From NCBI GenBank assembly GCA_963803145.1, contig CAWDLW010000017.1, forward strand, positions 96,001 to 160,000: a DNA stretch of 64,000 bases, written 5' to 3'. The position numbers and the translations under genes are program-made. Position 1 is the stretch's first letter. The number at the start of each line of letters is the position of its first letter. The notes under the pieces were generated by a model. It was not told the DNA's origin. It saw only the letters and a program-made list of their open reading frames with translations, and searched no databases. The DNA is from Methanotrichaceae archaeon. GTDB taxonomy: Archaea; Halobacteriota; Methanosarcinia; Methanotrichales; Methanotrichaceae. This document shows positions 1 to 64,000 of this stretch, in pieces.

Positions 1-2
1 GA

Positions 3-596
3 GGCGAGACTGCATCACTGCCTGAAATAATACGTGGATTAGATCTGGCAGGAACAGCCATAGGTGTTGTCGACAAGGATAAGATCGTAACCGGAGAAAA
101 GATAAAAGTCGGCGATGTCCTGGTGGGCGTTCCAAGCGATGGCCTTCACAGCAACGGCTATACCCTGGCTAGAAGAATCATCGCAGAATCGAAGTACACC
201 TATTTCGATAAAATGCCCGGCTCAGACAGGACGATAGGCGAGGAACTCCTTACACCCACGCGGATCTACTACGAGATCATTGGGCTTGTCAAGAAGTGTG
301 ACGTTCACGGTTTGGCGCATATAACTGGGTCTGGTTTACTCAAGCTACATAGAATAACAAACTTAGGGTTTGAGATAACAGATCCTCTTACGCCTCAGCC
401 CATTTTCAGGTTCCTTCAGGAGCTTGGAAACGTGGATGATGCTGAGATGTACAGGACTTTCAATATGGGGATGGGGTTCGTAGTAGTAGTACCCGAAAAG
501 GATGCCAAAAACGCTTGTGAGATAATGGGATCAGGCTCTAAAGTCATAGGCTCAATAGTAAAAGAGGGTTTGAAGGCCGGAAAGCTGAATCTTTAA
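3..596 (+). CDS. purM: Phosphoribosylformylglycinamidine cyclo-ligase (AIR synthetase), 5' end outside window
   Basis: Open frame from window edge: [45 protein letters not shown]. Confidence 0.95.
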
Positions 597-606
597 GGGC
601 AACTGT

Positions 607-1407
607 CTATTGCCCTTTGGCCTCAGCGCTTTTCGTGGCCTCCTCCTTTGCTACCTCGCCGAACATCTCCTCTAATTTGCTCTTTATTTTCTTTATCTCT
701 TCTACTGCAGGGCCGCCGACATCTATGGGTGCACGGCCGCTGAGGTCAGCCTCGATGAGGTTCCTATCATAAGGTATTGTGCCTATTATCGGAATGCCCA
801 TCTGCTTGAGCTTTTCCTCAACTATTCCCGGCTCACTGGCTTTGTTTATAACTGCAAGATACCTCATGATACCTATTTCCTTTCCCAGCTGCATTATCCT
901 CTCCACGGTCTCTATGGACCTCATGCCTGGCTCGACAACTGCTATCATCGCATCGACACCGCGGGCTGTGGCTCTGCCAAGATGCTCTATGCCGGCCTCC
1001 ATATCCAGTATCACTAGATCCTTTTCGCGGGTAATCACGTGTCGTATGAGGGCTTTTACGAAGGAGTTGGCAGGGCACATGCACCCCGAGCCTCCGGTAT
1101 CGACAGTTCCCATGACCACGAGCTTTACATTATCAGGACCTGTGCAGCCGCACATCTGCACTACATCGTCCACTTTGGGGTTGAGCTTGAACATACCCAT
1201 CGGCATGCCGGCACGCTCCTGGACAAGATCTTTATGCTCAGTGACTGGCCTTGGTAGCTTCTTTATTCCTATGGCGGAGCCAAGGTTCATGCTGGGATCT
1301 GCGTCAATTGCGAGTACGTTGTAGCCGTCGCGTGCAAAGAGCCTGGCAAGTGTTCCTGCCAGGGTGGTCTTGCCAACGCCGCCCTTTCCTGAGATTGCTA
1401 TCTTCAT
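607..1407 (-). CDS. cooC: CooC/AcsF-type nickel-insertion ATPase (CODH/ACS maturation)
   Basis: MKIAISGKGGVGKTT deviant Walker A, IDADP, GSGCMC nickel motif, DMEAGIEHLGR. Confidence 0.9.
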   Translation of the reverse strand: MKIAISGKGGVGKTTLAGTLARLFARDGYNVLAIDADPSMNLGSAIGIKKLPRPVTEHKDLVQERAGMPMGMFKLNPKVDDVVQMCGCTGPDNVKLVVMGTVDTGGSGCMCPANSFVKALIRHVITREKDLVILDMEAGIEHLGRATARGVDAMIAVVEPGMRSIETVERIMQLGKEIGIMRYLAVINKASEPGIVEEKLKQMGIPIIGTIPYDRNLIEADLSGRAPIDVGGPAVEEIKKIKSKLEEMFGEVAKEEATKSAEAKGQ

Positions 1408-1489
1408 CTAGAGTCCTCGTGAAAACGAATTCATATTTTTGGTATGTGTTTATATCGGTTCTGTGTGAATATAGTTTATTGGTATCAGG

Positions 1490-3520
1490 ATGATTGGACG
1501 CATAAGAAAGCGAGATGGAAGAATTGAGAACTTCCAGCCAGCCAAGATCACTGTCGCAATTGGCAAGGCTTTCAAGGCAGTCGGCATAGATGATTCTAAG
1601 GCCCCTTCTGAGCTGGCGGGGCGCGTTATCGGAATAGCAGAAGAAAAGTTTCCCGATACTGTGCCGGGTGTTGAGGATATCCAGGATATAGTTGAGAAAG
1701 TTCTGATCGATGCAGGTTATGCAGATGTCGCCAAGGCCTACATCCTCTACAGGCAGAGGCGGAGTGAGATACGCGATGCAAAGCGCTATCTGGGCGTGGC
1801 CGATGATCTGAAGCTCAGCGTGAATGCAATAGAGGTTTTGAAGAAAAGGTATTTGCAGCGCGATGAAAAGGGGAATGTTGTTGAGATGCCCGGAGAGCTG
1901 TTCAATCGCGTAGCAACGTATGTCTCCAGGGCGGAGGCGAAGTACGGTGGAGATGCCGACTCATGCCGACAAGGTTTCCTGAAGGCGATGTCGAACCTGC
2001 TGTTTATGCCGAACTCCCCCACGCTGATGAATGCTGGCCTTGAGCTTGGCCAGCTCTCGGCCTGCTTTGTCCTTCCTGTCGAGGATTCTCTTGAAGGCAT
2101 CTTTGATACTCTGAAGCATATGGCGCTCATCCATCAGAGCGGAGGCGGAACAGGATTCTCTTTTTCAAAAATCAGGCCGAAGAACGATGTTGTCAGAAGC
2201 ACTGGCGGTGTGGCAAGTGGGCCTGTCTCCTTCATGAGCATCTACGATGCTGCGACAAATGTTATCAAGCAGGGCGGCCGCAGGCGGGGCGCAAACATGG
2301 GCGTACTCCGCATAGATCATCCCGATATCCTTGAGTTTATTGAGGCCAAGCAGCAGCCGGGCTTCCTCGAGAACTTCAATATCTCTGTTGCTGCGACCGA
2401 TAATTTTATGCGACTGGCGCGTTCGGGCGGAGCTCTCGACCTTATCAACCCGAGAAATGGCGCTGTCACTGGAAGCCTGGATGCCCCGGAGATGATGAAT
2501 CTCATCGCAAACTCTGCATGGCGCGGCGGAGATCCCGGTATGATATTCATCGATAGGATTAACGAGCTTCATCCAATTCCTGGTATCATAGAGGCTACAA
2601 ACCCCTGTGGGGAGCAGCCGCTTTTGCCATATGAGTCATGTAATCTCGGCTCCATAAACCTCTCGAAGCTGGTCGAGAATAACGAGATCAAATGGGATCA
2701 GCTAGGGGATCTTGTGCGCCTGGGAGTGCACTTCCTGGATGATGTAATCGAGGTGAACAAGCTTCCATTGAGACAGATCGAGGAGGCGACATTGAGAACG
2801 CGCAAGATCGGCCTTGGGGTCATGGGATTTGCAGAGATGCTGATTGAGATGAACATCTCCTATGATTCCGAGGATGCAATACGCACTGCAGAGAAGACCA
2901 TGAAATATATCTCAGATCTCGGAAGGGAGGTGTCTGAGAAATTAGGGGAGGAACGCGGATCATTTCCGCTTTTTGAAGAGTCCAAGCTCAAGAGCTGGAG
3001 TGCGATGCGAAATTCGACAGTTACGACAGTCGCACCTACCGGCACTATCAGCATCATCGCAGGAACGAGCAGCGGCATTGAGCCGCTGTTCGCAGTTTCA
3101 TTCGTTCGCCATGTGCTTGAAGGTGCAAAGCTGTTCGAGGTGTCGCCGCTCTTTGAAAGGGCTGCACGACAGCGTGGAATCTATAGCCAGAGCCTGATGA
3201 CTGAGGTTGCGAAGAAGGGATCTGTTCAGGATATTGCCGAGGTGCCCAAAGACATGAAAGAGATATTCGTAACTGCGCTTGACATACCGCCTGAGCAGCA
3301 TGTGAGAATACAGGCAGCCTTCCAGAAGTACACAGATAATGGCGTATCCAAGACTGTGAATTTGCCGCAGAGCGCCAATGTTAGCGATGTACTGAAGGTT
3401 TACAATTTGGCATATGATCTGGGATGCAAGGGCGTGACCGTGTTCAGATATGGAAGCCGAGGCCAGGTGCTTTATTTGGGTGATGAGGAGACCGTGCCTG
3501 GGTGCAAGTATTGCGGATAA
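1490..3520 (+). CDS. nrdJ: Adenosylcobalamin-dependent (class II) ribonucleotide reductase with N-terminal ATP cone
   Basis: KRDG ATP cone, FMPNSPTLMNAG, QLSACF, TNPCGEQPL..YESCNLGSINL, APTGTIS, terminal CKYC. Confidence 0.93.
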   Translation: MIGRIRKRDGRIENFQPAKITVAIGKAFKAVGIDDSKAPSELAGRVIGIAEEKFPDTVPGVEDIQDIVEKVLIDAGYADVAKAYILYRQRRSEIRDAKRYLGVADDLKLSVNAIEVLKKRYLQRDEKGNVVEMPGELFNRVATYVSRAEAKYGGDADSCRQGFLKAMSNLLFMPNSPTLMNAGLELGQLSACFVLPVEDSLEGIFDTLKHMALIHQSGGGTGFSFSKIRPKNDVVRSTGGVASGPVSFMSIYDAATNVIKQGGRRRGANMGVLRIDHPDILEFIEAKQQPGFLENFNISVAATDNFMRLARSGGALDLINPRNGAVTGSLDAPEMMNLIANSAWRGGDPGMIFIDRINELHPIPGIIEATNPCGEQPLLPYESCNLGSINLSKLVENNEIKWDQLGDLVRLGVHFLDDVIEVNKLPLRQIEEATLRTRKIGLGVMGFAEMLIEMNISYDSEDAIRTAEKTMKYISDLGREVSEKLGEERGSFPLFEESKLKSWSAMRNSTVTTVAPTGTISIIAGTSSGIEPLFAVSFVRHVLEGAKLFEVSPLFERAARQRGIYSQSLMTEVAKKGSVQDIAEVPKDMKEIFVTALDIPPEQHVRIQAAFQKYTDNGVSKTVNLPQSANVSDVLKVYNLAYDLGCKGVTVFRYGSRGQVLYLGDEETVPGCKYCG

Positions 3521-3913
3521 GTCGATATGCTATCTCTATATAAATCATCTTAATGATTCGTTGAACTGTGCACTAAGTATGAAAAACCGATAAGCTATGG
3601 GACTTATCTCATAGGAAGGAAAAGTCAATTCGGCATTTGGGCCTGCTATCCTAATTCAAGAGCCTTTGCCTTCCTTCTGGGGCTAACACTAACTACACTC
3701 TAGCGCGCTCAGTCGCCGTGCGGGCTGCCCCTAACCCCTCTCTGGGGGAAGGTTATGGAAAACGCATGCTATATGGTTGAAGGGAATAAGATGAAGAATC
3801 CCTCTATCTATCGTGCCTAATCACTAGAGGAGTTCTTTAATATTCGGGAGAATCCCTAATCGGAAGAGGATATTTGGCTAATTTCACTTCAAAGCCGGAG
3901 GATCGCTATAGCT

Positions 3914-4915
3914 ATGGTTTCTTCTATTGATGTCAAGGGCTGGATTGAGCTCGATGGAAAGCGAATCTCAGAGAGCGATCTTAAGAACATCCTTGCTGGA
4001 AATCCCGACGCCATCTCAAGATTCGGCGGCGAGTTCCTCCTCAAATGGAACGGATGCAAGGCGCGTGATCACTTTGGGATCATGCCAGGAGACTGCCCTG
4101 CAGGGTCGGTTGTCTGCGGCGACAAAGAGATCGGAAAATTAAATCCAGCATACCTGCTCATGGATCTGGGCGAGGCCATAGAGATCGCTGTCCGGCTCAG
4201 AAGTGATGAGGGTGTTGTTGCACTCTCAGGTGGCGTGGATTCTGCCCTCGTTGCCAGGCTGGCAGGGCGAGAATGCATTGCTGTAGGGATCGAAGGCTCT
4301 CATGATCTGAGGCACGCAAAGGAGGTGGCGAGCGAGCTGGCGTTGCCATTAACGGCGGTAGTTATCGATCCGAAAACAGTAGAAGATGCATTGGCTCAGG
4401 TGCTGCGTGTCATACCGATGACTGATCCTGTGAATGCATCTATTGCGGCCACTCTACATTATGTTGCCGAGTGGGCAGGACACAATGGTTACAGGCGCAT
4501 ACTTGCAGGTCAGGGAGCGGATGAGCTCTTTGGGGGATATGCACGTTACCTCCAAACGGATACTCTCGCAATGGATCTCGAGAGGGATTTTCATGGCCTA
4601 AGCGTACAGCTTGCCAGAGACCAGGCAGTAGCCGCGCTCCATGGCACATACTTTTCACTGCCATATATGGATGTGAGAGTTGTGCAGGCTGCACGAGCCA
4701 TTCCCCCTGACGAAAAGGTGCGAGATGGGATCCGGAAGCGACCTCTGAGAGCGGTGGCCGAGCGTTACCTTCCGCCGTCTATTGCCCAATATGAGAAAAA
4801 AGCTATGCAATACGGCAGCGGCATAATGAAAGTGATACAAAGGCTTGCAAGCCAAAGCGGCTATAAGAACTCTATACAGGATTATCTGGCACAGATATCC
4901 GCCCCAAAAGATTGA
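3914..4915 (+). CDS. Asparagine synthase-family protein (C-terminal synthetase domain, reduced N-terminus)
   Basis: ALSGGVDS PP-loop, GQGADELFGGY, K-x-x-MQYGSG; no N-terminal Cys glutaminase. Confidence 0.8.
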   Translation: MVSSIDVKGWIELDGKRISESDLKNILAGNPDAISRFGGEFLLKWNGCKARDHFGIMPGDCPAGSVVCGDKEIGKLNPAYLLMDLGEAIEIAVRLRSDEGVVALSGGVDSALVARLAGRECIAVGIEGSHDLRHAKEVASELALPLTAVVIDPKTVEDALAQVLRVIPMTDPVNASIAATLHYVAEWAGHNGYRRILAGQGADELFGGYARYLQTDTLAMDLERDFHGLSVQLARDQAVAALHGTYFSLPYMDVRVVQAARAIPPDEKVRDGIRKRPLRAVAERYLPPSIAQYEKKAMQYGSGIMKVIQRLASQSGYKNSIQDYLAQISAPKD

Positions 4916-4993
4916 GGCATAAGCCGATGCAGGGATGGGGACGTAGCTGCCTCTTTGATATCTACGGATATGGTAATTGATTATATAGACATA

Positions 4994-5431
4994 TTATGTT
5001 GATAATTCTGAAGCTATAAGCTGAGGTCCCGATAGTGTATCCTGCGGTTGAGACATATTACGTTCAATCGCCGCCTTTAGTTCCTCTTTTTTTAATGGCT
5101 TTGCGAGCAGATCATCGGCGCCCACGTCATAACATAGATCGCGACATGTATCCAATTCAAATGCAGTAGCCACTATAATCTTCGGGCCAGGAGACCAGCA
5201 TTTTCTTATTATCCTGATGGCCTCGATGCCGTCCATCTCCGGCATCTGAATATCCATAAGAATAAGATCATAGATTTGGCTCTCGAGCGCATGCAGAACC
5301 TCTGCACCATTGGACGCCACATCTGCATGGTACCCAAGTTTTTCGAGCATTTTTATGGCGATTTTTTGATTTAAAGGATCATCTTCTGCTATAATGATAT
5401 TTACTGTGTTATAGCTATTTACAGATCTCAT
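4994..5431 (-). CDS. Single-domain response regulator (CheY-like receiver)
   Basis: AEDD, LILMDIQMPEMDG, AKP motifs. Confidence 0.9.
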   Translation of the reverse strand: MRSVNSYNTVNIIIAEDDPLNQKIAIKMLEKLGYHADVASNGAEVLHALESQIYDLILMDIQMPEMDGIEAIRIIRKCWSPGPKIIVATAFELDTCRDLCYDVGADDLLAKPLKKEELKAAIERNMSQPQDTLSGPQLIASELST

Positions 5432-5688
5432 CCATCCCCGCCCCTTATTTAGCTTGGTACTTTATAGCACTCCGAATAATACTATTTTCGATAAGCTTAG
5501 CCTATCTTCAGTCTCCAATTATTTTTAAACCTTATAAATGTTTCGGATAATCGTTAAGTAACATTATAATCATAGTATAGAAAATATTATTATGGATTCA
5601 TAATCTATTTCATATTCCGACAAAACATGTGTACAGCATGAATTAGCCCGTTTTGAGGTATCTTAAGCCGGCAGTCCACCCGTATTGA

Positions 5689-6267
<579 letters not shown>

Positions 6268-6387
6268 ACCATTTGAAGCTACATCTAAGTGAAGGCATAT
6301 CCTTTTTGATTTTCTTAAGCTGTTCGATATAGTCTCAGGGCAGCTCTCGCAAATCTAAAGACCAATGCAAGCAGGATATTTGCCCTA

Positions 6388-7320
6388 ATGGATTTCTTCA
6401 CCCATCTTATGGTAGGCTTCATCGTCTCATCGCTCGCAAGCGGCTCATTTCATAATAACTATGTGATATTTGGAACTCTAATGGCTGGGCTTCCGGATTT
6501 CGATGTTTTCCTTTATCCTTTATGGAAGAGTCTTCCGATAACCCGCCATCATGGGATAACACATATGATAATATTCATTGTGATAGTATCTGGGCTTGTT
6601 AATATTCTGCTCACTATTTTTACAGGCAGTGCAGATGTGAAGCTATTCCTTTTGATGTGTCTGACTGGCATGTCTCACATCTTCGGTGATTTCATAACAA
6701 CCTGGGGAGTGAGCCCATTCTATCCTCTAACAAAGAAGTATACAAAGCTGAACCTTGACACAGCCGTAAATCCATATCTTATTCTATACTTCTTTGTAGG
6801 CGTGCTTTTTCTGACAGCGGTTATGTCTGGCCGTATTCCATTGAGCGATATCCGGGCATCTGCACTGCTTGGGATGACTTATGTTGCCTATTTCGTAACC
6901 AGGGCGATCATGAAGCTTTATTTCACGAGCATACCTGAAAACAAAGGGTTTACTGCGCTTCCTACATTTTCGCCTACTCGATGGAAGTTCGTAAAAAAAA
7001 TAGATGCGGATGATATGATAAAAATCATTATAAAAAATAATCGCTTGAAGGAGTATACGATACCTAAAGAAGGATTAAAAGAGATAAAAACATGCGATGA
7101 TCTTGTCAGCACCTATTGGCACCCGCGCGTTCAGGAATATATGCGCGTTTTCAGCTATCCATACTATACAATCGATTGCAAAGACGGAAAATTTGAGATA
7201 ATCTGGCACTCGGCTGAGATGGGGGATAATATGCAAATAAATGTAAGGTATGATGGCGATTTTAAAGTGAACTCCGAATTTATAAGAGTGCTAAAAAGGC
7301 TACGATCAAATAAAGAGTGA
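6388..7320 (+). CDS. Membrane-bound metal-dependent hydrolase (YdjM-like)
   Basis: MDFFTH, LPDFD, HHGITH, SHIFGD motifs plus TM helices. Confidence 0.8.
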   Translation: MDFFTHLMVGFIVSSLASGSFHNNYVIFGTLMAGLPDFDVFLYPLWKSLPITRHHGITHMIIFIVIVSGLVNILLTIFTGSADVKLFLLMCLTGMSHIFGDFITTWGVSPFYPLTKKYTKLNLDTAVNPYLILYFFVGVLFLTAVMSGRIPLSDIRASALLGMTYVAYFVTRAIMKLYFTSIPENKGFTALPTFSPTRWKFVKKIDADDMIKIIIKNNRLKEYTIPKEGLKEIKTCDDLVSTYWHPRVQEYMRVFSYPYYTIDCKDGKFEIIWHSAEMGDNMQINVRYDGDFKVNSEFIRVLKRLRSNKE

Positions 7321-7413
7321 TCTGTCGCATCTTAAGCAAGGGCGGATGCGGCAGACCAAACACCTGTGCTTATGCTCTCAATTTCGTTTGATATCACCAG
7401 GTGTCAGAGTTTA

Positions 7414-8379
7414 TTACACTTGCGTCGTGTTGTTGCTAGTGGAATTCATTGAACTTGAGTTGCCCAGGATCAATATGGATGATGGGAAGGCAGCAGCATT
7501 TTTAGCATCATCGGGCAGAGTGATACTGATGCTCCTATTAAAGCCGCTGAACATGATTATCTCAGATGTATCAATTGCCATCTTAAGATTTTCTGCCTTT
7601 TTCGCTGGCAATCCAAGCTCTTCTGGAGATAGCGTCATATTCATCGATATATCGACCTTCACTGGAAGAAGCGTTTCCTTTGAGATCCACATGATCTCTG
7701 AAATATTGGTATTGTTGAACAGGCTGCTAAGGTTCAGATGAGAAGTCGTCGAGGGACCAGTCTCGCTCCCTTGGATGCCGATATTATTGGCTTCTTCAAT
7801 GGCTGAATATGCCTTCAGGTTGGGGATGACCTTGATCTTATAGCAATCGATACCATTTACACTCTCATTGCCAAGAAGTGTGACCGTGGAGTTGTTTAGC
7901 TCCTCTTTTTGCCGCTCTATCTCGTTCTCCTGCTTCCAAAGAGTATCAAGAGATGGCCCCACAAGTATTATCTTAGTCCAATTGCTGTCAACCTTCATAT
8001 ACATAGTATCGTTCAGAAGGTATATCTCTGTGGCTAAAGCACTCGCACTCTCCTCCTGGCCCTCTGGCACCGATAGAACTGCCATTGCCATCTTCATTGC
8101 CTTGGCTGTTAGATTCAATGCAGCCACACCGAATGTTCTGGTTGATATCGTCTGAGACTCGGTTTTATTGATCCCTGTGATATTTGCTATCTCTATCCTC
8201 TGGTTCACATCAAGCGTGAAACTATATGTCTCAGGCTTGACAGTTGAACTCAGAATTATGTCTTTCAAGGCGGAACTGTTCGATTCAGATGTATTCGCAA
8301 TGGAGAGATTCTCCCGGGCCGTAGCTGTGATTGCGATCGTCATTAGGATCGCGGCTAACAGGATTATTCCTAACCTCAT
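7414..8379 (-). CDS. Secreted hypothetical protein (LppX/LolA-like beta-sheet fold possible), many N-glycosylation sequons
   Basis: Signal peptide; Y-x-x-x-D-T-M-Y-M-K, E-x-V-N-G-x-x-C-Y and W-I-S-K-E-T pattern. Confidence 0.6.
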   Translation of the reverse strand: MRLGIILLAAILMTIAITATARENLSIANTSESNSSALKDIILSSTVKPETYSFTLDVNQRIEIANITGINKTESQTISTRTFGVAALNLTAKAMKMAMAVLSVPEGQEESASALATEIYLLNDTMYMKVDSNWTKIILVGPSLDTLWKQENEIERQKEELNNSTVTLLGNESVNGIDCYKIKVIPNLKAYSAIEEANNIGIQGSETGPSTTSHLNLSSLFNNTNISEIMWISKETLLPVKVDISMNMTLSPEELGLPAKKAENLKMAIDTSEIIMFSGFNRSISITLPDDAKNAAAFPSSILILGNSSSMNSTSNNTTQV

Positions 8380-8504
8380 GAATATCCGTCTCCATCATGC
8401 GAAGATATCCTTTTCGGTCATTCCAATCTGCCAGGTTCTAGCTATGGAATATAGCAGTGAATGAAGTATTCAAATGCATTGGATATCATCCAAAAGATAA
8501 CGTC

Positions 8505-9005
8505 TTATTCTATCTTCTTGAATAAATCTCCTCTAGCGCCGCAGACTGGGCAAATTTCAGGAGGCTCCCTCTCAGCAGTCAGACCGCAGACCGGGCAGAC
8601 ATAGTACGGATATGATTCTTTGGACGATTCCTCCAAGTTATCAAGTAAATCGTGATAGAGCCTGGCATGGACCTTCTCGACCTCATTTGCATAGGTGAAT
8701 GTCCTCTCGGCGATCTTATTGCCCTCCGCCTTTGAAGCATCTATCATCTCAGGATACATCTCCTTGAACTCATGCGTTTCACCTGCTAGTGCCTCTCGCA
8801 GGTTTTCTTTGGTGGACTTGACGCCCTTAGAAGCCCTCAGGTGGTTGGCGGCATGAACCGCCTCAGCCTCTGCAGCAGCACGAAAGAGCCTGGCCGCCTG
8901 AGGGTAGCCGTCCTGATCAGCCTTTACAGCAAAGGTCGCGTACCTTCTGTTCGCCTGCGACTCTCCTGCAAATGCCTCCTTTAGGAAATCATCTGTCTTA
9001 GTCAT
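8505..9005 (-). CDS. rbr: Rubrerythrin
   Basis: AFAGESQANRRY, E-x-x-H motifs, C-terminal CPVC...CPVC; start set at internal ATG (MTKTDD). Confidence 0.93.
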   Translation of the reverse strand: MTKTDDFLKEAFAGESQANRRYATFAVKADQDGYPQAARLFRAAAEAEAVHAANHLRASKGVKSTKENLREALAGETHEFKEMYPEMIDASKAEGNKIAERTFTYANEVEKVHARLYHDLLDNLEESSKESYPYYVCPVCGLTAEREPPEICPVCGARGDLFKKIE

Positions 9006-9118
9006 TATCAACACACCTCCAGACAATAAGGAGTTATATCCAGAATGATGCTCAAGCCCGATAAATTCTTTGGATGCTTTGATCACCTATAAATTCTCAT
9101 AAACCAAATGAAACAAGG

Positions 9119-10102
9119 ATGCCAGAGAACATAATCGAGGTCAGTAATCTAGAATATAGCTACGGTGACTTCAAGGCCGTGGACGATGTCAGCTTCGAGG
9201 TTAAAGAGGGTGAGATCTTCTCATTCCTGGGGCCGAACGGGGCTGGGAAAAGCACTGTAATAAATATGCTGATAACGCTTTTGCCTGTGCGGCAAGGCTG
9301 TGCGAGCATAGCGGGCTACGATCTCTCAACTCAGCCAGAAGCTGTACGGCGATCGATAGGTATAGTCTTTCAGGACGAGACGCTTGACCGAGACCTGACA
9401 GTTTGGGAAACACTTGAATTTCACGGCAGGCTCTACTCCATTCCCAAAAAAGAACGGCGTGAGAGAATCGAGGAGATGATCAGGCTCGTTGAACTCGAAG
9501 AGAAGAGAGATGTCAGGACCAGGAACCTCAGCGGCGGCATGAAGCGCCGCCTAGAGATCGCACGCGGACTTATGACTCGTCCAAAGGTGCTCTTCCTTGA
9601 TGAGCCGACAATTGGGCTCGACACGCAGACGCGCATCAGGCTCTGGGATTATATAAAGAGTGTGAACCAATCGGGCACTACCATATTTCTTACAACTCAT
9701 TACATGGATGAGGCTGACCAGGTCAGCGATTGGATCAACATCGTAGACCATGGAAAGATAATAGCCTCCGGCACACCCCTTAACCTTAAGAACGATTTGG
9801 GCCGGGATATGATCTACCTTGAGACGAGCGATGATGAGTCGGCTTCGAGAATATTGAAGGATGTTGATTCAGTATTGAATGCAAAGAAATCCTCAAAGGG
9901 TGTTGTTATCACTATTACTACTGACGGAAGCCATTGCCTGCCTACCATTATGAGCAAGCTCAAGGACAATGGGATTGAGATAAAAAGCGTGAATCTAAAG
10001 AAGCCTACTCTTGATGATGTCTTCGTACATTACACGGGCCGTGAGCTGAGGGAGGGCGGAGCTGAGAAGTTCCGAAGGATAATGCCCAAAGGGGGGAGAT
10101 GA
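9119..10102 (+). CDS. ABC-2 exporter ATP-binding subunit (DrrA-like)
   Basis: GPNGAGKS, LSGGM, LDEPTIGLD, TTHYMDEA, PTLDDVF. Confidence 0.92.
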   Translation: MPENIIEVSNLEYSYGDFKAVDDVSFEVKEGEIFSFLGPNGAGKSTVINMLITLLPVRQGCASIAGYDLSTQPEAVRRSIGIVFQDETLDRDLTVWETLEFHGRLYSIPKKERRERIEEMIRLVELEEKRDVRTRNLSGGMKRRLEIARGLMTRPKVLFLDEPTIGLDTQTRIRLWDYIKSVNQSGTTIFLTTHYMDEADQVSDWINIVDHGKIIASGTPLNLKNDLGRDMIYLETSDDESASRILKDVDSVLNAKKSSKGVVITITTDGSHCLPTIMSKLKDNGIEIKSVNLKKPTLDDVFVHYTGRELREGGAEKFRRIMPKGGR

Positions 10103-10103
10103 A

Positions 10104-10940
10104 TTGGCCCTGGAGTTCACCACAGTTTATTGGCGCGATATGCTCAGGTTCTTCAGATTCCGGGCTTTATTAGTATCATCGCTGCTCCAGCCAGCCCTTT
10201 GGCTCGCTCTCTACGGAGCTGCCATGTCAACAAACTTCAGCAGGTTCAGCGCAGCCATACCAACACCTGCAGGCGCATTCGTCGTATCTTATCTCACATT
10301 TCTCGGAGCAGGCGTGATAGCTTTGACCACGCTCTTTACGAGCCTTTTTGGAGGAATCTCCCTTTTATTCGATAAAAACTGGGGACTCATGCGCGAGCTG
10401 TTTGCGAGCCCCATGCCCAGAGAGCACATCATCATAGGCATTGGCCTTAGCGGAGTCACCAAATCCATCATCCAGGTGCTGGTGATTATGGGCTTCGGCC
10501 TTCTCATTGGTGTCAAGTTTTTCTCAGGATATACGCTTCTACAGACGGTTGTCTCTATCGCAGGAATACTTCTTTTTGTAGGAGTTTTCTCAATAGGCTT
10601 TCTATTCCTGTCATCGGCCATATCTATGAGCATGGAGACGCCCGAAAGCCTACAAGGCGTGATCACACTACTAACTCTGCCCCTTTTCTTTGCGAGCAAC
10701 GCACTGTATCCAGTAGATGCATTTCCAGAAGTAGTAAGATATCTGACTCGCTTCAATCCTCTCACGTATCTCATCAACGGTGTACGGTATTTTGCCATAG
10801 GCAGGGACTTTTATGCTGTAGGAACTCACTACACATACACAACAATGGATATGGCATTCTCCCTGCTGGCGCTTGTGGTTTTTGCAGTGTTTATGTTCAT
10901 AGTTGCATGGCGGGTCTTCAAGAAGACAGTGGTCACTTAA
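10104..10940 (+). CDS. ABC-2 exporter permease (DrrB-like)
   Basis: About 6 TM helices, NPLTY motif, directly after ATPase. Confidence 0.88.
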   Translation: MALEFTTVYWRDMLRFFRFRALLVSSLLQPALWLALYGAAMSTNFSRFSAAIPTPAGAFVVSYLTFLGAGVIALTTLFTSLFGGISLLFDKNWGLMRELFASPMPREHIIIGIGLSGVTKSIIQVLVIMGFGLLIGVKFFSGYTLLQTVVSIAGILLFVGVFSIGFLFLSSAISMSMETPESLQGVITLLTLPLFFASNALYPVDAFPEVVRYLTRFNPLTYLINGVRYFAIGRDFYAVGTHYTYTTMDMAFSLLALVVFAVFMFIVAWRVFKKTVVT

Positions 10941-10981
10941 GGAATGGCCCTGTTGGCTGAGCATATTCTAGGAGCAGTAAA

Positions 10982-12388
10982 TTGAATGGAATAAGACCAA
11001 ACGATAACGTAAGCAAGAACGTTGCTCTCTTCATCACCACTTTAGGCGCTTTCCTCACACCCTACATGAGCTCTGCCGTAAATCTGGCGCTCCCAGAAAT
11101 CGGCACAGAGTTCAAGATGAGCGCTGTCTCGCTGACATGGATCGCCACAGCATATCTTTTGGCTGCAGCGATATTTCTAGTACCATTCGGAAAGCTGGGG
11201 GATATCTACGGAAGAAAGCGGATTTATACATACGGAGTGGCCGTTTATACCCTAGCAGCGGTTTTGCTGGCCATCTCTAACACCGAGATTGAGCTCATAG
11301 CGTTCAGGCTCGTTGAGGGCCTTGGTGCAGCGATGCTTTTTGGAACAGGCGCAGCCATCCTGACGTCCGTATTTCCTCCTGGCGAGAGGGGCAGGGCACT
11401 CGGGATAAACATAGCTGCAACCTATTTCGGCTTATCGATGGGTCCCTTTTTGGGAGGCCTTCTAACTCAGCATTTCGGCTGGAGAAGCGTCTTTCTAATA
11501 AACGTACCATTAGGCGTACTGATAATAATATTGGTGCTCTGGACGCTGAAAGGCGAGTGGGCCGAGGCAAAAGGGGAAAAATTCGACATCTTGGGATCTG
11601 TAATCTACGGCATTGGGCTTACTTTGGCCATCTACGGGATCTCACTATTGCCTTCGAACTCTGGCGTGCTGTTTCTTCTCGCAGGCATAATAGTGCTCAT
11701 TGCATTTGCAGTGCTCGAGTGGAAGGCAGAAAGCCCTGTACTTGATATCCGTCTTTTTAGGAATAACAGAGTCTTTACGTTTTCAAGTCTGGCTGCCTTC
11801 CTAAACTACAGCTCAACCTATGCAATAGCATTTTTTTTAAGCCTTTATCTGCAGTATATCAAGGGCTTCAGCCCTCAGGACGCTGGGCTGATTCTTCTTG
11901 CCCAGCCGGCTGTTCAGGCTATTTTCTCTCCATTTGCAGGTCGCCTCTCAGATAGGATGGAACCCCGAATAGTTGCATCTGCCGGGATGACACTAACCGT
12001 TCTAGGTATATTCAGCCTGGTTTTTCTGGGCGAATCAACGAGCATTAGCGTAGTGATTGCCAGCCTCATGATATTAGGCTTGGGCTTCGCATTGTTCTCC
12101 TCTCCGAATACCAATGCTATCATGAGCGCAGTACCTCGAAGATTTTATGGCGTAGCCTCGGGAACAGTTGGTACTATGAGGCTGACTGGTCAGATGTTCA
12201 GCCAGGGAATAGCCCTGCTTGTCTCGGCTCTATATGTTGGCAATGCTCAGATCGTTCCCTCCAACTATCCCCTTTTCCTGATGGCGATGCATGCGGCTTT
12301 TATTATCCTCACAATGCTTTGTTCTGCAGGCATCCTATTCTCACTCGCACGCGGAAGGGCAAACTCTGCTCCGCAACCCAAAGGCTGA
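10982..12388 (+). CDS. MFS drug efflux transporter (DHA2/EmrB-like)
   Basis: GKLGDIYGRKR motif A, GPFLGG motif C, about 14 TM. Confidence 0.9.
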   Translation: MNGIRPNDNVSKNVALFITTLGAFLTPYMSSAVNLALPEIGTEFKMSAVSLTWIATAYLLAAAIFLVPFGKLGDIYGRKRIYTYGVAVYTLAAVLLAISNTEIELIAFRLVEGLGAAMLFGTGAAILTSVFPPGERGRALGINIAATYFGLSMGPFLGGLLTQHFGWRSVFLINVPLGVLIIILVLWTLKGEWAEAKGEKFDILGSVIYGIGLTLAIYGISLLPSNSGVLFLLAGIIVLIAFAVLEWKAESPVLDIRLFRNNRVFTFSSLAAFLNYSSTYAIAFFLSLYLQYIKGFSPQDAGLILLAQPAVQAIFSPFAGRLSDRMEPRIVASAGMTLTVLGIFSLVFLGESTSISVVIASLMILGLGFALFSSPNTNAIMSAVPRRFYGVASGTVGTMRLTGQMFSQGIALLVSALYVGNAQIVPSNYPLFLMAMHAAFIILTMLCSAGILFSLARGRANSAPQPKG

Positions 12389-12425
12389 AATTGTTATCGG
12401 ATGCTATAAGACTCAGGGATAATAA

Positions 12426-13088
12426 ATGAAGATACTTGGAATAAATGCAAGCCCGCGGGGCTCCCAAAGCCAGACGCTGAGGCTAGTCAAGGCTGTTCTT
12501 GATGGGGCTAAGTCCGCAGGTGCTGATGTTGAGCTGGTGGATGCATGCAAGCTTGATATAGCGTATTGTAATGCATGCGGGGTCTGCTATAAGACAGGCG
12601 AATGCACCAAGAAGGATGATTTTAAAGAGCTTTATGAGAAGATGCTCGCGAGCGATGGAATGGTCTGGGGCGCTCCCAACTACTTCAGAAGCGTTACATC
12701 ACAGATGAAGACAATAATAGATCGCATGTCTGATGCAATCCATTGTCAGCTATTTACTGGAAAGTATAGTTGCTCAGTAGCAACAGGCGGCAGCGATTAC
12801 GAGCAGGTCACAAGCTATCTCGATGCACTGCTTTTGAACTTTGGATCGTTTGTAACCGGCAGCATCGGAGCAGCGATGAACAAGGGACCAAAGGCGATGG
12901 AAGACGCTGAGAAGAGGGCATTTGAACTCGGAAAGACTCTTGCAGAGGATATAAAGACAAAGCGCGATTATATTAGCCAGAGAGAGATGCAGGAGGAGAA
13001 CAAAAAATATTTCCAGGGGCTTGTTAAGATGCATGGAAAGGATTGGGAACATGAGTATGAGCACTGGAATAGGTTGAATTGGAAGTGA
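12426..13088 (+). CDS. Iron-sulfur flavoprotein (flavodoxin-like, Isf family)
   Basis: INASPR, C-x2-C-x2-C-x5-C, KTIIDR. Confidence 0.85.
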   Translation: MKILGINASPRGSQSQTLRLVKAVLDGAKSAGADVELVDACKLDIAYCNACGVCYKTGECTKKDDFKELYEKMLASDGMVWGAPNYFRSVTSQMKTIIDRMSDAIHCQLFTGKYSCSVATGGSDYEQVTSYLDALLLNFGSFVTGSIGAAMNKGPKAMEDAEKRAFELGKTLAEDIKTKRDYISQREMQEENKKYFQGLVKMHGKDWEHEYEHWNRLNWK

Positions 13089-13422
13089 AATGGGACGGCC
13101 GGAATGCTTGGAAGGCTATGCCTTCCTACCCTATGCATTCTGGTTTGTTGTCCGTATTAATCACTATTACTGCTATGCATTTATCCTGAAAACCTTCCCA
13201 ATGCTTCATGCCTTTCTTATGTTCTCGCCAATGCAGCCCTCTTGTTTACCAATGATGTAGCTATGACCGACAAACATATTTATTGAAGGACGAGCGGTGA
13301 TGTTGCTAGATATCTGGCAGCTACAAAAATATTGCAACTTGAAGATGCTGCCCAGTGGCGGACCCACTTTGTTGCATAGAAGGCTCGATGCGTGGAAAAA
13401 TGGTTCATAAAGGGATTATAGC

Positions 13423-14892
13423 ATGGCATCACATTCATCAGAGGATAAGCGGCTGCAAAAGATAGTGAACTTTGAAATTGCGCTCGGCACATTCATCGGA
13501 ACCCTGGCCACCAATATTGTAAATATATCACTACCAGCCATGTCCAGATATTTCGGGGTAGATACCGGATTCGTTTCCTGGGTGGCTCTCAGCTACTTAC
13601 TGTTTCTATGCAGCACTATTGTTGTATTCGGCAGGCTTGCCGATATCAAAGGCTTTAAGAGGATCTTCCTCGCGGGCTTTGCGGTTTTTGCTGTTGCTTC
13701 CCTGCTTTGCGGGCTTTCAAGTGATATCTATATGCTGATTGCTTCAAGAGCGCTGCAGGCAATTGGAGCTGCCATGTTTATAGCCGTGGGACCTGCTATG
13801 ATCACGGCAATACTTCCCCAGGAAATTCGTGGGCGCAGTATGGGCTACTTGAGTATAGCAGCTGCGGCAGGAATCGCCCTGGGGCCGGGCATTGGCGGCT
13901 ATCTGACAACTTACCTGAGCTGGAGATCGATCTTCCTTGTCAATATTCCAGTGTGCATACTTGCCATAATTTTGGGTCAGCGAATAGTTCCGGACAGTCC
14001 TGGCTCGAGACCAGGAGACAGGATAGACATAAATGGCGCACTCCTGCTCATGGCCGCTTTGGTCTTTGCAACCTTAGCACTGAACAAGAGCCGCATTCTG
14101 GGCTTGAAGTCGCCCATGATCATCACATCCATTCTCCTGTTCCTGGTTTGCGGTTGCATATTCTATCTAAGGGAGCGGCGAATTTCAGAGCCTTTAGTGG
14201 ATCTGGATCTTCTTCGGATGAAGTGCTTTCTCTATGCGAATCTGGCATCAATGATGTCTATGCTGGTATTTGCAGGAGCGACGTTCATTCTTCCATTCTA
14301 TTTTCAGGTGTTGAGAGGTTATCCGGCCGATGTTGCCGGATTGATCATGATGGCGCCTCCGCTGGTCATGATGCTCATTGCATCACCTACCGGCAGCTTT
14401 GCTGATCGACACGGCACAAGGGGGATCTGCGCTGCAGCATCGATACTGGCAGCATTATCATTTGTCCTGCTGAGCACCATCGACCAATCAACTCCACTGC
14501 AATTTGTGATCATCTATATGGTGCTGATGGGAATGTCCATCACCATGTTCATTGCCCCGAACATGAGCTTAATCATGAGCAAATGTCCTGAACAGAGAAA
14601 AGGAATAGGCTCCAGCCTGACCATGGGAGTGAGATATCTGGGAACAATGATAGGCGTGGCCTCCTTCAGCGCGGTGTACTCTGCATATCTTCCGGAAGCT
14701 TCACAAGGGCCTTCTCATCTCGGCGCCGCAGCATCCGTTGACATGGTCCTCGCTTTCCATAGCGCCTTTTTCCTGGGAATCATCTTCAGCCTCTTGATGC
14801 TCATATTCTCTGTCATGGCCCAGTGGAGGAGCTGCTACATATGTCCGGCATCAGAGATCATTAACGATCAATTTCGCGCATCTGAGATATGA
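13423..14892 (+). CDS. MFS drug efflux transporter (DHA2-like)
   Basis: GRLADIKGFKR, GPGIGG, WRSIFLVNIP. Confidence 0.9.
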   Translation: MASHSSEDKRLQKIVNFEIALGTFIGTLATNIVNISLPAMSRYFGVDTGFVSWVALSYLLFLCSTIVVFGRLADIKGFKRIFLAGFAVFAVASLLCGLSSDIYMLIASRALQAIGAAMFIAVGPAMITAILPQEIRGRSMGYLSIAAAAGIALGPGIGGYLTTYLSWRSIFLVNIPVCILAIILGQRIVPDSPGSRPGDRIDINGALLLMAALVFATLALNKSRILGLKSPMIITSILLFLVCGCIFYLRERRISEPLVDLDLLRMKCFLYANLASMMSMLVFAGATFILPFYFQVLRGYPADVAGLIMMAPPLVMMLIASPTGSFADRHGTRGICAAASILAALSFVLLSTIDQSTPLQFVIIYMVLMGMSITMFIAPNMSLIMSKCPEQRKGIGSSLTMGVRYLGTMIGVASFSAVYSAYLPEASQGPSHLGAAASVDMVLAFHSAFFLGIIFSLLMLIFSVMAQWRSCYICPASEIINDQFRASEI

Positions 14893-15070
14893 GGAATGTG
14901 AAGGGAACCCTCAGTTATGATGTGATGAAGTTTTATTCCTTATTCCTAGAGAAGACTATGATAGAATTGTTCTGAATGGATCTATTATAGTCTAAAAGTA
15001 GTATATCACATATTCCATATTCGACACAAAAATGATAATCTTTAAGTAGTTCTGTTAAGATTGAGTAGCA

Positions 15071-16432
15071 ATGTCTACCAGAGCCCAATTAGTGATATCG
15101 ATGGCTATTTTAGCGGTTTTTCTCGCTATCTCCACAGCCTATGCGGAGAATGCCGTCGATTCGGTGAATGGTGCGGCACGGTTAGCAAACCCGGCCATTG
15201 TGAAGGATGAGATCATAATCCCCATGGAGAACGGGACAATGATGGAGTGGCGGCATATTGTCCTCAAGGGAAACAACACTCAGATAGGCATGGCCCTTGG
15301 AGAGATCGCCCAGAAGGATTACGGAGCAACATCTCTAAAGAAATATGCCGATCCCATATATGGTAAAGCTCGCCAGGAGTATATGGCCAGGAACTATCCC
15401 ATCATGAGGGATAGGATGAAGGGTATTGCCATGTCATATGGCTTATCTCAGGACAATGCCACCTTCGATACCACCACATTACTTTACGATACCGGATCTT
15501 TAGGCTGCTCCATGGTATACTTCCCTCCGGAGACGATACTGAATGGCCATGCCATAGCCTCAAGAAATATGGAATGGTACTTGGTTCCCATGGATGTCTT
15601 CCTCGACAAGGCTGAGAAGGGGACAGGCAATGGTATGTTTACCAGGAACTTCTTAATAGAGATCTATCCCGACCATGGATATTCAACTATGGCTATTGCG
15701 GGCATGGAACTCAACTCGGTGATAGATGGGTTGAACTCCGAAGGTTTGGGTATATCCGCATTAGAAGACGAAGGGATGGAACCTGTCTTAGAGATGCCCA
15801 TGGCAGGGGATAGAAACAGCGGTATTATGAGCAGCCAGATAACCCGGCTTGTCCTTGAGACTTGTAGGACGGTGGAGGAGGCAAAGGTAGCTTTTCTGGC
15901 CAACAAGGAGTTCCTACCCATTTGTGGAATCCATTACATGGTCTACGATAGTCAGGGGAATTCGGCGATAGTAGAATGGAATAAATCTGATGGAAACCTG
16001 TACTTCACTGACGGCAACGGCAATAAGCCGAATATTATGACCAATCACCCAATGTACATATACTCCAAGTATGGTTTGGAGGACCTATCCGAAGAGAAGA
16101 ACCTGATCATGTATGATGATCCATACGATACCTTCAACCGCTACATAACACTGTATAACATCATCAGCAGCCACGAGGGCAAGTTTTCCGATGAGGATGC
16201 AGCCAATATCCTTAGTTCAGTCGAAGGCAACACAGTTATTCAGGCCGAAGGTGCCATGAAACCTCTTCCAATCAATACGATCTGGAATACCATCCTGGAT
16301 TTGACTGATAGAAGCATGAAAGTGAAATTCTTCCTTAAGAAAGGTCCTGTGGACAGAGCAACCAACAAGAGCACGTTGATCTTCACGCCGTACTTGACCT
16401 TCAAGATGAACAACTCAAGCATGCAACAGTGA
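15071..16432 (+). CDS. Secreted peptidase C45-family Ntn-hydrolase
   Basis: Signal peptide; G|CS autoprocessing site, RNMEW, DGLNSEGL, MTNH. Confidence 0.75.
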   Translation: MSTRAQLVISMAILAVFLAISTAYAENAVDSVNGAARLANPAIVKDEIIIPMENGTMMEWRHIVLKGNNTQIGMALGEIAQKDYGATSLKKYADPIYGKARQEYMARNYPIMRDRMKGIAMSYGLSQDNATFDTTTLLYDTGSLGCSMVYFPPETILNGHAIASRNMEWYLVPMDVFLDKAEKGTGNGMFTRNFLIEIYPDHGYSTMAIAGMELNSVIDGLNSEGLGISALEDEGMEPVLEMPMAGDRNSGIMSSQITRLVLETCRTVEEAKVAFLANKEFLPICGIHYMVYDSQGNSAIVEWNKSDGNLYFTDGNGNKPNIMTNHPMYIYSKYGLEDLSEEKNLIMYDDPYDTFNRYITLYNIISSHEGKFSDEDAANILSSVEGNTVIQAEGAMKPLPINTIWNTILDLTDRSMKVKFFLKKGPVDRATNKSTLIFTPYLTFKMNNSSMQQ

Positions 16433-16667
16433 GGAGCCTATCCGGCTCTTCCCTCTTTGACCGGCTTGCAGCGCTCTGAGGTACGACAGCTCCCATTATA
16501 AAAAGGAAGAACGGAATGGGAAGGTCTGTGAAGGTGCAACCGAGCCATCCGGTATGGGCTAATTGAGCAAAGACATGGCTCTCGTCACCTTGGTTGTTTG
16601 CCAGCAGCATCAAGATGATGGCCAGGCCGCGGAATGCATCCAGAGACAGTACCCGGTCAGCCTTCAT
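16401..16667 (-). pseudogene. N-terminal fragment of HGSNAT-like (heparan-alpha-glucosaminide N-acetyltransferase family) membrane acyltransferase
   Basis: RVLSLDAFRG, L-x-H-x-x-W-x-G-CTFTDL-x-x-P-FFLFIMG; ends after about 65 homologous residues. Confidence 0.7.
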
Positions 16668-16788
16668 AGATTGCCTCTGGAGATATTGTATTTGATCAAT
16701 TATATTCTCCTAGATCTAAACTTGTGGATAAAGATCCCAAAATATCAGAATTAGACTTAAATAGATCTGAAGGAACTCTTCCACTCCC

Positions 16789-18012
16789 CTAATTGAGATG
16801 ATTCTGGAAGAGGGGATCCAGGTCCACCTCCGTCCAGTTCTGCACTCCTGGAATTCTGACCCAGATCTTCAGATCCTTCGGCACAGCCACCACCTGGTAG
16901 CTTGTGGGAAGCTCTTCCGTCTGGAGAGGTCCACCCTTGGATAGTGGACGGCTCATGATATCCATTACAACATTTGGCGTCAGGTTACCCTTGTGCATCT
17001 CAGCCAGGTATAGGAGACTCCTTCGCCGTACCTCGGTATGAATGGGATCGTTTATGCCGGGTACAGGCATCTCGAAGCCCCATTCGGGATTCTGGAAGTG
17101 ATTGGTTGAGACAAGAAGGCCGTCTTCATCAAGAGATCTCCTCTTCAGGTCAAAGGGAGTCCATTCGTAGGATCTGGCCGCACTTTTATCTGCCACATTC
17201 ACAATGCATCCATCCGATGGCCTGGTTGAGCGAATCCGCCCTTCGATCTCCTCCAGGTTGGCGGAGTCCTCAAGGAATGTGAGAAGGAGAACAGGAGTGG
17301 TCACAGTATTTATTGTGTAGATGCTTTCAGAAGTATCGCCGTTGGTCTCCAGGAAGATACCCCTCTGGTTCATGCCGGTATTCAAATAGATCGATCCTGC
17401 ATAATGGATGCTTGCTACAGGGATGCTCCCATCATCGGGATTCAATACCGTTACTACTATGTACTGGCGCATCTTATCGCTCCAGTCGTAGTTCCTCCCA
17501 AAGACCAGCGGCCCATAGGATGTGTAATTGCCCCAGGCCGCCAGTGCTGAACAGCCCTGAGCATGGATAAGGTAGATCTGCAGACAATTTATGATGAGGA
17601 GATCATCAAGTCCAAGACCTGAAGTCTCTGCCATTCCAAGAATTAATTCCTTATACCTCTGAGGATAAAGCTGGAAGGATCTGTTGCCATAAGCGAGGAG
17701 TCGGTCGCGGCTGATTGCCTCAGATTTTCCAAAGTCATGGCTCATGTTATCGTAGATCCTGAACAGATCATCTCTGAGAAGGTAGCCGTATTGCCTGCCC
17801 ATCTCTCTGTAGCTTCCGTGAAGCTCCAGCACCTTAAGGGAGCCAATCTGATGAAGAAGGCCGCCTTCAAAGGTTGTCACTGGGTGCGAAGAGATTGAGC
17901 TGTTTTCCTGATTTTCGGCCAGAGCTGGTGAGCAAAGCAGCAGAAGGGCAATGACCACTGCCGTCATCAGGCATGAAGATAGACATGTAAATATGGATCT
18001 CCTTAAGGTCAT
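16789..18012 (-). CDS. Secreted peptidase C45-family Ntn-hydrolase
   Basis: Signal peptide; GSYREMGRQYG, G|CSALAAWG, GRNYDW, TGMNQRG, STNHF. Confidence 0.8.
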   Translation of the reverse strand: MTLRRSIFTCLSSCLMTAVVIALLLLCSPALAENQENSSISSHPVTTFEGGLLHQIGSLKVLELHGSYREMGRQYGYLLRDDLFRIYDNMSHDFGKSEAISRDRLLAYGNRSFQLYPQRYKELILGMAETSGLGLDDLLIINCLQIYLIHAQGCSALAAWGNYTSYGPLVFGRNYDWSDKMRQYIVVTVLNPDDGSIPVASIHYAGSIYLNTGMNQRGIFLETNGDTSESIYTINTVTTPVLLLTFLEDSANLEEIEGRIRSTRPSDGCIVNVADKSAARSYEWTPFDLKRRSLDEDGLLVSTNHFQNPEWGFEMPVPGINDPIHTEVRRRSLLYLAEMHKGNLTPNVVMDIMSRPLSKGGPLQTEELPTSYQVVAVPKDLKIWVRIPGVQNWTEVDLDPLFQNHLN

Positions 18013-18130
18013 CTTATTCTATCATCCTAATATTCCTTATATCCTGAAAACCAATTGAATCGAACAAAATGGATCAGCAGGCCCGGTTGGGCTGCCGATC
18101 TCTCACTCAATTTTATCCATTTAACGGCAC

Positions 18131-19150
18131 CTAGGAAGACTGCTGAGTACTACCAGCCATGTCATTTCCCGAATCGTCTGGGGTTGGATTGGGTATTGGC
18201 CCCGGCATGGGTCCTGGGGTCGGGTTAGGTACAGGTCCCGGCATGGGCCCCGGCACTCCTCGGCAGAGGCATTGGCCGTTTACATAATTACAGTTGGGGT
18301 TCGACTCGCATGCAGCTGCGGGATTAGGTACAGGTCCTGGTGGACATTGACATTGTCCATCTGCCCAAAAGCATCCTGGCTTCTTTTCGCATTCGGCTAC
18401 TGGATTGGGGGCAGTGCAAACGCATTCGCCCTTAGTGTCATCCCAGAAGCAGTTGGATTTTTTCTGACATTCCGCCTTTGGATCAGGGTTAGGCGGCGTT
18501 GGTTTAGATGTTGCTGAATATACATCTATAGTAACTGTGTTGCTGTTACCGCTGTTTGTAGTAAATACGTTGTAATGTCTTCCCTGCATATCGGCATAGT
18601 ACCACATTAGGTAGTAGCCAGGATTGAAAACTCCCAGATTATACTTAATAACAAATCGACCCGAGTAGACCTCATACATTGTCACGGGTGTCTTGACAGG
18701 CACGTATAAAAGCTCTCGAGCCCAGCTTCCCAAAGGCATAGTGGCATACCAGGTCCAGCCAGTGGCTCTTTCAATCCACATGCCTGCCGTATTGCTGGGG
18801 AATGTGGAAAGGAATCCATTCCACTGAATGGTGTTGCCCCTGTAGAAGATGGACGTCGGCGGGCTGGCCATGATATTGAATGCCGTCAATGTTCTTTGGC
18901 TTGATGCAGGTGGAGCTAAACTCGTGTAGCTGGCCGCATTCACCGGCTCGGTGGTCGCCATTTGCGGCGCGTCATCCGCAACAGGAGCATTTGTTATATC
19001 CTCTTGCAAACCCAAAGCAGCAAGATTATTTATACTCAAGTTATCGGCGCTATTAGCGCCAGTAGTTCCTGATTGGTCCAATCCCCCAAGAACAGGGATG
19101 GACAGGAGGAATATGCTCAATGCTATCCAAAATATGTATTTATTTTTCAT
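18131..19150 (-). CDS. Secreted protein: aromatic-rich beta domain plus three Cys4 repeats and PGPVPNPTP tail
   Basis: Signal peptide; repeats ECQKKSNCFWDDTKGECVC, ECEKKPGCFWADGQCQC, ACESNPNCNYVNGQCLC. Confidence 0.8.
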   Translation of the reverse strand: MKNKYIFWIALSIFLLSIPVLGGLDQSGTTGANSADNLSINNLAALGLQEDITNAPVADDAPQMATTEPVNAASYTSLAPPASSQRTLTAFNIMASPPTSIFYRGNTIQWNGFLSTFPSNTAGMWIERATGWTWYATMPLGSWARELLYVPVKTPVTMYEVYSGRFVIKYNLGVFNPGYYLMWYYADMQGRHYNVFTTNSGNSNTVTIDVYSATSKPTPPNPDPKAECQKKSNCFWDDTKGECVCTAPNPVAECEKKPGCFWADGQCQCPPGPVPNPAAACESNPNCNYVNGQCLCRGVPGPMPGPVPNPTPGPMPGPIPNPTPDDSGNDMAGSTQQSS

Positions 19151-19252
19151 TAGGTTCCCCTCGCTACGCAGAGTGGTCTCTTGAAATATTTATTCTTTTC
19201 CATTTGGAGTAAAAAAATTAAACATTCTAATTTTGAGATAGGTTCATTATTA

Positions 19253-20335
19253 TAGTTAATCCACGTAATTTTTACCTCATAGATACCCTTAAATAATTAA
19301 TATACGATATAGCCGTTCATGGGCAGGAAACCTGTAATTGTAAGACATATCTCGAAGGTAGAATTAGATCAATTGTATAAAGATGAGAGAAACATAAGAA
19401 TTAAAGAACGGCTACTAGCGATAATACATTTATACGAAGGAAAGAATGTATATATAGTAGCTGATATTCTTAAACGAAGTGAAAAGACAATAAAGAATTG
19501 GCTAAGCGATTGGAACAAACAAGGATATGATGGATTGATACCACAGAATAGAAACGGCAAAGAACCAATGATATCTTTTGATGAATGGGATAAAATTATC
19601 GAAGAGATTGAGGACAAAGGAATGACTATAAAAGAGGTAATAAAATATGCAAAAGACACAAGAGGCGTAGAATATTCGTATAAAGGTGGTTGGAAGATTT
19701 TAAGATCAATAAAGAAAGTCAAATATGGTAAACCATATATTAGAAATAATAAGAGGCCTGTTAATGCAGAAAGTTTTCTAAAAAAAGGATAGATTCAGTA
19801 ATAACAACAGTCAAAGAACCTATTATTGGATTCCTTGATGAAAGCTCTTTGCAACAGCGACCTAATACACGCAGGGTTTTAAACACCCATATGCTAAATT
19901 ATCAACCTGGAAAAGTTAGGTCTAGAACTGTTTTTGGGTTCATTGCATTGAATGGAAATGATGAAGTTATGGTCTCTCACTCATCCAAGAAAGAAGATTT
20001 AATGATCTTCGCCCAAAAATTGAGAAGTAACAATATTATGAGACCAATATGTATTGTCCTAGATAATGCTAGAATACATCTAGCTAAGAAGTTTAGGGCA
20101 TTAGCCCACGAACTTGATATCCATTTAATATATAACGTGCCATATTCCCCTGATTTAAATCCTATAGAGTTCGGTTGGAAGGATTTTAAAAGAGAGATAT
20201 CAAAATATACTGATTTTGATGAAGCTATTGAGGATGCCCAAGATTGCGCTTTACAAATATTTTATTCCAATAAAGATGGATACTCTAAGTCTTGGATAAA
20301 GCAGTTTATAAGGTAAAAAGTTGGGAGAATGACTA
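19253..20335 (+). mobile_element. IS630-family insertion sequence, apparently intact
   Basis: Imperfect ~25 bp TIRs (TAGTTAATCCACGTAATTTTTACCT / AGGTAAAAAGTTGGGAGAATGACTA), TA duplication at 19251-52 and 20336-37, AT-rich relative to flanks. Confidence 0.9.
19319..20316 (+). CDS. IS630 transposase split into HTH ORF (19319-19792) and DDE ORF by a -1 frameshift
   Basis: A7G at 19780-19787; -1 frame gives GFLDES, then VLDNARIH and PYSPDLNPIE. Confidence 0.87.
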
Positions 20336-20382
20336 TAATAACGGGCGTAACTATAATTAGATCGAATATGCTCTCAGCACTG

Positions 20383-20426
20383 ATGAAGAGCACCAGCAGC
20401 AATCCAATAGATACTTTTGATGTCAT
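20383..20426 (-). pseudogene. Orphan signal-peptide stub of the Cys-rich paralog family
   Basis: MTSKVSIGLLLVLFI; DNA atgaagagcaccagcagcaatccaatag nearly identical to leader of 26457-27026. Confidence 0.6.
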
Positions 20427-20635
20427 AATTTGTATAGTCCCGGAACAGAGCCCATCATTTTTTTAGTAACGAACGTTTCATCAGGTGGTAATGCTTCATA
20501 GAACGAACACGCAGTATTGCGCATGAGGTAGTCCTAGACATCTTACCCCTCTTCCGATTTTACCAAATTTATATTGTAAAAATTACATCAGGCCGGGGAT
20601 GGCAGATATCAGTGCTCATCCTCATGGCCCGATTT

Positions 20636-21742
20636 TCACTTGCCTTGACTCTGCGGGCAGGCGTTTATTATAAAGATATTGATTGTAGCACCTGAAGTGC
20701 GATTCATCTGTGTGTAGTTTAGTATTCTATCCAGATATTTTAGGGCAGTATCTCCCTCAGGCATCGTTTCATTTACAACGACTGCAGTTCCTGCATTGGA
20801 TGGAGCTATGGCAGGCTTTGATGGCGCCGATGGAGCCGCGGCAGGCTCGGGTGTTGCAGTGATATTGACATTGCTAATATCCAGACCCGGCTCAGCCTTT
20901 TTAAGGGCTTCTACGAATGCTGGTTTTTCAGTATATCCTGACAGCGTCTGATTTAGGCTTCCATTCTTGAAGATAAAGAACACCGGGAAGAATGTGATAT
21001 TGTATTTTGTGGCAGTCTCGTTGTTCTTCAAAGCATTTATAAGACCGAAGGCAACCTGGCCTTTAAGCTCATTTGATAGCTCGAGAATAGTTGCGTTATT
21101 CGCCTTGCAGTAGCCGCACCAATCGGCAAAACCCATCAGTACGAACAGGGGATACTTCTTCACTGCGAACGTGAGAGTGCTGTCATTTACTTTCATAGGC
21201 ATAGCAGGTTTATCCGCCCCGAGGTCGATCAGAGGTATATCTCCCTGATTTGCAGCGGGCGCTGGAGGAGTAATCCCCAGCTGGGCGACTATCTCAACGC
21301 GGCTCGTGTTCAGCCCTGGCCTAAATGTCTTGAGCGTATCTACAAGATCTGACTCATTGCTGTATCCTAACCGAGTATCGATGAGAGTACCATTTTTGAA
21401 TATCAGAAGCGTTGGTAAGTCAGTGATGTTATATCTCTTGACAATCTTGCTGTTATTTCCGACATCGATCACCCCGAAGGCCATCTGGCCGTTTAGCTCG
21501 CTTGAGAGCAGATTGAATGCAGCGTTCATTTCTTTGCATGGCGGGCACCAAGGAGCGTAGCAATCAAGAGCAAAAAATTGGTATTTGCTTATTGTGCTGT
21601 TGACAAGGCTGTCATTTAGTTCAAGGGCCAATCCCTGAGAGCTATTTGAACTTGATTGCTGACCCGCCGCTGAGGTGATGATTGGGCTAAATGCCGCTAG
21701 TAAAACTAACAGAAGGTATAAGATTATTCGTCTGTTATGCAT
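20636..21742 (-). CDS. Secreted two-domain thioredoxin-fold protein (PDI-like)
   Basis: Signal peptide; WCPPC and WCGYC active sites each followed by P-x-x-x-IFKNG; Pro/Ala linker. Confidence 0.85.
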   Translation of the reverse strand: MHNRRIILYLLLVLLAAFSPIITSAAGQQSSSNSSQGLALELNDSLVNSTISKYQFFALDCYAPWCPPCKEMNAAFNLLSSELNGQMAFGVIDVGNNSKIVKRYNITDLPTLLIFKNGTLIDTRLGYSNESDLVDTLKTFRPGLNTSRVEIVAQLGITPPAPAANQGDIPLIDLGADKPAMPMKVNDSTLTFAVKKYPLFVLMGFADWCGYCKANNATILELSNELKGQVAFGLINALKNNETATKYNITFFPVFFIFKNGSLNQTLSGYTEKPAFVEALKKAEPGLDISNVNITATPEPAAAPSAPSKPAIAPSNAGTAVVVNETMPEGDTALKYLDRILNYTQMNRTSGATINIFIINACPQSQGK

Positions 21743-21899
21743 ATTGTCCCTCCATCTGAATCCAATTTCTCAGGGTCAGTGACCTCGAGGATATTAAAGC
21801 TTACGATAAATAATTAACAAAAAGATAATATTATTTATTATGATATTTATTTTGAAATTTAAGAACTATTAAGTTTACATTCATTGTCCTTATTGCCTA

Positions 21900-22808
21900 T
21901 CATATCCCAATAGGAAGAGTGCCTGGGCAGCAGGACAACCAACCCTCATCGTCATCAGATATGTTTGTAGGATTGATTGCCTTTAATGGACTTACCAAAG
22001 TCATATCAAGTTTCTCAGAGGTGTTAAAGTCACCGTAGTATCTTCTATAACCCTCGTTGACAGCAATCGTTCCTCTGCTAGTGTTGGCCGGCAAGCTCTG
22101 TCTATATTCTAGGTCTGCTATTCCAGTGGAATGGGCGGCAACACTGTAGGTGAGTTCCTTATTGGATTCTTCCCTGGCAGTCTTGGTGGAGTCGTTCAGA
22201 TTTATCATGATCACCCTTATATTCAAAGCGCGAATTCCTATGGCTCTCTCTTTGCTGTAGTTGGTATTATAGAGGAAGTTGGTGAATACATCAGCCTGAT
22301 TATTGCCCATGAACTCATTATCGTTGATACCCTTCCCGGAGTACTCAATGCGATCGATCATGTTCACATTGCTGGACGGAGTATTTCTGGCGTAATATTC
22401 ATTTGATCCCGGAATCCTTACCAGCTCAAGATCTGATGGATTGATGTATTTTAATTTCCCTGTTATGGCCTCCTGCGAGCTGTAGTTCCCCTGGCGGGCT
22501 GAAGTGCTCTCCTTTAACTTGAAGTTCTTAACTGCCGCATTAAAGTAGCATGACTGGAGTGGCGCTATTGTCCTGCCATTGTAGGCCTTTATGGGCTTTA
22601 TAGTGCCGCTAACGAGGCTATCCATCTCAAGGTTCAGGCTGACGCTTTGATGTGAAATATCTGTTGGCGAACTGCTGCCAGCGGCGCCTGGATAGAGATT
22701 ATCTTGATTGAGGCCCCCATTCTCGTTCAAAAATTCGTCATTTAGGCTGGCATTGGCCTGAGAGATTAGAATTAATATAAGTATGAGAACAAATATTTCA
22801 AGCCTCAT
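21900..22808 (-). CDS. Secreted hypothetical protein with C-terminal WLSCCPG motif
   Basis: Signal peptide from MRLEIF; long ORF with many N-x-S/T sequons. Confidence 0.7.
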   Translation of the reverse strand: MRLEIFVLILILILISQANASLNDEFLNENGGLNQDNLYPGAAGSSSPTDISHQSVSLNLEMDSLVSGTIKPIKAYNGRTIAPLQSCYFNAAVKNFKLKESTSARQGNYSSQEAITGKLKYINPSDLELVRIPGSNEYYARNTPSSNVNMIDRIEYSGKGINDNEFMGNNQADVFTNFLYNTNYSKERAIGIRALNIRVIMINLNDSTKTAREESNKELTYSVAAHSTGIADLEYRQSLPANTSRGTIAVNEGYRRYYGDFNTSEKLDMTLVSPLKAINPTNISDDDEGWLSCCPGTLPIGI

Positions 22809-22902
22809 CCGGCCACCTCGCATGATTCGATGTCGACATAGCAGATTATGGGCATCAGGAGCCACATTTCCTTCAAGTGACAGCCATCTCCCTACGGATC
22901 TC

Positions 22903-22956
22903 CTAAGGTTTGATGGAGAGCATCAACAGAAATCCATTAACTGCTTTAATTATCAT
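22903..22956 (-). pseudogene. Second orphan signal-peptide stub of the Cys-rich paralog family
   Basis: MIIKAVNGFLLMLSIKP-stop versus MIVKAAIGFLLLMLFIVP; preceded by the same GAGGG RBS and upstream block. Confidence 0.65.
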
Positions 22957-22998
22957 GATTCTTTGTTCCCTCCAAAGACTGGCTTGTAAATGTTAGCA

Positions 22999-23085
22999 TA
23001 AATAGTTATTCATTATGGTCTAAAATCTTACTAATACACTTTTGCCCGGGGATCTACCTCTCCCAATATATCAAAATCCAATGCA
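22999..23085 (-). promoter_or_regulatory. Copy of the promoter block found upstream of the Cys-rich paralogs
   Basis: TAAATAGTTATTCATTAT(G/A)GT recurs at 22999, 25185, 26193 and 27084; reads ATAATGAATAACTATTTA (TATA-like) on minus strand. Confidence 0.65.
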
Positions 23086-23183
23086 TCTAGAATAGGATGG
23101 AAAAGGGAGTTTAGGTACAAGGCCACAGCGACAAAGAATTTAAATATTCCTGATACCTTCTGCAACAAACTAGGAGGTATATC

Positions 23184-23582
23184 ATGGAGAATGAGAAGAG
23201 AATTGCAGCGGTTTTTACTGCTCTTCTGGCGCTGACATGCCTTGTATTGCCTGCTATGGGATATTCAATATCCGGACTAGTTTACAGTGACATAAATAAA
23301 AATGGAGTCATGGATCGAAATGAGAACGGTCTTGCCAATATAACCGTAAGTCTGGGAGGGCCTGTGCTCTGCCTCAACGACAAAGGATTGTTTGTGGAGC
23401 CGAATGTCTACAGTCTGAACATGACAACCAACAAAACAGGCATCTTCAATTTCACGGTTGATAAATTTGGGCGGTACTTCCTTAAGGCGATCGACGGAGA
23501 TACGATTCTAGTTAAGCCGTCAGCTATAGATATCGCACATCCTAATGATATAATAAACCTTAACCTCACAGAAATAAAATAA
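23184..23582 (+). CDS. Secreted SdrD B-like (Cna-B-type) domain protein
   Basis: SISGLVYSDINKNGVMD-x-NE-x-GLANITV-x-L, TTNKTG-x-F-x-F. Confidence 0.75.
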   Translation: MENEKRIAAVFTALLALTCLVLPAMGYSISGLVYSDINKNGVMDRNENGLANITVSLGGPVLCLNDKGLFVEPNVYSLNMTTNKTGIFNFTVDKFGRYFLKAIDGDTILVKPSAIDIAHPNDIINLNLTEIK

Positions 23583-23679
23583 AGAGGGTATCCGGCCCGA
23601 AAATCTTTTTTTGACTCTAAACCGAATCCGTTTAAAACAGCCAAGCTAATAAAATTATAATTGGAGGCAATACTGCCCA

Positions 23680-24114
23680 TCAACTGGCAATGTAGAATGC
23701 ATTAGGTTGTTGCTGCGAATCGTCTAGATTGTATACGACTCCGGAGTTGTAATTGTATGCTTCGCCTAGATCAAATTCAGAAGTATACCATCCTAACGGC
23801 GCATTTATAGGTACATCCCAGATTGAGCATACCCAGTCAGATGTTTCCCCAGGTTGAAGGTATACCGGCCTTGCATCGCCATAATACCAGTTGCCGTATG
23901 GGTCTTCTACGGATAGCTGAACCCAGAAAGTACATGGCACATATCCTGTATTAGTGATCTTGGCGCAATTGCCGCCAATGCCGTTTTGTCTATACCAATC
24001 GCCGCTAGCGAACTGGTAATCAGTGATCTTTGCATCTGTCGTATCTGATGCGGCCAGAGCTATTGGAACCCCAACAAAGGAGATCAACAATAACCCGCAT
24101 ATTATCTGTTTCAT
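23680..24114 (-). CDS. Secreted single Ig-like (CARDB-like) domain protein, paralog of 36344-36778
   Basis: Signal peptide; ITNTG, FWV, PGET, QPNAF. Confidence 0.7.
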   Translation of the reverse strand: MKQIICGLLLISFVGVPIALAASDTTDAKITDYQFASGDWYRQNGIGGNCAKITNTGYVPCTFWVQLSVEDPYGNWYYGDARPVYLQPGETSDWVCSIWDVPINAPLGWYTSEFDLGEAYNYNSGVVYNLDDSQQQPNAFYIAS

Positions 24115-24502
24115 CAAATTCACACCCTCCATGCGATATTTATTTGGGCTGTTATTGCAGACCTTTCTATTAAGTTCTTTCGGAACTATTGAAAAATTAT
24201 AGCGAACTTATAAAAAACGAGGGATGCTATGGGCCTAAAATACAAATGGCGAAATTATCATTGGAATACTACGATCCCTCTTCATTTAAGCCCTAAATCG
24301 CGTCCGGCATTGCAATTCTCAAAACTAACTGGTTATTCGCTTATCAGTTTTCTATAAATTTTATTAACCTTGAAAAAATATCATAGGACTATTAGGGGAA
24401 GAGGAGGCCAGGGCAGAGCCTCCCTAGCCATTCCTGGCCACTCTCATCGTCCCAGTTAGCAGGCACTCGCCATCGGCCCAGCGTTAGTCAGGGTTCTTCT
24501 CG

Positions 24503-25135
24503 CTATCCATTTGGTGTTGGATTGGGTACTGGCCCTGGCATGGGTTCAGTTGGATTCGGCACCGGTTCCGGCATAATCTCTTCAGGCTCAGGCATAACGC
24601 ATATGCACCGACCATCTCTCCATGCACAGTTGGGATCTTTCTCGCACTCTATCTGCTCAGGGTTCGTCATAGCGCATAGGCATTCACCATTGACCCAGTG
24701 GCATTTAGGGTTGGCCTCGCAGTCAGCCGTGAGGTTTTGAACAGGTGCAGCTCCGGAGTTGGAGGATTTCACATCGCAATGATAGCCAGGAAGAAATATA
24801 AATCGGCATGTCGGACCCTTATGCTCATCCCATGGGCATGATTCTGGAAGATAAGCATCGCATATAAATTCTTCATACGGATCAGACACGCAACTGTTAG
24901 GAATATTTATCACTGGATAACAAGGCCCGTGTAAAAGTTTTGGTAATTTTTCCCCGGTTGATATTCTATAGCAATATCCGTTCCAAGTAGCACAACTCAT
25001 ATCCTGATTCGCAGATAGGTTATCGCTCCCAGTCGCCACATTATTCTGATTTATTTCCGGCTGTGCCAGTGTCGGCACGATGAAGAGCATCAGCAACAGA
25101 AATCCAATAGCCGCTTTCACTATCATATTTTTCAT
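24503..25135 (-). CDS. Secreted Cys-rich paralog 1 (leader, variable 8-Cys core, constant Cys4x2 plus Pro tail)
   Basis: Signal peptide; C-terminal ~80 aa near-identical to two neighbours. Confidence 0.88.
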   Translation of the reverse strand: MKNMIVKAAIGFLLLMLFIVPTLAQPEINQNNVATGSDNLSANQDMSCATWNGYCYRISTGEKLPKLLHGPCYPVINIPNSCVSDPYEEFICDAYLPESCPWDEHKGPTCRFIFLPGYHCDVKSSNSGAAPVQNLTADCEANPKCHWVNGECLCAMTNPEQIECEKDPNCAWRDGRCICVMPEPEEIMPEPVPNPTEPMPGPVPNPTPNG

Positions 25136-25520
25136 CCCTCCAAAGCCTTGGAAATATTTGCTTAAAACTGGTTCATAACCTACTTAAATAGTTATTCATT
25201 ATGGTATAAAATTTCGCCAATACACTTTTATCCCGACATATATATCTCCCAATATAGCAAAATCCAATGATGCAAATGTTGCATCCTTAATGCTCACCCT
25301 CGATGCCTCCGATGCCATCTTCGGGAGCCCGAACTTGATGGGGATATATGCTTAGACTGTTATTTCCAGGAGGCCAGGGCGGAGCCTTCGGAGATTTCTC
25401 GAAACTAACGACTCATGGCCGAAGGATGAAGAGAAGCGAGCTTAGGCGGCGCATTAGAATAAGGCTTCATGAGCTTAATTCTATCAAAAAATGAGATGAA
25501 ATGTGCAGCCTGATCTCTTG

Positions 25521-26135
25521 CTATCCATTTGGTGTTGGATTGGGTACAGGCCCTGGCATAGGTTCAGGTGTTGGATTGGGTACAGGTCCCGGCATTGGCT
25601 CCACAGGCTCAGGCATAACGCAGATGCACCGGCCATCTCTCCATGCACAATTGGGATCTTTCTCGCACTCTATCTGCTCAGGACTTTGCATGATACATAG
25701 GCATTCACCATTAACCCAGTGGCAATTAGGGTTGGCCTCGCAGTCAGCCGTGAGATTTTGAACCGGTGCAGCTTCAGGACCGGGTTCATGCCATTTGCAC
25801 GGTTTCGTGAATTGTAATTTGCATTCGCAGCGCAATCCACCCTCGTGGCAAGGGCATGGCCTAGGGAAATCCTCGTTACAAGTAGTGCCCCCATTGCCAA
25901 ATTGGATAGGCAAGCATTCTCCAGCCCAAATTTTCAACTCACAATGCCCTTGTGTAGTACCGGACCAACCAGTATACCAGTTATGGCACACACCAGTCCA
26001 AGTGCCTTCACAGCCTGTTGGTGGGTTCACGTTATTGCTTCCAGTCGCCGTAATATTCTGATCTACATTCTGTGCCAGTGCTGGCATAATGAAGATCGCC
26101 AGCAGCAGCAATCCAATAGCCGCTCTCACTATCAT
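25521..26135 (-). CDS. Secreted Cys-rich paralog 2 (variable 10-Cys core)
   Basis: Same architecture; ends MPGPVPNPTPNG. Confidence 0.88.
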   Translation of the reverse strand: MIVRAAIGLLLLAIFIMPALAQNVDQNITATGSNNVNPPTGCEGTWTGVCHNWYTGWSGTTQGHCELKIWAGECLPIQFGNGGTTCNEDFPRPCPCHEGGLRCECKLQFTKPCKWHEPGPEAAPVQNLTADCEANPNCHWVNGECLCIMQSPEQIECEKDPNCAWRDGRCICVMPEPVEPMPGPVPNPTPEPMPGPVPNPTPNG

Positions 26136-26456
26136 GTTTTTTCATCCCTCTCACGCCTTGAAATATTTGCTTAAAGACGGTAAACGCCTATATAAATAGT
26201 TATTCATTATAGTTTAAAATCTTGCCAATACATTTTTATCCCGACGTATATATCCAAATATAGCAAAATCTAATGATGCAAATGTATCCTAAATGCTCAC
26301 CCTCTCCGCCTCCGATGCCATCTCCGGGAGCTCGAACTGGATGGAGATATATGCTTAGACTGTTATTTCGAGGTGGCCAGGGCCTTCCTGGCCGCTCTCA
26401 TCGTCCCAGTTCGTAGGCACTCGCCATCAGCCCAATGGCAGTCAGGGTTCTTCTCG

Positions 26457-27026
26457 CTATCCATTTGGAGTTGGATTCGGTACAGGCCCAGGCATGGGTT
26501 CAGTTGGATTGGGCACCGGCCCAGACATGATCTCTTCAGGTTCTGGCATAACGCAGATACACCGGCCATCTCTCCAGGCACAGAGAGGATCTTTCTCGCA
26601 CTCTATCTGCTCGGGACTTTGCATGACACATAGGCATTTACCATTGACCCAGTGGCAGTTAGGGTTAGCCTCGCAGTCAGCCGTGAGATTTTCAACCGGC
26701 TCGGCCTCGGAATTCCAGATCCAGTGGCAATAACCGTACGGTTTATATTTGAAAGTACATTTTTGACCATTATCGCATTTCAAGCTAGTATAACGGGCAC
26801 ATACTTGGCTCATATCTTCTTTGGGCTCACATGTCCCCCAAGACAACCCACAAGATCCACCTAATGTTTGGCTCGCTCCATATTGATCATAGCAGATTCC
26901 ACTCCAACCTGAACACTCCATTGGCGCGGAAATACTGCTTCCAGCCGCCGCATTATTCGTTATTTGTGCCAGTGCCGGCGCTATGAAGAGCACTAGCAGC
27001 AATCCAATAGCCGCTTTACATATCAT
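26457..27026 (-). CDS. Secreted Cys-rich paralog 3 (variable 8-Cys core)
   Basis: Same architecture; ends MPGPVPNPTPNG. Confidence 0.88.
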   Translation of the reverse strand: MICKAAIGLLLVLFIAPALAQITNNAAAGSSISAPMECSGWSGICYDQYGASQTLGGSCGLSWGTCEPKEDMSQVCARYTSLKCDNGQKCTFKYKPYGYCHWIWNSEAEPVENLTADCEANPNCHWVNGKCLCVMQSPEQIECEKDPLCAWRDGRCICVMPEPEEIMSGPVPNPTEPMPGPVPNPTPNG

Positions 27027-27274
27027 AGTTCTGTCATTCCTCCGACTCGGAAATATTTACAATGTGACGATTCAGTATCGACATAAATAGTTATTCATTA
27101 TAGTTTAATATTTTTCAGTTTCAAAAAAAAGAGCTTGAAGGTGCAGCTTCATACCTTCCAGACCAATTTGTATTTTAGTGTTTCGATCAAAATGATTTTG
27201 AAGTTATCCAAGTCGCTACAGATGGCTCTAAATATCAAGAATTGATAATGTAGATTTCAAGAAAAGGAGGCCAG

Positions 27275-27673
27275 ATGATGAATGGATATTTGATTCTGTT
27301 GTTGGTCGCAGCCCTCTCCTCAATAGGGTTAGTTTCAGCAAATAGCATATGCGATAATGCTCCGTGCGAAAAACCAATAAATGCCAGCATCGGAGAGGAT
27401 TTTAGTATAACTATAGGATCCAATCCAGGATCGACAGGCTCTGACTGGTGGACAAATTTTGATACCCAATACATAAGCCTGGCAAATTCGACCTTCGTTC
27501 CCGGAAATGCGCCTTCTGGAATGGAGGGTGTACCCGGAAAGAGAATTTTCACCTTCAATGCCAAAAGAGCTGGCAATACTGAAGTGATCATGCTCCTGCT
27601 TCAGCCCTGGGTTAACGGCACTATCGCAGAGGAAAAAATCTTTCCTGTAAGCATCAAAGCTGCTGTAAAATAG
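27275..27673 (+). CDS. Secreted chagasin-family (I42) cysteine peptidase inhibitor
   Basis: G-E-x-F-x-I, SNPGSTG-x-x-W, G-x-x-G-x-R-x-FTF-x-A, QPW loop. Confidence 0.8.
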   Translation: MMNGYLILLLVAALSSIGLVSANSICDNAPCEKPINASIGEDFSITIGSNPGSTGSDWWTNFDTQYISLANSTFVPGNAPSGMEGVPGKRIFTFNAKRAGNTEVIMLLLQPWVNGTIAEEKIFPVSIKAAVK

Positions 27674-27809
27674 ATCTCCTGGCGATTTCCTCCATCCTTC
27701 ATTAGGGTGGGTGCATTGCTCTCAAATTTTATCTATATAGAAGAGATTCAAGGAGCTTGATGGAAAGTTTTAAGTATTAACATATTTTTAAAGTATTATT
27801 TAATGTTGG

Positions 27810-30077
27810 TTGGAGTTGCTAATCATGTTGAGCTGTATGCCTAGAAGAGCCTTTATCATCCTGCTTTGGGCTATGTTAATTGTATCGATAATTCCTGTCT
27901 TGGCCGAACTTAATCTTACCAATTCGACTCAAAATAGTCCTATTTCGCAATTGGCAATCGATAATGAATCCGTCCAAGTATCAATGCTAAAGCTGCCATT
28001 AAGCTTCATAGAGAACCTTGGTCAGTCCTCTAACGATGTAAAATTCATGATCAAGACCTCCGGGAAGACTATATTCTTTACTCCTTCCGACATTGTATTT
28101 GCGTTATCCGGCGGCAACAATTCGTCTGTGGTCCATATGGAATTTGAGGGCTCTAAATCATGTCAGATAATAGGCGAAGGGCAGCTTCCTGGCACAGCCA
28201 ACTTCTTCATCGGAAATGATTCGTCCAAGTGGGTAACCGAGATACCTACCTATAGCGCAGTCAGATACAAAGATTTCTATCCTGGAGTCGATCTGGTCTT
28301 CAAAGGCACGGAAGGAAGCCTGAAGCATGAGCTGCTGCTGAAGCCCGGCGCGGACCCGGCCAAAATCGTTATGGCTTACAGCGGCCAGGATAACCTGAGC
28401 CTCGACAAGAATGGATCGATCCTGATCAAGACTATTGCAGGCAACCTCACAGACTCTGCGCCCTTCTGCTACCAGGACATCGATGGGAGCAGGGTGATTG
28501 TCGAGGGGAAATATCGAAGAATTGATACCAATAAGATAGGGTTTGAGATCAAAGAATATAATCAGAGCCTTCCTCTTGTGATAGATCCCTTGCTGAGATA
28601 TTCTACCTATCTAGGTGGTAAGGGTTATGATGAAGGCAATGGCATAGCTGTAGACTGCAGCGGCAACGCCTATGTTACAGGACGGACGAAGTCGACTGAC
28701 TTCCCGACAAAAAATGCATACCAGGCCGCGAACGCAGGGTTTGAAGACGCTTTTGTCATCAAGCTGAGCCCCGCGGGGAATAAACTTGTCTACTCCACTT
28801 ATCTGGGAGGTAGCGGTCCCGACAGCGGCAATGGCATAGCCATAGATAGCAGAGGTAACGCCTATGTTACAGGAAGGACCGATTCGACTGACTTTCCGAC
28901 AAAAAATGCATACCAGGCTGCGAACGCAGGGTTCGCCGACGCTTTTGTCATCAAGTTGAGCCCTGCGGGGAATAAACTTGTCTACTCCACTTATCTGGGA
29001 GGTAGCCGAAATGATTTTGCAAATGGCATAGCTATAGGCCCGGGCTCCAGCGGTAACGCTTATGTTACAGGGCGGACGAAGTCGACTGACTTCCCGACAC
29101 AGAACCCATACCAGGTCGCGAATGCAGGAAACAACGACACTTTTGTCACAAAGTTAAGTCCCGCAGGGAATAGACTCATATATTCCACTTATATGGGAGG
29201 CAGCAAAAACGAGAGCGGCAGTGGCGTAGCTGTAGATCGCATCGGTAACGCTTATGTTACAGGATTCACGGATTCGGATAACTTTCCGACCAAAAACCCA
29301 TACCAGGCCACGAAGGCAAAATGCTCCGACGCTTTTATCACAAAGCTGAACCCTGCAGGGAATAAACTGGTCTATTCCACTTACCTAGGCGGCAACAGCT
29401 GCGATATTGGCTATGGCATAGCCGTAGACAGCAGCGGTGACGTATATATTGCAGGGATCACACCTTCGACCGACTTTCCGACCAAAAACCCATATCAGGC
29501 TGTAAACGCGGGAGGTGGCGACGTTTTTGCAGCCAAGCTTAATCCTGCAGGGAATAAACTTGTCTACTCAACTTATCTGGGTGGTAGCGGTGAAGACTGG
29601 GGCAAAGGCATATCTGTAGACAGCAGAGGTAACGCTTATGTTACAGGATGGACGTATTCGACCAATTTCCCAACCAAGAATGCATACCAGGCCGCAAATG
29701 CAGGAGTACATGACGCTTTCATAGCCGTCTTTACAAAAGCGCCTCCAAATACGCCATCCATGCCTTCAGGACCTGTTTCAGGTAAGATAAGAACACTCTA
29801 CAGGTATACGACATCAGCCATAGATCCCGAGGGAGGCCAAATTAAATATACCTTCAACTGGGGAGACGGAACAACATCGACAACACGTCTGGTCGACTCT
29901 GGAACAGAGGCATTTGCATATCATAGATGGACAAAAGAGGGAACATTCCAGGTTAAGGCCATGGCTACAGATAGCAAAGGTGCGACCTCGGAATATTCAA
30001 GTGCATTGGGTGTTAGAATAGGTTATGTCCGATTGTGCGTACGCCTCTTGAAGGAAGCCAGCCATAGCATCATTTGA
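27810..30077 (+). CDS. Secreted SBBP-repeat beta-propeller protein with N-terminal domain and C-terminal PKD domain
   Basis: Six repeats YSTYLGG..D...GIAVD..GNAYVTG.T.S.DFPT; FIENLGQ and LVIDP; WGDG PKD motif. Confidence 0.88.
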   Translation: MELLIMLSCMPRRAFIILLWAMLIVSIIPVLAELNLTNSTQNSPISQLAIDNESVQVSMLKLPLSFIENLGQSSNDVKFMIKTSGKTIFFTPSDIVFALSGGNNSSVVHMEFEGSKSCQIIGEGQLPGTANFFIGNDSSKWVTEIPTYSAVRYKDFYPGVDLVFKGTEGSLKHELLLKPGADPAKIVMAYSGQDNLSLDKNGSILIKTIAGNLTDSAPFCYQDIDGSRVIVEGKYRRIDTNKIGFEIKEYNQSLPLVIDPLLRYSTYLGGKGYDEGNGIAVDCSGNAYVTGRTKSTDFPTKNAYQAANAGFEDAFVIKLSPAGNKLVYSTYLGGSGPDSGNGIAIDSRGNAYVTGRTDSTDFPTKNAYQAANAGFADAFVIKLSPAGNKLVYSTYLGGSRNDFANGIAIGPGSSGNAYVTGRTKSTDFPTQNPYQVANAGNNDTFVTKLSPAGNRLIYSTYMGGSKNESGSGVAVDRIGNAYVTGFTDSDNFPTKNPYQATKAKCSDAFITKLNPAGNKLVYSTYLGGNSCDIGYGIAVDSSGDVYIAGITPSTDFPTKNPYQAVNAGGGDVFAAKLNPAGNKLVYSTYLGGSGEDWGKGISVDSRGNAYVTGWTYSTNFPTKNAYQAANAGVHDAFIAVFTKAPPNTPSMPSGPVSGKIRTLYRYTTSAIDPEGGQIKYTFNWGDGTTSTTRLVDSGTEAFAYHRWTKEGTFQVKAMATDSKGATSEYSSALGVRIGYVRLCVRLLKEASHSII

Positions 30078-30115
30078 CAAAAGTCTTAAGAGCTTAAAAA
30101 ACAAAACAAAAGCTT

Positions 30116-31294
30116 GTGATCACAGCGCTCGCTATTAAGCGGTCGACTTTATCAATTATCATTTGTCTATTAGCTGTCTGCTATAGCGTTCATGCAGAAG
30201 AGGTCAATTCTTCGATGATATTATTATCGCAATTTGAGGAAAGTAAGCTTTATAGGATTGACGGCCTCCCAATTATTCAGTTGTCAGGAAGCTATAGGGA
30301 GATGGGCAGACAAGAAGGAAGTCTTCTCAAAGATCAGCTTCACGAATTCTACAATGAAAGTGTAGTAAATTATTTCATCAGAGAGAAAAATTTTTCATAT
30401 AAGCGGATGGTCATAAAGTCGACGGACGTATTCGGCCGCTATCCCAAGAGATTTAGGGACATACTCGCAGGCATGGCTGAGACTTCAGGAATGTCTCTTG
30501 AGAACTTGACAATTCTCAGCAGGGTTCCTTTCGTTTCGCCGAGCTGCTCGGCACTCTTCGCATGGGGAAATTATTCGCTGGACGAATCAATGGTAGTTGG
30601 CAGAAATGCTGATTTTTATTCGGTTACCAATGATTTCTTGAACTATACGATCATAGTGGTCTACAATCCAACCGACGGCAGTCACTCTGTAGCAACCGTA
30701 TGCCGTCCAGCTCAGCTTCAGATTCATACCGGAATGAACGATCAAGGTCTTTTCCTTGAAGCCAATGACGGATCATCATCAGGAGGCAGCATCTTTTATC
30801 CTGATAGATCCACCTACATTGGATCTTTCCTCTTTGATTGCTCAAATCTCAGGCAGCTCGATGCAGCTGTATTTTCTTCGAGAATCGATTGGGCCACAAT
30901 CTTGAATGTGGCCGATGAAAATACTTCTGTCTCCTACGAGTGGGCAACATTCGATGTCAAGAGGCGTGGACCGAACAGGGACGGCCTGTTGGCCTCAACC
31001 AACCACTTTATGAATCCCGATTGGGGATTTTCTCTGCCATTGGGCGACCCCAATCACACTGTACTTAGATATAGCAATCTCCTTTCGCTGGGAGAGATGT
31101 ACAAAGGCAGATTTGACCCAAAAACCATGATGAAGGTGCTTGATACGCCCCTGGAGAGCGGCGGAGCCACGGGTCCCTACACCCGCCTTCAGGTTGTGGC
31201 AGTTCCATCGACTAGAGAGATGTGGATAAAGGTTCCAAAATACCGGAATTGGACAAAAGTAGATCTGAAGGAGCTCTTCCGATCCCCAAATTGA
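30116..31294 (+). CDS. Secreted peptidase C45-family Ntn-hydrolase (paralog of 16789-18012)
   Basis: GSYREMGRQEG, S|CSALFAWG, GRNAD, TGMNDQG, STNHF. Confidence 0.8.
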   Translation: MITALAIKRSTLSIIICLLAVCYSVHAEEVNSSMILLSQFEESKLYRIDGLPIIQLSGSYREMGRQEGSLLKDQLHEFYNESVVNYFIREKNFSYKRMVIKSTDVFGRYPKRFRDILAGMAETSGMSLENLTILSRVPFVSPSCSALFAWGNYSLDESMVVGRNADFYSVTNDFLNYTIIVVYNPTDGSHSVATVCRPAQLQIHTGMNDQGLFLEANDGSSSGGSIFYPDRSTYIGSFLFDCSNLRQLDAAVFSSRIDWATILNVADENTSVSYEWATFDVKRRGPNRDGLLASTNHFMNPDWGFSLPLGDPNHTVLRYSNLLSLGEMYKGRFDPKTMMKVLDTPLESGGATGPYTRLQVVAVPSTREMWIKVPKYRNWTKVDLKELFRSPN

Positions 31295-31442
31295 GATGAT
31301 TCTAGATGACATGATCCAGGTCCACTCCGTCCAGTTCTGCGCCCCTGGAATTCTGACCCAGATCCTCAAATCCTTCTGCACCGCCGCCACCTGGTAGCTT
31401 GTGGGAAGATCCACCGTCTGGAGAGGTCCACCCTTAGACAAT
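31290..31442 (-). pseudogene. 3' fragment duplicating the end of C45 gene 16789-18012
   Basis: LSKGGPLQTVDLPTSYQVAAVQKDLRIWVRIPGAQNWTE versus LSKGGPLQTEELPTSYQVVAVPKDLKIWVRIPGVQNWTE; frameshift near end. Confidence 0.85.
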
Positions 31443-31599
31443 TGGGGTAACGGCGATTGCATGGATCTCCTCCATCTCAAGACCCACAAAGCGTAGAGGT
31501 TACATCCCAACAACATAACCCCCAAATTACACGCCCTACAAATCTCCCATCCATTTTAAAGCAAGCTCCCTACCAATGGTTATCACCTCCCTTCAGGTT

Positions 31600-32140
31600 G
31601 GCTTGCACGCTATCGATCCCTGCCACCGTAACCGTGTTATTCGTTACCATAGTCCATAATCAGCTCTCTCATTGGGCAGAGCCACCAATAATTTTGAACT
31701 AACTGATCAATAACATGAACGCCGTTCTCAGTATTGATGATTGGAAACTCGCATCCTGCAAAGATTTTTCTGGAGGCATCATCGAGTATCACTCACACTT
31801 TTAGACCAGTACGATCATCTTCATGCCAATCGATATGTCCTGCGGTCTTACTGTGCTCGGCCCGCGCTCATATCTCACTCACTTTCGACGCTTCTGTTTA
31901 TTGGGGCCCTGGACCGATAGCCCCTGAGACATGAGATACATGTGGATTCTATTATAATCTTGAGCTTATACGTCTTCTTGATAACTACTTCGAGCATTCC
32001 CGCGCCGAACTTGAACTGCAGGTAAGCCTCTTTTATGATCAGTGCTTCTGTTTCGTCATAGGATTTTCGAGGACGACCAACGCACATTAGATGATATTTT
32101 TGATACAAACACAAGGTTGGTTTATCGGAGTCTAATGAGA
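31600..32140 (-). mobile_element. Degenerate IS481-like (integrase-core) transposase remnant
   Basis: Minus strand GRPRK...FKFGAGML, NKQKRRK*VRYER, GHIDWHE, VILDDASRKI with stops and frameshifts; boundaries approximate. Confidence 0.7.
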
Positions 32141-32429
32141 CCACGATTTTTAAATATTAAGTTAGATATTTGTCTAAATGGGTTCGCGGATGGCAAGAAC
32201 TCTATCCAAAAGCAAAGATGTAGAAATATCTCAAATTTTTCAATTGGATACGTGCCAGTTTCACAGTGCATCTGCTTACGTTTATCTCTAAACAATCCTA
32301 TTAGTGATAATCATCTTTCCAATATCTCTTGATGAATATATAAAACCAAAACATTCGGAACTATACAATATAAACCAATCAGGGCAATAATTTAAATAGT
32401 TAATCAATATGTTTACTCAGGAGGAAACT

Positions 32430-32774
32430 ATGAAGAAAATAATATATATAATTGCAATTCTGCTAGCAGGAGTCATAGCAGCTGGAATAGCCTCAAGCGA
32501 CTCGTATAATACCCCAACGGCAACTACCGTTAGGCAGATCATTGCCCATCCCATTGATGGTATGCATGTGACATTAACAGGGCAAGTTACGCAGAGCCTA
32601 GGTTATAGACACTACATGTTCTCTGATGGGACAGGGACGATAATGCTGGATCCCGACCACGATTTTCCCTCTTCCTACTTCCCGCTAAATACGAAGCTGG
32701 TCGTCATGGGAGAGGTTGACCACGAGGACGGAGTTCTAGAAGTTGATGTTGATTGGGTGACTGCAGCGAGCTAA
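32430..32774 (+). CDS. Secreted bacterial OB-fold (BOF, YgiW/YdeI-like) protein
   Basis: TTV, VTLTG, YMFSDGTGTI, V-x-GEVD, EVDVD; RBS AGGAGG. Confidence 0.8.
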   Translation: MKKIIYIIAILLAGVIAAGIASSDSYNTPTATTVRQIIAHPIDGMHVTLTGQVTQSLGYRHYMFSDGTGTIMLDPDHDFPSSYFPLNTKLVVMGEVDHEDGVLEVDVDWVTAAS

Positions 32775-33298
32775 GATTCTGAGATGCATTTGAACGGGAA
32801 ACTCATGCTATTAGCATTGAATGAGAGTCCCTGAAAAAAATCGCCGCGTTCCTTTGGGTATTTCCTGTTCAAGGCCAAAACATGATAAATATCTTTATTT
32901 TTACCCTGATCCTTAATAATTATAATAACCGATGCCCTCATCCTTTAGTGGAACCAGTGGCAGGATCACTCGGGCAAAAGTGGCTAGACCACGAGTATAA
33001 CCGTCGATAATTTCATCTGGATGACAGCGACAGAGATAGAGATAACAGCAAGCTGAAAAAAAGAGTAGCTATCCTCCATATATTTTTGACTTTAAATTCA
33101 TGCGATCGAGTCCGGAGCGTATGAGAAATAGACCAATATTCCACATACCGACTTTACACTTTTATTAGATGATGTACTCAAGTCCTATGTATACACTTAA
33201 AGTCAAAAAAGAGTTCAATACAAGACCCATAAAAAACAAAAACTTTATATACCCCCTAATCCACAATTACATCAAAAATATATATGGACTGATGGAGT

Positions 33299-35122
33299 AT
33301 GAGGGCTTATAAGTTTTTCCAGGTCTTGCTGGCTCTTATTTTATTAGCCGGTTTATCGGTAGGTCAAGAACAGAATACGAGCACAGATCAGCCAAATGCT
33401 GGCCCAATTACAGTCAACTACAACGGTACTGCAATTCCAGATCATGTCACATTATCCTGGGTCCGAGACCCTATGACGACCCGGACCGTGACCTGGAGAA
33501 CGGGTATTACTGTCAATAAAGGTGTAGTCCAATACAGCGACAATCCTGGGCTTCGTCATCCGCTGTCTGTCACGGCTTATGTACGCAGACTGAAGGCAGA
33601 TCTTTGTGATGAGAACATCTACAATGCCACACTTATAGGTTTAAGGCCTGGAACCCGGTATTACTATAGGGTTGGTGATGGGACGACGAAAAATTGGAGC
33701 TCCATATACTTCTTTGACATCGAGAAAAAACTTAACCCAATGACTTATAGTTTGAAGTTTTTGGTCTTTGGGGACACCCAAGCCAAGGATGAAAATTCCC
33801 CGTATTATAGTCTTTGGGATCGCACGGTCCACAACGCATATGCGCTCAACCCTGACGCCAGGTTTTTTACAGTAGTGGGCGATCTTGCGCAATCAAGCCT
33901 AAGCAATCCCAACTGGAACCTCTGGTTCAATGCAGCTAAAGGCGTTATTGATAGAATTACATTTATGCCAGTCGAAGGAAACACCGAGTGCAAAATGATG
34001 AATAAGCCGAAGGATAAGGAACATGGAGAGCCAGCCATATATACAGGTCAGTTCAACGTGCCGAAAAATGGTCCTTTTAAAAACTGTGAAGCATATTCGT
34101 ACGACTATGGAGATGTGCACTTCGTGGTGCTGGATAGTCAGCTCAGGGAGACAATTAAAACCCGCCCGGATCTGCTAGGAATACAAGCGAGTTGGTTGGA
34201 AAATGATCTAAGGCAGACCACGAAGAAATGGAAAGTGGTCTTCTGGCATAAACCAACCTATCCCACCAGGGCTTATAGAACAAACGAGGGAATCAAAGCC
34301 AATTTTACCTCGATCATCGATAAGTATCATGTGGATGTGGTATTCAACGGCCACGACCATGCTTATGCCCGAACCTATCCCATCAACAATGATGAGATAG
34401 TCGGCTCTCCGGCATTGGGCACGGTTTATGTAGTAACGGGAAGAAGCGGTGAGAAGGACATTCCAGATAATGAGCGTAAAGCATGGGATGTTGACTTCTT
34501 TAGCTCGCAGGATATGCCGAACTACATTGTCGTAACTGTCAGCAACTCCCAGATGAATATAAAGGCATACAAGATGGATGGAACGCTCATTGATAATTAC
34601 ATCATCGATAAGAAGAACGGAGACACGTCTAAGACAGTCATACCTTCCAGGTATAATGATACTCAGTTAGCCGTCAATGGTGATTTGCTCAATCAGCTTT
34701 TGATGCCGGAAACCAAAGACCCGACTTTCCCGTACCAGATCAATGGCAAGTGGTACTTCCCAATCAAGCCGGTGGTGGAGTTCCTTGGCGGCAACGAGTC
34801 GTCAGTTTCAGCCGATAATGAGAACCTGTCACTTAGTGTGAAGAATAACGAGAGTAGCAAAATCTGGAAGAAAAATAAAATCCATACTGTCTTCTTGACC
34901 AATACCAGCACCAAAGCAATCGTTGACAAAAACAAGGAGAAACCCATCGAGATCACACTTCCAGATCCTGTCATGGTCGTGAGGGATGATGACACAAAAG
35001 TACCGGTCTTTCTCATCTCTGCCGATGATATGCACACGCTCTTCGGCTTCACCTGGAGGTACGACCCGAACTGGAACGTGCTGTTCTTGATCAACCCCGG
35101 TAAGAATGGGGAAGGAGTGTGA
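33299..35122 (+). CDS. Secreted purple-acid-phosphatase-like metallophosphoesterase with N-terminal FN3 and C-terminal accessory domain
   Basis: GLRPGTRYYYRVG, FGDTQ, VGDL, GNTE, WH-x-P-x-Y, NGHDHAYAR. Confidence 0.85.
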   Translation: MRAYKFFQVLLALILLAGLSVGQEQNTSTDQPNAGPITVNYNGTAIPDHVTLSWVRDPMTTRTVTWRTGITVNKGVVQYSDNPGLRHPLSVTAYVRRLKADLCDENIYNATLIGLRPGTRYYYRVGDGTTKNWSSIYFFDIEKKLNPMTYSLKFLVFGDTQAKDENSPYYSLWDRTVHNAYALNPDARFFTVVGDLAQSSLSNPNWNLWFNAAKGVIDRITFMPVEGNTECKMMNKPKDKEHGEPAIYTGQFNVPKNGPFKNCEAYSYDYGDVHFVVLDSQLRETIKTRPDLLGIQASWLENDLRQTTKKWKVVFWHKPTYPTRAYRTNEGIKANFTSIIDKYHVDVVFNGHDHAYARTYPINNDEIVGSPALGTVYVVTGRSGEKDIPDNERKAWDVDFFSSQDMPNYIVVTVSNSQMNIKAYKMDGTLIDNYIIDKKNGDTSKTVIPSRYNDTQLAVNGDLLNQLLMPETKDPTFPYQINGKWYFPIKPVVEFLGGNESSVSADNENLSLSVKNNESSKIWKKNKIHTVFLTNTSTKAIVDKNKEKPIEITLPDPVMVVRDDDTKVPVFLISADDMHTLFGFTWRYDPNWNVLFLINPGKNGEGV

Positions 35123-35344
35123 TAAGATCCTTGGTATACTTCACCCATTGCGCTATCAAAGTTGGGTCTTAATATCGCCAGGACCCAACTGAGATGGTAG
35201 ATCGGAGATGATTGGGCGAGACTTGATTTCGCCTCGCATTTGAATAATTTTTGCATAGATCATTCTCATGATAGTAGAACAAAATAGGCCGACAAGCCGG
35301 ATGGGCCTGCCGACCACTTAATCAATCTTGTCTATTTAGCAGTC

Positions 35345-35589
35345 CTAGGAAGACTGCTGGTTGCTGCCGGCTAGGCTATTCCCTGAATAATCTGTGGCAT
35401 CAACGCCAGAATTGCCACCATCTAGCCTGTTGCACAAACATTGGTTATTAACCCAATGGCGCCCGGGATTCATCATGCATTGCTGTACTGGATCCGGTCC
35501 GGGTGTTGGATTGGGCACCGGTCCGGCATGGGCTCCGGGTTCGGGTTAGGTACCGGTCCCGGTAGACATTGACATTGCCCATCTGGAGA
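35345..35589 (-). pseudogene. Remnant Cys4/Pro tail homologous to the C-terminus of 18131-19150
   Basis: DGQCQCLPGPVPNPNPEPMP, 1-nt deletion, then GPVPNPTPGPDPVQQCMMNPGRHWVNNQCLC...LAGSNQQSS-stop (versus MAGSTQQSS-stop). Confidence 0.8.
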
Positions 35590-36159
35590 TCATCCGATAT
35601 GTAGTACTTGGCGTGATGGATATTGCGGATATTGCGGATACTCTTGGGCACAGCAGAGAACCTCGTAGCTGTAGACCTTGATCTCTCTTCCACCATAGGC
35701 TATATTCGCGCCTCCGAACGCCGGACGTACTTTTCCTATTTGCAGGCCTCCCGCATACCACGCTCTAGCTGCGTAGAGATACTCACCATTCGTGTCATAT
35801 CCACAGACAACCGCACCTGCTGGGATGGCACCGCCGGATGCCGAAATCCATGTTCCTCCGCCGCAGTAGACCTCGTATGGATTGACTTTGACCTCATTGT
35901 CGCCGTAAGGAATATTTGCACTTCTAAATTCAGCGCGCACTTTTCCCGGATGTAGTCCGCCGTTGTAATATGCTCTCGCAAGATACAGCGGAGTTCCGTC
36001 TGCTTCATTTCCGCATACTACAGCCCCGTAAGGAATGCCTCCATCCGAGTCCGAAACCCACTGGACCTGGCAGCTATCCGAACTCTGAGAACATCCGATA
36101 TCGGATGATAATACTATAGCTGCCAGTAGAAATAGCGAAGCAACAATTACCTTTATCAT
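35590..36159 (-). CDS. Secreted DM9-repeat (lectin-like) protein
   Basis: Two repeats W...G.IP.GAV.CG...G..LY.ARA...GG...GKV......ANI.YG..E.....YEV. Confidence 0.85.
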   Translation of the reverse strand: MIKVIVASLFLLAAIVLSSDIGCSQSSDSCQVQWVSDSDGGIPYGAVVCGNEADGTPLYLARAYYNGGLHPGKVRAEFRSANIPYGDNEVKVNPYEVYCGGGTWISASGGAIPAGAVVCGYDTNGEYLYAARAWYAGGLQIGKVRPAFGGANIAYGGREIKVYSYEVLCCAQEYPQYPQYPSRQVLHIG

Positions 36160-36276
36160 ATTTCCATCCGCCTCATATAATTATGTATATGTTGTATGCT
36201 TTGTAAGGTTTTTGGGCAAAAGTCTACCAAATTGAATTCGACACCTTTATCGATCGTGTGATGGTCATGAGGCTCG

Positions 36277-36301
36277 GCTGCTGAAAAATATTTTCAGCAG
36301 C
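36277..36301. terminator. Perfect 11-bp inverted repeat (possible hairpin/terminator)
   Basis: GCTGCTGAAAA-ATA-TTTTCAGCAGC, 43 bp downstream of 36344-36778. Confidence 0.4.
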
Positions 36302-36343
36302 TTGCTCAAAGACCAAAACTTCACTGGTGGCACCTCTATTTCT

Positions 36344-36778
36344 TCATCCTACAACCGTAAATGCATTCGGTTGGTCAACTTGATCCAGCAGGTCGTATAG
36401 TTGACCGGTATTGCTGTCATAATATCCATATACAGCAAATTCTGCTTGATAGCTGCTCAACATTGCATCATAAGGAATATACCATCGAGGGTTTGCAAAC
36501 CATGTAGAGCTGTCACCAGGGTCAGCCCATACGGATACGGGGGGCGCAGTGTACCATTGACCTCTTCTATCCATCACTGAGTAGCTTATCCAAAATTGAT
36601 GACCCAAATCACCTGTATTTTTTATCCAAACATTGGCGTCGCACTGAGTCTCCCCTCTATGCCAGTTCCCAGATGGAAAGTCCTGGTCGGCTATACTGGC
36701 ACCGATATTTGATGCACTTACAGATCCCACACTCATGCATAGTATTAATAAAAGAATTCCTATCAAAGCTCCTTTCAT
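36344..36778 (-). CDS. Secreted single Ig-like domain protein, paralog of 23680-24114
   Basis: Signal peptide; IKNTG, FWI, PGDS, QPNAF. Confidence 0.72.
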   Translation of the reverse strand: MKGALIGILLLILCMSVGSVSASNIGASIADQDFPSGNWHRGETQCDANVWIKNTGDLGHQFWISYSVMDRRGQWYTAPPVSVWADPGDSSTWFANPRWYIPYDAMLSSYQAEFAVYGYYDSNTGQLYDLLDQVDQPNAFTVVG

Positions 36779-36987
36779 GCTTCAACACCTCCGGACAGGT
36801 TTTTTATAGCAGCTTTTAATTTTGAGACAGTCATTACAACTATTTAAGGATTCCTAAGATGCCGCCAATTCCACACACGTTTGCTCTATAATGAATTGCT
36901 TGCTCAGCCTCATATTTGCAGTCCAACGCACATTTTGCTAATCCATTGAGGAAAGTTTAAATCTGCCTGATCGATTTATAGGCCGTC

Positions 36988-38385
36988 ATGTCTCTGAATG
37001 ACCAGGACGAGAATTATCCACTTTTGGCCACGGACCTCTATGAGCTTACCATGGCCAAGGGATATCTCGACAGCGGCATGGAGAATAAATCAGCTACCTT
37101 TGACTTATTTGTAAGAGACCTTCCTGCGCATTGGGGGTTTTTGTTAGCTAATGGCGTCGAGGATGCCATAGATTTTTTAACTGAAGCATTTTCAATTCGG
37201 CCCGAGGATCTGGCTTATCTGAGAGATCAGAGATTTCCGGAATATTTTCTTGAATTTCTGACAGATCTCAGATTTACGGGAGATGTCTGGGCAGTTCCTG
37301 AGGGTGCTCCTGTAGCTGCCAACACTCCTATTATCCGTGTTACTGCTCCGCTGATCCAGGCACAGTTGGCAGAGACGGCCCTCTTGAATATGGTCAACTT
37401 CCAAATGCTGATCGCCACCAAAGCCAATAGAATAGTCCGAGCTGCGGCAGGAGCTACTGTAGTTGACTTTGGACTCCGGCGTGCTCAGGGCTACGATGCC
37501 GGGCTGAAAGGGGCCCGGGCAGCTTTCATAGGAGGATGCTGGGGGACATCCAACGTTGATGCCGGAAGAATATACGACATACCTATTAGCGGCACTCAGG
37601 CCCATTCATGGGTGATGGCGTTTTCATCTGAGCTAGACGCCTTCCGAGCCTATGCCAACTCATTCCAGGATAACGTTACGCTGCTGATAGATACTTATGA
37701 CGTAATTCAGGGAGCAAAAAACGCTGCAGTGGTTGCCAAAGAGCTTGAAGCCAAGGGGCACCGGCTAAATGCAGTCAGGATAGACTCGGGGGACCTTGGA
37801 AAGCTGGCTGAAGAAGTGAGAGCCATTCTGGATCAAGACGGTCTGAGGTATGTAAAGATTGTAGGGACTAGCGATTTGAATGAGTTTAAGATAAGTGAGC
37901 TGGTGGCGAATAGGGCCAAAATAGATATCTACGGCGTAGGAACTGAGTTGATCACCGGAAAGCCCGTAGCAGCGCTGTCAGGCGTCTACAAGCTAGCCCA
38001 AATCGAAGATCGTCCGGTGATTAAACTATCCAGCGATAAGGCGACTTATCCGGGAATTAAGCAGGTTTACAGACTTATTGATGCTAAAGGTATCTACAAA
38101 GAGGATCTTCTGGCCCTTGAGGGAGAACAGGTTCAGAGATGTTTGGAAAACGGTTCACAGGACGATCTTAGCGCAGTTCCAATGCTCAGGCAGACGATAG
38201 CTCATGGGAGACGCATTTTGCCTAGAGAGAATATTCACAAAATTCAGCGGTATGTGGCGGAATGCGTATCAAAGATGCCGCAATCATCACTGAAAATTAT
38301 AGAACCAACGCCTTATGTTTCATTGCCGTCTCAGGGTTTGAAGCAATTGATAGAGAATCTCAAACGCAAATATGAGATCCAATAA
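36988..38385 (+). CDS. pncB: Nicotinate phosphoribosyltransferase
   Basis: TDLYELTM, DFGLRRAQ, GTSNV, GTQAHSW, LIDTYD, VRIDSGDL. Confidence 0.93.
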   Translation: MSLNDQDENYPLLATDLYELTMAKGYLDSGMENKSATFDLFVRDLPAHWGFLLANGVEDAIDFLTEAFSIRPEDLAYLRDQRFPEYFLEFLTDLRFTGDVWAVPEGAPVAANTPIIRVTAPLIQAQLAETALLNMVNFQMLIATKANRIVRAAAGATVVDFGLRRAQGYDAGLKGARAAFIGGCWGTSNVDAGRIYDIPISGTQAHSWVMAFSSELDAFRAYANSFQDNVTLLIDTYDVIQGAKNAAVVAKELEAKGHRLNAVRIDSGDLGKLAEEVRAILDQDGLRYVKIVGTSDLNEFKISELVANRAKIDIYGVGTELITGKPVAALSGVYKLAQIEDRPVIKLSSDKATYPGIKQVYRLIDAKGIYKEDLLALEGEQVQRCLENGSQDDLSAVPMLRQTIAHGRRILPRENIHKIQRYVAECVSKMPQSSLKIIEPTPYVSLPSQGLKQLIENLKRKYEIQ

Positions 38386-38466
38386 ATCATGAAATCCAGA
38401 TAGAAAAGAGCTGGAAAATGAAAAGGCTCGACAACGTTTTATTAATTCACGTACACATTAAATGTC

Positions 38467-39078
38467 ATGCTTACCTTGGAAGAAGGGAAGATTGCAGTCA
38501 GACTCGCTAGAGACGCGCTTACAAACTACATCCAAAATAAAAAGATAACTCAGCCAAAGGGACTTCCGCCGGTATTCGACGAGAAGCGTGGAGTGTTTGT
38601 AACAATCCATGAGGAAGGAGAACTAAGGGGCTGCATTGGCTATCCTGAGCCCGTATTGCCTTTAGGCAAAGCGATTGTTGATTCGGCGATCAATGCAAGC
38701 TCACGAGATCCGAGGTTCCCGCCCGTCAGGCCAGGTGAGCTTCCACGATTAGAGGTTGAGGTAACAATCCTGACAAAGCCTGCGCCCTATGATGTGCCCA
38801 AGACGAAGCTGCCTGAAGTAGTGAAAATCGGCAGAGATGGCTTGATAGTCTCCAAAAGTATGTATTCCGGGCTGCTATTGCCACAGGTGGCGCCTGAGTG
38901 GGGCTGGGATTCTATGGAGTTCCTGAGTCAGACCTGCCTGAAGGCTGGCCTCCCAGCTGATGCATGGCTTGACGAGGATACAGAGGTCCTTCACTTCGAG
39001 GCGCAGATCTTCGCTGAGGTGGCGCCAGGGCGAGAGATCTTCGAGAAGACCTATGCTGATACTAGCTGCGGCACTTGA
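38467..39078 (+). CDS. AMMECR1-domain protein (TIGR00296-like)
   Basis: GVFVT, LRGCIG, DPRF, GLLLPQV, CLKAGL. Confidence 0.9.
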   Translation: MLTLEEGKIAVRLARDALTNYIQNKKITQPKGLPPVFDEKRGVFVTIHEEGELRGCIGYPEPVLPLGKAIVDSAINASSRDPRFPPVRPGELPRLEVEVTILTKPAPYDVPKTKLPEVVKIGRDGLIVSKSMYSGLLLPQVAPEWGWDSMEFLSQTCLKAGLPADAWLDEDTEVLHFEAQIFAEVAPGREIFEKTYADTSCGT

Positions 39079-39316
39079 CTGCTATTCCGTGAAAGCTAAT
39101 TGATGGTGTTGAGCTTTGCTGAGATATTATTTTTAATGGATATTTTGCGATTTAATTCCTACCGCCGCTAATATTAGTTCAATGACATCATGTTCAAACT
39201 TCTTTGCTATCTACAAGGACTGCCAGAAAAGGTTCAAGAATTTATTTTAACTCCCTCTATTGATTTCTGGATGATTCTCGGGAAAATTTATAATGGAAAT
39301 ATGCTTTACGACGCAC

Positions 39317-39721
39317 ATGAAAAGGATTTGGTGCTTAGTATTATTGGTCTTTTTGGCCATGGGAATCTGTACGGCGAAAGTTCCTGACCTAGTGGGGAAC
39401 TGGACTGGCTTAGGGACTGGATATTTTGCAGAAAACGGTTCCTACAAAATGAATGAAAACGGGAGCATTGGCTATGCTATTACAGAACAAAAGGACAGGC
39501 TCTTTAAAGGGAATATAACATATACGCTGAACGGAACAGGGATCGTTGAAGGTTTTGCCGGAGCAATTGGTCTCGACAACAAGACTCTCTACCTTGCCGA
39601 ATATGATAAGGGATATGATATGGGTACAATCATTTCTAGCGATGAAATCGAGTTCATATATATTGAAGATGGAGACTCAGGGTGGGCTGCTATTAATAAG
39701 CTTCACCGGATAAAGGCATAA
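39317..39721 (+). CDS. Secreted hypothetical protein
   Basis: Signal peptide, VPDLVGNWTG, ITEQKDRLFKG. Confidence 0.7.
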   Translation: MKRIWCLVLLVFLAMGICTAKVPDLVGNWTGLGTGYFAENGSYKMNENGSIGYAITEQKDRLFKGNITYTLNGTGIVEGFAGAIGLDNKTLYLAEYDKGYDMGTIISSDEIEFIYIEDGDSGWAAINKLHRIKA

Positions 39722-39843
39722 TCTACTCCTCCTAAATCCTTTTTGAGATGGTTAATTTTGAATACTTTCTTGCAGGCTGAATGACTAAGCGGATGATATT
39801 TAAAGGCTAAAATCATGATAATTGGTGGAGGGATACATCCGAT

Positions 39844-40551
39844 ATGGCGACTGCACCTGTGTGGCAATATGACGAAATGAAGTTTTGTGGTGTAGATTTT
39901 TCTCAAATGGATGAAGTGGCTGCATATGATAACATGCACAAGAAGTTTCGCGACTACGCCGAGGCAAGCGAGGAGATCATCCGACGGTTATCCTTGAATT
40001 CCGATAGCACTGTAATCGACCTGGGATGTGGCACAGGAGCTTTTGCACTTCATGCGGCGAACAAATGCCGCACCATTTATGCTGTCGATGCATCCGATGC
40101 GATGCTTGAATACTGCAGGAAACAAGGAGAACAAAAAGGCCTCACCAATATCGTATATAGCCATAGTGGTTTGCTCTCTTATGAACACGTGGGTGAACTG
40201 GCGGATGCCGCTGTGTGTGTTGCAGTGCTTCACCATCTTCCTGATTATTGGAAGCAGGTAGCGCTCACGAGGGTGTGCGGGATGCTCAAACCGAAGGGCA
40301 GACTCCTCCTGTTTGACATCGTTTTTCCTTCAGGCATAAATAACCTTCAATATGAAATTGATGAATGGATAAATGCCGTCAAAGCAATGGCAGATGCTAG
40401 ACTGGCACAAGAAGCCATAATTCATGTAAAGAACGAGTTCAGTACATACGACTGGATTATGGAAGGAATGATCAGAAGGGGCGGACTGCAGATCGATACT
40501 GCAGAATATGGCAAAGGCTTTCAGGCAACCTACTTATGCACAAAGCGATAA
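39844..40551 (+). CDS. Class I SAM-dependent methyltransferase
   Basis: VIDLGCGTG, VLHHL, LKPKG. Confidence 0.9.
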   Translation: MATAPVWQYDEMKFCGVDFSQMDEVAAYDNMHKKFRDYAEASEEIIRRLSLNSDSTVIDLGCGTGAFALHAANKCRTIYAVDASDAMLEYCRKQGEQKGLTNIVYSHSGLLSYEHVGELADAAVCVAVLHHLPDYWKQVALTRVCGMLKPKGRLLLFDIVFPSGINNLQYEIDEWINAVKAMADARLAQEAIIHVKNEFSTYDWIMEGMIRRGGLQIDTAEYGKGFQATYLCTKR

Positions 40552-40762
40552 GCAGCTACAGCATATAAACTATCAGCCAGCTGTTTGAGGTAAAAGGGCA
40601 TGTACTGTTGCATCTTATGGCGGTGAAGTTGGAAACCGCTATTTTTGTTTTAGCTACTACTAAAAAAAGCGAACATGCTCAATAACTTATTGGGACTTTC
40701 TATACTGATCAGACAAAATCGCCATATACCATCAAGGGAGCATATCCTATGAGGCACTAAAA

Positions 40763-41341
40763 ATGAAAGTTATCGCATTCAATGGAAGTCCCCACAAAGA
40801 GGGCAATACATACCATTTGATCCGTCACACGTTGGATGAGATAGAGAAGGCCGGGATCAAAACAGAGATTATCCAAATAGGCGGAGAGAAGGTTCATCCA
40901 TGCACCGCATGCGGGAAATGCTTTGAGAAGAACAACCGACAGTGTGTGCAGGATGACGATCCGGTAAATGATTGCATCGTAAAGATGGTTGAAGCCGATG
41001 CCATCATAATTGCAACCCCCACGTATTTTGCCGGTGTCACCCCGGAGATCAAGGCGTTCATGGACAGGGCATTTTTTGTCGCTATAGCAAACGGGGGACT
41101 CTTCCGACAGAAACTCGGTGCAGGAATAGCAGCCGAGAGACGGTCTGGAGCCGTATGTGCTGTTGATACCATCAACCACTACTTCGGTATAAGCGGTATG
41201 TTTTCTGCAGGATCTCGTTATTGGAATAATGCGAAGGGCCTCAGGCCCGGCGATGTCGAAAACGATGAAGAGGGTGTTGACACAATGCATCAGTTAGGCG
41301 AAAACATTGCTTGGTTCGTCAAGAGAATTAACAGGCAATAA
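40763..41341 (+). CDS. Iron-sulfur flavoprotein (Isf family)
   Basis: FNGSPHKEGNT, CTACGKC-x6-C, TPTYF, KAFMDR, RRSGA. Confidence 0.88.
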   Translation: MKVIAFNGSPHKEGNTYHLIRHTLDEIEKAGIKTEIIQIGGEKVHPCTACGKCFEKNNRQCVQDDDPVNDCIVKMVEADAIIIATPTYFAGVTPEIKAFMDRAFFVAIANGGLFRQKLGAGIAAERRSGAVCAVDTINHYFGISGMFSAGSRYWNNAKGLRPGDVENDEEGVDTMHQLGENIAWFVKRINRQ

Positions 41342-41399
41342 TTTTTAGAAATTGGATTTATGAATCAGGTCACAGATAGGTTTATATATATCTATTATT

Positions 41400-41414
41400 G
41401 ACTGATAATCAGTC
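41400..41414. promoter_or_regulatory. Putative TetR operator (copy 1)
   Basis: GACTGAT-A-ATCAGTC perfect palindrome between TATA (41381) and tetR start. Confidence 0.7.
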
Positions 41415-41423
41415 GAATAAATT

Positions 41424-42014
41424 ATGACGTCTGCAAGAAGAGTTACAAAGGGTCCTGAAGAGAGAAAAAGCGAGCTGATCGGTACCGCAGAACGGCTTTT
41501 TCTGGAGCGAGGGTATGAGAATACCACCGTTAGCGATATAGTCAAAGAGGTTAAAGTCGCTCAAGGTACCTTCTACTACTATTTTGCCTCCAAGCAGGAT
41601 ATCCTCAATGCAGTGATAGAGCGAGAGATCGATGAGCCGGAGAGGGAGGTCATGCACATCGCCTGCGGCGAGGGAGATGCCGCAGCCAAACTCAAGGAGA
41701 TTGCAAATGTGATCCTTCATTTTCAGACTGCCAAAAGAGGTCTGATTGAGCATGTGCATGAAGAGAGCAATGCCATCATGCACGAGAAGATGGAGAGAAG
41801 AATCATAGCCAGGCTGGCTCCAACAATATCTGAAGTTGTGGAGGACGGCGTTTCCGAAGGGCTCATGAGCACAGACTACCCTGAGGAGACAGCTGAATTC
41901 ATGATTGCTGCAATAATCTTCCTCTTCCATCAGCCAGATATTGATGCGGATAGGCGGGAGAGACTGCACGCCGCTTTAGAGAAGATACTCATAAGAATAT
42001 TTGGAATTAGATAA
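41424..42014 (+). CDS. TetR/AcrR family regulator
   Basis: LF..RGYENTTVSDI...VAQGTFYYYFASK HTH. Confidence 0.93.
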   Translation: MTSARRVTKGPEERKSELIGTAERLFLERGYENTTVSDIVKEVKVAQGTFYYYFASKQDILNAVIEREIDEPEREVMHIACGEGDAAAKLKEIANVILHFQTAKRGLIEHVHEESNAIMHEKMERRIIARLAPTISEVVEDGVSEGLMSTDYPEETAEFMIAAIIFLFHQPDIDADRRERLHAALEKILIRIFGIR

Positions 42015-42075
42015 ATCAAAAAGATGATTTGTACTATCAATATTGGCGATATAATATGAAAATAATGGTGTAAAG

Positions 42076-42486
42076 ATGAAATTAATTAGGATCGGCATAA
42101 GCATAACCATATTAGCATCAATTTTCATGTTAACAGTAGCTTCGCAGGCTGCAAACCCGCTGGATGCTATCGCATCGCAGGTCAGCAAGCAGGCATATAT
42201 TGCCCAGCAAAATTCGACACAGAATGCAGTCGAACACTTCGTCCAAGGAAACTTGACCCAAGAACATCTTCAGCAGGATATCAATTCTACAAAGGTGCAG
42301 ATTAAACAAAGAGCTGAAGAGATTGTCAAGCAACAAGTGAATAACACGACGGCACAGATCCAACAGAAGGCACAAGAGGAAATAAATAAGCAGGTGAATA
42401 AGAGCTTTCAGCAGCCTGGATTCGAGCTTGTATTTGCCTTGATGATCGTCCTTCTAACAGCTTATCTTCTCAGGAGATTTGCTTGA
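42076..42486 (+). CDS. Gln-rich surface protein with PGF-CTERM sorting signal
   Basis: Signal peptide; QPGF, TM helix, RR tail (archaeosortase A substrate pattern). Confidence 0.82.
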   Translation: MKLIRIGISITILASIFMLTVASQAANPLDAIASQVSKQAYIAQQNSTQNAVEHFVQGNLTQEHLQQDINSTKVQIKQRAEEIVKQQVNNTTAQIQQKAQEEINKQVNKSFQQPGFELVFALMIVLLTAYLLRRFA

Positions 42487-42541
42487 ACTAACTTGAATTT
42501 ATCGGAAGGTTAAAAGGGATATGCCTTTATATTATAAAATC

Positions 42542-42556
42542 GACTGATTATCAGTC
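42542..42556. promoter_or_regulatory. Putative TetR operator (copy 2)
   Basis: GACTGAT-T-ATCAGTC just downstream of TTTATA at 42526, upstream of CDF gene. Confidence 0.7.
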
Positions 42557-42562
42557 AGATAT

Positions 42563-43561
42563 TTGGATAGGATCTTCGATATGGTGAGTGAGCAGGAAAT
42601 AGAGGATAAGCGGAAAGTATCAGTCGCGTTACTATCGGTGGCATCAAACAGCATCCTTGTGCTGCTTAAACTGATAGTAGGCTTAATGATTGGATCTGTA
42701 TCAGTGATCTCTGAGGCGATCCACTCCAGCGTGGATCTTCTAGCTGCCTTGATAGCAATGCTCGCGGTGAAGACATCCGGAAAACCCGCAGACAAGGATC
42801 ATCCATTCGGGCACGGCAAGTTTGAGAACATTTCAGGCACTGTAGAGGCTTTGCTTATATTTGTGGCAGCCGCATGGATCATCTTCGAGGCTATACAGAA
42901 GCTACAAAATGCAACGCCCTTGGATGAGGCTGGGTGGGGCGTTGCAGTTATGCTAATATCCGCAGCAGCAAACATCATTGTCTCACGCAGGCTTTTTCAT
43001 GTGGGCAAGGAGACTGATTCTGTTGCATTGCAGGCAGACGCTTGGCATCTGCGCACCGATATTTACACCTCGATTGGCGTGATGTTCGGCCTTGGGATAG
43101 TCTGGATCGGAGGGATACTAGCACCTGGGCTGGATCTTCGGTGGATCGATCCTCTTGTGGCGATATTTGTGGCGCTTCTTATCATAAGGGCCGCATATCA
43201 CCTGGTAATCGAATCGGCACGCGATCTTCTGGATGCAAGCCTTCCCCCTGATGAGGAGGATACGATCAGAAGGCACATTAAGGCATTTGCTCCGACAGTT
43301 CGTGGCGTCCATAGATTGCGGACGCGAAAGTCGGGCTCCTACAGGTTTGTGGAGTTCCACGTACGTGTTGACGCTAATATGTCAATAGATGAGTCTCACA
43401 GGATCGCTGATATGATGACCTGTTCCATAAAGCAATGCTATCCTGGCACCACTGTTACTATTCACATAGAGCCCTGCAATTGCGCCTTGGCCAAAGATGA
43501 CTCCTGCGGTTGCCTATTGAGTGATGAGGAGAAGAGGAATATCCAGATGAAAGATAGCTAA
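42563..43561 (+). CDS. Cation diffusion facilitator (FieF-like)
   Basis: SEAIHS, HPFGHGKFE, DAWHLRTD, IHIEP; true start may be ATG 42581. Confidence 0.92.
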   Translation: MDRIFDMVSEQEIEDKRKVSVALLSVASNSILVLLKLIVGLMIGSVSVISEAIHSSVDLLAALIAMLAVKTSGKPADKDHPFGHGKFENISGTVEALLIFVAAAWIIFEAIQKLQNATPLDEAGWGVAVMLISAAANIIVSRRLFHVGKETDSVALQADAWHLRTDIYTSIGVMFGLGIVWIGGILAPGLDLRWIDPLVAIFVALLIIRAAYHLVIESARDLLDASLPPDEEDTIRRHIKAFAPTVRGVHRLRTRKSGSYRFVEFHVRVDANMSIDESHRIADMMTCSIKQCYPGTTVTIHIEPCNCALAKDDSCGCLLSDEEKRNIQMKDS

Positions 43562-43569
43562 GTGATAAT

Positions 43570-44019
43570 ATGTTAGAGAAAATAATGATTGCAACAGATG
43601 GGTCGGAGGCCAGCAGAAAGGCTGCCACAGTTGGAGTTGATATTGCGCGCATTTCCTGTTCAGAGGTTACAGCGGTATACGTGGTGGATACCCAGAGGCT
43701 GAACAGCCTGCACGGCTATACATCCCTTCCGGGCTTGAAAGACAGGCTCCTTGATATGATGCTTCGGGAAGGCGAATCTGCTACGTCAGAGGTAGCTAAG
43801 ATGGCATCCGATGTGGGGCTCTCCTCAAACAAGGTAGTTGCAGAGGGAGATCCAAGCTCAGAGCTTCTCAGGATTTCTCAAGAATCATGTATTGATCTGC
43901 TAGTCATAGGAGGCATCGGTCGGAGTGGACTGAGAAAGCTTCTTTTGGGCAGTGTGGCTGAGAAGGTTACCAGATATTCTAAGGTTCCTGTCCTGCTCGT
44001 GCCTATCATCGATTTGTAA
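43570..44019 (+). CDS. Universal stress protein
   Basis: IATDGS, G-x-x-GRSGL-x-x-LLLGSVAEKV, PVLLV. Confidence 0.92.
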   Translation: MLEKIMIATDGSEASRKAATVGVDIARISCSEVTAVYVVDTQRLNSLHGYTSLPGLKDRLLDMMLREGESATSEVAKMASDVGLSSNKVVAEGDPSSELLRISQESCIDLLVIGGIGRSGLRKLLLGSVAEKVTRYSKVPVLLVPIIDL

Positions 44020-44274
44020 ATTGCTTTCCTATGATTTGACATGTATAAGATAAGTTTAGTAGAATCCACAAACATTGATGATGGTGGTTGAGTCTGTGGA
44101 GCCATAAAGAAGACCATTGCCGTAGCGTATCTAAGATCGCTAAACAAATCTGATTATAACAGCACTAATTGCAGTAAATAGTTAAATGTTACATTTCACT
44201 CAGTCAGATAATCGATGGATACAAAATATTAAAAATGTATGCAAAGGGCGATGTAAGCTAGGGTCGAAATCTAT

Positions 44275-44478
44275 CTATTTTACTTCGACCTTCACTGGTC
44301 TAATATTTTCCCTGATCTTCTTTTCCGTTTCGGCAGGCATTTCATTCATGCCATGGGCCTTCTCAGTATGCAGCATCGCATGCTGCATGACCTCTTCATC
44401 GGTCTTTGCACGTACCCAAAAATCGCAGCCTGGGCCTATATGGCTGCAAATAAACTCTCTATAACTTTCCTCTGCCAT
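44275..44478 (-). CDS. Small DUF1059-like metal-binding protein
   Basis: C-x5-CDF, EEV-x5-H-x3-H pattern. Confidence 0.75.
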   Translation of the reverse strand: MAEESYREFICSHIGPGCDFWVRAKTDEEVMQHAMLHTEKAHGMNEMPAETEKKIRENIRPVKVEVK

Positions 44479-44747
44479 ATGTATAACTTCTTCTTATAAC
44501 ATTAAAAGTCTTTCTAAAATAATATAATGGTAATTAAACAAGCGGTTGGTGGGGCATATTAATTCTAAACTTTATATACATTAGGTTGTGCCAAATAGGG
44601 TTTTGTTATAGATAGTGCCATAGATATAAAAAATTGATTTTCCGTTCTCATCAGGAACAATGAACTTCTAAGGCAACACTTAATTGGACAAAATATGAGA
44701 ACTTAGGTGCTTATGATTATTCTATGGCGGGAATTAGAACTAAAAGA

Positions 44748-45236
44748 TCATTTTTTAATTTCTTCTAGAGCCATTTTCAGCTTCTCATAAGTTGCTTCTA
44801 AATGTTCAGAGATGACCCTTGTGTCAGAAAGCACGGGCATGAAATTAGTATCGCCGTTCCAGCGTGGAACTACATGTAGGTGAATATGATCCGCTATGCC
44901 AGCGCCTGCTACTTGGCCCATATTTATCCCCAGGTTAAAGCCGTCAGGTTTCATGGCTACTTTGAGCATATTTACAGCCAGATCCGCGAGCACCATAAAC
45001 TCATTGTGTTCCTCTGAGGACCAGCCAGCTAGCGTAGATGTATGCCTGTAGGGAACTATCATCATATGGCCGTTGTTATAAGGAAATGCGTTCATAATTA
45101 TAAAATGGTGTTTTCCCCGATAAAGGATCAGATTTTCCTGATCTTTATTTTCCCGGGGCTTATCGCAAAATATGCATCCTGGAGCCTTCTTACTGAGAAT
45201 ATATTCAATCCTCCATGGCGCCCATAAATTCTCCAT
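44748..45236 (-). CDS. HIT-family nucleotide hydrolase/phosphorylase
   Basis: LWAPWR, CIFC, PYNNGH, HIHLHVVPRW-x-GD. Confidence 0.9.
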   Translation of the reverse strand: MENLWAPWRIEYILSKKAPGCIFCDKPRENKDQENLILYRGKHHFIIMNAFPYNNGHMMIVPYRHTSTLAGWSSEEHNEFMVLADLAVNMLKVAMKPDGFNLGINMGQVAGAGIADHIHLHVVPRWNGDTNFMPVLSDTRVISEHLEATYEKLKMALEEIKK

Positions 45237-45243
45237 TCCAATC

Positions 45244-45873
45244 TCACATCCCTTTATCCTCAAAAACCATCTTGCGACCAATGATTTTGGGCTTGCCTTC
45301 AATGAACATCTTTAAGGCCTTTGGATACGCCTTATATTCCGCCCTTTGTACTCTAGCCTTCAGGCTCTCGTATGTATCGTTCTCCTTTACTCGCACTGGA
45401 ACCTGATATATGATCGGACCATGGTCCACATCCTCATCGACTATATGGATTGTAGTGCCGGTCCATTTCACCCCATAGTTTAAGGCCTGCTGGAATGCAT
45501 TCACGCCCCGGAAGGATGGCAAGAGGGCAGGATGAATATTCAATATCCGGTTCTTATAATGCTCGACAAAGGATGAGGACAGGATTCTCATATATCCTGA
45601 AAGGACAACTAGATCTACGCCTGCAGAATCCAGATGTTCCATCATTACCTTATCATATGCCTCTCGACTCAGCCCTGATGGGTCTAGGTAAAGGGACTTT
45701 ACGCCATACTCACTTGCGATCCTCGAAGCCCCTGCGTCCATTTGATCCGTCAGCACTATCCCAATATATGCTGGCAGATATCCTGTGCGTGTTGCCTCGA
45801 TGATGTAACGGATATTCTCGCCCCTCCCCGAGGATATGATGCCTATGATAATGGTCTTTTCCGTCTTGCTCAA
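45244..45873 (-). CDS. purN: Phosphoribosylglycinamide formyltransferase
   Basis: SGRGEN, LSGYMRIL, NIHPALLPSF, G-x-T-x-H, DHGPII. Confidence 0.93.
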   Translation of the reverse strand: MSKTEKTIIIGIISSGRGENIRYIIEATRTGYLPAYIGIVLTDQMDAGASRIASEYGVKSLYLDPSGLSREAYDKVMMEHLDSAGVDLVVLSGYMRILSSSFVEHYKNRILNIHPALLPSFRGVNAFQQALNYGVKWTGTTIHIVDEDVDHGPIIYQVPVRVKENDTYESLKARVQRAEYKAYPKALKMFIEGKPKIIGRKMVFEDKGM

Positions 45874-45977
45874 AACTTATAACCCCGGCAGAGGAGAATC
45901 CGTCAACCCGTATAATGCTTTACGATTTCTGAATCACGGATTTTAAGCAATTCTATCGAGCTATAGTCTACTGGGGT

Positions 45978-46256
45978 TCAGGCGGTTGGCTTGCTAAGGG
46001 TAATCTCTATTGCAGATACGTTGGTCTCTCCCCTGTCAGTATTCAGAGTTTCAGTTGAGATTTGTATCCCCTTTACTGATACATCAGGCAGGAATCTTGA
46101 TCTTGAGACTTCTGCAACGTCCACTGCTCTCGAAATCGCTCGACCCCTGGCCATTATTCTGACATCCTTTGCGCCACTGTTGAATTGCGTAACCACTGCA
46201 AGCACGTAGTTCATCACTGGTTTGTTGCCGACGAATACAACATCATCTTCTGCCAT
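45978..46256 (-). CDS. albA: DNA/RNA-binding protein Alba
   Basis: [32 protein letters not shown]. Confidence 0.96.
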
Positions 46257-46321
46257 TGGCTTATCACCCTGAAATTAAATTTGAACTAACTACCATTAAC
46301 TACATAAAGCTGGTGATATGA

Positions 46322-46894
46322 TTAGAGATACCTACCCCGCGCCTTGATCTCATTTACTCTATTGAATACTGCATCCGCTTCTTCATACGTCTTTGCATAT
46401 CCTCTTTTGAATGCCTCAATGAGGTTCTGGGAGTTATCATGAGTGCTCTTAAGTGTCTGGAAGTAGACATGTACATCTACTCCCTGTGCCTCGATAGAAT
46501 TCTCATAGAATGCAAGCCCAAAATCTATCAAATAAACTCTCTCTTCATATAAGATCATATTCGATGTTGTGAGATCTCCATGTATGATGCCTGCTTTATG
46601 AAGCTTGCCTACCGTCTCGCCCACTCTTTCAGAAAGCTCTGCGTCAATAATATCCTTTAGTCTTTTGCCATCAATGTGCTGCATATCCAGCTCGAACTTC
46701 AGGATATTGTATATTATGGGCGTTGGAACTCCATGTCTGCGTGCATCTGAGATTATGCGTGCCTCTCTCAAGGTTCTCTCCTGCCTGAGAACTTCATCCA
46801 ACTGCTCTAATCGGTAGCCTTTAGGAAGACGATATTTCTTTACATAGCCATCCTCTAGACTGATAACAGCCTCTGCACCTCGGCCTATCTCCAT
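46322..46894 (-). CDS. bud32: KEOPS-complex kinase Bud32
   Basis: GRGAEA, K-x-R-x-PKGYR, HGDLTTSN, IDFGL, RGRYL. Confidence 0.92.
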   Translation of the reverse strand: MEIGRGAEAVISLEDGYVKKYRLPKGYRLEQLDEVLRQERTLREARIISDARRHGVPTPIIYNILKFELDMQHIDGKRLKDIIDAELSERVGETVGKLHKAGIIHGDLTTSNMILYEERVYLIDFGLAFYENSIEAQGVDVHVYFQTLKSTHDNSQNLIEAFKRGYAKTYEEADAVFNRVNEIKARGRYL

Positions 46895-47922
46895 AGCAAC
46901 TCCCTCATCTCCCATGCCTTAAGCAATCCAATGCAGCCTGTGATCATCATATCTCCACCTGGGGCAGCAGCTACGGCATCTTCTAAGACGCCAGACTCTA
47001 GGAATGTATCTCTTCTCGGCCCTGTCACCATTGTAGATTCGATCTTTTCGGGAATGCCCCCTATATAAGCTCCATGGCCGCCATCATTGAAAACATCAGC
47101 GCTTCTTAAATCTCCGGAGCAGAACATACCCAGGTAGCTCTTGAGCTTTTCAGGAGATAATTGCGAAGTGTGATGCTCAAACAGAGATATGATCCTGCCG
47201 CCATTCAATATGGCGGCGACAGTATGACCATTGCCGAAGTTGATTATAAGAGCAGGCTCGATGCAGCGTGCGTCCATGCTCGCGCCGAAGATTGCAGCTG
47301 GGCCAGTATCCATCAAAATGGCCTTGAATCCTTCATTTTTGAGGTAATTCTTTACCGCCACCATTCTTGTCATATTTTCAGGCGGCATGCGATATGCAAA
47401 TGCTTCGATTGTGCCACCAGACGCTATTGCATTCGCCATATGCTCAAATCTGACAAGCCTGTTCGACCTATTCGGGGAATAGCCATGATCCTGCACTGCC
47501 ACGGCAATCTCTAAGGGGAGATGAATATTGAAGAGACCAAAGGCATTACAGAGGGCTGGAATATCGATATCGCCTGTCTTGATCACCTCCGCAGAGGCCG
47601 GTGCTTCCTCCTGGATAATGATCCCAAGCTTTTCCACGCGCTCCAAATTGTCATTTATTGTCGCTGCTGCAGTCGGCGTTGCATAGACCTTCAGGCCCGC
47701 CGCCAGATGACGCCTCACAGCAGAGACAGAGGCACCACCGCCCATAGTTGGCCCTTCAAGGAAAACATCATGGCAGCCATGTCTTGCATCATCGATTCTG
47801 CCTGCTATTATAGCCGTTTGGCTTGGAAGGATCATCTTTGTCGAGCCCTCTAGAGATATGTCCTCTCTATAGAGCAGTATGTCCTGCGTCCCTGCGCCGA
47901 CATCGATAGCTAGAAGGGGCAT
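46885..47922 (-). CDS. DUF1786-like ASKHA-fold protein
   Basis: IDVGAGTQDI, MGGG, AVQDHG, GNGHT, FEHHT, GDMMITGC. Confidence 0.75.
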   Translation of the reverse strand: MPLLAIDVGAGTQDILLYREDISLEGSTKMILPSQTAIIAGRIDDARHGCHDVFLEGPTMGGGASVSAVRRHLAAGLKVYATPTAAATINDNLERVEKLGIIIQEEAPASAEVIKTGDIDIPALCNAFGLFNIHLPLEIAVAVQDHGYSPNRSNRLVRFEHMANAIASGGTIEAFAYRMPPENMTRMVAVKNYLKNEGFKAILMDTGPAAIFGASMDARCIEPALIINFGNGHTVAAILNGGRIISLFEHHTSQLSPEKLKSYLGMFCSGDLRSADVFNDGGHGAYIGGIPEKIESTMVTGPRRDTFLESGVLEDAVAAAPGGDMMITGCIGLLKAWEMRELLWR

Positions 47923-47996
47923 ATGGCAAATTTTATCTCAAATGTTAATAAATGCATGGATAAGAATTTTATCCTTTTACGGAGATCCCTGAGATA

Positions 47997-48473
47997 ATGA
48001 TAATAGATGTTTTTATCGCGAGCACTTCCAGGTTCAAAAGATTTGGCTCTGTGGCTAAGCCTGCGGATGCCGATGATCTTTCAGGCAAGGTCATACTTGA
48101 TATGGTCAAGGCGGCAGGCTACGATGCAACTTACAAGCTTTTGCCGGATGGCATAGAGCCAATCCGTGAAGCAGTGCAGAAAAGCACTGCAGATGCAATA
48201 ATTATCTGTGGTGGCACTGGTCTCACTCATTTGGACTTGACAATTGAAGCAGTCGAGCCTTTATTCGAGAAGACGCTCCCTGGCTTTGGTGAGATATTTC
48301 GGTTACGCAGCCTTCAAGAGGTAGGTACTCGCGCTATCCTTACGCGTGCTATTGCAGGGGTAATAGAGAATAGACCTGTATTTTGCCTGCCTGGATCACC
48401 AAACGCTGCCAGGCTGGGCACGGATTTAATACTTGCAGAGATTGGGCATATTCTCACGCATATATTCGAATGA
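47997..48473 (+). CDS. moaB: Molybdenum cofactor biosynthesis protein MoaB/MogA
   Basis: DLSG, GGTG, D-x-T-x-EA, GFGE, LPGSP. Confidence 0.88.
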   Translation: MIIDVFIASTSRFKRFGSVAKPADADDLSGKVILDMVKAAGYDATYKLLPDGIEPIREAVQKSTADAIIICGGTGLTHLDLTIEAVEPLFEKTLPGFGEIFRLRSLQEVGTRAILTRAIAGVIENRPVFCLPGSPNAARLGTDLILAEIGHILTHIFE

Positions 48474-48575
48474 AGGATAATATAATATTATTCGTATTCA
48501 CTTTATAAGGTCGCAGTAGCCTTTTATATCTGTAGATTCTGATAAGGTTATGTAGATATCACGGAGAGTATAGCC

Positions 48576-49130
48576 ATGGAAACAGAGATTCCAGTTCGGG
48601 ATATAATGACCCGTCCAGTGATAACTGCCGGTGCCGATATAGACATCCATTCAGCAGCCAAAATCATGAGCACGGCTAATGTCGGAAGCCTTGTTATAGT
48701 CTCAGGAGCCAAGCCCGTAGGGATACTTACAGAAAGGGATTTGGTCAAAAAGATAGTAGCCCAAGCTGTCGATCCTAGGATGGTTAAGGTGGGTGAGATA
48801 ATGAATTCTCCATTAGCTACGATCTCTCCTGAAGCATCCTCGCGCGATGCAGCCGCCATTATGATAAAATCCGGAGTAAAAAGGCTCCCTGTGATATCGG
48901 ATGGAAAGCTCGTAGGAATAATAACAGATACCGATCTGGTCTCTGGATGCTCTCTCGGTCTGAGCGATGTTCTCAGCGATCTTCTTGATATGCACCGAGA
49001 GAGCATCCACTTCACCGAGTCCAGGGGGGTGGTGCGTGGTATTTGCGAGGTTTGCGGCCAGCTCTCTGATTCCCTGGAGAGTGTGAACGGCGAGCTTCTC
49101 TGCTGGAGCTGTAGAGACGGGAATAGATAA
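48576..49130 (+). CDS. CBS-pair protein with C-terminal zinc ribbon
   Basis: VRDIMT, GILTERD, GIITDTD; CEVC...CWSC. Confidence 0.9.
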   Translation: METEIPVRDIMTRPVITAGADIDIHSAAKIMSTANVGSLVIVSGAKPVGILTERDLVKKIVAQAVDPRMVKVGEIMNSPLATISPEASSRDAAAIMIKSGVKRLPVISDGKLVGIITDTDLVSGCSLGLSDVLSDLLDMHRESIHFTESRGVVRGICEVCGQLSDSLESVNGELLCWSCRDGNR

Positions 49131-49157
49131 ACAGTCGCTGGACAGCAGGAAATTGAT

Positions 49158-49940
49158 ATGTTGGTAGAAGATATTATGTCCAGAGATCCTCTCTACGTAG
49201 AGGATTCCACTTTTCTGACCAAGGCACGCCAGCTGATCAGGGATAACCATGTGCGCGGCCTGCCAGTCATGAACAGCCAGAGGCATGTAGCGGGTATTGT
49301 CACATCCCAGGACATGCTTCGTGTGACTTCGACAAGATCAAACATAACTGTGGCAGGGTTTACAACCGATGTGCCACTGATTACGGGGCAGACTGATATG
49401 CTTGAGGCAGCCAGACTTATGCTCACTGATAAGAGCGCCATTCTGCCTGTAATTCAATCGGAGGAGAACCCTATTCTGATAGGCGTTGTCAGCCTTCTTG
49501 ATGTATTTATGAATATTGATTCGGACAAATTACCGGATAAGCGGATATCCGAGATAATGAGCTCAGATGTTGTCACTGCGAGCCCAGATGATGCCATAAC
49601 CAAGGTCTGGAATAAAATGATAGACTCTGATTTCACAGGTCTGCCCGTAATCAAGGCTGGCAAGCCGATTGGTATGATAACAAGATTCGATATACTAAAA
49701 AGAGGATGGGCGAGGATAAGCAAGGAAGGTGATAGAAGGCCTGTTGATTCCACACAGATGCACGTGGAGAAACTTATGAGCACGCCTCTCTATAGGGTGT
49801 TGCCTGAGGACCGCCTGCTAACAGCATTGAAGGCAATGATGAACTACGATATAGGCAGAATATCTGTAGTAGATGGCGAGGGAAAGCTCGTTGGGATAGT
49901 CGATAGATATGATCTAATCAAAACCTACCTTGGTGTGTGA
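49158..49940 (+). CDS. CBS domain protein (4 CBS)
   Basis: LPV and GI-x-T-x-x-D repeats. Confidence 0.9.
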   Translation: MLVEDIMSRDPLYVEDSTFLTKARQLIRDNHVRGLPVMNSQRHVAGIVTSQDMLRVTSTRSNITVAGFTTDVPLITGQTDMLEAARLMLTDKSAILPVIQSEENPILIGVVSLLDVFMNIDSDKLPDKRISEIMSSDVVTASPDDAITKVWNKMIDSDFTGLPVIKAGKPIGMITRFDILKRGWARISKEGDRRPVDSTQMHVEKLMSTPLYRVLPEDRLLTALKAMMNYDIGRISVVDGEGKLVGIVDRYDLIKTYLGV

Positions 49941-50920
49941 AGATGATAAAAGAGCCAACAAGCGGGAAGGAGATCACAAGAATTCCGCGGAGGGATGACA
50001 GAATGCCTATATCTCCAGGTTCCAGAGACAGAGGTCCCCTCCAGTTTGATTCAAGGACTGCGAAGCGTTCGGGCAAGGTGATGAACGCAGCAACACCTAC
50101 AGTCGTAACTGCGCCTCCAACTACTACTATCATAAGTGCCATAAAGACAATGACCTATTACGGCTTCAGCAGGCTGCCCATAACCGATGCTGGAACAAGG
50201 AGGCTCATAGGCTTCGTGACTAGCGTCGATGTAGTCGATTTCTTGGGCGGCGGCCTGAGACATAACCTTCTGAGTGAGAAGTATAAGGGCAACATTTTCA
50301 TCGCCATGAACGCAGGCATTGATGAGATCATGAGCACGAAGCTAAAGTATACTAGCGATAAATCCTCCTTGAACGATGCACTGAAGTTGATGTATGAGAA
50401 CAACGTTGGCGGACTTCCCATTGTAGATGATGAAAATAGGCTCAGGGCAATAATAACTGAGGAGGACTTCGTAGCTCTGACTGCTGGACTAGAGATCGGC
50501 ATGTCTGTCGAATCATACATGAGCCCTAACGTTATCACTGCACCGGCCCAGACGACTATAGAGAAAATGACAAGGATGATCATCCAGAAGGGATTTCGTC
50601 GCATGCCTGTAGTTCAAGATGGCGTTTTAATGGGCCTTGTTACTGCAACAGATATAATGAAGTACCTCGGAAGCGGCGAGGCTTTCAAAAAGGTGGTCAC
50701 CGGCGATATAGCAGAGGTTATGAACTATCCCATAAAGACGCTCATCAAGCGCAACCTCATCACGACTGAGAAGGAAAAAGACCTTGGTCAGGCGGCAGAT
50801 AAGATGGTAAAGAATGGAATAGGCGCCCTTCCAGTCATGGATAAGGGATCTCTCGCTGGAATTCTAACGGAAAGGGACTATGTGAGGGCACTTGCTGAGA
50901 ATAGGGGGATACTGGAATGA
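49937..50920 (+). CDS. CBS domain protein (4 CBS)
   Basis: RLPI, GGLPIV, RRMPVV, GILTERD. Confidence 0.9.
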   Translation: MKMIKEPTSGKEITRIPRRDDRMPISPGSRDRGPLQFDSRTAKRSGKVMNAATPTVVTAPPTTTIISAIKTMTYYGFSRLPITDAGTRRLIGFVTSVDVVDFLGGGLRHNLLSEKYKGNIFIAMNAGIDEIMSTKLKYTSDKSSLNDALKLMYENNVGGLPIVDDENRLRAIITEEDFVALTAGLEIGMSVESYMSPNVITAPAQTTIEKMTRMIIQKGFRRMPVVQDGVLMGLVTATDIMKYLGSGEAFKKVVTGDIAEVMNYPIKTLIKRNLITTEKEKDLGQAADKMVKNGIGALPVMDKGSLAGILTERDYVRALAENRGILE

Positions 50921-51774
50921 ATGGAAACGTCAAGGATTACATGAGTACCCCTGTCTACATAATAGAGAGGAATGAGAATATACAGAGGGCTAGGAACCTC
51001 ATGTTCAAATATGGCATAGGCAGGCTGCCTGTGATGGATAATGGCAAGCTTGTCGGAATCGTAACTAAATACGATATAACCAACCGGCTCGCCCAGGCAG
51101 CCCCCGAATGGCGTAGGCGCCCAATTGATAAAATTCCAATACAAGTGGTCATGACAGAGAATCCTGTGACAATCTACCAAGATGCAAGTATGTCTCAGGC
51201 GGCTGAACTCATGATGGAGAATGGAGTGAGCGGCCTGCCGGTCGAGAAGGATGGAGGGATCATAGGTGTAATTACCTCCAGGGACATGATCAGATACTTC
51301 GTTGCCCAAGATGTCAAGGCAAGAGTCGGGGATCTGATGTGCAAGGATCTAATCACCGTTCATAGGCATCATACAATAACCCATGTTCTGGATCAGATGA
51401 ATGTCCATGGGATAAATAGGGCTCTGGTCTATGAGGACAATATGACTCCCGTAGGAATCATAACGCGCTCGGGCCTAACGTTTTCCGAGATGATGGGGCC
51501 CAAGGATGATCTTGAGCTGAAGACGATAAAGATGACCAGGAAGGACAGCGCAGCAGGCAGGAAGCAATACCGGTATGTAAGACAGGTTCCGCTTGTAGCT
51601 GAGGATATAATGACCTCGCCAATAATAACTGTGAGTCCTGATATGAAGGCAGCTGATGCTGCTCGGATGCTTGATGAAAAGCATGTCATGGGCGTGCCAG
51701 TGCTTGAGGCGAACGATATCGCCGGATACTTCTCTGCAGACGAGATTGTTGCCGAGGTAGCGAGGTGGAAGTGA
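50917..51774 (+). CDS. CBS domain protein (4 CBS)
   Basis: VKDYMS, GRLPV, GIVTKYD, WRRRPID. Confidence 0.9.
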   Translation: MNGNVKDYMSTPVYIIERNENIQRARNLMFKYGIGRLPVMDNGKLVGIVTKYDITNRLAQAAPEWRRRPIDKIPIQVVMTENPVTIYQDASMSQAAELMMENGVSGLPVEKDGGIIGVITSRDMIRYFVAQDVKARVGDLMCKDLITVHRHHTITHVLDQMNVHGINRALVYEDNMTPVGIITRSGLTFSEMMGPKDDLELKTIKMTRKDSAAGRKQYRYVRQVPLVAEDIMTSPIITVSPDMKAADAARMLDEKHVMGVPVLEANDIAGYFSADEIVAEVARWK

Positions 51775-52553
51775 TGCAAGTAAAAGAGATAATGACCGAG
51801 CCTGTAACTATAGATAAATCTGAAAAGATAGGACATGCCCTGGATATGATGGAGAAGCATGACTTAAGGAGATTGCTTGTCACAAACAAGAATAAGCTCG
51901 GAGGCATCATCACCACCAGGCAGATTGCCCGCATATTAGGTACAAGAAAACGCCTGGGAATGCCAGCATCGTCTCTCCACGTGGCTGCTGCAACTCTAGA
52001 GGCAGTCATTAAAGTCCTCCCGGATATGAGCGTTGAAGATGCTATCACTTTACTGCCCAAGACCTCAGTTCTTGTTGCAATGGATGGAGAGGAGATCCTC
52101 GGATGGGTCAGGCCACGGGAGATATTAAATGCCATAAAGCTCGATGGCAGGGCCAGCGATGCAATGAGGATACCTCTGACAGTGAGCCCAGATGATAGAT
52201 TGGTCCATGCCAGAAGGATGATGCTGGATCGAGACGTAGGGAGGCTGCCAGTCGTAGATTGTGCCCGCCTTGCCGGGATAATTACAGAAAGGGATGTTGC
52301 CAAGGCCCTTCGTGCATTCAGGGACCTGAATGAGACCAGCAGCAAACAGTACGCCAGGATATATAACCTCTTAGTCTCTGATGTGATGACCCGAGATGTA
52401 AAGTCTGTACGGATGGATACATCACTTGAGGATGTTAAAAATATAATATTGACTGAGAATAGGGGAGGACTACCGGTACTAAATGAGAAGGACGAGCTTG
52501 TGGGAATGATCACCAGGAGGTCCATCATCGATTATCTGGCGAGGACCAGATGA
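51765..52553 (+). CDS. CBS domain protein (4 CBS)
   Basis: VKEIMT, GRLPVV, GIITERD, GGLPV. Confidence 0.9.
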   Translation: MEVMQVKEIMTEPVTIDKSEKIGHALDMMEKHDLRRLLVTNKNKLGGIITTRQIARILGTRKRLGMPASSLHVAAATLEAVIKVLPDMSVEDAITLLPKTSVLVAMDGEEILGWVRPREILNAIKLDGRASDAMRIPLTVSPDDRLVHARRMMLDRDVGRLPVVDCARLAGIITERDVAKALRAFRDLNETSSKQYARIYNLLVSDVMTRDVKSVRMDTSLEDVKNIILTENRGGLPVLNEKDELVGMITRRSIIDYLARTR

Positions 52554-53671
52554 ACTTACAGCGAGTTGCAGAAAAGCTTGGCATAACTCCGGAAAGGTTT
52601 GAAGACCTTCAGCAAACGATTGTAATGAGATCGAGTTGGCCTGAGCCTCGATTACTGAGGTTTGAGAAGGCGGCCTCGGGGATCGAGACAGGCACAGCTA
52701 TTTTTGATAACGGCGAAATTGTTTTCGGCTATCCTAAAATCAGAAGGGCGATGATGCTCGAAGCAGCAATCAAAAAGCATTTTCCCGAACGAGTGGCCGT
52801 AGAGGAGAAGATGAATGGCTACAATATCCGAGTTGCGAGCATTGATGGAGAGGTTGTAGCTCTGACGCGCGGTGGATTCATCTGTCCCTACTCAACTGAG
52901 GTTGCACACAGGCTGATACCTGCACAGATCTTCGAGGATCATCCAGAAATCGTCCTTTGCGGCGAGATGATTGGTCCGGAGAATCCATATGTTCCCAAGG
53001 ATATCTATCCGACGGATACCATAGATTTCTACCTATTTGACCTTTCAACGAAGAACTCAAAAGGGACTTTGGGAGTTTATAAAACACATGAGTTCGCAGA
53101 GGAATATAATATTAGTTCGGCCCCATTTTTTGGCGAATTCAAGGCAAGTAGAGCATATGAGCCAATAAAAAGAATCGTTAAACAGCTTGGGCGAAAGGGG
53201 CACGAGGGCGTTGTAATGAAGGATCCCGACAATAAAATTGCTCCTCTGAAGTATACATGTTCAGAGAGTAATTGCAGTGATCTTGCTACAGCCTTTAGGT
53301 ATTACAATGATTATGCGCTTGACTTCTTCGTATCAAGAGCGGTTAGAGAGGGTTTTCAGACAGTTGAGTGGAATGAATCTGTTGAGGAGCGGAAGGCCAG
53401 GGCTCAACGCATTGGAGAGAGCATACTTCTGCCGCTCGCAGATACAGTTAGGAAGAAGTTGAATGGTGAGCAGATAGTGCAACAGGTCCAAATAAGGGTA
53501 AAAAACCTCCAGACGGCACGTGATTTTGAGTATCACCTGCGCAGAAGCGGGACGCATGCTATATTTGAGCCCCCAGAGCCTGATGAAGATGGCTATATTG
53601 TGAGAATATCTAAGCTGACCATGAGCACAAACGATAAGACCCAGGCGCTCATAAACGGTGAGGCGTGGTGA
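52550..53671 (+). CDS. rnl: ATP-dependent RNA ligase, Pab1020/Rnl3 family
   Basis: GYPKIRR, EEKMNGYNIR motif I, TRGGFICP, CGEM, EGVVMK. Confidence 0.9.
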   Translation: MNLQRVAEKLGITPERFEDLQQTIVMRSSWPEPRLLRFEKAASGIETGTAIFDNGEIVFGYPKIRRAMMLEAAIKKHFPERVAVEEKMNGYNIRVASIDGEVVALTRGGFICPYSTEVAHRLIPAQIFEDHPEIVLCGEMIGPENPYVPKDIYPTDTIDFYLFDLSTKNSKGTLGVYKTHEFAEEYNISSAPFFGEFKASRAYEPIKRIVKQLGRKGHEGVVMKDPDNKIAPLKYTCSESNCSDLATAFRYYNDYALDFFVSRAVREGFQTVEWNESVEERKARAQRIGESILLPLADTVRKKLNGEQIVQQVQIRVKNLQTARDFEYHLRRSGTHAIFEPPEPDEDGYIVRISKLTMSTNDKTQALINGEAW

Positions 53672-53687
53672 AAAGCGGGATAGAGAT

Positions 53688-54941
53688 ATGAGCGAGATAG
53701 CAGATGTTGAGATGGACGGCCATCTAATAGATTCGTTAATTCTGACCAGAGTTCTTGATAAAATCATGGATATGGGTGGCGAATTCGAGATCAAAAGATT
53801 CAATATCGGCCAGCGAAAGGACGATACAAGCTATGTCCATATAACAGTTACAGGTGACGATGCTTCCCATTTGGATAGAATTCTCCTTGAGCTTCATTCT
53901 CTTGGAGCTAGGCTTGTCGAGATGGAAGATGTGAAGACGGGCATCGCCCCTAACGATATTGTAGTTCCAAGAGGTTTCTACTCGACAACTAACCATCCCA
54001 CTTACGTGCGCTACAATGGTGCGTGGGTAGAGGTAGAAAACATCCATATGGACTCTCTCATAGTCCTGAAGGATGGCCGTGCAATATGCACTCCTATTGG
54101 TCATATCAAGAAAGGAGATAGGGTTGTGATAGGCACCTCGGGTGTGAAGATCATTCCGCCTGAGAGGCCCAGGGAGAAAACCTTCTTTGGGTTCATGTCG
54201 AATGAGGTTTCTTCAGAACGGCCGAGCGGTGAACTCGTAAGGCAACTCGCATCTGAGATTATCAAGACAAAGATGGCCGGAGGCAAGATAGCTGTGGTTA
54301 GCGGGCCTGCGGTTGTTCATACTGGAGCTGCACCATCGCTTGCGGAGCTCATTAGGAATGGATATGTAGATGTTCTTCTCGCAGGAAATGCGGTTGCTGT
54401 GCATGATATTGAGCGCCAGCTGTTCGGGACGAGCCTAGGAATGGATTGTTCAGGAAATGCGAGATCTGGCGGACATCGCAATCATCTGTATGCCATAAGC
54501 GAGATAATGGCCAGCGGGTCTATCAAGAATGCCATAGATGAGGGCAAGCTTAAGGGTGGAATAATTTATGAGTGTATAAAAAAAGGGATTACATTCATAC
54601 TTGCAGGTTCCATTCGCGATGACGGTCCACTTCCTGAAGTTATCACAGATACAGTTAAGGCCAAAGATGCGATGGAGAAGGCGCTTGCCGGTGTAGATAT
54701 GGTGATCATGATGGGGACAATGCTGCACTCCATTGCTGTAGGAAACCTTCTGCCATCATATGTCAAAACGATATGCGTCGATATCAACCCTGCTACAGTA
54801 ACAAAACTGATGGATCGCGGATCTGCACAGGCAATCGGCCTTGTGACTGATATAGGCATATTTCTGCCTCAGCTTGCACAGGAAGTCGATAAGCTTACAT
54901 CAGGAGCTGAGCTTATAAGCTGTGTCGATCGCAATGCTTAA
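53688..54941 (+). CDS. TIGR00300-family protein (LOR/SDH-related, ornithine cyclodeaminase-like)
   Basis: GHLIDS, FYSTTNHPT, FMSNEVSSE, GPAVVHTG, GNAVAVHDIE, LAGSIRDDGPLP. Confidence 0.85.
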   Translation: MSEIADVEMDGHLIDSLILTRVLDKIMDMGGEFEIKRFNIGQRKDDTSYVHITVTGDDASHLDRILLELHSLGARLVEMEDVKTGIAPNDIVVPRGFYSTTNHPTYVRYNGAWVEVENIHMDSLIVLKDGRAICTPIGHIKKGDRVVIGTSGVKIIPPERPREKTFFGFMSNEVSSERPSGELVRQLASEIIKTKMAGGKIAVVSGPAVVHTGAAPSLAELIRNGYVDVLLAGNAVAVHDIERQLFGTSLGMDCSGNARSGGHRNHLYAISEIMASGSIKNAIDEGKLKGGIIYECIKKGITFILAGSIRDDGPLPEVITDTVKAKDAMEKALAGVDMVIMMGTMLHSIAVGNLLPSYVKTICVDINPATVTKLMDRGSAQAIGLVTDIGIFLPQLAQEVDKLTSGAELISCVDRNA

Positions 54942-54968
54942 ATCAAGGGCAAAAAGAGCAATAATTAG

Positions 54969-55056
54969 GCCGCCGTGGCTTAGCCCGGTTAAAGCGGCTG
55001 ATTCGTAAGATATCCGAAAGATCAGCAGTCCATGGGTTCGAATCCCATCGGCGGCT
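54969..55056 (+). tRNA. tRNA-Thr(CGT) with 13-nt intron at 37/38 (55008-55020)
   Basis: Acceptor GCCGCCG/CGGCGGC, GCTGA/TCAGC anticodon stem, GTTCGAATCC T-loop, BHB with TTCG/CGAA helix and TAA/AGA bulges. Confidence 0.93.
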
Positions 55057-55255
55057 TTAAACTTTCTGCGATAAAACCATGGAAATTATACAGCCTTATT
55101 ATATGTGCAATCAACCATTTAAGTCAATTTTCGCATACTACTAATACTATCATTATTTATCCTGCAACAAATATTCGACGCGTAGATAACAAAATTATGA
55201 AAATATATTAGAAACCAAAAGTTGCCAGGACGAAATATTGAGATGTCTGGGGGCA

Positions 55256-55303
55256 TTTATAAAGTTTAAATACCCAGGCTTTATATACCCCCAGTATATA
55301 AAG
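55256..55303 (+). promoter_or_regulatory. tbp promoter with clustered TATA boxes and a perfect inverted repeat
   Basis: TTTATAAA 55256, TTTAAATA 55265, CTTTATATAC-N5-GTATATAAAG 55279-55303. Confidence 0.6.
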
Positions 55304-55325
55304 AATAGATTGGAGATATTTGCGT

Positions 55326-55877
55326 ATGGAGTCCACAATAAATATAGAGAACGTTGTCGCATCTACGAAGTTGGCGGACTCGTTCGATCTGCACAAGATT
55401 GAGGCCGAGCTCGAGGGTGCAGAGTACAACAAGGAGAAGTTCCCAGGCCTCGTTTACAGGGTTAAGTCTCCCAGGGCTGCTTTTCTAATATTCACCTCAG
55501 GAAAGGTTGTATGCACAGGTGCAAAGAATGTCGAGGATGTTAGAACGGTTATAACAAATATGGCTAGCACACTCAAATCCATCGGCTTTGAGAACATTAA
55601 TTTAGAGCCTGAGATTCATGTCCAAAACATAGTGGCAAGTGCAGATTTGAAGACCGATCTAAATCTGAATGCAATAGCTTTAGGACTTGGCCTAGAGAAC
55701 ATCGAATATGAGCCTGAGCAGTTCCCCGGCTTAGTTTACAGGATTAAGCAGCCCAAAGTGGTTGTATTGATATTCAGCTCAGGCAAGTTGGTCGTCACCG
55801 GCGGAAAATCGCCTGAGGAATGTGAAGAGGGAGTCAGGATCGTCAGGCAGCAGCTTGAAAATATGGGGCTGCTTTGA
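55326..55877 (+). CDS. tbp: TATA-box-binding protein
   Basis: Two repeats IENVVAS...FPGLVYR...LIF.SGK.V.TG. Confidence 0.97.
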
Positions 55878-56123
55878 CTTTCTGACTTTATCTCTCTTTT
55901 ATTTTTCCAAAATCTCACGGCATACACGTATGCCCTTAGCCGAAAGCTGATATGTCATCTTTTATATATGTTTAACTGTTTGTGGTCAAGCCGAAGACCT
56001 GGCAGGAATATTTCACTTCAGAGGAACTTGAGGAAATGCGCCGCCCTGAGTTTATGGATTAGGTTGAGGCCATTGTGAAGAACGGGCGCTAATTAGCTCT
56101 ACACTATTACTACTACTACTCCC

Positions 56124-57485
56124 TCAAGCGCAAGTATACTCTCCCGCCAGCCGATCTGCGATCTCCTCAAGAGGCAGGCTCACCTGCATGCCCGTCTCCA
56201 TATTTCTGAGGATGAGTTTTCCTGATTTCAGCTCATTCTCTCCTACGATTATCACATGTTTTGCCCCGTACCCGCCTGCTGCCTTAAGCTGTGCGCCGAG
56301 GCTTCTGCCCATGACATCCAGCACAACCGGCATCTGATCGCGAAGCCTTTTTGCGAGTCTGACGGCTTCCAACTTGACATCCGGCGTATACGCAAGGACT
56401 ACAGGAGAACGTCTGAGCTCATCGATCTGCACTATCTCCATTATTCTATCGAATCCGAGCCCAAAGCCAGTGGATGATGTCTCAGCTCCTCCGAAGAGAC
56501 CTGCCAGCTCATATGTTCCGCCGCCGCAGATCTGGCTCTGTGCGCCCAGGCCCTCGGCATAGATCTCGAAAACTGTTCCTGAGTAATATTCAAGGCCGCG
56601 AACAATCTCGAAGTCTATGACAGCATCGACGCCATACGAATCCAGAAGCTCAATTGTCCTCTGAAAGTCTTCAAGTCCACTCTCAGCCTTCACGTTCCTT
56701 CCAGTTCGGGCCGATGTCCTGCCCTTGCCCTCAGCAGAAGCCTGTGCGGAAGGTTGTATCGGTTTGTCACTGGAACTAGAAGCAGATTTATCCTCAATAT
56801 CCGTAATAGCCTGAGAGATTTCTACTGCCTTTTCTAGGGCATCCCTTCCCTTGAGGTCAATTAGATCCAGTAGACCGATATCCTCTGCTCCAATCTTTTG
56901 CAGATATGCTTCGAGGTTCTCGCGTTCTTTCTTATCGATCATCCTCATAATCTCGGGTCGGCGCTCTGGCTCTATCTTTCCGAGTATCGATCTTATCAGC
57001 CCAAGATAGCCAACGTGGATGTCCCCACGAATATTTACACTCTTCAGCATTTGATCTGCGAGCGCAATCACCTCTGCCTCAGAATCGGACTTGTTTCCGC
57101 CTATGAGTTCGGCTCCGAACTGCCAAAACTCCCTGAAACGTCCGCGTTGAGGTCGCTCATAACGAAAACAGCTTCCGTAGTAATAGAGCCTCAGAGGCTT
57201 TGCGACATTCTGAAGCTCATTCACATACATGCGCATAACAGGTGCCGTAAGCTCTGGCCTGAGAGCCAGGTCGCGGCCGCTCTTATCCTTAAAGCTGTAG
57301 ATCTCATCGAGCACAGATTCGCCTGATTTTATTGTAAAAAGCTCGAGATGCTCGAACGTAGGCGTGGCTATCTCCTGGTATCCCCAGCTCTCAAGCACCT
57401 TCTGCATCGCCTTCCTGACTGTGCTTCTTCGCCAGGCATCATCAGGAAGAAAATCCCTGGTACCCCTAGGTCTCTGGATGGTCAT
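56124..57485 (-). CDS. hisS: Histidyl-tRNA synthetase
   Basis: PRGTRDFLP, LRPELT, FRYERPQRGRFREFWQ, VRGLEYYSG, GGG-x-Y. Confidence 0.96.
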   Translation of the reverse strand: MTIQRPRGTRDFLPDDAWRRSTVRKAMQKVLESWGYQEIATPTFEHLELFTIKSGESVLDEIYSFKDKSGRDLALRPELTAPVMRMYVNELQNVAKPLRLYYYGSCFRYERPQRGRFREFWQFGAELIGGNKSDSEAEVIALADQMLKSVNIRGDIHVGYLGLIRSILGKIEPERRPEIMRMIDKKERENLEAYLQKIGAEDIGLLDLIDLKGRDALEKAVEISQAITDIEDKSASSSSDKPIQPSAQASAEGKGRTSARTGRNVKAESGLEDFQRTIELLDSYGVDAVIDFEIVRGLEYYSGTVFEIYAEGLGAQSQICGGGTYELAGLFGGAETSSTGFGLGFDRIMEIVQIDELRRSPVVLAYTPDVKLEAVRLAKRLRDQMPVVLDVMGRSLGAQLKAAGGYGAKHVIIVGENELKSGKLILRNMETGMQVSLPLEEIADRLAGEYTCA

Positions 57486-57542
57486 ATCACCTTAAGATTA
57501 TCTCAAAATGCCCTTATAGTTTATGCATGTAACTGTGGAGAA

Positions 57543-57782
57543 ATGAGACGCGACTTAGGCGTGCTTCTAATTGCTACAGGATTTCTGCTTGTAATCATAT
57601 CCCTTGTCCAAAATATAATGCAGAGCAGTTCGGGACAGGGCAATACAGGATTTGGCGGCGTCATACTGATAGGTCCGATTCCAATAGTCTTCGGCTCAAG
57701 CCCAGCCATGGCCATAGCTTCAATGCTTCTAGCCATAGCTTTGATGATAATCTCCTTCTTCCTGTTTAGGAGGAGTGCATGA
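57543..57782 (+). CDS. DUF131/TIGR00304-like small membrane protein
   Basis: GGVILIGPIPIVFGS signature between two TM helices. Confidence 0.8.
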   Translation: MRRDLGVLLIATGFLLVIISLVQNIMQSSSGQGNTGFGGVILIGPIPIVFGSSPAMAIASMLLAIALMIISFFLFRRSA

Positions 57783-57913
57783 CCATTATGGCCATCGGAC
57801 TTATGCTGATTACCATAGGGCTGATTGTACTTCTATGGCCAGATGGCAAGGAGAATCAAACAAATCAAGAACTCACAATTATGATTGTATGGGTTATTGC
57901 CTTCAAAATATGA
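57779..57913 (+). CDS. Small 44-aa membrane ORF overlapping DUF131 stop (possible degenerate second copy)
   Basis: ATGA overlap with RBS AGGAG; MTIMAIGLMLITIGLIVLLW... Confidence 0.35.
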   Translation: MTIMAIGLMLITIGLIVLLWPDGKENQTNQELTIMIVWVIAFKI

Positions 57914-57989
57914 GAGGACATAGCGAAAAATACTAAGAACTGAAGAAAACAGAAACGCTGGCCAGCAGAACTCTTATGCCAGCCATATC

Positions 57990-58700
57990 TTATTTAAGCT
58001 TCTCGTCGACCTCTGATGGATATATGATCATTTGCACAGGCTTTATGATTATGTTGGAGGTTGCAACTGCGCTTCCGCCTGCAACTGTATTTATTGCGCT
58101 CACTGTTACTCCGCTGACATCTATGTTCATATAGTTTTCAGCGCGTTTATTCCCTGGAACTCCATCAGCGCTTGCTCCATAGGCTTTATTCATGCCGGAA
58201 TCAACAGCATCATCTATATGTTTTTCAAGGCTGTCATTATTAAGATCATAGCTATGCAATTCCTTTTTGCCCTGTCCTCCGTAAACATGTGCATCCATTG
58301 AGTTGACCAAGCTCGGTGAGCTTTGATCCTTTCTTTGGTAATCGTCATAAGTTACATCTCTCTGCTTCACAGAGTTCATCGCCAACAGATCATCCAGCTG
58401 TGCATTTGAGTTGGTGCAGTTCACACAGATTGTTTCCTTCGTGGGCTTGGCGTGCGGCATGACATTCGAGGCATCGAAGGATGCAGGCTGTTGCGGAGCC
58501 CATGGGAAGTAGAATGCATCCCTGGAAAGCGCTAGATCTCCGGATGGAATGTCTTGCTTGTGGTTTAGGAAGTCTGAGTGGAACTCCTTGACCTTGAATA
58601 GGGGATCTGCGGTATTCCCTGCTGTAGATAATCCGATCAAAAGGCAAACAAAAATGGCTCCCACCAGCATTATGCTGATGGGTCCAAATATCTTCTTCAT
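57990..58700 (-). CDS. Secreted hypothetical protein B' (paralog of 59553-60278)
   Basis: Signal peptide; KVKEFH, FPWA, NYMNIDVSGVTVSAINTVAGGSAVATSNIII. Confidence 0.8.
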   Translation of the reverse strand: MKKIFGPISIMLVGAIFVCLLIGLSTAGNTADPLFKVKEFHSDFLNHKQDIPSGDLALSRDAFYFPWAPQQPASFDASNVMPHAKPTKETICVNCTNSNAQLDDLLAMNSVKQRDVTYDDYQRKDQSSPSLVNSMDAHVYGGQGKKELHSYDLNNDSLEKHIDDAVDSGMNKAYGASADGVPGNKRAENYMNIDVSGVTVSAINTVAGGSAVATSNIIIKPVQMIIYPSEVDEKLK

Positions 58701-58734
58701 ACAATACCGCCCAGGGCCGAAACGAACCCTGAAT

Positions 58735-59247
58735 TTACTGCTGATTGGTTACGATCTCTTGGTTGTTTTGAGCCAAAACTGATACTGTGTTTTGGTTGAA
58801 CGGACCGGCTTGGAAGCCTCCAACACCGATAGCCAGGGCACTCCTGTCTCCGACCTTGATCTGCTCTATATTGTACCTTGTACAGCAATCCTGGCAGGGG
58901 CAGTTTTCACTGATTGCCTGGCAGCACTGGCATTCGCCAGAGTCCTGGTTCTTCTTGATCTTCAGATTGTTCTGTGCGGTAACCTGTTTTGTGTTGTCGG
59001 CAAAAGCTCCAAACTGGGCACCGCCGACACCGATTGCTCGGGCATTATCGTTTCCAACATCGACTGTATCGAAGTTGGTATGTGAATTGCCTGGGACGTG
59101 GAATGCGCTGCCCTCGGTCTCAAATATTCCCGTTCCAAGGATATCTACACCGCCAGTTCCGGCGGAAGCCATGCTCTGTGCCATAGCAGGAGCCGCAAAG
59201 GCGGCCACAGCCATAGCCAGTACAAAGAATATTGCTACTCTTCTAAT
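58735..59247 (-). CDS. Secreted two-repeat Asn/Gln/Gly-rich protein A' with Cys-rich insert; probable ATT start
   Basis: Two imperfect repeats; a full signal peptide is obtained only from ATT at 59247 behind GGGGTGA. Confidence 0.75.
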   Translation of the reverse strand: MRRVAIFFVLAMAVAAFAAPAMAQSMASAGTGGVDILGTGIFETEGSAFHVPGNSHTNFDTVDVGNDNARAIGVGGAQFGAFADNTKQVTAQNNLKIKKNQDSGECQCCQAISENCPCQDCCTRYNIEQIKVGDRSALAIGVGGFQAGPFNQNTVSVLAQNNQEIVTNQQ

Positions 59248-59552
59248 AGTCTCACCCCGTAAATCTCTTTGTTTATTCCAATAATAAATCTCTTTTATAT
59301 TTATACCTTTTGGTGATTTTTTAAGTGTTGAGGAAGATATTTGTAGATATTTTTCCTAGAAAATTTCTCACGAGATATGCTGCATAAATAATAGAACCAT
59401 TGTGCATGGATAGTGAAATCGGTGTAAGCGAATTGGGTATCATAACATATACATATAAGTTCAAACAGTCAAGATCGACGATGTAAAAGCAATGTTTGTA
59501 GCCAAAATAAGAAGAAGCTTCTGCAAATATAAGAAAATGTAATACTACTTCT

Positions 59553-60278
59553 TTATATCTTTTCGCTCGCTTGAGAAGAACCGTCTATGACCTGCACAGG
59601 GTTTATGATTATGTTGGAGGTCGCAACTGCGCTCCCGCCCTCAACGGTGTTTATTGCGCTTACTGTTATGCCGCTGACATCTATATTCATGTAGTTGCCG
59701 GGGCTACGTCTTGCGCCCATATTATTCTGGCTATCTGAATTTAGCGCATTATCCACGAGCGTCTCAGGATCAATATTTCCCAAGCTATCCAAGTCATTAT
59801 AATGTTGTTCTTCCTTGCTTGGTTTCCCCTGTACATGTACATCCATTAAATTGGATAAATTAGCAGACCCCGAATTACTTTTCTGGGATTCGTCATAAAG
59901 TATATCCCTTTGTTTTATTTCATTCATTGCCTTGAGGTCCTGCACATTCTCTTCCGACTGGGGACCACTCATGGTTACTTTCTCTTTCTGTGGATGTGCG
60001 GATGCTACTTTTGCATGCGATGTTAAACCTGAGACCTGTTGTGTTGCCCACGGGAAGACGACTGTATTGCCAGGAAGCTTTAGCTGGCCTATGTCAGAGT
60101 TATGTTTATCATAAATCTCGTTGTTCATGAAATTGGCATGAAACTCTTTTACCTTATCGAGTGATCCAGGATTGCTGGAGCTCGAAGGAGATGCCATCCC
60201 TATTGAGATGCAGAGATATATAAAAAGAAAGGCGGTACCCACCAGGACAATTCTGGTGGGTTTTAGGGTAGTATTCAT
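59553..60278 (-). CDS. Secreted hypothetical protein B
   Basis: Signal peptide; same conserved blocks as 57990-58700. Confidence 0.8.
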   Translation of the reverse strand: MNTTLKPTRIVLVGTAFLFIYLCISIGMASPSSSSNPGSLDKVKEFHANFMNNEIYDKHNSDIGQLKLPGNTVVFPWATQQVSGLTSHAKVASAHPQKEKVTMSGPQSEENVQDLKAMNEIKQRDILYDESQKSNSGSANLSNLMDVHVQGKPSKEEQHYNDLDSLGNIDPETLVDNALNSDSQNNMGARRSPGNYMNIDVSGITVSAINTVEGGSAVATSNIIINPVQVIDGSSQASEKI

Positions 60279-60315
60279 TTTGCGTCACTCAGGGCTGAAG
60301 AACCTTGCATTATAT

Positions 60316-60774
60316 TTAGGCGACTGTTAATATTTCCCCGCCCATCTGATTGGTCACTATCTTTACATTATTGACGGCATTACCGGAACCGAATGCCAGA
60401 GCTTGCCTGTCTCCAACCCTAATCTGTTCTGCGTTGATCAAAGGAGTTGTGTTGGTCAGGAAGCCCGTTGTTGAAGAGAATACTGAGTTACCTGATTGCT
60501 GATTCTTCTTGATCTCCAAGTTGTTCTGTGCATTAGGTATGGCACCACAATGTCCCCATGCAGTTCCGAAGGCCAAGGCCCTATCGTTCCCTACTATTAC
60601 GCCATCAAGATTTGCGTTCTCGCCTGGAGGGATTTGCACTGCACTGCCATCTGCCTCAAATATCCCCTGTGCGAGGATATCTACACTGCCACTTCCGCTG
60701 ATTGCGTTCTGTGCCAGAGCTGGCACAGCGAACAATGCCACGGCCAACACCATTACTATTCCTATTTTCTGCAT
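60316..60774 (-). CDS. Secreted two-repeat Asn/Gln/Gly-rich protein A
   Basis: RBS GAGGTGA, signal peptide MQKIGIV...ALA, repeats VGND-x-ALAFG...AQNNLEIKKNQ and VGDRQALAFG...AVNNVKIVTNQ. Confidence 0.82.
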   Translation of the reverse strand: MQKIGIVMVLAVALFAVPALAQNAISGSGSVDILAQGIFEADGSAVQIPPGENANLDGVIVGNDRALAFGTAWGHCGAIPNAQNNLEIKKNQQSGNSVFSSTTGFLTNTTPLINAEQIRVGDRQALAFGSGNAVNNVKIVTNQMGGEILTVA

Positions 60775-61279
60775 AATTCTCACCTCATACATCCTATAAT
60801 ATAGACGTATGTTAACGCTAGATGTACTTATATTTTTTGGTAAGACATACCAATCTAAAAATTACGTTTATTGACATTTCACTGAAGGAATCTCTATTAG
60901 TAGATAATAATGATAGCAATTGATATTGGTAAAATCACATTCGGTTAGCCGTATAATTTCAAAAACACTCCTGACTAACATAGAATATATCCTGTATAAT
61001 AATATTCGTATTAACAAGTCATCGGCCTGAGTCTAATAGTAAAATATGCGCGAATGTCCGGCGAGATAACTATATCATCATAATTATTATGATGATACAC
61101 AGTATAGTATAAATTATACAGTTTATCGAAGCATTAGAAAGGAGTCACAATCAGCAGCTGGCAATCTTTGGAAAATTCAGCCTTCAATGCCATGAAGATT
61201 ACTAAACTAGACTTTTCAGACCATCTGCCCAGCTGGCTTGCTCTATCAGGCAGTTAGTTCAAGGAAGCACAATAGTTTT

Positions 61280-62758
61280 CTACGCAAACAGGAGCTTTCT
61301 CACCTTCATCGTTGCTAGATCTACTATTGGAACGGCAGCAGGCTGCGGCTGTATATTCATCTTCTTCTGGAACTCTGTCTGAGATTGCCATGTACCGCTG
61401 TTTATGACTGCCACACCCTTGTACCTGGCTATGCCTACAGTATGGACATGACCGCAATGTAATATCGCAGGCGGCCTGGATATTACATAATGATCCTCAT
61501 GCTCAGGGGCTATGGAGACTCTGCCACCGTATACAGGACAAAGATGCCTTCTTCTCAGCATCTCAATCATAGCCTTCTCAGGCTCGCCATAAGAGAGCCC
61601 TGGAATTCTGAGGACAAGATCATCGATACTTCGGCCGTGATAAATTAGAAGAGATGTGCCTCCTAAAGTTACCCAAGCAGGATTGCCTACAAAGAGCTTA
61701 TCGCCTTTGAAAAACTTCTGAACGGATTCAGGCAAAGAAGGCTGGGGCTCCGCCTGCCTTACTATGTCATGATTTCCTGGCGCTATGATAATGCTGATGC
61801 CTTCGCGAATGCTGTTAAGGCACAGCGCAGCCTTCTCATATTGCTCATAAATATCTTTAATAGAAAGATCCTCTTCTTGCCCTGGATAAACGCCTATGCC
61901 ATCCACCAGATCCCCTGCTATGACGATATATTTCACCTGAGCAGCCATGCCGGATGGATCGTTCGTCTCGCAGTTCACCCAACTGACAAACCTTTGCCAA
62001 GCATCCTCTAGGAAGTATTTGGATCCGGCATGAAGGTCTGAGGTCAGTAGAGCATAGCCTGTTCCCGCCTCAAGCGGCCTGCATTGATTTGGCATGTCGG
62101 GCCACATTAGAGATTTGATGAATATACGGCCATTTCCGTCTGATACGCCAGTAACGCCCAGCACCTCATCGGGTAGTATGAACTTGGATTGATCAAAGAT
62201 CTCCGAGTCCTTCTGGATTATGGCTGTGACCATGCCTGTTGGGTCCTCCAATTCTAGTATGCGATTGCCCTTGGCGGTGGTCCTGACATCCATTATCATT
62301 CCTATGAGCGAGACCTCTCTGCCAGATGTGCCTTTGCCCAGGCTCTCTATCGGTCGGGAGTTCAGTCTTCCGGATAGCATCTCCCTTATCTTGGAATACC
62401 TATCACGGAAGTATCTGATGAAATCCTCATACTCCCCTATACAGGTGGATCTTCCTGTTATATCGCAGTTTAGCTCCGCCTTAGGTATGATAGGCTGATC
62501 TGCAGGTGGTGCTGGGTACTTATCCTTGAGTGGCTTGATCACAGTGCAGTTATGAGGAACTACTTGTAATGGCTGCGTGCTGTCAGTTACTATGCATGAG
62601 ACATGAGAAGCATTGACCACTGCAATAGAGCCATCAAGGCTGCTGATGATGCGCCTGATAAGATCATCCTTAATTCCCGGATATGACTTAATGATCTCCA
62701 GGGCATCAGGATCGAGTTGATAGCCCTGCTCGGCAAACCTCTGCACTATCTCAAGCAT
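61280..62758 (-). CDS. polB: DNA polymerase D small subunit (DP1, proofreading exonuclease)
   Basis: YFRDRY, LEDPTG OB fold, SDLH, AGDLVDGIGVYPGQ, PGNHD, YHG, HCGHVH, NSGTWQ. Confidence 0.93.
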   Translation of the reverse strand: MLEIVQRFAEQGYQLDPDALEIIKSYPGIKDDLIRRIISSLDGSIAVVNASHVSCIVTDSTQPLQVVPHNCTVIKPLKDKYPAPPADQPIIPKAELNCDITGRSTCIGEYEDFIRYFRDRYSKIREMLSGRLNSRPIESLGKGTSGREVSLIGMIMDVRTTAKGNRILELEDPTGMVTAIIQKDSEIFDQSKFILPDEVLGVTGVSDGNGRIFIKSLMWPDMPNQCRPLEAGTGYALLTSDLHAGSKYFLEDAWQRFVSWVNCETNDPSGMAAQVKYIVIAGDLVDGIGVYPGQEEDLSIKDIYEQYEKAALCLNSIREGISIIIAPGNHDIVRQAEPQPSLPESVQKFFKGDKLFVGNPAWVTLGGTSLLIYHGRSIDDLVLRIPGLSYGEPEKAMIEMLRRRHLCPVYGGRVSIAPEHEDHYVISRPPAILHCGHVHTVGIARYKGVAVINSGTWQSQTEFQKKMNIQPQPAAVPIVDLATMKVRKLLFA

Positions 62759-62799
62759 CGAAAGGGGTATAAGAGCGTACAAGCTGATAAATATGGCTG

Positions 62800-63600
62800 A
62801 TGAGTATCCGAGAACGGTTCGACAATCTCCCACTCCCTGGGTTCGTCAAAGATATAATATTCGTAGTGGTGGTTGTGGGAGTCATCTCCCTGGTATCGCA
62901 GATAGCCGTGGGCCTTTGGACTCCCATGGTTGCAGTGGAATCCGGCAGCATGGTTCCTAACCTGAATATCGGCGACATAATAGTGGTGCAGGGAGCATCT
63001 AGGACAGATGTCATAACATGGGATGATGCAGAAAAGACCGGCTATAAAGCATTCAATAATCCGGGAGATGTCATATTATACCGACCTTACGGCAAGGAGA
63101 GTTTAAACTTAGTTGATCAGGCAAAGGCACTTCTGGGATTGGGTATCCCGCAGGATAAGGCCACGCCTATAATTCACCGCGCGCTAAGCTATGTGGAAAA
63201 GGGAACGCCCATGTGGAGCGGAGGCCCTGACGCACCTTTTTCGGGCTACATAACAAAAGGTGATCATAACGATGTCATAGACCAAAATGCTGGAACCATC
63301 TTTGGTATGGCCAATATCACATATCTACAGGTGCATAGGGACCAGATAACGCAGGTCGGCAGTGGAATATATATGGATAAAAATACTGGTTTGATCATCT
63401 ACCAGAGCCCTCCTATTGACCTTGGCATCATTGGCCTGAAGAATGGAACCTATGTAGGAGAAGGCATAAGCTACTTTACGCCTGTAGAAAAGGATTGGGT
63501 AATTGGTGTTGCAAGAATCAGAATTCCAATAATCGGATACATCAGGCTTCTGCCGAATATAATCGCTGATGAAATTATGAAGATCCTGGGAAGGTCTTAG
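62800..63600 (+). CDS. sec11: Signal peptidase I (S26B, Sec11 type)
   Basis: VESGSMVP, GDII, PIIHRA, ITKGD, IP-x-IGY. Confidence 0.88.
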   Translation: MSIRERFDNLPLPGFVKDIIFVVVVVGVISLVSQIAVGLWTPMVAVESGSMVPNLNIGDIIVVQGASRTDVITWDDAEKTGYKAFNNPGDVILYRPYGKESLNLVDQAKALLGLGIPQDKATPIIHRALSYVEKGTPMWSGGPDAPFSGYITKGDHNDVIDQNAGTIFGMANITYLQVHRDQITQVGSGIYMDKNTGLIIYQSPPIDLGIIGLKNGTYVGEGISYFTPVEKDWVIGVARIRIPIIGYIRLLPNIIADEIMKILGRS

Positions 63601-64000
63601 ACCTTTTTGGCTATTACGGCCCAGTGATCATGATGGAATGGCTGGAGATCAGTTGAATACTGCACCTCCATGCCTTTCAGTTCTTCTATTTCAGATTTGT
63701 AAACATCTTTTGGCGAAGCTGTTACGTCTATCGACCTCGTCTTGATCATGAGCAGCAGACAGCCTCCAGGTTTAAGGTATCTAGAAGCATTCAGCACTGC
63801 TATTTCAGCCTGATTGCGCTGTGCTACATCCTGGTAGATAACATCAACGGGCTCAACAAGCGCGCAATACATCTCCGGCCTAGCTGCATCGGCCAGTATG
63901 GGCACTATATTTTCACGCGCCTCGCATAATCTGAGAAGGTCGCGCATAGAGCGCGAGGAGAACTCAACTGCATATACGAGACCTTCGCTTACTACATCGC
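63597..64000 (-). CDS. flpA: Fibrillarin-like rRNA/tRNA 2'-O-methyltransferase, 5' end outside window
   Basis: VYAVEFS, NIVPILADA, DVIYQDVAQ, IKTRSID, PFHHDH. Confidence 0.93.
   Translation of the reverse strand, partial: DVVSEGLVYAVEFSSRSMRDLLRLCEARENIVPILADAARPEMYCALVEPVDVIYQDVAQRNQAEIAVLNASRYLKPGGCLLLMIKTRSIDVTASPKDVYKSEIEELKGMEVQYSTDLQPFHHDHWAVIAKKV

Follow-up and report, generated by a model that had tools for sequence, protein, structure and literature searches.

The window, 64,000 nucleotides of DNA from a Methanotrichaceae archaeon, carries three tandem genes (A, B and C) that probably encode surface or matrix proteins with old paralogous heads on a conserved stalk, held in a recombining array. 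Judged from their sequences, the array genes are an uncharacterised, very rare and lineage-restricted family: all collections searched yielded these three genes, a single 5' relic and P0004, a homologue from a metagenome. Each protein would consist of a Sec signal peptide, a head, a stalk of two repeats and a Pro-rich linker; a frameshift would have removed a terminal repeat ahead of the multiplication of the genes. The heads would be old paralogous lineages, no closer to one another than to that of the sole foreign homologue. Tandem duplication, unequal crossing-over or gene conversion would have maintained the likeness of promoter, leader, tail and 3' flank between copies, with strong purifying selection also acting on the tail, and an active hypermutation system would not be involved. 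The proteins would be extracellular components of the surface or matrix, their heads binding different partners and their cysteines forming disulfides, perhaps with the aid of secreted PDI-like thioredoxins.

Organization of the gene array

All three frames are open and lie on the minus strand (Table 1), as the preliminary description had stated. An independent repeat search recovered a 204-nt tail repeat in three copies (83–88%) and a 43-nt promoter repeat in four. In the terminal-repeat relic directly after gene C, two of the four repeat cysteines are gone; the homologous stretch after gene A (~24416-24502) has an in-frame TAA; and downstream of gene B the relic is replaced by a repeat element of ~70–85 nt, which has four more copies on other contigs of the same genome and for which no significant fold was found. 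Expression of the downstream repeat was considered and rejected, since read-through of the TAG meets a TGA after four codons and a +1 frameshift would lead into the decayed sequences just described. No Rfam match was obtained across 22000-29000. The fourth copy retains the family promoter and the first 17 leader codons (MIIKAVNGFLLMLSIKP, at 22903-22956), followed by a stop; what comes next downstream today is an unrelated gene for a secreted protein of 302/321 aa (ATG 22808).

The invariant 18-nt promoter box is positioned 60–76 nt upstream of the ATG, and genome-wide its exact sequence occurs only at the four places in Table 1; a pattern search of the genome contig collection gave no matches. 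The motif AAAnTTTTAWAC just upstream of the box reads as a BRE/TATA-like element. The near-identity of promoters previously proposed for all three genes holds for A and B (86–88% over ~270 nt) but not for C, in which only about the last 100 nt, including the box, are common (60–68%). The flanks are mosaic: A and B are alike upstream (86–88%), A and C downstream (86%; 29 of 35 informative sites). Such a pattern could also result simply from the layout of the tandem units.

Table 1 Features of the array and of its surroundings (positions within the window)
Feature	Position	Strand	Remarks
Secreted paralogue of the large family, 339 aa	18131-19150	minus	four-Cys repeats and PMPGPVPNP linkers at the C-terminus
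Secreted double-thioredoxin (PDI-like) protein	20636-21742	minus	WCPPC and WCGYC; outside the array
Fourth-copy relic	22903-23083	minus	family promoter and first 17 leader codons
18-nt box, relic	22999-23016	minus	identical to that of gene A
Gene A	24503-25135	minus	open frame, 210 aa (207 aa from second ATG at 25126)
Gene A, tail	24506-24748	minus	
Gene A, four-Cys repeat pair	24599-24721	minus	24674-24721 and 24599-24646
Gene A, head	24749-25060	minus	8 Cys
Gene A, signal peptide	~25061-25135	minus	
18-nt box, gene A	25185-25202	minus	invariant
Repeat element of ~70–85 nt	25401-25485		3' of gene B
Gene B	25521-26135	minus	open frame, 204 aa
Gene B, tail	25524-25769	minus	
Gene B, four-Cys repeat pair	25620-25742	minus	
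Gene B, head	25770-26069	minus	10 Cys
Gene B, signal peptide	~26070-26135	minus	
18-nt box, gene B	26193-26210	minus	identical to that of gene A
Terminal-repeat relic	26363-26456	minus	directly after gene C stop; +1 frame, DSEKNPDCHWADGECL...
Gene C	26457-27026	minus	open frame, 189 aa
Gene C, tail	26460-26702	minus	
Gene C, four-Cys repeat pair	26553-26675	minus	
Gene C, head	26703-26963	minus	8 Cys
Gene C, signal peptide	~26964-27026	minus	
18-nt box, gene C	27084-27101	minus	identical to that of gene A

Heads and their cysteine framework

The contrast between a constant leader and tail and a divergent middle, as well as Sec-type leaders and different heads on a common stalk, were borne out. 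The tails are 88–92% identical, the central regions ~26–40% (0.32–0.40 for the core from Cys to Cys, 0.26–0.32 in another alignment). Identity among the leaders is 0.56–0.65, with the signal peptide invariant or near-invariant in the protein alignment. The head comprises 63–73 aa with a fixed cysteine framework and divergent loops. The alignment confirmed the even cysteine counts of the cores (8, 10 and 8 in A, B and C) with differing loop lengths; each tail adds eight cysteines, and gene C encodes one further cysteine inside its signal peptide. The framework C-x6/7-C-x13-17-C-x6-9-C-x9-11-C-x7-C-...-C and the motif C-x2/3-W-x-G-x-C are kept in A, B, C and P0004, every framework cysteine included. 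Head alignment scores with P0004 (54 for A, 66 for C) are of the order of those between the paralogues (A–B 36, A–C 51, B–C 59). The mature proteins of ~165–185 aa are acidic in all parts (pI 4.1–5.6; heads 4.7–5.6, tails 4.1–4.2).

A derivation of the head from degenerate stalk repeats was rejected: the repeat HMM gives fragments only, and hhalign assigns a probability of 0.2% to a match between head and repeat. The last head segment of gene B aligns to the repeat in some relatives (query from 90-91), which is a hint. Sequence and profile searches of the PDB returned nothing significant. For P0004 the ESM Atlas model is of low quality (pLDDT 0.52) and without usable neighbours; the Atlas has no entry for protein B and no model for P0022, whose feature matches are solely unnamed archaeal clusters.

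A profile of the head, searched against 1.84 billion (1.84e9) representatives, retrieved the own genome's cluster and one metagenomic protein, P0004; the clusters have one member each. Protein searches with residues 1-112 of C, or with B at shorter lengths, returned self or nothing. Leader and head had no match in 60 other genomes of the taxonomic family, and a search of two congeners did not turn up the array family; in both, the neighbouring 150-aa and SdrD-like genes are present elsewhere, without the array. Related-locus searches confirmed no member, either with query A1 (metagenome, genome and viral contigs) or with P0004 (metagenome contigs). Proteins A, B and C have no match in Pfam, NCBIfam, PADLOC or PHROGs. 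Likewise, the literature searches turned up no description of the array proteins; the earlier failure to recognise a described archaeal system is supported for the databases and literature covered.

The stalk and a large secreted family

The tail of 81–82 aa is built from a 22-aa repeat with four cysteines, present twice (pattern C-E-x-[ND]-P-x-C-x-W-x-[ND]-G-x-C-x-C, spacing Cx5Cx6CxC), and from Pro-rich PMPGPVPNP linkers that run from the repeats to the stop; the HMM detects two repeats per tail with E values of 1e-13 to 1e-15. That the three genes share this tail was correctly noted before, but it is not unique to them: its two halves represent one and the same repeat, which is found in another family. 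The tail is homologous to the C-terminus of secreted proteins of ~330–460 aa (hhalign 99.9%, E 5e-35, 97 columns), among them the 339-aa paralogue in the window, whose cysteines are confined to the repeats. Among 99 further genomes from this taxonomic family, the four-Cys repeat was found in 54, and among 101 genomes of the class's other families in two, both marginal. The tails of A, B and C, 0.89–0.92 identical among themselves, are 0.58–0.62 identical to that of P0004, which keeps the terminal repeat where the array genes have relics.

Members of the large family (P0005-P0032, annotated as 'hypothetical protein' in Methanothrix/Methanotrichaceae MAGs) share the C-terminal stalk and a signal peptide with the array proteins. 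They differ in carrying a Cys-free conserved N-domain of ~200 aa with a ..YYIWYYADTPGRH.. motif where the array proteins have the unrelated head with eight or ten cysteines. The motif (YYIWYYAD) is present in 16 of 17 and 7 of 7 large-family proteins examined in two sets; no region of the array heads resembles this N-domain, and hhalign aligns the tail alone. In all 30 repeat-bearing frames at the relatives' loci the first repeat starts at aa 224-331; the match in G019:C2 is an isolated single-repeat relic. Large-family genes occur in one or two copies per genome and are not arrayed, and their products have two to seven repeats against two here. A C-terminal sorting motif of the archaeosortase/PGF-CTERM type was not found in the array proteins, whose C-terminus, ...PVPNPTPNG, lacks a hydrophobic stretch and which have no NCBIfam match.

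Divergence, selection and recombination

The preliminary description took the heads for variable binding or antagonistic domains, with adhesin and kin recognition among the roles considered, that had diversified under selection on a common stalk; in the version weighed here, they would have diverged after a recent triplication. A conserved leader and tail, intact frames with even cysteine counts, a framework that persists while the loops change in sequence and length, and a head dN of ~0.8, which is at or above the tail dS (0.45–0.75) and far above the divergence of the non-coding flanks (~0.13), speak for this reading. If the whole unit had been duplicated at once, the heads would have evolved faster than neutral, and measured against the flanks their omega would be at least 1. 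The synonymous sites of the heads are saturated as well (pS 0.70–0.85; sole computable dN/dS 0.39), so a dN/dS above 1 is not established, and selection on protein sequence would not account for this saturation. Codons for the same residue differ in 43–65% of cases in the head against 19–29% in the flanks (head 13/20, 9/21 and 13/20; tail 13/69, 19/66 and 18/68; Fisher p 1.6e-4, 0.29 and 2.8e-3, the A–C pair at 0.29 not being significant), a comparison that draws on 20–21 head codons for each pair, taken from sequence that aligns poorly; misaligned columns there would mimic saturation.

For gene C, the predicted excess of variation between strains was not seen, an outcome that the preliminary description had named as refuting it. 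A contig from one sediment sample carries a C head that is 99.4% identical (2 differences in 328 nt) beside a leader that fits B better, and a second contig from this sample covers the upstream region, leader and head of C at ~92%; the C head is no more variable than its flanks, and it is the leader that differs. On another contig, an A-like leader and an A-like tail enclose a middle that does not align at 80%, so some heads may differ between strains. In runs X1, X2 and X4 the heads of A and B were without cover at a level of at least 80%, from which no conclusion is drawn, and X3 was not counted as independent because it contains fragments of the very strain studied here, whose sample of origin it may be. 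The expanded, conotoxin-type repertoire likewise did not materialise, as three genes and a relic, with four sequences in all collections searched, make up the family. Given in addition the acidic and rather large mature proteins and the lack of PADLOC and PHROGs matches, recent diversifying selection seems an unlikely explanation of the heads.

The same contigs bear on a further reading, in which heads would be exchanged between copies and strains by recombination, with the conserved promoter, leader and tail blocks serving as handles, so as to generate a population-specific surface set for kin recognition, adhesion or antagonism. Both the chimeric allele, in which a B-like leader precedes the C head, and the unaligned middle between A-like ends are compatible with such exchange. 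We consider this quite improbable; if true, archaea would possess, driven by recombination, a counterpart to the Cys-rich effector repertoires of eukaryotes. Recombination as such is part of the preferred reading of old heads in a recombining array: dS increases from leader (0.21–0.40) over tail to head, and this difference by segment fits a recombination mosaic. Further contigs of the sediment sample alternate between tails and flanks of the A type and of the C type. A runs test gave no significant sign of conversion tracts within the tail (P 0.21). The tail dN/dS is 0.08–0.12.

DGR targets resemble the array proteins in having a variable segment within a constant secreted protein. A DGR was excluded, since no reverse transcriptase was found by an RVT_1 search of the genome (99.3% complete), a search that gave a match in three of 14 control genomes; moreover, the variable part is central and contains indels, and no template repeat was found. 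Extra copies of the heads were not detected in the genome by blastn.

There is a slim chance that the genes are redundant duplicates adrift under relaxed constraint, in which only the stalk matters and the heads are decaying spacers. The loss of the terminal repeat by frameshift, the reduction of the fourth copy to a promoter and leader, a leader dN/dS of 0.5–1.1 and the absence of the family from the two congeners searched would agree with decay. Against it stand the three open frames with even cysteine counts, the motif and framework cysteines kept in all three heads and in P0004, and the near-identity of the C head in a related strain.

Disulfides and structural lookalikes

Cysteine counts are even in every part, head and tail, of all three proteins, and we infer that the cysteines would form disulfides, two per repeat and four or five per head. 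The double-thioredoxin protein encoded outside the array may act as an extracytoplasmic disulfide oxidoreductase or isomerase. The genome has two genes for secreted double thioredoxins, and each adjoins genes for secreted Cys-rich proteins; across genomes, double-thioredoxin and repeat family do not co-occur (~12/61 vs 36/61). Stable extracellular disulfides are not self-evident in a strictly anoxic, sulfidic habitat.

Tandem two-disulfide modules are described for the eukaryotic extracellular structural proteins CREMP, Drosophila DPY and Chironomus Sp185 in a preprint (10.1101/2025.09.16.676614). CREMP/DPY modules of ~22–25 aa with four cysteines, in tandem and with flexible linkers, are like the array stalk in being part of secreted proteins; they form a loop over a small beta-hairpin, with Cys1-3 and Cys2-4 bridges. 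In contrast, their spacings (Cx4Cx5Cx8C or Cx5Cx5Cx4C) differ from Cx5Cx6CxC. The CREMP modules are from animals, the array stalk from an archaeon with only two modules per protein, and the match of the stalk profile to the solved 4-module CREMP (9pgb) is weak and not significant (E 0.27). Similarly, D-P-x-C-x-W-x-x-G-x-C resembles semaphorin-7A 462-503 (SRDPYCGWDQGRCISI; E 0.31, not significant) of the PSI (plexin-semaphorin-integrin) domain type, and the eight-Cys pattern of PSI is absent from the 22-aa repeat. Both matches serve as leads only.

It is very unlikely that the cysteines instead bind metal or iron-sulfur for extracellular metal capture or electron uptake in this DIET-capable lineage: the strictly anoxic habitat, the Cys-rich, acidic, secreted and lineage-specific nature of the proteins and the many other secreted Cys-rich ORFs of the genome would suit this role, but the repeat spacing contains no CxxC or ferredoxin-type spacings, four cysteines per 22-aa module correspond to the two-disulfide modules in the cited preprint, secreted PDI-like thioredoxins adjoin such genes, and passages of two Methanothrix DIET papers are without mention of such proteins.

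Comparison with conotoxins, defensins and NCR peptides

Conotoxins, defensins and legume NCR peptides form tandem or multigene families with a conserved signal, a fixed cysteine framework and divergent loops; defensins and most NCR peptides are short when mature and usually cationic. The array is like these families in its conserved signal and in a divergent mature region with a fixed cysteine framework, and to this extent the conotoxin-like pattern suggested earlier holds. In repertoire size, short cationic form and, for gene C, strain variability the likeness fails: there are three genes rather than tens to hundreds, the mature proteins are acidic, large and equipped with a repeat stalk, the head of C is preserved from strain to strain, and no propeptide processing site is evident (PMC3823881 deals with the cysteine codons of conotoxins).

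Implications

As the locus is not the hypervariable system that had been proposed, its wider significance is moderate. Archaea of the Methanothrix type are major methane producers that grow as sheathed filaments in granules and sediments. To our knowledge, their outer surface proteins are poorly known. The locus defines a four-Cys repeat stalk for which no Pfam, NCBIfam, PADLOC or PHROGs model was found and which was found almost only in one archaeal family, and combines this stalk with an orphan eight-Cys head. Together with the neighbouring secreted PDI-like thioredoxins and the many other secreted Cys-rich ORFs of the genome, the locus suggests an investment by a strict anaerobe in disulfide-rich proteins outside the cell.

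Architecture of the three proteins

The tandem genes A, B and C encode proteins consisting of an N-terminal leader, a cysteine-rich middle part (the head) and a C-terminal tail. The open reading frames lie exactly where the preliminary description had placed them, and its account of a constant leader and tail around a divergent middle agrees with the protein alignment, in which the leader and the last 81–82 residues are nearly invariant. Pairwise protein identities are 0.56–0.65 in the leader, 0.26–0.40 in the head, depending on the alignment, and 0.89–0.92 in the tail. DNA identity in windows of 50 columns is 0.26–0.52 in the head and jumps to 0.76–0.94 at the start of the tail. An independent repeat search recovered the tail as a 204-nt repeat in three copies (83–88%) and found four copies of a promoter repeat of 43 nt.

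The leader is of the Sec type, ends by inspection with P(A/T)LAQ, and is followed by a short Asn/Ser/Gly-rich stretch. The heads share the framework C-x6/7-C-x13-17-C-x6-9-C-x9-11-C-x7-C-x4-9-C-x7-9-C, which opens with C-x2/3-W-x-G-x-C. The reported counts of 8, 10 and 8 head cysteines in A, B and C were confirmed, B having two beyond the framework; each tail holds eight. All three genes are intact, each with a conserved promoter of its own, the proteins carry signal peptides, and the cysteine framework is conserved and even-numbered. Every part is acidic (pI 4.1–5.6), which argues against a membrane-active cationic peptide.

Features of the array, its neighbourhood and related loci (G000, the strain's own genome; positions without a contig refer to the window)
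Feature	Position	Strand	Remarks
Gene A	24503-25135	minus	210 aa ORF
Gene B	25521-26135	minus	204 aa ORF
Gene C	26457-27026	minus	189 aa ORF
Fourth-copy relic	22903-23083	minus	family promoter (with box) and 17 leader codons, then stop
Element of ~70–85 nt	25401-25485; G000 C11:17170-17240, C47:128-212, C25:8807-8877, C42:83040-83110		low-copy, 79–83% identical
339-aa repeat protein, large-family member	18131-19150		array neighbourhood
IS630-type transposase	19319-20316	plus	split into HTH ORF and DDE_3 ORF; between 339-aa and double-thioredoxin genes
Secreted double thioredoxin (PDI-like)	20636-21742	minus	WCPPC and WCGYC; TIGR01068 and PDI-domain matches
Second double-thioredoxin paralogue	L053 2706-3821 (G000:C20:207205-208320)		motifs of the pair WC(P/E)PC, WCGYC
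Two Ntn-hydrolase-like proteins (AAT/CBAH)			array neighbourhood
SdrD_B-like protein			array neighbourhood
Chagasin-type I42 peptidase inhibitor			array neighbourhood
SBBP/PKD protein			array neighbourhood
Purple acid phosphatase			array neighbourhood
DM9-repeat protein			array neighbourhood
Further Cys-rich ORFs (examples)	C20:144144-145244, C27:92807-94006, C20:151005-152195, C51:33915-34448, C20:10223-11203, C18:18461-19417, C42:86563-87318

The tail is a family-wide repeat

The tail is not unique sequence; it consists of two copies of one 22-aa repeat with the consensus C-E-x-[ND]-P-x-C-x-W-x-[ND]-G-x-C-x-C (HMM E 1e-13 to 1e-15 per copy), followed by a Pro-rich linker (PEP..MPGPVPNPT). 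Homology links it to the C-terminus of a large family of secreted proteins of ~330–460 aa (hhalign 99.9%, E 5e-35, 97 columns), named 'hypothetical protein' in their sources, Methanothrix or Methanotrichaceae MAGs. Queried with the tail, 54 of the 99 other genomes of this taxonomic family gave matches, as did two of 101 genomes from other families of the class, both marginally (E ~9e-4). The first repeat lies at residue 224–331 in all 30 repeat-bearing frames of relatives' loci. A Cys-free N-domain (..YYIWYYADTPGRH..) is present in 16/17 and 7/7 of the repeat-family proteins inspected in two sets; the exception is P0004, a metagenomic protein.

A decayed large-family copy, an N-truncated frame with five repeats, is found at G000:C27:58562-59008 (plus strand), and isolated single-repeat fragments at G000:C15:146604-146669 (minus strand) and, in a congener, at G019:C2:290390-290623. 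The Pro-rich linkers of gene B (25530-25602) and the 339-aa paralogue (18179-18251) share 82% DNA identity over 73 nt, with no DNA match in the remainder of the tails; this likeness could reflect constraint on low-complexity sequence or conversion over a short tract.

Distribution of leader and head

Leader and head are far rarer than the tail in searches of genomes and of protein and contig collections. Among 60 other genomes of the family, no match covered query residues 1–77, and an exhaustive profile search of 1.84 billion representatives found the head only in P0004 and this genome's own cluster; B, C and P0004 are each the sole member of their 90% cluster. Nothing further was returned by word-index searches with C's head or for shorter fragments, and scans of contigs from metagenomes, genomes and viruses confirmed no additional member. 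The array is absent from the two congeners searched, though the neighbouring 150-aa and SdrD-like genes are present there in other contexts (89–94% DNA identity). The 'family' thus comprises the genes A, B and C, the relic and a single foreign homologue, P0004.

Promoter, relics and repeat element

The promoter had been described as near-identical in the three genes, which is accurate for A and B (86–88% over ~270 nt) and not for C, in which ~100 nt are common. Within this common part lies an 18-nt box, without variation among the copies and absent elsewhere in the genome. The relic of a fourth copy is followed downstream by an unrelated gene for a secreted protein of 302/321 aa (ATG 22808), which the family promoter may now drive behind a short upstream ORF.

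In the +1 frame, directly past the stops of genes A and C, lies another repeat (DSEKNPDCHWADGECL..) with two of its four cysteines gone and, in A's copy, an in-frame TAA. A terminal repeat is retained at this position in P0004 and the large family; the ancestor of A, B and C therefore lost it by frameshift before the genes multiplied. Past gene B, the relic is replaced by a stretch with the ~70–85 nt element, which has four other genomic copies, no significant fold and no Rfam match. The element also occurs in other contexts on metagenome contigs.

Comparison with related strains

Parts of the stretch were present in four DNA sequencing runs, all of which were compared. X3 contained the same strain (five pieces at at least 99%) and, being possibly the source sample, was not counted; X1, X2 and X4 derive from one sediment sample of one study and contain relatives. 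One contig from these runs (record 10) covers the start of C's tail and its whole head (26631-26958) with two differences in 328 nt, and continues past the head with 14 unmatched letters and a leader that fits B (nine differences in 62), not C. Another, record 6, extends from C's head through the leader into the upstream region (26631-27500); over these 870 positions there are 57 differences and 15 gap letters, and all listed indels lie outside the head proper. In gene C, it is thus the leader that varies, and the head is conserved. The claim that heads vary more than their flanks between strains therefore fails for C, conservation between related strains being what the preliminary description itself had named as evidence against it. 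On other contigs, A-like and C-like tails and 3' flanks switch (joints 24465/26427, 25381/24416 and 26371/24403); one of these is without the element downstream of B. In record 3, promoter and leader are A-like and the next aligned part is A's tail. Recombination-driven, strain-specific head repertoires are improbable.

Age of the segments

By the Nei-Gojobori method, the tail showed dS 0.45–0.75, dN 0.054–0.065 and dN/dS 0.08–0.12, and is under strong purifying selection. The leader gave dS 0.21–0.40, dN 0.20–0.25 and dN/dS 0.5–1.1, and the head pS 0.70–0.85 and dN 0.79–0.86, with dS (2.0) and dN/dS (0.39) computable for A-C only. Since multiple hits and misalignment distort these numbers, codons were also compared at positions with the same residue. 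For A-B, A-C and B-C, respectively, such codons differed at 13/20, 9/21 and 13/20 positions in the head, 13/69, 19/66 and 18/68 in the tail, and 4/21, 6/21 and 5/19 in the leader (Fisher, head versus tail: p = 1.6e-4, 0.29, not significant, and 2.8e-3). Silent sites, too, are therefore far more diverged in the heads, which is predicted by older heads and also by a local mutator, and not by a recent triplication followed by selection for changed amino acids. Three silent-site ages within one gene, rising from leader to tail to head, mark a mosaic history. The weak head alignments point in the same direction, as scores to P0004 (A 54, C 66) are on par with or above those among the three genes (A-B 36, A-C 51, B-C 59); tail identity to P0004 is only 0.58–0.62, versus 0.89–0.92 among them.

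The heads may also have evolved under accelerated, faster-than-neutral change, as a head dN of ~0.8 would indicate if measured against the divergence of the flanks (non-coding ~0.13; tail dS 0.45–0.75). The similarity of A and B upstream and of A and C downstream can be produced by the tandem-unit layout alone as well, and a runs test inside the tail was not significant (P 0.21). A retroelement mutator is excluded, as RVT_1 is absent from the 99.3% complete genome (a control search matched 3 of 14 reference genomes). The genome holds no extra head-like copy.

Genomic neighbourhood

The array sits within a run of secreted-protein genes. The 150-aa gene (23680-24132) has an orthologue in the congener G004 (89% DNA identity) that directly adjoins the NAPRTase gene there; in this genome, the NAPRTase gene (36988-38385) lies ~12.8 kb away. 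The intervening 24200-36900 contains the array, the I42 inhibitor, SBBP/PKD, Ntn-hydrolase-like, purple acid phosphatase and DM9 genes and a 144-aa gene paralogous to the 150-aa one; it appears to be a block of secreted-protein genes inserted specifically in this lineage. An odd tRNA-like gene at 54968-55057 (plus strand) was reported by ARAGORN with a four-base call in the anticodon loop (cgta) and is of ambiguous identity.

One double-thioredoxin gene is close to the array and to the 339-aa repeat gene. The second copy is separated by ~285 nt from the gene for a STIG1-like secreted protein of 244 aa with 28 cysteines, and in another genus (G011) a thioredoxin pseudogene adjoins a repeat-family gene. 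Full-length double-thioredoxin homologues occur in ~12/61 family genomes, and across genomes they do not co-occur with the repeat family (36/61). The two double thioredoxins may be a system that handles disulfides outside the cytoplasm of a strict anaerobe. Numerous other ORFs of the genome begin with a hydrophobic leader and contain 15–19% cysteine, with up to 68 cysteines in 366–399 aa and 'CPTG'-type repeats; five of six scanned were without a Pfam match and one had a Stig1 match.

Comparison with known systems and proposed function

By homology, the sole relative of A, B and C is the unnamed large Methanotrichaceae family, through the stalk (the tail) only. In kind, the stalk is similar to the tandem modules with two disulfides found in structural proteins of the animal extracellular space, i.e. 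CREMP (Cx4Cx5Cx8C), DPY (Cx5Cx5Cx4C) and Sp185, which a preprint describes as loop-over-hairpin beads with Cys1-3/Cys2-4 bridges on flexible linkers (10.1101/2025.09.16.676614). Profile matches to a solved CREMP fragment (E 0.27) and, for the PSI-like D-P-x-C-x-W, to semaphorin-7A (E 0.31) were not significant. The gene-family pattern is like that of conotoxin, defensin and NCR loci, from which the array differs in repertoire size, peptide size and charge and, for C, between-strain variability. The reading as a constant stalk with different heads stands, and that of a hypervariable, diversifying family is not supported. The family libraries and literature searched contained no description of these proteins.

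The description that best fits the locus is that of old paralogues in a small, recombining array, which join an eight-Cys orphan head to the family-wide stalk of four-Cys repeats. The proteins belong to a known kind, the secreted modular disulfide-rich proteins. They would be exported and would form two disulfides per repeat and four per head (five in B), and the secreted PDI-like thioredoxins may help in their folding. The repeats and the Pro-rich linker would constitute an extended stalk, and the heads would act as binding domains with differing specificities.
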